Source: an uncultured delta proteobacterium | GTDB lineage: Bacteria; Desulfobacterota; Binatia; UBA9968 | NCBI GenBank assembly: GCA_963745835.1 | Contig: CAVUZH010000021.1 | Location: forward strand, 1-25,167 | DNA: 25,167 nt | Direction: 5' to 3' | Part shown: piece by piece, positions 1-25,167 of the stretch | Layout of the letters: each line of letters starts with the position of its first letter | How positions within the stretch are numbered: position 1 is the first letter of the stretch | Translations under genes and position numbers: made by a program | The notes under the pieces: generated by a model | The model's input: only the letters and a program-made list of their open reading frames with translations | What the model was told of the DNA's origin: nothing | The model's database searches: none

Positions 1-135
1 TTCATGATGACCGGACTTATACGGTAGGCACGACGGAAATCTGTAGGAATGTGTGGTCCGATTTACCATTTTGACATGATCGCTTCGTAGTAGGCGATCC
101 CGATTCCCATAATCATTCTGAGCACGCTTGCACAC

Positions 136-1590
136 CTAGCTGCGTTGAAGGAGCGGTCGCAGTCGGCGGATGTCCGTTACTTTTTCGATCTCATAGATCG
201 AATTGATCAGCCGCTCCGATTTCTCGCGTCCCAGGAGCGGAGCGATGAGATCGCGCGCTTTGTCGATCACTTCGGCTCGTGACATCGGATTGCGCGGGGT
301 GCCACGCACGGCTGTGACGCGCTCCGAGCGAAGGGTTCCGTCGGTCAGCTCGATCTCGACGACGGCCACACGCACCGGCAGAAACTCGACGAGCTGTTCG
401 TCGTGTACCAGGTTCACTTTCGCACGTGCGCGCAGGGCGGCAGCGTCCTGCATGCGCGACTTGTCGTGCGCAGCATGGAAAGAGACTGTTTTGTCGAGCA
501 GCATGACGGCGACCAGATGCTGCAGGCATATGTCGGGCATCTCACGGTCATCGACGACCCTGGCGACCGAAGGAGCCAGGCGCACGGTCACGCGCCGTAC
601 CTGCTCGGCCTCGAAGGGCTGCTTCCGGAGAATCGCGTCGATGGCGTCGAGCGGCCCCTGGATTGGCGAGCCGACGGTCCATTTTTTTATGTCGCTTTCC
701 GCAATCTCGAAGCGCTCGCCGAGTCTGTCGATGAGTCGCGCGGGCTGTGCCTTCGGCGCGTAGGCCTGGAAGTAGTTGTCCGCGCCTGAAAAAATGTCGT
801 CGACACCGGTCCAGCCCGATCGCACGACCAATGCCGAGGTTACGCCGTTTCGCGCGGGCATCCCGCCGAAGACGAACGCCTTCTCGATGTGGTGGGTGTC
901 GCGCCGCCATGCGATGATGCCCGAGGATTGCTGCGCGCTGTAATCGAGCACCCAACGCATCTGGCGCGCATCCAGACCCGCGATACATGCCGCGGCGGCG
1001 CCGGCGCCGAACGTGCCGGCCATGCTGTGGGTAGACAAACTGCTCTCGTAGCTCAACTCGAAGCCGCCCATGGCCATCAGCACGCGTGTGCCGACGTCGT
1101 AGCCGAGCGTCACGGCACGCAGGAAGCGAGCCCCGTCGACGCCGAATTCCTCGCCGGCGGCAAGGGCCGCAGGCACGACTGCACAGCCGGGATGGGAACG
1201 CGACGCGTTGTGCGAGTCGTCGGTCTCGTCCGCATGAGCCATGACGCCGTTGGCAAGCGCGGCATCGATCGGTGCAGCCGTGAGCCGCGTGCCCACAATC
1301 GTCGCCGCGCCTTTCCCGGCGTGCGAGCCGATGTAGCGCAGCGCGGCTTGGCCGGGCAGCAACTCGGACCCCGAGATCATCGATGCCAGAGAATCGAGCA
1401 GGTGATGCTTGGCGTGTTCCGCGGCTTCAGCCGGGAGCACGCCCGCCCCGGCAGCGCTCATGTATGCGCTGAGCACGCTCATCTCCCCGCCTGGGTTCGC
1501 CGCTGTCGCAGAGCTTGGGTCGAGGACGTTGCTTTGATTCAAGTTTGCCTCCGATGGCCGAACTACGCTGGCTGCGGTGGACGCGTGCAT
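136..1590 (-). CDS. MmgE/PrpD family protein (2-methylcitrate dehydratase / IDS-epimerase fold)
   Basis: Family motifs AALANGVMAHADETDDSH, HPG, A(V)TLGYDV, FG-A-AA, KAFVFGG-PARNG and C-terminal RGTPRNPM. Start uncertain: ATG 1590, ATG 1482, or 1602 as in the ORF track. Confidence 0.88.
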   Translation of the reverse strand: MHASTAASVVRPSEANLNQSNVLDPSSATAANPGGEMSVLSAYMSAAGAGVLPAEAAEHAKHHLLDSLASMISGSELLPGQAALRYIGSHAGKGAATIVGTRLTAAPIDAALANGVMAHADETDDSHNASRSHPGCAVVPAALAAGEEFGVDGARFLRAVTLGYDVGTRVLMAMGGFELSYESSLSTHSMAGTFGAGAAAACIAGLDARQMRWVLDYSAQQSSGIIAWRRDTHHIEKAFVFGGMPARNGVTSALVVRSGWTGVDDIFSGADNYFQAYAPKAQPARLIDRLGERFEIAESDIKKWTVGSPIQGPLDAIDAILRKQPFEAEQVRRVTVRLAPSVARVVDDREMPDICLQHLVAVMLLDKTVSFHAAHDKSRMQDAAALRARAKVNLVHDEQLVEFLPVRVAVVEIELTDGTLRSERVTAVRGTPRNPMSRAEVIDKARDLIAPLLGREKSERLINSIYEIEKVTDIRRLRPLLQRS

Positions 1591-1816
1591 ACGTCGAAGC
1601 ACACGATCTCATTGATGCACGCGATGAGACGTGAGGGTTAGACTTGTTTTGACACCTTCTCTCGCGTTCGCTTCGATGCTCGACCACCATCATAACTTTA
1701 AGCTCTTCAGCCATGAGTCTAGAATTATAGGGCCAGGCCTGAGTTATTGACTTATTAACCTCACCACTTATGAGCTCTCTGCTAGAGTCGAAGAGTCCGC
1801 CGACCACAAATGTTGA

Positions 1817-1850
1817 CTGTGAACTCTGTGAACACGGCGGCTCTGTGGTG
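1817..1850. repeat. Degenerate 8-9 bp tandem array (ctgtgaact|ctgtgaaca|cggcggct|ctgtggtg)
   Basis: Read directly; lies just past the stop codon of the small basic ORF. Confidence 0.5.
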
Positions 1851-1862
1851 CAAATGCTGATG

Positions 1863-2015
1863 CTACTTTCGTGATTGTCTGACTTTCGCGGCTTGCTTGC
1901 CGAGAGCTTGACGGGTTTTCTTCGGGAGGTGTTTCAGGGTTTGCTTGCGCTTGGCGGCTTTGATCGCCTTTTTGATGTTTTTCTTGGCTGCTCTGCGTTG
2001 TTTTTGAGAGGCCAT
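1863..2015 (-). CDS. Small Lys/Arg-rich hypothetical protein (50 aa)
   Basis: ATG at 2015 preceded by a strong RBS (aggagg). MASQKQRRAAKKNIKKAIKAAKRKQTLKHLPKKTRQALGKQAAKVRQSRK has 14 K, 6 R and no D/E. Confidence 0.75.
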   Translation of the reverse strand: MASQKQRRAAKKNIKKAIKAAKRKQTLKHLPKKTRQALGKQAAKVRQSRK

Positions 2016-2309
2016 AACTGATTTCCTCCTTGAGATCCGGACTGCACAGACGAACAGGCCCTGCAAGGCGAGTTCGAGTTGGACCGCGCTATGATATTAG
2101 GTTTACAAGATTTCGCTCCGATACAGACAAGTTGAGCGGGTCACGCGTCGCGCGGGCTCAGGTCTTGTAGTGCAACATTCCGATGACAAGCAGTGTCCGT
2201 TAGGCGATACCTTAGAGTTGAATTTGCCGTTGCGCTCTATTGACTGACCAGACATGTCGTTTGCTCACTGACCTGATTACGGTTTCCCTAGATCGGGTAC
2301 TGTAAGGTC

Positions 2310-3038
2310 CTAAGGTAATTCCTCCAGTAATCGGCTCGCTCCCTTCAACGGATTTTTGACTCTCAAAAGCTTTTGCACGTACCAAACCCGGGCGGCAACC
2401 GGATGAACCACGGGAACGCCCAGATCGTTTTCCGCCGCAATGATATCTTTGACACTCCAAGCGCCGGAGCCGAGCAAATAGATGCCCTGCGCCGTCGGAA
2501 ATTTGTTGAATGACGCTTTGAGATGCTGATAGATCGTCTCGGTAGAAATTTTGTCCGCCTCGTCCGGTGACGTGTCCATGCCCTCCATGCCCAGAACCTC
2601 GAATCCAGCGTCAGTAAAATAGCGGGTAAAGATATCGTTCATCTTCTGATCGCGGTAGTAGGTGCAACCGACAAATTTCTTGATACCCAAGGCACGTAGT
2701 GCCTGGGCCTGTGACATGCCGGAGGTGAAGATCGGCACTTTATATTGGGCCTCCCATCCGCCGACGATCTCTTGCTCCGCCTTATGGCCGCGCACCATGA
2801 ACGGCGGGCCCCCTTCGGGATGCATCAAATCGACGCCGATCTCCGCCAGCTCGGCCATCTTAGCGTGGTAGGTTTCCATCGCACTTAGATAACCGCGTTC
2901 CGAATGTTCCTTGATGCCGGCGTACATCGGGATGCAGCCGACGCCTTCCGGAAGAAGTCGGATAAACTCCACTAACGATCCTGAACTATAAGTGGGCTTT
3001 ATCACCCCAACGATTCCGCGCCATGTGCCGGAAGCCAT
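2310..3038 (-). CDS. Maleate cis-trans isomerase / arylmalonate decarboxylase (Asp/Glu racemase superfamily) homolog
   Basis: ATG at 3038 with RBS gaggagg. Features IVGVIKP, PEGVG, VPIFTSG, ALRALGIKK, YFTDAGFEV and ENDLGVPVV are typical of the family. Confidence 0.8.
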   Translation of the reverse strand: MASGTWRGIVGVIKPTYSSGSLVEFIRLLPEGVGCIPMYAGIKEHSERGYLSAMETYHAKMAELAEIGVDLMHPEGGPPFMVRGHKAEQEIVGGWEAQYKVPIFTSGMSQAQALRALGIKKFVGCTYYRDQKMNDIFTRYFTDAGFEVLGMEGMDTSPDEADKISTETIYQHLKASFNKFPTAQGIYLLGSGAWSVKDIIAAENDLGVPVVHPVAARVWYVQKLLRVKNPLKGASRLLEELP

Positions 3039-3293
3039 ATGCACCTCCTCTAACAGGCTGCTGAAAAGGATCCATATATGCGTCGTTGCGCTCAATCGTC
3101 TCGCTGCAACGTACTGTAAGTACGCCTCCTCGTCGATTTTTGCGCGTCTCGGCTCTAGATCCTTTGAGCAGCCTGCAACCAAGTTTTCAGGAACCTGCTA
3201 GGTCGGATTCTCAGCCGGTTGCGATACTATTCGAACCCGCGAAGCAAACGCAAGTACGAGAAAACGAGAAGGGTCACTGATCGTTGGCCCGTT

Positions 3294-3360
3294 GCCTTGT
3301 CTTTGTAGGTCCGGACCCAAATGAATTCGTTCTGCGGCCGATTCACCCGGCGTCGACAAT
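3294..3360 (-). pseudogene. Gene remnant, NIPSNAP-like fragment (copy 1)
   Basis: Minus strand reads IVDA/(1-bp shift)VNRPQNEFIWVRTYKDKA. Near-identical DNA at 20527-20576. Family assignment is from memory of NIPSNAP-like F-I/V-W-x-R segments. Confidence 0.45.
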
Positions 3361-3428
3361 GCAGTGCTTTAAAAAATATCGATCTCAATTCGTGTAAATA
3401 GAAATCGGCGATATCGTGTTCTACTAAA

Positions 3429-4424
3429 TTATTTCATCAGCCCCGCGGCGCGCAGATATTGGAGGTCGACGAATCGTTCTACGGCGGGCATCGGTGGTTT
3501 CACCTCGCCGGCTTCCGCCATTACTTGAATCACCTGATTGAAGCCTTCCATATCGATTTCCGCCTGTTTGGGCACGACGCCACGGTCCGGGTCGAAGTAG
3601 AGGGACAATGTCTGGCGCGCAATCGCTTCGCTCGATCCCGTGGTGTCGACGACCATTTTGATGACTTCCTCGCGGTTGGCCGAATCCCGCATGAAGCGAA
3701 ACGAGGCGCCGAGGCCGCGCACATAGCGAACGAGCGCGTCCTTATTCTTTTCCGCCCAGGACTTTCTTGCCGCGCTGACGATGAACTGAAAATTGGGCAT
3801 GGCATCGGTCGAAACACCCAAACGCCGATAGCCCTGTCCCATCAGCAGCAGATCTTCGGGCTGACCTAGCGGTACGGCATCGCATTCGCCTTTGCGCAGG
3901 CATTCCGACCGCGCCGGCGTGCCGACGAGTTCTTTAAGTTTGAAGTCGGACTCGATAACGCCGTTCATCGCCATGAGCTTGCGCGTCGAAATGGAGATCG
4001 TATCGACCGCCAGTGAAAGGCCCACGGTTTTTCCCTTCAACTCGGCAAATGATTTGATCTCCGGCTTGACGATCAGACTGTAGATCGGCGTCGCCGTCTC
4101 GCCGGCGATGGCGACACCATCGGAACCTTTGAGCACGGACTGAATAAGATAGGGTGTGGCGGTGCGGGTGATGTCGACTTTGCCGTCGTTGAGCGCGACC
4201 ATCATGTTGTCGGCGCCGCCTTGGATTGGCATGAGATTGAGTTGGATGCCTTCGCGCTCGAACAAACCTTTGCGTTGGCCGATTACGAACTGGACAGCGG
4301 ATACGGTCTTGATCGATGAGGGAATTTGGCCGTAACGGACCGTGACGCTCTGTGCGAAGAGCGATGATTTGATGTACATGGGCAAGACTAAAATGCCGAG
4401 TACCGTAAATATCTTGCCGGTCAT
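3429..4424 (-). CDS. ABC-type substrate-binding protein, SsuA/TauA/NMT1-THI5 family
   Basis: ATG at 4424 with RBS ggagga and signal-like N-terminus ending FAQ. Motifs KGLFEREGI, ALNDGKVD, IKSFAELKGKTVG and C-terminal FVDLQYL. Confidence 0.88.
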   Translation of the reverse strand: MTGKIFTVLGILVLPMYIKSSLFAQSVTVRYGQIPSSIKTVSAVQFVIGQRKGLFEREGIQLNLMPIQGGADNMMVALNDGKVDITRTATPYLIQSVLKGSDGVAIAGETATPIYSLIVKPEIKSFAELKGKTVGLSLAVDTISISTRKLMAMNGVIESDFKLKELVGTPARSECLRKGECDAVPLGQPEDLLLMGQGYRRLGVSTDAMPNFQFIVSAARKSWAEKNKDALVRYVRGLGASFRFMRDSANREEVIKMVVDTTGSSEAIARQTLSLYFDPDRGVVPKQAEIDMEGFNQVIQVMAEAGEVKPPMPAVERFVDLQYLRAAGLMK

Positions 4425-4979
4425 ATTAGATCCTCCTGCCAACTGATGTGATTTGCCCAACGACTGCCACGAGCGAGAGGCGTGACGATTCCTGACACAG
4501 GTAGACTGTTACTAAGAGATATCAGCCGTCACCCACGACGCTCGGGCGTGCACGGCATACAGTCATCTACCTCCGTGCATGCTCATTAGGCAAACGGAAA
4601 TAAGCAGTCCAATTTTATCTTCTCTGTCCAGATCCGCGCATGACACGCACCACCCAGAGACATCACGGTAATTTTGCGCGGCTACCATGGCAGCAGATCT
4701 CGCTATGTCTACATTGAATAAGCATCTAGGCGATTGTTGGTTTGACCGTCGGGCAACATTCTACCCTAGAACATAAGTAATCACCTTCCAGCGGCTTAAC
4801 CGCGGGCATTAGATAATCGTGTAGTGTTGCTTCTCAAGCGCCGGATCTTTCCATGTTCCGGCGATTACGTGATTGACGGTGGCGTCTCGTTTCGATCTAC
4901 GAAAACTTTGCGGGTCTTCTATTCCGAGCCGTGTTGATTAGAGGCTCAAAAGTAAAGAGCGGTCGGTAGCAAATTTTTT

Positions 4980-5036
4980 CATTGACTGCGATCCAGTTTC
5001 AATGCATTGACTTGGCGGCCTGGCGAAACCATTGAC
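4980..5036 (+). promoter_or_regulatory. Three CATTGAC direct repeats at 25-bp period plus TCAATGCATTGA palindrome upstream of an SBP gene
   Basis: CATTGAC at 4980, 5005 and 5030; perfect 12-bp palindrome at 4999-5010. Confidence 0.45.
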
Positions 5037-5083
5037 ATCGCTCTCGCCTCGATGGAAAGATCCCCACGAAGGGAGCTATCAAA

Positions 5084-6055
5084 ATGAAGACCCTGCTCAT
5101 CGCGCTATTTTTTATTGCTTCGTTTTGCAACAATTCTGCCCGCGCGCAGCTCAAAATGACCGTCGGCCAGGCGGGCATCAATCCCGGCACCAGCCTTTAT
5201 TTCATCGCCCAAAAAGAAAAACTCTTCGCCAAGCATGGGGTCGAAGTAAACATCGTTGCGACCACCACTACTGCGGCGGTGCAAGGCATGCTCGGTGGCA
5301 GCCTGCATTTGACCCTCGGCGCCGGCCCGGCGTTTATAGCGGCAACATTGGAAGGGTCGCCGCCGTTTGCAGTGATCTCTTCTTGGGTGAACGTTTTTCC
5401 CTATTACATCGTGGCGCGCAAGGAAATCGCTGAGATCGGCGATCTCAAGGGCAAGACCGGCCAAGTGGGCGCCACCTTCGGATCGGCGCCCGACGTGGCC
5501 CTGCGCTTCGGCTTGAGCAAGCTCGGTTTGAATCCGGAAAAAGATGTTAAGCTCATTCAGATGCCGAGACCCGATTGGATCAACGTCATCGGACAACTCG
5601 AGCAAGGCGACGTGCAGTTTTCTGTGCTTCCGCCTCCCTACGACCGCATGGGCGCGTCAAAAGGCATCCACGCGCTTTACGCGCTGCCGGACCTCGGCAT
5701 TCAATGGCAACAAAACGGCGAATGGGTCTTGAAATCCTATGCGGCGAAAAACCGGGAGGTCTTGCTGCGCTTTGAACGCGCTTTGGGCGATGCCATGAAT
5801 GTGTATTTCAATCAGAAAGAAAAAACCCTCGGCTACCTCATCGAATTTCTCGGCAGCAAGCGCGATGACACCGAATATGCCTACGCGGCTTACGCCAAAT
5901 GGGCCGACCGAAATCCCAGGCCGACAACGGAATCGATCAAGAATACGCTAACAGCCATCGCCGCCACGACGCCGGCCGCGGCCAAGGCCGATCCGACGGC
6001 ATTTATCGACACCAGCTTCGTCGATCAGTTGCTGAAAGAAGGATATTTCAAATAA
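5084..6055 (+). CDS. ABC-type substrate-binding protein, SsuA/TauA/NMT1-THI5 family
   Basis: Signal peptide MKTLLIALFF...ARAQ and RBS ggag. Motifs LFAKHGVEV, DLKGKT, LGLNPEKDVKLI and FIDTSFVDQL. Confidence 0.9.
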   Translation: MKTLLIALFFIASFCNNSARAQLKMTVGQAGINPGTSLYFIAQKEKLFAKHGVEVNIVATTTTAAVQGMLGGSLHLTLGAGPAFIAATLEGSPPFAVISSWVNVFPYYIVARKEIAEIGDLKGKTGQVGATFGSAPDVALRFGLSKLGLNPEKDVKLIQMPRPDWINVIGQLEQGDVQFSVLPPPYDRMGASKGIHALYALPDLGIQWQQNGEWVLKSYAAKNREVLLRFERALGDAMNVYFNQKEKTLGYLIEFLGSKRDDTEYAYAAYAKWADRNPRPTTESIKNTLTAIAATTPAAAKADPTAFIDTSFVDQLLKEGYFK

Positions 6056-6259
6056 GAATCTGGCCAGGAAAAACCCGGCACAGAGCTCTGCCAATCCGGT
6101 TAAGTTGGAGAAGATTTGGATTGGAGTCAACACTCCGCGTACCCGGACGACTCGAAAAAAGTTTCGCTGAAATAGAAAAATTCCCTGCTTCCTCAGAGCC
6201 TAAGCAAACGATCGGCTTACGAAATCCAAAAAATCCGCATAAAAGGAAATCGTTCATTT

Positions 6260-6283
6260 CACTCCACTACTCCATCACACCAG
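6260..6283. repeat. Degenerate octamer tandem (cactccac|tactccat|cacaccag)
   Basis: Read directly; lies between the convergent SBP and MFS 3' ends. Confidence 0.5.
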
Positions 6284-6295
6284 CCTTTCCTTTCT

Positions 6296-7629
6296 TCACC
6301 GTATCGTCCGCGCCTTGGGATCGAAAATAAAGAGCGCCACCATGCAGAGCGTGCCGACGATGCTCATCGCCGCTGCGGCCCAGGGGGCTCCGATCGCCGA
6401 CGACAAGGCGCCGATGAGCATGCCACCAAGAAGCAATAGCACCTGATTCATGTGAAAGATCGCAATCGCCCGGCCGCGAAACTCAGGCGGGGAGTAACTT
6501 TGAATGACGGTTTGCACCAGCGCGTGGGAGCTCACGTGGCAAAGCCCGATGGCGGCCATCAAAACCATCGACAGCGAGAACCAGGGTGACGCGGAGAAGA
6601 CCACTACGAGCACGCCGTAAAGCATGACGCCCACCAGCATCATGATGCCGCGCGGCATACGGTCACCGAAGGTGGCGACGATCAGCGCGCTGCCGAACGC
6701 ACCGACGCCCATTGAAGTTAAAAGCAACCCCTGCCCTTGCGCTCCCACCTGGAGAAGGTCCGCGCGAAGATCGGTAACAGCGTCGAAAAAGGCACCATGA
6801 AAAGGGAGGCGACGATCACGATCAACAGGCTGCTGCGAACCTCATCCTTGCTCCAGGAAAATTTCCACCCCGACACGATGCTGCGCGCGAAGGATTCGCC
6901 CGGGCCGCCATGACCGTGTCGCGCCGCGGCAGCGCGCCGCCCCGATACCATTTGCGTCGTCCAGATGGTCGCGAGAATAAAAAACAGACCTTGGACCCCG
7001 TAGGCCACGCCGGTATTGAAAACAGCGATCAACAGGCCCGCCAAGGCCGGTCCGACGCTGCGCGCCATGTTGAAAACGACGGCGTTGAGTCCGATGGCGT
7101 TCGTCAGATTCTCCGGCGGCACGGTGTCGGAGATCATCGCGGCGCGGGAAGGCTGAAGAAACACTTGGACACAGGCCATGAGAACCGCGGTCAAATAGAC
7201 GTGCCACGGCTGAATAAGACCGAAAAGAATCAGCGCTGCCGTGGCGGTGAAAATAAATCCGTTTGCGAACTGCGCCGTCACCACCAGGAACTTGCGGGAA
7301 TAGCGGTCGGCGACGCTGCCGGCGATGGGCGATAAGAACAAAAACGGGATCGCCTGAATGCCGCGCACCAGACCCAGTTGCAGCGCGGAGTCGGTCAATT
7401 GATAGATCAACCAGCCGCGCGTCACCTGATCCATCCAGACGGCGAGAGACGCGAATACCTGGCTGTACCACAGCAAACGGTACTCGCGATGGCGCAGCGC
7501 CTCGAATGCGCGCAGCCGGACGAGTAAGCGGATTAGATAACTGAGCGGCTTTTCAGTCTCGGGACGGGTGCTTTGGCCGGACGGAACATCGGCCGGTTCT
7601 CGGTGACTCAATGGCGATGGCAACTCCAA
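6296..7629 (-). pseudogene. MFS transporter (EntS/DUF894-like) split by a 1-bp frameshift near 6760
   Basis: The 6718-7629 ORF has motif A GSVADRYSRK and N-half helices; the 6296-6748 ORF has C-half helices and PPEFRGR. Restoring one base in ttc gcg cg_ gac ctt gives ...LLPIFARDLLQVGAQGQGLLL. Start uncertain. May be a sequencing error. Confidence 0.85.
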
Positions 7630-7868
7630 ACTGGCAGAAGGAGACGAGAAGGCTCGATGACCCTAACGCCGGGCATAAAGTGATTTTATTCGTATAACAC
7701 GCGGCGGCAAAGCAGGTCCAGTTGCGGGCAATCGACTTACGAAGTGACGTGGGGACGTAGCTACAACATCAAAAATAAGCCAATGCAGCATTCAGCGCAG
7801 CGTCCAAATAAAATGACCGCTTCACTTGCTCCCTATTCGTGACCCTCTTCTACTCGTTCTCACTTGTC

Positions 7869-8858
7869 CTACCTTAGAGATCTCTTCTTAGAAATCCTTC
7901 TACGGCCACTTGAACGTATCCGACTAATCTTGCCGTTTGACTGGATCAGTTCCGAGACCGACGAGACGGACTGCAGCTTGCGCAGAAACTCCAAAAAAGT
8001 AAGCGCCAGTCGGGAGAGATGCTTGTCCTTGTGATAGATAATGTAAACGGGGTATTGAAGATCAATGCCATCAATCTTCTTTGTCGTCAGGATTCCGGCA
8101 TTGGATTCTAGCTCGACGGCCGATCTCGGCATGATCGTTAGTCCAAATCCGGCGGCCAATGCCGCTTTAATGGCCTCGCGCGACCCCAAGGTAACATAAT
8201 CCGTAATGACGACCCCCTTTCGCTGAAGAGCGTCATCGACAAATTTCGCGACGCGACCCGTGTAAGGCAGCAGAAAAGGCTCGGAGAGAATTTCTTCAGG
8301 AAGCAATTTGTCTTTTCTCGCCAGACGATGCTCGGGCGTCAGCACGACCAGCAATTCTTCCTCATAATAATGTTCTCGCACGATAAATTTCGAGCTGACA
8401 TCTCCTCCTACAATCGCAAGGTCGACCTCATTGTCTAACACCCACTGTTCAACCTGACGGCTAAGAGCGGTCTTAACCACAATATTGGTTTCCGGATACT
8501 GCTTCTTGAAGAGCGCAAAAGCGAGAGGAAAGGTAGTTGAACTGGGAACTCTGCTCGCGCCAACTACCAGGTTTCCAATCTTGATTCCGCGCAGGTCTTC
8601 GAGATCGCTTTGAAGACTGGCAATCCAGCCCAGCATTTGCTTGGCATACGTCAAGACAAGCTGACCCTCCGTCGTGATGTGGGTACTTCGCCGCAACCTA
8701 TCGAACAGCCTGACACCGAGATCGCGCTCGAGTTTTTTGATTTGGATCGAGATCGACGGCTGCGTCATGCCAAGCACGGCCGCTGCTTTGGAAAAGTTTT
8801 TCTGCTCGGCAACCAACAGAAAAACTTTCAACTGATGAAGATTGATCTCGACGGCCAT
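7869..8858 (-). CDS. LysR-family transcriptional regulator (CysL/CbbR-like)
   Basis: HTH NLHQLKVF...NFSKAAAVLGMTQPSISIQIKKLERDLGVRLFDR. Substrate domain with EVDLAIV and EAIKAALAAGFGLTIMP. Divergent from the catabolic operon. Confidence 0.95.
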   Translation of the reverse strand: MAVEINLHQLKVFLLVAEQKNFSKAAAVLGMTQPSISIQIKKLERDLGVRLFDRLRRSTHITTEGQLVLTYAKQMLGWIASLQSDLEDLRGIKIGNLVVGASRVPSSTTFPLAFALFKKQYPETNIVVKTALSRQVEQWVLDNEVDLAIVGGDVSSKFIVREHYYEEELLVVLTPEHRLARKDKLLPEEILSEPFLLPYTGRVAKFVDDALQRKGVVITDYVTLGSREAIKAALAAGFGLTIMPRSAVELESNAGILTTKKIDGIDLQYPVYIIYHKDKHLSRLALTFLEFLRKLQSVSSVSELIQSNGKISRIRSSGRRRISKKRSLR

Positions 8859-8867
8859 AAACGTTTC

Positions 8868-8884
8868 TTTATGCAAAGGATAAA
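8868..8884. promoter_or_regulatory. Putative LysR binding box TTTAT-N7-ATAAA (T-N11-A)
   Basis: Inverted repeat tttat gcaaagg ataaa in the AT-rich divergent spacer. A TTGACG -35-like hexamer flanked by ATATAT follows at 8895-8900. Confidence 0.6.
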
Positions 8885-8954
8885 ATTAATATATTTGACG
8901 ATATATGCAAGCAATAGTAGAAGAGCATGAATAAAATTGGACAAGGAGGCTCCC

Positions 8955-10157
8955 ATGAATCAGGCTGATGCCGGACTGCCGCAGATTTCCGTGAATGAGC
9001 GTGATCGACGCTATGCTTTGATCCGACAGGAACTGAGAAATGCGAATGTCGATTGTGCCATCGCGACCGGTACCAATCTTTTTTACGTTACTAACGGGAT
9101 TCTCGGTGAAATGTTCGGTTTGTTGCCTGCGACAGATGATCCGCCCACAGTGGTTATCAATTTTCGCCAACTGGCCGATATTTCCGTCGATGTGCTGCTA
9201 GACATGCAAGAGTGGATTCGAGATATCAGGGGCGGTGTGGATGGCTCACAAATCATCGCAAGAATTAAGGAGCTCAAGCTCGAGAAAGCAACTTTGGGGC
9301 TAGCCGGATATGCCAATATTAATCAGGCGTTCTATGGGCAACTTCAAAAAGCCTTCCCGGAAGCGAAGTTTGCGGACGTATCCAGCATTTTTACCAATGC
9401 AAGAACTATCAAAAGCGAAGAGGAAATCGCCATGATCGAGATGGCGAACCGGATTTTCGACCAGGCGGTGGAGAGAGTTTGCGAAGTCGCCAGGCCTGGC
9501 ATGCTGGGCCGGCGGGTGCTGCAGGAAGGTATCAACGCGATGTGGGCAGCGGGCGGGGATATGCATTCAAGTTTCAACCTGCATTTCGGTTCTGTTCCGA
9601 AGCAGAATCCGGTGCTCATGCAGATTTGTCTCGATCGAGCCATACAAAAGGGAGACATCGGAACTCTGACGGCCCACGCCGAATATCGTCACTATGCCGG
9701 ACACAGCGATCACCAGTTGTCGATCGGCGAGCCGAAGCCGCTTCATCGGGATTTGTTCAAAGCAGTATTGAACGTCAGAGAGAAAGTTCTTGGCACGGTC
9801 AGAGAGGGCGTGACGCATTTGGACCTGGTGGAAACATACCGCAAAGCCGTGGCGGAGACCGGATTTCGATCCTCGCCACACTCGCAGACTCATCAATACG
9901 GCATCGATGTTCCCGAATTTCCGGGACCGGTGTTTAACGTTCCGGATCCTTCAAAGGAACAACTCAGTAAGACTCTCGGTTTAGGATTTAGAGGAAGCAA
10001 TTTCACGTTAAAAGCAGGCATGGTTTACAGCATCTCGCCGACTTTGCTCGCCGATTCCGGCGACGACACCATGCTGGCAGGCACCACGGTAGTTGTTACT
10101 AAAGACGGCTATCGTGAACTCGGTGATCGCAAACTGGAATTGTCTGTTTGTAGGTGA
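8955..10157 (+). CDS. M24 (Xaa-Pro peptidase/creatinase) fold hydrolase with degenerate metal site
   Basis: ATG at 8955 with RBS aaggagg. Creatinase-type N-domain, RTIKSEEEIA, LKAGMVYSISP and VVVTKDGYREL. Confidence 0.85.
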   Translation: MNQADAGLPQISVNERDRRYALIRQELRNANVDCAIATGTNLFYVTNGILGEMFGLLPATDDPPTVVINFRQLADISVDVLLDMQEWIRDIRGGVDGSQIIARIKELKLEKATLGLAGYANINQAFYGQLQKAFPEAKFADVSSIFTNARTIKSEEEIAMIEMANRIFDQAVERVCEVARPGMLGRRVLQEGINAMWAAGGDMHSSFNLHFGSVPKQNPVLMQICLDRAIQKGDIGTLTAHAEYRHYAGHSDHQLSIGEPKPLHRDLFKAVLNVREKVLGTVREGVTHLDLVETYRKAVAETGFRSSPHSQTHQYGIDVPEFPGPVFNVPDPSKEQLSKTLGLGFRGSNFTLKAGMVYSISPTLLADSGDDTMLAGTTVVVTKDGYRELGDRKLELSVCR

Positions 10158-10387
10158 CGAGTTTCCTCGTGCCGAGTGATTGGTGCTGCAGGTAGTCGGC
10201 ACCAAAAGATCAGATGACGGCCGCCGGCAATCAGTCCAAGCCGCGAAGTAGAGCTTTCCTTTGCTGGCAGCATGATATGAGCGACCAGCGTTCTCGAGAG
10301 AGCCACCACTACGATCTGCTTTGTGGCGGGCGAGGCAGGGATGGCTCTCTGCATTTTCGAATCAAAGCTTTTGTCTGCAGGTGAGCG

Positions 10388-12004
10388 ATGGGAGAGAAGA
10401 TCTACAACACATCGGTTTTGATAATCGGCGCTGGTCCGGTTGGACTGGCGCTAGCTCTGGAGCTGGGTTTACGTGGGATTCCATGCCTGATCGTTGACCA
10501 GCGTGACGGGAAAGTCACGCTGCCCAAGATGAATACGGTAAATACCCGAACGATGGAATTCTGCCGACGCTGGGGCGTTGCCACGAAAATCAAGCAAGCG
10601 GGCATCGGCGAAGACTATCCCCTGGACATCCGGTTCATCACCAGTATGGCCGGCTACGAGCTGCTGCGCTTTCGTTACCCAACGTATCGCGAGCGCGGCA
10701 AGCTCGATTACACGCCGGAAGGCAACTGTGTCTGCTCACAGCTCTGGTTCGATCCGATACTGCTCGAGCGTGTCCGGTCGTTTCCCAACATCGAGGTGCG
10801 CCTGCGCACCCGCTTGGAATCGTTCTCGCAATCCGAGCAAAACGTGACTGCGGAGCTGCTCGATGCTGAATCAAATCAGCGGAAAACCGTGCGCGCGTCG
10901 TACCTGATCGGCTGCGACGGCGCCGACAGTTCGGTGAGAGAAATTTCGGGCATCACATTGCACGGCGATCCGCGTCTCAATTCGAACTTGAACGTGTTTT
11001 TTAGCTGCCCTGAATTCGTTTCCATGCAACACGGCAGACCGGCGCAAATGCATCGCATTGTCGGTGCCGAAGGCATGTGGGGCAACATGCATGCATTAGA
11101 CGGCAAGGGTCTATGGCGCATGACTGTGCAACTGAAAGGCGACTCTCAACCACCGATCGAGTCCATTATACGGCGAGTGGCCGGTTGCGACGTGCAGTTT
11201 CAGGTGCTGGCGGTCTATAAATGGGATCGCCGGAAGATGATCGCCGAGCATTATAGAACGGGCCGCGTGTTTTTGGCTGGGGATGCCGCGCACCAGATGT
11301 CGACCACCGGCGGCTTTGGCATGAACACCGGCATCGGTGATGCGGTCGATCTTGCATGGAAGCTTCAGGCGGCGCTGCAAGGTTGGGCTGGGCCGGCGCT
11401 GCTGGATAGCTACGAAACTGAGCGAAAACCCGTCGCGCTCTACAACCTGGACGAGGCGACGGACATGTTTTGGAAAACCAAAGCGCTGCTGCCAGGGGAT
11501 GAAACGCTCTCGGAGAATTCGCCGAAAGGCGAGCGCTTGCGCGAGCTATTCGCCAAAACGCTCATCGAGAGTAATGTGCAGCGGCAATTCGATGTCGAGG
11601 GCGTGGCGCTGGGGTACCGTTACGATCCTTCGCCGATCATTGTGCCGGACGGCACCCCACCGCCGCCCGCCGACGTACAGGTCTATACGCCAACGGCACG
11701 TCCCGGATCGCGCGCGCCGCACGCGTGGCTGGAGGACGGCCGATCGACGTTGGATCTTTTCGGCAATGGCTTTACCCTGTTGCGATTTGGCGGCGATTCT
11801 CCCGATCTGTCCGATGTGGTTGCGGCCGCGCACGCCGCCGGCCTGCCGTTAACCGTTTACGATATCGATGAAGCGTCGGTCGCAGCTCTCTACGAGCGTA
11901 AGTTGGTACTCGTGCGCTCCGACGGGCACGTCGCTTGGCGTTCCGATTATCCGCCTGAGAATGCGCGGAGCTTGATCGACCAGGTGCGCGGCGCGCTGGG
12001 ATGA
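10388..12004 (+). CDS. FAD-dependent monooxygenase (class A aromatic hydroxylase, PheA/TfdB/RdmE-like)
   Basis: GAGPVG Rossmann motif, GCDGADS, RVFLAGDAAH, GGFGMNTG, LLDSYETER, PGSRAPH and C-terminal LVRSDGHVAWR. Confidence 0.93.
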   Translation: MGEKIYNTSVLIIGAGPVGLALALELGLRGIPCLIVDQRDGKVTLPKMNTVNTRTMEFCRRWGVATKIKQAGIGEDYPLDIRFITSMAGYELLRFRYPTYRERGKLDYTPEGNCVCSQLWFDPILLERVRSFPNIEVRLRTRLESFSQSEQNVTAELLDAESNQRKTVRASYLIGCDGADSSVREISGITLHGDPRLNSNLNVFFSCPEFVSMQHGRPAQMHRIVGAEGMWGNMHALDGKGLWRMTVQLKGDSQPPIESIIRRVAGCDVQFQVLAVYKWDRRKMIAEHYRTGRVFLAGDAAHQMSTTGGFGMNTGIGDAVDLAWKLQAALQGWAGPALLDSYETERKPVALYNLDEATDMFWKTKALLPGDETLSENSPKGERLRELFAKTLIESNVQRQFDVEGVALGYRYDPSPIIVPDGTPPPPADVQVYTPTARPGSRAPHAWLEDGRSTLDLFGNGFTLLRFGGDSPDLSDVVAAAHAAGLPLTVYDIDEASVAALYERKLVLVRSDGHVAWRSDYPPENARSLIDQVRGALG

Positions 12005-12050
12005 AGGCGGCTTTGCACATGTTTCGTCTTGACGAAAGAGGAGTGGAGCC

Positions 12051-12230
12051 TTGCGCGAACTGATCAAAAAGTTGGATGCCGAATACGGCTTTAATCTAAG
12101 CGAGTCGGAGATCGACCTCATCGTCCGGCAGGCTCAAAAAGCGGACGAGCTCCTGCGTTCCTTGCACACGCTCGATCTTCCAGAAATCGCTCCGCTGATG
12201 AAGATTGACCGGCAGGAAACCCATGAATGA
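12051..12230 (+). CDS. Small 59-aa GatC/AtzG-like amidase partner protein (absent from the ORF track)
   Basis: TTG start 7 nt after RBS gaggag. Translation MRELIKKLDAEYGFNLSESEIDLIVRQAQKADELLRSLHTLDLPEIAPLMKIDRQETHE. Its 3' end overlaps the amidase start by 8 nt. Confidence 0.7.
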   Translation: MRELIKKLDAEYGFNLSESEIDLIVRQAQKADELLRSLHTLDLPEIAPLMKIDRQETHE

Positions 12231-13662
12231 AAGCGATCTTCTCAATTTGACGATCACGGCGGCCGCGTCTCGGATTCGCAGTCGCGAATTGTCTCCCGTG
12301 GAATTGACGCGCTCGTATTTAGCGCGAATTCAGAAATTCAATCCGGTCCTCAATGCCTATCAAACACTGACGGCCGAAGCGGCCCTGGCCGATGCCGAAG
12401 CCGCGGAAAAAGAAATTGTCGCAGGGAAATATCGCGGCCGGCTGCACGGTATCCCAGTTTCCATCAAAGATAATCTGGCGACCCGCGGCATCAAAACTAC
12501 CGCAGGGTCGAAGATGCTCGCCGATTGGATTCCAGAATTTGACGCCACCGTAGTGGCTCGCCTCAAGAACGCCGGCGCGGTGGTTCTCGGCAAAACCAAT
12601 ATGCATGAGTGGGCAGCCGGTGGTACCACGATCAATCCGTACTTCGGAACCACGTTCAATCCATGGGATTTGTCGAGGATTCCCGGCGGTTCGAGCGGCG
12701 GCTCAGCGGCGGCGGTCGCGGCTGATTTGTGTCTGGCCTCGATCGGCACCGACAATGCCGGTTCGGTCAGAAATCCCGCGGCGATGTGCGGCGTCGTCGG
12801 CCTGAAGCCGACCTACGGACGGGTCAGTGTTTTCGGCGGAGTGGCGGGGACCGGGGGATATTCCACCAACCACTTCGGTGTTTTCAGCAAGACCGCGCAG
12901 GACAGCGCTTTGGTTCTGCAGGTCATCGCAGGCAAGGATGACAAGGATCCGTTAAGCTCGGCTGCTTCGGTCGCAGACTATTCGACAGCGTTAAAGACGG
13001 GTGTGAGGGGCAAGAAGTTCGGTCTCATCATGGATTATTTCGACGACCTCGTGACCGGTGAATCTGAGAAGCTCTTCTCGCAAGCGATTCAATCGCTGGA
13101 ATTCCTCGGTATGAGGCCCGAGAAGATCTCGATTCCGCACGCATCGCTAATCCCCGCAGTGCAGCTGGCCACCAGCCGGGTGGAGAATGCCGCGGCGCAC
13201 GATCACTATCTGAGAACCCAACCGCGCAATTACAGCCCGGATATTCTTTATCGCCACATTCATGCGCTGACGATTCCGGCGACCACCTATGTCGCCGCTC
13301 AAAAGGTCCGACGAATTTTATGCGATGAGTTCGCAACGTCATTCAAGTCGGTAAGCGTAATCGTCACTCCGGTATCGATTCCGGCGCCGACGGTCGAAGA
13401 GTGCCGGCAAGGCTTCGCGATTATTGACGGCAAGAAAGTAAACTTCCAAGATAGTCGCGGCAGCTATTGGGGACTGAGCACGATTCCATTCAACGTGACG
13501 GGACTGCCGGCGATTTGCGTCTGTTGCGGGTTCTCGTCATCAGGTCTGCCTCTCGCGATTCAAATCGCCGGTTCGCCGTTCGAAGAAAGCGCGGTACTCC
13601 AAACGGCCCACGCCTACGAGCAGGACGCACAATGGTACAAAAGAAGACCGAGCCTGTCTTGA
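12223..13662 (+). CDS. Amidase-signature family amidase (GatA/AtzE-like)
   Basis: Catalytic Lys in LHGIPVSIKD, plus LGKTNMHE, GGSSGGS, GTDNAGSVRNPA, GLKPTYGRVS and PFNVTGLPA. Confidence 0.93.
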   Translation: MNESDLLNLTITAAASRIRSRELSPVELTRSYLARIQKFNPVLNAYQTLTAEAALADAEAAEKEIVAGKYRGRLHGIPVSIKDNLATRGIKTTAGSKMLADWIPEFDATVVARLKNAGAVVLGKTNMHEWAAGGTTINPYFGTTFNPWDLSRIPGGSSGGSAAAVAADLCLASIGTDNAGSVRNPAAMCGVVGLKPTYGRVSVFGGVAGTGGYSTNHFGVFSKTAQDSALVLQVIAGKDDKDPLSSAASVADYSTALKTGVRGKKFGLIMDYFDDLVTGESEKLFSQAIQSLEFLGMRPEKISIPHASLIPAVQLATSRVENAAAHDHYLRTQPRNYSPDILYRHIHALTIPATTYVAAQKVRRILCDEFATSFKSVSVIVTPVSIPAPTVEECRQGFAIIDGKKVNFQDSRGSYWGLSTIPFNVTGLPAICVCCGFSSSGLPLAIQIAGSPFEESAVLQTAHAYEQDAQWYKRRPSLS

Positions 13663-13720
13663 ATATTCAATTTTCTTTAGCGGATCGACGCAGGGCTCAG
13701 TATGGTTTTAGGAGAAGTCC

Positions 13721-15106
13721 ATGGCCTATCGAGATCTGAGAGCATTTCTGGCGCGTTTGGAAGAAGTGGATGAACTGGTTCGTATCGCTGTCGAAGTCGA
13801 TCCCGTTCATGAAGTCGCCGCTGTTTGCAGAAAACTCTTAAACGACGGCGGACCCGCCGTATGCTTCGATCGTCTGAAGGGGCAGCGCATGCCGCTCGTA
13901 TCGAATATCGTCGCTACTCGCGCGCGCTTTGCGATGGCTCTGGAGACATCGCCGGAAGATCTGGCTTCCGAGTTGGCGACGCGCATGGCTAAGAAAATTG
14001 ATCCGGTGGTGGTCAAGAATGCGGCATGCAAGGAGAACGTCATCTCGAGCAAAGATGTGAACCTATACGATTTACCAATTCCAGTATGGAGCGAACTGGA
14101 CGGCGGGCCGTTTCTCACGCTTCCTTGTGATATCAGCAAGGATCCCCAGACTGGAATAAGAAACGCCGCGATCTACCGCTCTCAAGTCTTTGACCGAAAT
14201 ACTATAGGAATTCATGGGTCGGCGTATCGTCATCTTTTCCGGCATCGGGCCAAGGCCGGGCAAGATAAAGGGTTTCCGCTCGCCATCGCAATGGGTTGCG
14301 ATCCGACCATTCATATCGCTTCGGCAACGCCGATGCCGGTAGACTACGACGAGCTGGCGTTGGCGGGAGCGCTTCGCGGCGAACCCGTGGAGCTTGTGCC
14401 GTGCGAAACGATACCGCTGGAAGTTCCCGCCACCTCCGAGATCGTGCTGGAAGGCTATATCAAGCCAAACAGTGAAACCCGGCGCGAGGGCCCCTTCGGC
14501 GACTGGCTGGGATACTATGACGAACAAAGCCAGTGCCCAACTATGGAGGTAACAACAATTACGCATCGTCATCAACCGATCATGTTGGCATCTTTTGAGG
14601 GACGGCCACCACACGACAGCGCGGTTATCAACAGCGTGATGTTCGAGCAAGAATTGATGCGCGCGGTGTCGCTGCCGGGGATAAAAAAAATTCACGTCCA
14701 CGACGCGGGCGGCCTCACCGCCGTTGCCGCCTTGGAAAATAAGAGCGAAGGATATGCACGACAAATGGCGTTGGCGCTGTTGGGCACTTGGCCGGGTCGC
14801 CATATTAAAGTACTGATTCTGATCGACGCGGATCTTGATCCCGGCAATGCTACCGACGTGAACTGGGCGTTGTCGACTCGCTTCCAACCCGACCGCGACA
14901 TCCAGGTTCTCCACAACTTGGTGGGAAGCCGGCTCGATCCTTCAACCCATCATCACTCGACTTCCAAAATCATTATCGACGCCACAAAAATTGAGACACA
15001 GGATCAGCCGACGGAATGCTGGCCCCACAAGGACGTTTGGCAACGAGTTCTTGCCGACTGGGCGCGCTACGGCGTTTCTAACAGGATCCGCCGCTCGCAC
15101 GGATGA
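13721..15106 (+). CDS. UbiD-family prFMN-dependent (de)carboxylase
   Basis: RBS aggag. Motifs YRDLRAFL, DGGPF, RNAAIYR, YDELALAG, EIVLEG, EGPFGDWLGYY, WALSTRFQP, LDPS and KIIIDATK. Confidence 0.93.
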   Translation: MAYRDLRAFLARLEEVDELVRIAVEVDPVHEVAAVCRKLLNDGGPAVCFDRLKGQRMPLVSNIVATRARFAMALETSPEDLASELATRMAKKIDPVVVKNAACKENVISSKDVNLYDLPIPVWSELDGGPFLTLPCDISKDPQTGIRNAAIYRSQVFDRNTIGIHGSAYRHLFRHRAKAGQDKGFPLAIAMGCDPTIHIASATPMPVDYDELALAGALRGEPVELVPCETIPLEVPATSEIVLEGYIKPNSETRREGPFGDWLGYYDEQSQCPTMEVTTITHRHQPIMLASFEGRPPHDSAVINSVMFEQELMRAVSLPGIKKIHVHDAGGLTAVAALENKSEGYARQMALALLGTWPGRHIKVLILIDADLDPGNATDVNWALSTRFQPDRDIQVLHNLVGSRLDPSTHHHSTSKIIIDATKIETQDQPTECWPHKDVWQRVLADWARYGVSNRIRRSHG

Positions 15107-15149
15107 TCGCGCACGAAGGTTCGAGGCTGCAGGAACGAGGAGTCAGAAC

Positions 15150-16196
15150 GTGGAAATGATCTGTTTCGCATCCAGGTTGGTTAAAGGAAGCGGTTTTCCA
15201 GGAAAAACTCGACAAGCTCTTTTCGGAATCATTTTGGCGCTCTCCATAGTTGTATCTCCCCTCCCGGTTGTCGAGGCTCAGCCACTAAAAAAAGTCTATC
15301 TGGGCATCCCGTCTTCCGTAGTTCTCATGGGCAGCTTCTTTGTTGCCAAAGAGCAAGGATATTACAAGCAAGAAGGATTGGACGTGGATTTTGTCGTGAT
15401 CACGGGCGCCGGTGTGGTGCAAGCTCTCATCGGCGGCGATCTTCATTTTGCGATCTCTGCGGGCGCCGCTCTGGTGCCTATCCTCCGAGGCATTCCTCTC
15501 CGGTTCATATTCACATCTTTCAATCGGCCGATATTTTGGATCTACAGCAGGCCGGAAATACAATCGGTCGAAGGACTTAAGGGAAAACGGTTGGGTATTT
15601 CCAGTTTCGGAAGCGGCCCTGATGTCCTTCTTCACAGTTTCTTCAAGAAATATGGTCTTGATCGAGGCCGGGACGTTACGATGATGGCCATAGGGTCAAC
15701 CCCTTCCCGGGTGACTGCTCTTAAAACCGGCGTAATCGAAGCGGCGGTACTCCCCATCGAAGGCGCATTCGCAGCTCGGGATGCCGGCTTTCGCGAACTC
15801 GCGTCGTTTATAAAAGAGGATGATCTCGTCGATGTCTTGGGCAGCATCGTTACGAATCAGAAGCTGCTCGAAACCGATCCGAACTTGGTCGAGAAGTTTA
15901 TCAGGGCGAGTCTCAAAGGATTTCTCTATTATCGTGGTAATCGCCCAGGTTCGATTCGAATTCTCGCGAAAATACTAAAAACGAGCACCGACGAAGCGGC
16001 GCGAATCTACGATACGGTGATCCCGGCAACAACGAAGGATGGAACAGTCGATGCCGCGTTGCAAAGGAAAGCATTGGAATATGTCCTAGATCGGTTAGGA
16101 ACGAAAGAACCTCCCCCATTGGATCGAATCTACAATTATTCGATCACCAAGAATGCTTTCGCTGATCTACAAGCCAACGGGTGGGTGCCGCAATGA
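15150..16196 (+). CDS. ABC-type substrate-binding protein, SsuA/TauA/NMT1-THI5 family
   Basis: GTG at 15150 (RBS gaggag) or ATG at 15156. Hydrophobic signal ending VEAQ. Motifs VAKEQGYYKQEGLDV, ALIGGD and LKGKRLGISSFGS. Confidence 0.88.
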   Translation: MEMICFASRLVKGSGFPGKTRQALFGIILALSIVVSPLPVVEAQPLKKVYLGIPSSVVLMGSFFVAKEQGYYKQEGLDVDFVVITGAGVVQALIGGDLHFAISAGAALVPILRGIPLRFIFTSFNRPIFWIYSRPEIQSVEGLKGKRLGISSFGSGPDVLLHSFFKKYGLDRGRDVTMMAIGSTPSRVTALKTGVIEAAVLPIEGAFAARDAGFRELASFIKEDDLVDVLGSIVTNQKLLETDPNLVEKFIRASLKGFLYYRGNRPGSIRILAKILKTSTDEAARIYDTVIPATTKDGTVDAALQRKALEYVLDRLGTKEPPPLDRIYNYSITKNAFADLQANGWVPQ

Positions 16197-16321
16197 ACTA
16201 ATGAATCAAAAGGCACAACTGCTTATTTTAAAGTGGCGGAGCGGCTGTAGGACTACAGCGACAGCTCCGAGTTTTTGTCGGCTTGCCGGAATTGATCGTT
16301 TCGAAAACACAGGTATCAATC

Positions 16322-17302
16322 ATGATAACAAGATCCTTGCAATATGTCGTAATTTGCTTGGGAGCAATGTTGACGCTCGTGTCGTCAATCGAAGCTCGAA
16401 CCATCAATGTGGCCATACCCTGTTACTGTTTCCAGTACGTACCTTTCTTTGTCGCCAAGGACAGAGGATATTATCGAGAAGAAGATTTAGATGTGCAATT
16501 GGTTGTGATGGGTGGTGGTATCGGACTGCGAGCCCTTATCGGCGGAAACGTAGAATTCGCGGCAACCGGCGAGCCTGCGGTGCTCTCTGCCCACCTCAGT
16601 GGAGCGCGCCTCCAGATTCTTTTCAGCAGCTATTACAGGCCGTTGCTCTGGCTGTACTCTGATCCGAAAATCAGGTCTATTACAGACCTGAAGGGAAAGA
16701 AAATTGGAGTTTCGGGTATCGGTGCCGCGACAGATACATTAATGCGCGACATCCTGAAGAAGCATGGCATTGAGGGAGGCCGCGAAGTGGTAATGCTCGC
16801 GCTAGGATCTCCCGACGCGCGCTTTATTGCTCTAAAGACGGGAAATGTCGACGCCGCTGTTCTTCCTGAAGGGTTGAAATTTGTTGCCGACGAAGCGGGA
16901 TTACACGAGTTGGTTTCCTTCCTTAATGAAGATGTCTATTTATTGTCGGGAAGCGTCGGCGCTCGAGAAAATTTAATCACGAGCGATCGAAGTCTAGTAG
17001 AAAAATTCCTTCGAGGAACTGTAAAAGGATTGCTCTATACTCAATCCAATCGATCGGCCGCTCTGCCGTATGTAGTGCGGACCCTGAAGGTAAAAGAAAG
17101 CCATGCAGAAAAAATTTTCGATTTGTCCTTACCGGGGTTTACCCGCGGTGGATTTGTCGATGAAAAACTTCAAAAGGAAGCGTATCGCCAAGCCGTTGAT
17201 CGTCTAGCAATAAAAGAACCTCCTCCGGTAGACAGAGTCTTCAATTACAGCATAACAAGAAACATTTTGGCTGATCTTGAATCGAAAAGGTGGAAACCAT
17301 GA
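16322..17302 (+). CDS. ABC-type substrate-binding protein, paralog of the upstream SBP
   Basis: ATG at 16322 with signal ending IEA. Motifs VAKDRGYYREEDLDV and DLKGKKIGVS. C-terminus KEPPPVDRVFNYSIT mirrors KEPPPLDRIYNYSIT of the neighbour. Confidence 0.88.
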   Translation: MITRSLQYVVICLGAMLTLVSSIEARTINVAIPCYCFQYVPFFVAKDRGYYREEDLDVQLVVMGGGIGLRALIGGNVEFAATGEPAVLSAHLSGARLQILFSSYYRPLLWLYSDPKIRSITDLKGKKIGVSGIGAATDTLMRDILKKHGIEGGREVVMLALGSPDARFIALKTGNVDAAVLPEGLKFVADEAGLHELVSFLNEDVYLLSGSVGARENLITSDRSLVEKFLRGTVKGLLYTQSNRSAALPYVVRTLKVKESHAEKIFDLSLPGFTRGGFVDEKLQKEAYRQAVDRLAIKEPPPVDRVFNYSITRNILADLESKRWKP

Positions 17303-17686
17303 TAAACGCGGTCGCAGACGAAGACATCGTATCCTTGAGGCGAAAATAAAAATCGTACATCGACGAAAAGTCGGAGTCGAATGAGCGGAACAAAATACGT
17401 CGAGTGCGACAAGTTGATTCAGCCACTGTTTGTCGGACGAAACACGTCAATTGCTTATGCGCTCACCGCCTGCTCACTACAAAACAGATCCAAAGATCCG
17501 ATTGCTCCTGACTCTGTCACAAAAGATCCGGCTTCCACTTTGAGATGGTTCTCCAAGCGGCCTGCGAGATGCTAAGCAGCAAAGAATGCAGGGTGACCGT
17601 CTGGTTGCCCCTAAGCTGGAAATTCAGGGACCGGCTGATTTGCGCGACGCAATTTGCCCGATTAAATCCAAGCTCTAGCGATAACA

Positions 17687-18610
17687 TCAAGCTTGCTTTG
17701 CGATCGTCCAGAGAGTTTCCATTCGAGTGACAAAATCTTCGGCCGTTTCCCCTGACGGCAAAAACTGCGCGTAAATCGTGATCTCCGCGGCGCCGAGTTT
17801 CCTCGCCGCCGCGAAATCCTCGCCGATCTGCTCGGGCGTCCCAGTAAACTCGACTCGTTCTTTTTCAATGGGCGTTTTGTGAAGCTCTACGCCCGCCGTA
17901 ATAATGAGCTCGAGCGCAGAGGCATTGCGACCGGCCTCTTTTGCCATGTTCTTGATGCCATCGAACATCGCTCCGACGCCGCTCAGCGGAATACCAACTG
18001 GAAGCCAGGCGTCGGCGTGAGTGGCGACACGCTTCAAGGCGGAAGGCGTAAATGCCGCCATATAGATCGGCGGATGAGGTTTCTGCACGGGCTTTGGCCC
18101 GATGAACGATTTTGCAATCCGATAATAGTTGCCGTGAAACTCCACCGGATCCGTCGTCCAGATTTTCTTGAGTACCTCGATCGACTCATCGGCGCGTTTG
18201 CCGCGAGCTTGCCAGGCCGCGCCGGCCGCTTCGTATTCATCCGGCGACCATCCGATACCGAATCCCACCCGCAACCGTCCCCGCGACAAAACATCGAGAG
18301 TGGTCAGGCGCCGCGCCAACAAAACCGGATTGTACCAGGGAAGGTTGAGGACACCGGTTGCCAGAGCGATGCGGCTGGTATGCGCAGCGGCAAACGTCAG
18401 TGTCTCCACGGGATCGAGCACGTTCTTATACTGAACCGGTAAAGAACCGTCGCCGATCGGATATGGCGCCTGTGGATTCACCGGCCAGAGTATGCGATCG
18501 AGAACCCAAAGGCTGTCAAAACCCAAATCTTCGGCGCGCTTGGCAACCATGACCAACGCTTCCGGTCCGGCTATCGAACCTACCTGTGGAAGTGCAAATC
18601 CGAAACGCAT
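17687..18610 (-). CDS. LLM-class (luciferase-like) oxidoreductase, probably F420-dependent (Rv2161c-like)
   Basis: ATG at 18610 with RBS aggagg. Motifs MRFGFALP, AEDLGFDSLWV, DPVETL, TLDVLSRGRLRVGFGIGW and PKPVQKPHPPIY. Confidence 0.88.
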   Translation of the reverse strand: MRFGFALPQVGSIAGPEALVMVAKRAEDLGFDSLWVLDRILWPVNPQAPYPIGDGSLPVQYKNVLDPVETLTFAAAHTSRIALATGVLNLPWYNPVLLARRLTTLDVLSRGRLRVGFGIGWSPDEYEAAGAAWQARGKRADESIEVLKKIWTTDPVEFHGNYYRIAKSFIGPKPVQKPHPPIYMAAFTPSALKRVATHADAWLPVGIPLSGVGAMFDGIKNMAKEAGRNASALELIITAGVELHKTPIEKERVEFTGTPEQIGEDFAAARKLGAAEITIYAQFLPSGETAEDFVTRMETLWTIAKQA

Positions 18611-18806
18611 GATAAACCTCCTAAACAAGATAATACGGCGATCACCGCCGCGCCATGTTATTCGTTCACAACCTTAACATGCATTGACGGTGTTCGCAGT
18701 GGGCTCTATCGACACTGGGCGCCTCATCTACCTCGGTTTTGCGGTTGCGCTTTGCTAAATCCATCTATCCATAAGCGGTGAAGCGCCGGGCGAGCGAGGA
18801 GGCCCG

Positions 18807-19106
18807 ATAAAAAGAAAACCCGAAATTTAAAAATTATGCGGAGGAAAAAACCAGAACTCGCGCGTCGCTAGGGCTTGAGAAGACTCGCCCTTTTCGGCTC
18901 CTATGCCCGCGCGGATCAGCGCGACGACAGCGAAGTGGATATTTTGGTGAAATCGAACCCGAGATCGGTCTCCGTTTCGTTGAGCTCGCGAAACGAATTG
19001 AGAACACCCTCGTATTCGCCCCGAGGTCGTCTCGCGCCGGGCGATCAAGCCACGTTATTGGGAGATCATCCAAGAGGAATTGATCAATGTCCCGTATGAT
19101 CGGTGA
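18807..19106 (+). pseudogene. Minimal nucleotidyltransferase (MntA-type antitoxin of HEPN/MNT TA) pseudogene
   Basis: Stitched reading KIMRRKKPELARR*GLRRLALFGSYARADQRDDSEVDILV / IEPEIGLRFVELAKRIENTL / EVVSRRAIKPRYWEIIQEELINV. In-frame TAG at 18869 plus two frameshifts (~18950, ~19020). GS..D-x-D type motif present as E-V-D. Confidence 0.8.
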
Positions 19107-19179
19107 GATTTCGCCTGTTTTCACATCAGTAAATTGCATGGCCACTATTTCATCGACTGGCGACTGATCGCCCTTGAGA

Positions 19180-19249
19180 ATTCAAATTGGTTCAGAAGTT
19201 CAAACCACTTACAAGTTAACTGGTTCGAGTCGTTCCAGACGTTCAAATG
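19180..19249. repeat. Degenerate GTTC-core 8-10 bp tandem array
   Basis: attcaaattg|gttcagaa|gttcaaacc then gttcgagtc|gttccagac|gttcaaatg (exact 9-bp period at 19223, 19232, 19241). Confidence 0.55.
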
Positions 19250-19284
19250 TCCGACTCGTTTTTGGCCGGGCACCTGAAGAGCCT

Positions 19285-20457
19285 TTAGCCGCTCTTCGCT
19301 AACTTTTTCTCGACAATTCGAGCAAACACGCTCGCGCCGAGCGCCAGCGCCGCGTCATTGAAATCGTAGGCGGGGTTATGCACTTCGCAGGCGCCCTCGC
19401 CCGCGCCGTTGCCGATGTTGAAGTAAGCGCCCGGGACCTTTTCCAGCATGAACGAAAAATCCTCCGAAGCCACGATCAGCGAAGGATTGCGGTTAACGTT
19501 GTCTTCTCCGACTACCTCGGCACAAACCCCCGCCACGAAATCCGCCTGTGTCGGATCGTTGATCGTGGGCGCGAAGATCACGCGGAAATCGACCTCCGCC
19601 GTGGCGCCGAACGCCTCCGCGGTTCCCATCACCACCCGGCGCATGCCGGTTTCGATCAGCGACATGACCTCGCGCGTGAACGCGCGTACGGTTCCGGAGA
19701 GCTGTGCTGTCTGCGGAATGACGTTGTAGGCGTCGCCCGCATTGATCTTGGTCACCGAAACCACCGCCGCATCGATCGGCCGGACGTTGCGCGAGACGAT
19801 GCTCTGCAGCGCGATGACGATGTGCGCGGCCACCAGCACCGGATCGACCCCGCTCTCAGGCCGCGCGCCATGGGAGCCCTTGCCCGTAATACGGATGTCG
19901 AAGAACCCGCCACCCGCCATCATCGGTCCGGCGCGCACCGCGAATTTACCGAGTGTTAGCCCGGGCCGGTTGTGCATGCCGAACACCACGTCGCAGGGGA
20001 ATTTCTCGAACAGTCCGTCTGCAATCATCGCGCGCGCCCCGCCGATGCCTTCCTCGGCTGGCTGGAAGATGAAGTTCACCACGCCGTCGAAGTTGCGCGT
20101 GTCGGCGAGATATTTTGCCGCGCCGAGCAGCATGGTGGTATGGCCGTCATGACCGCACGCGTGCATGCGCCCATCGTTCGTCGAGCGGTGCGCGAAAGTA
20201 TTCGCCTCGTGAATCGGCAGCGCGTCCATATCGGCGCGCAGACCGACCGAACGCCCCGCGCTTCCCGTGCGCAGCACGCCCACCACGCCAGTCTTGCCGA
20301 TTCCGTGGTGTACCTCCAGCCCGAAACCGCGCAGCTTTTCCGCGACAAGTTTAGAGGTGCGGTTTTCCTCGAAACCGAGCTCGGGGTGCGCGTGGATGTC
20401 GCGGCGCCAGAGCGTCATCTCCTCCTGCACGCGAACAATCGCTTCGATCACGGCCAT
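19285..20457 (-). CDS. M20D family amidohydrolase (hippurate hydrolase / aminoacylase-like)
   Basis: WRRDIHAHPELGFEE, GLRADMDALP, MHACGHDGH, FQPAEEG, GMHN, GSHGARP, SEDF and HNPAYDFND. Confidence 0.95.
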   Translation of the reverse strand: MAVIEAIVRVQEEMTLWRRDIHAHPELGFEENRTSKLVAEKLRGFGLEVHHGIGKTGVVGVLRTGSAGRSVGLRADMDALPIHEANTFAHRSTNDGRMHACGHDGHTTMLLGAAKYLADTRNFDGVVNFIFQPAEEGIGGARAMIADGLFEKFPCDVVFGMHNRPGLTLGKFAVRAGPMMAGGGFFDIRITGKGSHGARPESGVDPVLVAAHIVIALQSIVSRNVRPIDAAVVSVTKINAGDAYNVIPQTAQLSGTVRAFTREVMSLIETGMRRVVMGTAEAFGATAEVDFRVIFAPTINDPTQADFVAGVCAEVVGEDNVNRNPSLIVASEDFSFMLEKVPGAYFNIGNGAGEGACEVHNPAYDFNDAALALGASVFARIVEKKLAKSG

Positions 20458-20509
20458 ATTCCTATCATTCCTCGAATGCTCATCCGTGGACGCTGTGGTC
20501 AGCGGATCC

Positions 20510-20576
20510 CCGACGCCTCGAGATCCGCCTTATCTTTGTAGGTCCGGACCCTAGATTCGTTCTGATGCCGATTCAC
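20510..20576 (-). pseudogene. Gene remnant, NIPSNAP-like fragment (copy 2)
   Basis: Minus strand reads VNRHQNESRVRTYKDKADLEA; matches 3294-3346. Confidence 0.45.
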
Positions 20577-20838
20577 TCACGTCCGAAGGGCACGCCGATC
20601 ATTTTGTGCAATACATAATGTCTTCTTTGAAGTGCTTCAGAATTATCCATCTCACTTTTGTTGACCGCGTAATTTCCTCCCGTGTGATTTCGGATTGGCT
20701 CGCCTTTGACAGTAGCCAAGGCCCTCGCCTGCCGTCAAACAAATACTCGCGCCGTTGACGAGTTGAGAGGTAAACTTGTTGAAGGGGTTACGCGACCGGC
20801 TGCTTTTCTGCACGAGGGACCACCACAATCTTGCTTCC

Positions 20839-21285
20839 CTAATCCGGAATTTCGGGCTCGACTAATTTGGCCAGGAGATTGAGCGATTCCTGCCAGCCGA
20901 CATAGCAAGCCTCAGCGGGAATGATATCGGGCACTCCCTCCTGCACGATGTTCAACTCGGTTCCACAAGACACTTTCTTCAAAGTGACGGTCGTCTGCAT
21001 TTCTCCGGGCAGGTTCAGGTCGTCAAATCTATCCGTGTAACGGATGCGTTCTTGTGGCACCAGTTCAAGATACTCGCCGCCGAACGAATGACTCTTGCCG
21101 GTGCTGAAGTTTGTGAACGACATCTTGTAGGTGCCGCCAACCTTGGCATCCATGTGGTGAACCTTGCCGGTGAATCCGTTCGGCGGGAGCCATTTGGTCA
21201 TCGCGTCGGCATCAAGAAACGCCCGGTAGACTCTTTCGGGCGTTGCGCGGATGACCCGGTGAAGCCGGATAGTGTTTGCTGACAT
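20839..21285 (-). CDS. SRPBCC / AHSA1-like (CalC/Aha1) domain protein
   Basis: RBS aaggag. Motifs IRLHRVIRATPERVYRAF, KWLPPNGF, VGGTYKMSF, GEYLELVP and GWQESL. Confidence 0.92.
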   Translation of the reverse strand: MSANTIRLHRVIRATPERVYRAFLDADAMTKWLPPNGFTGKVHHMDAKVGGTYKMSFTNFSTGKSHSFGGEYLELVPQERIRYTDRFDDLNLPGEMQTTVTLKKVSCGTELNIVQEGVPDIIPAEACYVGWQESLNLLAKLVEPEIPD

Positions 21286-21383
21286 GATTTCTTCTCCTTT
21301 TGTGGGTTGTTCCGTTTTGGTCTTTCATCTCTATGACGAATGGACTCGAACTCTTAGGACACAGCTCTGATAATTTTTCCTGC

Positions 21384-21437
21384 CGTCACCTCGTCCCCTC
21401 GTGCCTGAGCCTATAGGGTATCGGGAGGTGACCCGAT
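21384..21437. repeat. Octamer tandem (cgtcacct|cgtcccct|cgtgcct) followed by a short hairpin atcggg-N6-cccgat
   Basis: Read directly; hairpin at 21420-21437. Confidence 0.4.
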
Positions 21438-21848
21438 CCTCCACTCACCCGAATTTGACGAGAGCGTTGCGCTTCATGCGATGATTGGTTTTGGCAGTGT
21501 GAGTTCCGCTCGGACCACGCTAAGAATTTATCATTCCAGCGTTAATCTTCGATGGAAGTACGTTTCTCGGTCTGAGAGCCCCATTTTGCCGGCGAATTGT
21601 TATCGTAAGGGGAGAGGCCGCAGGTCAGATTTGATCTTTCGACTAAGCATCCTGCTCCGCTGCCATGTTTCCGGCCAGTCGTGGAAAGCGCCGGCGTTTC
21701 GCTGCCGATCATCAAATGGCTCGACCGTTCGAGAAGCCTCACGGCAGGCTTCCTCGCCGGCCTTCAGTTCCGAGCCCGTCAGGAATCACCATGAGCGGTT
21801 CGGCCTGCGATCATCCTGAGTCGGTCAAAAGATGCGTAGGTACACGGA

Positions 21849-22845
21849 TCAACGCTTGTAAAGCTGTTTAAGATAACCCGACGACTCAAGTTCCTGCACA
21901 AAACTCATATCGACATATTGTCGTGGATCCGCAGCTTTGGCTTTCGGATTGCGCGGGGCCATATCATCCAACAAAGTCTTCACTCCTTCCGGTGTCGGCA
22001 TTGTATTTACCGGAAAAATTGCGGCATAAGCTTTAGCCGCTCGTTCGAGTCCCTCAGGGTCATTGAGTTTTAGAAATTTGCTGAAGATCGCCTTTGTGCC
22101 TTCTCTATCGGTTTTGATGAAATGAATGGCGTCGGCGTTGGCGCGCACCACCTTGGCGATGAGGCTACGCTTGCTTTTTATAATGCTCTCGCGAGTAAGA
22201 ACCGCGTTCCAATGAAAAGGCAGAGCCAAAGATCCGGTATCCAACAAATCGCGAAAACCCAGCTTCTCCGCCTCGCGTATCCACGGCTCTGGCATGATCG
22301 TAAACTGAATCAAGCCGCGCGACAAAGCGACGAGCCGCTCCGGATTGCCGCCGGCGGTAATGATCTTGGTATCCGAGTCCGGATTGATGCCGAGACGCCG
22401 CAGCGCTAGACGCAAGCCTAGATCCGAGGTGGATCCCACTCGATTCACTCCGCCGGTCTTGCCCTTGAGATGCTGGAGTTCAGTGATCGACGACACGCTC
22501 ACGATATGATCGACAAAGGTCGGCACCAAGGTTTGGATCATGATCGTGTCGGCGCCGGCCAGTCGGGTGCCCACCAAGGTAGTCACCGATGTGACAATGA
22601 CATCCACGTCGCCGGCGAGCAGCGCTTGCATGGCGATGGGACTGGAGTTGATACCGATGATTTCCGCGTCGACCCCGTGTTTTCTTAAGCAGTCCCTTCT
22701 CCTGGACGACCCACATCGGACTTGCCGCGGGATTGAGCGCGGCCCAAGCGATTCTGGTCTTTTCCTGCGCTTCCGCGGAGAATAATGGAAACACCAAGAT
22801 ACTCGCGCAAACGAGCGCCGCGATGTGTTTCATTCCGTCACGCAT
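21849..22845 (-). pseudogene. SsuA/NMT1-type substrate-binding protein split by a +1 frameshift in an A-run at 22680-22683
   Basis: N-part MRDGMKHIAALVCASILVFPLFSAEAQ...VQEKGLLKK (ATG 22845, RBS gaggt) joins HGVDAEIIGINSSPIAMQALLAGD if one A is removed. The rest is intact to YVDMSFVQELE. Possibly a sequencing error. Confidence 0.85.
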
Positions 22846-22971
22846 GATTGTTACCTCTCGATGGCAGCAGCTTGATTCTATAGTCTCGCGCCTCCCGCCT
22901 TGCAACCGAGATCGCCGCTTTGCTAAGAAGAAGTACTCGCTAATCCATTCGACACACAGAGGAAGTTGATT

Positions 22972-23802
22972 ATGCCTTTAGAAAAAATATCCACCGGAAT
23001 CGATCTTTACTATGAGTCGCAGGGCCGCGGTGAAGCGGTCGTGTTTATTCCCGGCACCGGCTTTTCCGGCAACGTCTGGATGGAAACGCAAGTGGAGCCG
23101 CTGTCGCGCTCTTTGCAAGTCATCGTGCATGACCCGAGAGGCTGCGGGCGCTCCACTCACTTCAAGAGTGTCTGTACCATCGATCAGATGGCCAATGACG
23201 TTGCCGCGCTTCTCGAGCATCTGAATGTGCGCTCGGCGCATATCATCGGGCATTCCATGGGCGGCCGTATCGGACTGTCGCTCGCTCTAAATTTTCCGGG
23301 CAAAGTCAAAAGCTTGATCCTTGCCGCGGCCGGTTCCGGTCCCGCCGCCCGCGAGGGGGCCGAGACTATTCCCGGCCTGCCGTATCGCCTGGCCTTCGAT
23401 CTCATAGAGATGGGGTTTGAAAAATATTTGAAGCACGAGATCTGCGATACGGATACTTATTTCACGCCGGCCTATCGAAAAGAACAGCGGGAGAAGGTGC
23501 AGGCTTTTTATGAAATGGTATGGACCTATCACGCCAAACTCCCCGAGTATCTTCAGCTTTGCATCGCGCGGCACAACTGGGAGGCGACCCACCGTCTGGG
23601 CGATGTCACGGTGCCGACGTTGGTCGTGGTCGGTGACAATGACGTGGTGGGAAGCAATCACGTCGCGCAAGCGCAAGTACTCGCCAAACGCATTCCCAAC
23701 GCCGAGTACAAAGTCCTTAAAGGACAATCGCACGGTTTCTTCTGGCAGTCGCCCGAAGAAACCAACGAATGGATTTTACAGTGGATACGCAATCACGCGT
23801 GA
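22972..23802 (+). CDS. Alpha/beta hydrolase (3-oxoadipate enol-lactonase/PcaD-like)
   Basis: DPRGCGRS, nucleophile elbow GHSMGG, acid in VGDNDV and His in SHGFF. RBS gagga. Confidence 0.9.
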   Translation: MPLEKISTGIDLYYESQGRGEAVVFIPGTGFSGNVWMETQVEPLSRSLQVIVHDPRGCGRSTHFKSVCTIDQMANDVAALLEHLNVRSAHIIGHSMGGRIGLSLALNFPGKVKSLILAAAGSGPAAREGAETIPGLPYRLAFDLIEMGFEKYLKHEICDTDTYFTPAYRKEQREKVQAFYEMVWTYHAKLPEYLQLCIARHNWEATHRLGDVTVPTLVVVGDNDVVGSNHVAQAQVLAKRIPNAEYKVLKGQSHGFFWQSPEETNEWILQWIRNHA

Positions 23803-23846
23803 GCGGGCTTGACGTCGAGTATCCCTAGTTCCATCTTGCGCCTAAC

Positions 23847-24863
23847 ATGAAATTTCTCGCACGAACGTTGCTATGCCTCTTTGTTCTTCTATGCGGTCGC
23901 GGGGAAAGTTCCGCGGCCTCGGCTCCCTCCAAGATCGTCTTGGCCTATGCCTCGATGGTGGCTCGGACATCTTTCATTTGGATCGCCAGGGAGCAGGGCT
24001 TCTTCGAAAAGTACGGCATTGATCCCGAGCTCATTCTCATAAGCCGCGGTCCGGTGCTGATAGCCGGCTTGACTTCGGGTTACGTGCATGTCGGCAACAC
24101 CGGAGGAACCGCCGCTCTAAACGCTGCCGTCGGTGGTATAGAGCTGAAGCTCGTTGCGACCTTCAATAGCAGGTGGGTGAATAACGTGGTTGCGAGGTCC
24201 GGCATTCAATCTCCCAAAGATCTAGCCAAAAAACGTTTCGGAGTGAGCAGTTTCGGCGGGACCCAATGGATGGGAACCATGCTCTGGCTCGAACATCTGG
24301 GATTAGACGCACAGAAAGACGATATTCGTTTTCTGGTTATTGGCGACCAAACGCTGCTTGCCCAAGGGTTGGAGACCGGAACCATCGACGCCGCGAATCT
24401 GGATAGCAGCTTCAGCCGTAAGCTCAAGCAAAAAGGATTTTCAGTTCTAACTGACTCGACCAAAGTCAATCTTCCGATCGTGAGCCAGGGAATTGTCGTG
24501 ACCGCAGAATATTTACACAAACAACCACGCGTGGTGGAGGGAGTTCTCCAGGCATTGATCGAAGGGCTGGCCTTTACCGTCGCGCCGGCTAATAAAGCGC
24601 TGGTGCTAAAGACCTTGGTGAGAAAACTAGGTGTAATGGATGCCTCAGCCTTGGAAGAAGGATATCAGGAAATCCTCACCGGTCTGGACCGCAAGCCTTA
24701 TCCATCTCTGGAAGGCATGAAAAACATCCAGCGGCTCGCAAAGTTAAGAGAACCGCGCCTTGGAAACGTCAATGTCGAGAGCATTGTCGACGATAGTTTG
24801 ATGCGAAAACTTGACTCGAGTGGTTTTATCGATCGAGTTTATCGCGGTTACGGAATCAAGTGA
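23847..24863 (+). CDS. ABC-type substrate-binding protein, SsuA/TauA/NMT1-THI5 family
   Basis: Signal MKFLARTLLCLFVLL. Motifs WIAREQGFFEKYGID, GVSSFGG, RKPYPSLEG and IVDDSLMRKL. Confidence 0.9.
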   Translation: MKFLARTLLCLFVLLCGRGESSAASAPSKIVLAYASMVARTSFIWIAREQGFFEKYGIDPELILISRGPVLIAGLTSGYVHVGNTGGTAALNAAVGGIELKLVATFNSRWVNNVVARSGIQSPKDLAKKRFGVSSFGGTQWMGTMLWLEHLGLDAQKDDIRFLVIGDQTLLAQGLETGTIDAANLDSSFSRKLKQKGFSVLTDSTKVNLPIVSQGIVVTAEYLHKQPRVVEGVLQALIEGLAFTVAPANKALVLKTLVRKLGVMDASALEEGYQEILTGLDRKPYPSLEGMKNIQRLAKLREPRLGNVNVESIVDDSLMRKLDSSGFIDRVYRGYGIK

Positions 24864-24913
24864 GACGCAGGTACTATTGGCGCTCTGATTTCAAAGGTGG
24901 AAAAGAGGAAATT

Positions 24914-25167
24914 ATGATTGCCCGGTCGACGTTAGCATTCATCTTCGCCGCGTTCGCGGTATTCACGCCTCCGGCGACAAGCGTCGCGACGGAATCTTCC
25001 GCCCCGCCATGCTCAACCACAAATTCTCGAATCTAATGGATGAGCCGGTCTCGCTCTGCCAGTTCAGCGGCAAGGTGCTGCTGATCGTTAACACAGCGAG
25101 CGAGTGCGGCTATACGCCGCAGTATGATGGATTCGAAAAGCTGTATCGTCGCTATCGCGAGAAAGGT
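24914..25167 (+). CDS. Glutathione peroxidase (Gpx/BtuE-like), cut by the window end, frameshift near 25000 after a signal peptide
   Basis: Not in the ORF track. ATG 24914 (RBS gagga) gives MIARSTLAFIFAAFAVFTPPATSVA. The frame from ATG 25009 gives MLNHKFSNLMDEPVSLCQFSGKVLLIVNTASECGYTPQYDGFEKLYRRYREKG, with the Gpx motif VNTASxCG.TPQY. Confidence 0.88.

Follow-up and report, generated by a model that had tools for sequence, protein, structure and literature searches.

In N-heterocycle catabolism, lumazine/pterin cluster I of Cupriavidus sp. LA-1 employs a C-N-cleaving hydrolase-type enzyme ahead of a UbiD-family decarboxylase, and the cluster also comprises a molybdenum dehydrogenase, an Amidohydro_2 isomerase of two subunits, a UbiX of its own and a pterin deaminase (PMC12391406). 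Xanthine-8-carboxylate decarboxylase is the UbiD precedent in such a route (PMC12391406). HmfF (6h6v/6h6x), a prenylated-FMN (prFMN)-dependent 2,5-furandicarboxylate decarboxylase, needs UbiX. Fdc1-type members of the UbiD family act on alpha,beta-unsaturated acids. In AtzE-AtzG, the 1-carboxybiuret hydrolase of Pseudomonas sp. ADP, and in GatA-GatC, a very small GatC-like gene immediately precedes that of the amidase, an arrangement that recurs here; AtzG, AtzE and GatC have reportedly been linked before. Creatinase and ectoine hydrolase (EutD/DoeA), which have the M24 fold but are not peptidases, cleave C-N bonds. RebC/StaC and phenol-hydroxylase-type enzymes combine an FAD_binding_3 domain with a C-terminal thioredoxin-like domain.

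The locus analyzed here lies in a stretch of 25,167 nucleotides (the window) from an uncultured delta proteobacterium of the Binatia, a soil organism (GCA_963745835.1, contig CAVUZH010000021.1). Between positions 7869 and 17302, a LysR gene is divergent from genes for an M24 protein, a class A flavin monooxygenase, a 59-aa ORF plus amidase, a UbiD protein and two NMT1 proteins. Every gene named in a preliminary description of this DNA was recovered in its place, and domain searches bore out the family assignments:

7740..17683, no strand assigned: whole cassette, its ends set by a soil-metagenome contig that fuses 7739 to 17684
7869..8858, minus strand: LysR-type transcriptional regulator (HTH_1 73.9 bits, LysR_substrate 147.6 bits)
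8859..8954, no strand assigned: divergent control region, a 96-bp spacer (sequence and alignment with genome G391)
8955..10157, plus strand: two-domain M24/creatinase-fold protein (Peptidase_M24 82 bits, Creatinase_N 33 bits)
10388..12004, plus strand: class A FAD monooxygenase of the phenol-hydroxylase type (FAD_binding_3 258 bits, Rng_hyd_C 46.6 bits)
12051..12230, plus strand: 59-aa GatC/AtzG-like ORF preceded by GAGGAG and sharing 8 bases with the amidase start
12223..13662, plus strand: amidase-signature enzyme (Amidase 382 bits; ORF 12205-13662, ATG 12223)
13721..15106, plus strand: UbiD-family (prFMN) decarboxylase of an HmfF-like clade (three UbiD domains)
15156..16196, plus strand: NMT1/THI5-type periplasmic binding protein 1 (NMT1 88.8 bits)
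16283..17302, plus strand: NMT1/THI5-type periplasmic binding protein 2 (NMT1 86.1 bits)

The cassette thus comprises eight genes: one regulator, four enzymes plus one small subunit, and two uptake proteins. The enzyme and binding-protein genes lie on one strand with short gaps (−8 to ∼86 bp), only the M24 and monooxygenase genes being further apart (230 bp). In genome G391, all eight genes were collinear and in the same order, with unrelated flanks. Nucleotide identity over positions 7950-17302 was 77-85% (blastn of the window against L149), which is at least that of the rpoB locus (76%). At the amino acid level, identity was 87-88% for LysR, 91% for M24, 87% for the monooxygenase, 75% for the small ORF, 81% for the amidase, 86% for UbiD, 88% for binding protein 1 and 74% (over 240 aa) for binding protein 2. 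Because the same genes occur in the same order within unrelated flanks, they form one conserved LysR-headed unit whose grouping goes beyond chance. In addition, one soil contig (run X8, n = 1; depth 5.2, shorter side only 62 letters) joins 7739 to 17684 and lacks 9944 bases, exactly the cassette.

The genome is crowded with relatives of these genes (34 UbiD matches, about 309 NMT1 loci, 12 amidase loci and 13 M24 matches), as would be expected if the cassette were a set of unrelated paralogs without a common pathway. Further points in that direction are an additional binding-protein gene between the M24 and monooxygenase genes of G391, and genome G005, in which M24 and monooxygenase genes follow an M20 gene, LysR is absent from the locus, and amidase and UbiD orthologs were not found (assembly 96% complete). 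The five enzymes thus need not always cooperate. Nevertheless, the collinearity and identity in G391, the single strand with short gaps and the soil contig lacking precisely the cassette render a fortuitous assembly improbable.

As a whole, the cassette was present in 1 of 400 other genomes of the class, and the operon-type M24 in 2 of 89 other genomes of the family; the UbiD ortholog was not found in seven genomes of the same genus. Conserved co-occurrence, the absence of which would have spoken against the preliminary description, was observed in one other species-level genome (G391) and in near-identical soil contigs, but not in the sister species searched. A metagenome contig (L089) carries an amidase-UbiD-binding protein segment with 81-91% identity. 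One RNA library contained short contigs identical to the cassette, which may be DNA carry-over.

The LysR ORF extends to TTG 8876, with ATG 8858 as its likely start; its final ∼27 codons are not common to G391, and no NCBIfam equivalog cut-off was reached. In the spacer to the M24 gene, the proposed T-N11-A box (ATA-N9-TAT) was indeed present at 8880-8894, followed by TTGACG at 8895-8900 and the ribosome-binding site AAGGAGG at 8943-8949, and 39 of 42 bases of the spacer core (8879-8920) were the same in G391. A promoter scan revealed no canonical sigma-70 site in this spacer. The pattern occurred three times in the window versus 1.63 expected, a count that is not significant, since 20 of 100 shuffles reached at least three; the position of the box alone is suggestive.

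The M24 ORF spans 8937-10157, and translation likely starts at ATG 8955 behind AAGGAGG. In an alignment with nine orthologs and 11 M24 proteins of the same genome, four of the five metal ligands were replaced (T, H, H, S and G versus the canonical D, D, H, E and E), the pattern being set against the same-genome proteins alone. The loss was common to the cassette protein and all nine aligned orthologs. The structural model (pLDDT 80.6) matched prolidases, EutD/DoeA and creatinase (TMq 0.72-0.77), with creatinase and EutD/DoeA, which share its two-domain creatinase/prolidase fold, at 0.74-0.77. At the sequence level the best prolidase relative reached only 66 bits, and creatinase was absent from the PDB sequence matches. 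The creatinase-fold hydrolase of the preliminary description thus holds as to family and fold, but, judged by its ligand residues, the protein is not a canonical metallohydrolase. We predict a metal-independent C-N hydrolase that would act without the canonical dinuclear metal site.

The closest relatives of this protein outside the cassette (52-58% identity) reside in an ectoine-like or imino-acid, non-aromatic context. In three of three loci scanned (from families f1 and f2), members of the orthogroup lie beside OCD/mu-crystallin genes and more M24 paralogs. At a fourth locus (from f3), a DHDPS-family gene takes the place of OCD/mu-crystallin. The substrate of the cassette might accordingly be non-aromatic, either a cyclic amidine or a derivative of an imino acid (resembling ectoine or derived from proline or pipecolate), in which case ring opening would fall to M24 and deamidation to the amidase, and UbiD would have an alpha,beta-unsaturated acid as its substrate. 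The fold match to EutD (TMq 0.74) fits such a route, as do a flanking M20 protein (356 bits on DoeB2) and a flanking Asp/Glu-racemase-like gene weakly matching EutA, but both flanking genes lie outside the block common to G391. The NCBIfam ectoine hydrolase matches of M24 are marginal (47 and 45 bits) and fall well short of the respective cut-offs (575 and 613). With a monooxygenase from the aromatic-ring hydroxylase group and a UbiD protein that is not closest to Fdc1 (see below), we consider such a substrate unlikely, albeit worth keeping in mind.

The amidase retains the Lys82-Ser157-Ser181 triad (numbered from ATG 12223; invariant columns). It scored 347 bits on the GatA model (cut-off 481) and 314 bits on the AtzE family (cut-off 461) and missed every equivalog cut-off; its PDB relatives include GatA (4wj3, 276 bits) and 6c62 (200 bits), deposited as "biuret hydrolase". 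The latter is presumably AtzE. The suggested pairing of the amidase with a small protein proved real: a homolog of the 59-aa ORF lies directly upstream of four of four amidases of the same subfamily in the genome, in the same order as the genome's own gatC-gatA pair. The ORF had 13 database relatives at 69-95% identity but no Pfam, NCBIfam or PDB sequence match; hhalign aligned it to GatC, covering two thirds of that protein from its N-terminus (80% probability, E 1.4e-5). We therefore predict it to be a truncated GatC/AtzG-like small subunit of the amidase.

UbiD scored 344 bits on TIGR00148 (cut-off 244.85). Its best solved relative is HmfF (6h6x, 228 bits over residues 5-422; 6h6v, 227 bits), and it is closest to HmfF, UbiD and BsdC, that is, to heteroaromatic and phenolic acid decarboxylases, with Fdc1 lower (140 bits), which argues against the unsaturated acid of the imino-acid route. 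Asp261 occupies the general-acid position in the motif EGPFGD, and Asp replaces Glu in EGPFG(E/D) both in the cassette protein and in the five relatives nearest to it. The cassette protein retains the Asn/His/Glu and Arg/Glu positions that the family conserves, and we regard it as a putative active decarboxylase. In the tree it occupies its own clade; members of the sister clade adjoin bicupins, an aldehyde dehydrogenase and a molybdenum hydroxylase, and no close paralog was seen among ∼33 UbiD genes. As described previously, no ubiX lies in the window; the only one in the genome is located away from the cassette at G000:C16:384321-384866.

The monooxygenase has a C-terminal thioredoxin-like domain, as RebC/StaC and phenol-hydroxylase-type enzymes do, and GxGxxG, DG and GD motifs were read from its translation. 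Its nearest solved relative is RebC (2r0c, 424.7 bits) of rebeccamycin biosynthesis, followed by 2,4-dichlorophenol 6-monooxygenase (213 bits) and 2-hydroxybiphenyl 3-monooxygenase (182 bits), and its NCBIfam matches include aklavinone hydroxylases and MbnF. One could therefore suspect a tailoring or biosynthetic cluster for an indole- or pyrrole-derived secondary metabolite, with a carboxylated intermediate that the RebC-like enzyme and the decarboxylase would act on. This is very improbable because neither block nor window contains an NRPS, a PKS or a RebO/RebD/RebP-like core gene, two periplasmic binding proteins and a LysR suggest uptake, and the only family cut-off passed by the monooxygenase is that of the uncharacterised subfamily NF004780 (632.7 bits; cut-off 445). 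Same-genome paralogs (L113, L115) adjoin Amidohydro_2 proteins and binding proteins; the Amidohydro_2 family includes non-oxidative decarboxylases. In an alphaproteobacterial MAG (L048), a paralog adjoins UbiD, a TctC binding protein and a creatininase-family protein.

The two binding proteins are paralogs, as had been proposed, with 41% identity over 327 aa. The ORF of the first begins at TTG 14991 (likely start ATG 15156), and the protein has only weak PDB relatives. Since the genome holds about 309 NMT1 loci, ∼1 per 24 kb, the adjacency of two such genes is little specific. The genome has 95 permease-domain matches, all of them outside the window. As in orphan binding-protein expansions of the Bug/TctC type, the NMT1 loci of this genome usually have no permease gene next to them, but the family here is NMT1/THI5 (SsuA-like), not TctC.

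Taken together, the cassette is a discrete unit that probably, though far from certainly, serves to take up and break down an aromatic or N-heterocyclic compound with a carboxyl or carboxamide group. A catabolic role is supported by the LysR gene, which is divergent from enzyme genes that move together with binding-protein genes, and by the neighbourhoods of the monooxygenase paralogs and of the UbiD sister clade. In translations and alignments, catalytic motifs appeared intact in the enzymes, the M24 metal site excepted. From family membership, we infer the substrate class and the order of steps. The binding proteins would capture the substrate and pass it to a membrane transporter whose genes lie elsewhere. 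A carboxamide would be hydrolysed to the acid by the amidase and its small subunit, arranged as in AtzE-AtzG or GatA-GatC, and the metal-free M24 enzyme would cut a second C-N bond, e.g., of an amidine, a lactam or an N-acyl group, in the way of creatinase and ectoine hydrolase. UbiD, with cofactor from the distant UbiX, would remove a ring carboxyl group, and ring hydroxylation by the RebC-like monooxygenase would precede or follow that step. LysR would turn on the operon from the conserved spacer in the presence of substrate or an intermediate. No transporter membrane component, ring-cleavage enzyme or flavin reductase was found within the cassette, and a domain search agreed with the earlier statement that the window has no ring-cleavage dioxygenase; the product would pass to ring-cleavage enzymes encoded elsewhere.

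Also in line with the preliminary description, literature searches and membership tests brought up no named pathway that has these genes as a set; the routes for HMF/FDCA, lumazine, cyanuric acid and ectoine did not match. Each enzyme is far from characterised orthologs (HmfF 228 bits, RebC 425, GatA 276, prolidase 66). A diverged copy of a described pathway, be it HMF/FDCA (hmf), lumazine/pterin cluster I or cyanuric acid (atzDGEHF), could be argued from the proximity of UbiD to HmfF (one source labels some of its relatives "2,5-furandicarboxylate decarboxylase 1"), from the resemblance of amidase and small subunit to AtzE-AtzG and from the UbiD enzyme of the lumazine pathway (PMC12391406). 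Its probability is next to negligible given that all equivalog cut-offs were missed and that the window lacks furoyl-CoA synthetase and dehydrogenase genes, an adjacent ubiX, a molybdenum dehydrogenase, an Amidohydro_2 isomerase, the AtzD family and allophanate hydrolase (AtzH was not among the names searched). The cassette is a genuine but fairly ordinary sort of uncharacterised catabolic operon. Compared with HmfF, its UbiD is distant, carries Asp instead of Glu and has no hmf partner genes, although the genome provides the one UbiX; compared with AtzE-AtzG and GatA-GatC, its amidase pair stands without gatB or atzD/F/H; and compared with RebC/StaC, the context of its monooxygenase is not indolocarbazole biosynthesis. 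Relative to lumazine cluster I, the cassette has no molybdenum dehydrogenase, Amidohydro_2 isomerase, UbiX or pterin deaminase, whereas M24, amidase-signature and flavin monooxygenase genes, absent from that cluster, are all part of the cassette (PMC12391406).

The block had been singled out in the preliminary description as an operon under LysR control, and every gene named there was recovered by an ORF listing and by Pfam and NCBIfam scans of the window.

Genes of the block (window coordinates)
7869–8876, minus strand: LysR regulator; likely ATG at 8858
8937–10157: M24 + Creatinase_N protein; likely start ATG 8955, with the RBS AAGGAGG before it
10388–12004: class A flavin monooxygenase (FAD_binding_3 + Rng_hyd_C)
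12051–12230: 59-aa ORF; GAGGAG upstream; 8-base overlap with the amidase start
12223 (ATG) to 13662: amidase; Pfam Amidase 382 bits
13721–15106: UbiD decarboxylase; TIGR00148 344.2 bits (cut-off 244.85)
15156–16196: NMT1-type binding protein 1; 41% identical to binding protein 2
16283–17302: NMT1-type binding protein 2; 41% identical to binding protein 1

As had also been stated, ubiX and a ring-cleavage dioxygenase were absent from the window (Pfam scan). The same scan revealed no transporter membrane component and no ring-cleavage enzyme in the window; ABC-permease domains were matched 95 times in the genome and 0 times in the window. No Rfam family was matched in the window. The flanks (17687–18628, 19285–20457, 136–3182, and 22966–23802) carry more catabolic-type genes, namely for an F420-type luciferase-like oxidoreductase, an M20 amidohydrolase (DoeB2 356 bits, under the cut-off), a PrpD/MmgE protein, an Asp/Glu-racemase-like protein, and an alpha/beta hydrolase, as well as four further NMT1 binding proteins, all of them outside the block shared with G391, a genome of the same family and another genus.

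The window is the entire contig C21 of an assembly of 7.28 Mb in 25 contigs (genome G000). The organism belongs in Binatia, going by the name “Candidatus Binatia bacterium” on close M24 relatives (73–74% identity) and by an Atlas label. Positions 1–8624 of the window repeat the beginning of contig C2 (98.9% identity), and positions 20091–25167 the tail of contig C5 (96.6%). Thus, C21 is a redundant bridging copy, of which only 8625–20090, essentially the operon, is unique. This duplication is a probable contributor to the “contamination” value of 9.3% given for the assembly. The MFS transporter gene (6296–7629, minus strand) is read as two ORFs with a one-base deletion at ∼6760 relative to the copy on C2, which is a single 455-aa frame; the split is due to strain variation or to an error in assembly. 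An intergenic element of ∼130–150 bp (3050–3201) with the inverted ends CAGGCTGCTGAAAAGGATC ... GATCCTTTGAGCAGCCTG has 11 other copies in the genome (83–88% identity) and resembles a MITE or REP element.

All eight genes of the block were present in the same order in G391, at amino acid identities of 87–88% (LysR), 91% (M24), 87% (monooxygenase), 75% (small ORF), 81% (amidase), 86% (UbiD), and 88% and 74% (binding proteins). Nucleotide homology spans 7950–17302 at 69–85% (77–85% until 16197) and ends there, the flanks being unrelated; by comparison, the rpoB genes of G000 and G391 are 76% identical as DNA and 90% as protein. In the G391 copy (locus L149 on contig C13 of that genome; features at 10508–11533 and 12856–13832), M24 and the monooxygenase are separated by an additional binding-protein gene of the SBP_bac type, and the LysR gene is read as two ORFs, possibly due to a frameshift. 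A 2.97-kb metagenome contig (L089) contained the end of the amidase gene, UbiD, and a binding protein at 81–91% identity, and near-identical DNA was found in soil and rhizosphere runs from 9 studies. In one sequencing run (X8), a contig links position 7739 to 17684 and omits exactly the block (depth 5.2, 62 letters on the shorter side). One contig alone shows this joint, at a likeness threshold of 90%; a presence/absence polymorphism of the cassette is likely. Contig-free stretches of the block in runs X1, X8, and X14 carry no information. The RNA run X20 contained just 6% of the sampled words, and its short contigs are no proof of transcription. Terminal direct or inverted repeats bounding the cassette were not found. 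The block constitutes a genuine functional unit, and the cassette is probably mobile.

Conservation of the block is narrow. The best UbiD match among 40 relatives was 47% identical, and those in the seven genomes of the same genus reached ∼41%. Among 400 other genomes of the class, G391 alone carried both M24 (91%) and the monooxygenase (87%); all remaining monooxygenase matches in the class were at most 50% identical, no nearer than the paralog within G000 itself (46%). The operon-type M24 occurred in 2 of the 89 other genomes of the family, G391 and G005, the latter from the same genus as the window. A 5.4-kb contig of G005 carries M24 (92%) behind an M20 gene and breaks off within the monooxygenase gene, of which it has the first part (91%); LysR is not upstream of this M24, and homology begins at window position 8914. 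No ortholog of the amidase (best match 58%) or of UbiD was found in the G005 assembly, which is 96% complete. The gene content of G005 thus indicates that the M24–monooxygenase pair is the most constant part and that the full set is not obligatory. In the protein database, 24 clusters of M24 relatives (67–93% identity) and four of UbiD relatives (64–94%) were present, which indicates that further copies exist in soils; among them are the M24 relatives P0156–P0170 (67–78%) and the UbiD relatives P0003 and P0004 (64–69%). The 83 loci (L009–L091) retrieved from genome contigs and metagenomes with the UbiD alignment nowhere contained the gene set: genome contigs yielded distant UbiDs only (≤48% identity), amidase–UbiD–binding protein was seen in L089 only, from the metagenome scan, and a 46–47% monooxygenase relative adjoined UbiD in L048 only.

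The UbiD protein of the block matched all three domains of its family (UbiD_N 81, UbiD 231, and UbiD_C 87 bits). Its nearest solved relative was HmfF (228 bits), followed by E. coli UbiD (211), BsdC (208), and indole-3-carboxylate decarboxylase (171). Residues N148, H171, E211, R153, and E256 were invariant in the alignment of 25 UbiD sequences; in Fdc1 numbering, the metal/cofactor ligands of the family are N168/H191/E233, and its Arg-Glu-Glu catalytic network is R173/E277/E282. The last position of the EGPFG(E/D) motif is aspartate (Asp261) in the window UbiD and in the four sequences nearest to it in the alignment; Glu occupies this column in 18 of the 25 sequences and in 31 of 33 UbiD copies of the same genome. 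We take this column to be that of the general acid, Glu282 of Fdc1. The single ubiX of the genome (contig C16, 384321–384866; TIGR00421 245 bits) lies outside the window; it provides the flavin prenyltransferase that goes with the UbiD family. PF01977 (UbiD) was matched at 34 places in the genome, one gene being split, alongside this one ubiX.

In a quick maximum-likelihood tree of 57 UbiD proteins, the careful search being unfinished, the window UbiD formed one group (support 100) with four database relatives (P0001–P0004) and the G391 copy, sister to one protein from a betaproteobacterial metagenome-assembled genome (MAG). Both lie within a 26-row clade without any other UbiD paralog of G000, and the window gene is therefore no recent local duplicate. 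The nearest relatives in sister genera (44–47% identity) have different gene contexts. At locus L121 (contig C520 of G016), 4043–10212 holds, beside a 46–47% UbiD relative, a double NifH-like ATPase gene and two genes of the nitrogenase-component-1-like kind, which encode a nitrogenase-like reductase. At L122, L123, and L124 (in G027, G029, and G025, all of family f2), tandem UbiD pairs of the window clade have bicupin, FAD_binding_2, and ABC transporter genes on their flanks.

In the amidase, the triad K82, S157, and S181 was invariant, inside the signature GGSSGGS...GS(V)R. It scored 346.9 with the GatA model (cut-off 481.1) and 313.8 and 307.9 with those of the AtzE family (cut-offs 461 and 425.75); on these scores it would be an equivalog of neither, its nearest relatives being GatA and the AtzE family. 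The three closest amidases of the genome (57–63% identity) each have a homolog of the 59-aa ORF directly upstream, so that all four members of the subfamily in G000, the window's included, have one, as does G391. Remoter amidases of the genome lack an upstream small ORF, except for a true gatC–gatA pair on contig C14, the order of which is the same as that of small ORF and amidase. Thirteen database relatives of the small ORF (69–95% identity) had already been called as genes by others. Sequence searches of Pfam, NCBIfam, and PDB assigned it to no family, and neither by sequence nor by profile was GatC or AtzG matched in PDB. Aligned by hhalign with five GatC proteins, it reached 80% probability (E 1.4e-5, 39 columns in register), and 34% of the members of an Atlas cluster scoring 0.90 to it carry GatC. 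The 59-aa ORF is therefore read as a putative truncated GatC-like subunit of the amidase; AtzG is such a truncated GatC-like subunit, on which AtzE is reported to rely for its solubility or activity and with which it reportedly co-purifies. A decarboxylase subunit of the VdcD/BsdD type was considered and rejected, because the small ORF accompanies amidase paralogs at three loci where the nearest UbiD is ∼12 kb or more away.

The monooxygenase scored 632.7 bits with NF004780 (PRK06126; cut-off 445), a subfamily without assigned function, and its translation contains the FAD motifs. RebC was the best solved relative (425 bits), with dichlorophenol and hydroxybiphenyl hydroxylases next. Two paralogs in the genome adjoin Amidohydro_2 proteins, a family that includes non-oxidative decarboxylases, and binding proteins. 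In an alphaproteobacterial MAG, the neighbors of a 47% relative are UbiD, a TctC binding protein, and a creatininase-family gene. Such repeated proximity to Amidohydro_2 or UbiD genes lends support to a hydroxylase–decarboxylase partnership. As to the binding proteins, a gene of this kind follows UbiD directly 3′ on the same strand at several loci of the genome; however, ∼309 loci resemble NMT1 binding proteins, about one per 24 kb, so that adjacency alone is weak evidence. Matches by tblastn to an SBP_bac-type binding protein numbered about 100 in the genome.

The M24 protein is one of 13 matches to its family in the genome. When nine orthologs were aligned with eleven other M24 proteins of G000, the five metal-ligand columns, canonically D, D, H, E, and E, read T, H, H, S, and G in the window protein and in 9 of 9 orthologs; the MetAP-like copy of G000 retains the canonical set. 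An alignment to prolidase 1pv9 agreed with this at the first three positions. The window protein thus does not have the five-ligand set of the M24 metallopeptidases (prolidase, aminopeptidase P). Its predicted structure (mean pLDDT 80.6) matched prolidases, EutD, and creatinase about equally (TMq 0.72–0.77), and Foldseek singled out none of prolidase, ectoine hydrolase, and creatinase as the closest fold. In 23 genomes sampled from three families, more distant relatives (52–58% identity) occurred in one copy each. At three loci (families f1 and f2), they stand beside OCD/mu-crystallin genes and more M24 paralogs, and at a fourth (f3) a DHDPS-family gene takes that place. The OCD/mu-crystallin context recalls ectoine or imino-acid catabolism and is the main evidence for a rival view, namely, that the substrate is not aromatic; to DoeA and EutD, however, the window protein is alike in fold only (47.3 and 44.9 bits versus cut-offs of 575 and 613).

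The regulator has the HTH_1 and LysR_substrate domains of the LysR family and is divergent from the M24 gene, with a T-N11-A site in the spacer of 96 bp (ATAAAATTAATATAT at 8880–8894, then TTGACG). Within 8879–8920 of the spacer, 39 of 42 bases are as in G391, slightly more than in the adjoining genes (85%). The pattern ATA-N9-TAT occurs 3 times in the window versus 1.63 expected and is not enriched; a second such site (7675–7689) is located just beyond the cassette, 5′ of the MFS gene. No canonical sigma-70 promoter was scored in the divergent spacer, and terminator-like sites did not exceed the shuffled expectation. That LysR controls the operon may reasonably be inferred from the gene arrangement.

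The chemistry initially proposed, comprising uptake, two C–N hydrolyses, decarboxylation, and ring hydroxylation of an aromatic or N-heterocyclic amide, is plausible, and part of it is backed by the recurring gene partnerships; the substrate and the order of steps we infer. A more far-reaching reading, which is less likely than not, is that the block might be a mobile cassette of 9.9 kb for a hitherto undescribed route mineralising an N-heteroaromatic carboxamide, in which the AtzEG-like two-subunit amidase and the metal-free M24 hydrolase would cut C–N bonds, the Asp-variant prFMN decarboxylase, from a clade without a studied member, would remove the carboxyl, and the RebC-like hydroxylase would ready the ring for cleavage, the whole moving as a presence/absence unit among soil Binatia. 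If the inferred chemistry holds true, the cassette would provide the first function for four unstudied enzyme branches: the Asp-variant UbiD clade, the metal-free M24 orthogroup, the AtzEG-like two-subunit amidase family with its four copies in G000, and the flavin monooxygenases of NF004780. Another gain would be to learn how uncultured soil Binatia, with thirty-odd UbiD genes and orphan binding proteins by the hundred, package substrate-specific catabolic modules. There is demand for UbiD enzymes as catalysts of reversible (de)carboxylation, and a unit with its own regulator and binding proteins offers direct handles on the substrate. The cassette is one among many uncharacterised catabolic operons in MAGs.

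In agreement with the preliminary description, no described pathway with this gene set was found in the literature searched, which lay mostly outside subscription journals. Four known systems were compared. The window UbiD scores 228 bits with HmfF of the HMF/FDCA (hmf) pathway yet belongs to a separate clade, and neither hmfG nor furoyl-CoA genes are nearby. Cluster I for lumazine/pterin in Cupriavidus comprises a molybdenum lumazine dehydrogenase, an Amidohydro_2 isomerase pair, XCDC, and its own UbiX (PMC12391406); the block has none of these families. The cyanuric acid operon atzDGEHF has AtzD, AtzH, and AtzF together with AtzE–AtzG. The window contains no protein of the AtzD (cyanuric acid hydrolase) family, and the sole hit of the allophanate hydrolase models is the amidase of the block, below cut-off (214.7 versus 487). 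For the ectoine genes, scores in the window are far under the cut-offs. Judged by gene content, none of the HMF/FDCA, lumazine, cyanuric acid, and ectoine pathways would fit; the block brings known enzyme families together in a new combination, within a rare cassette.
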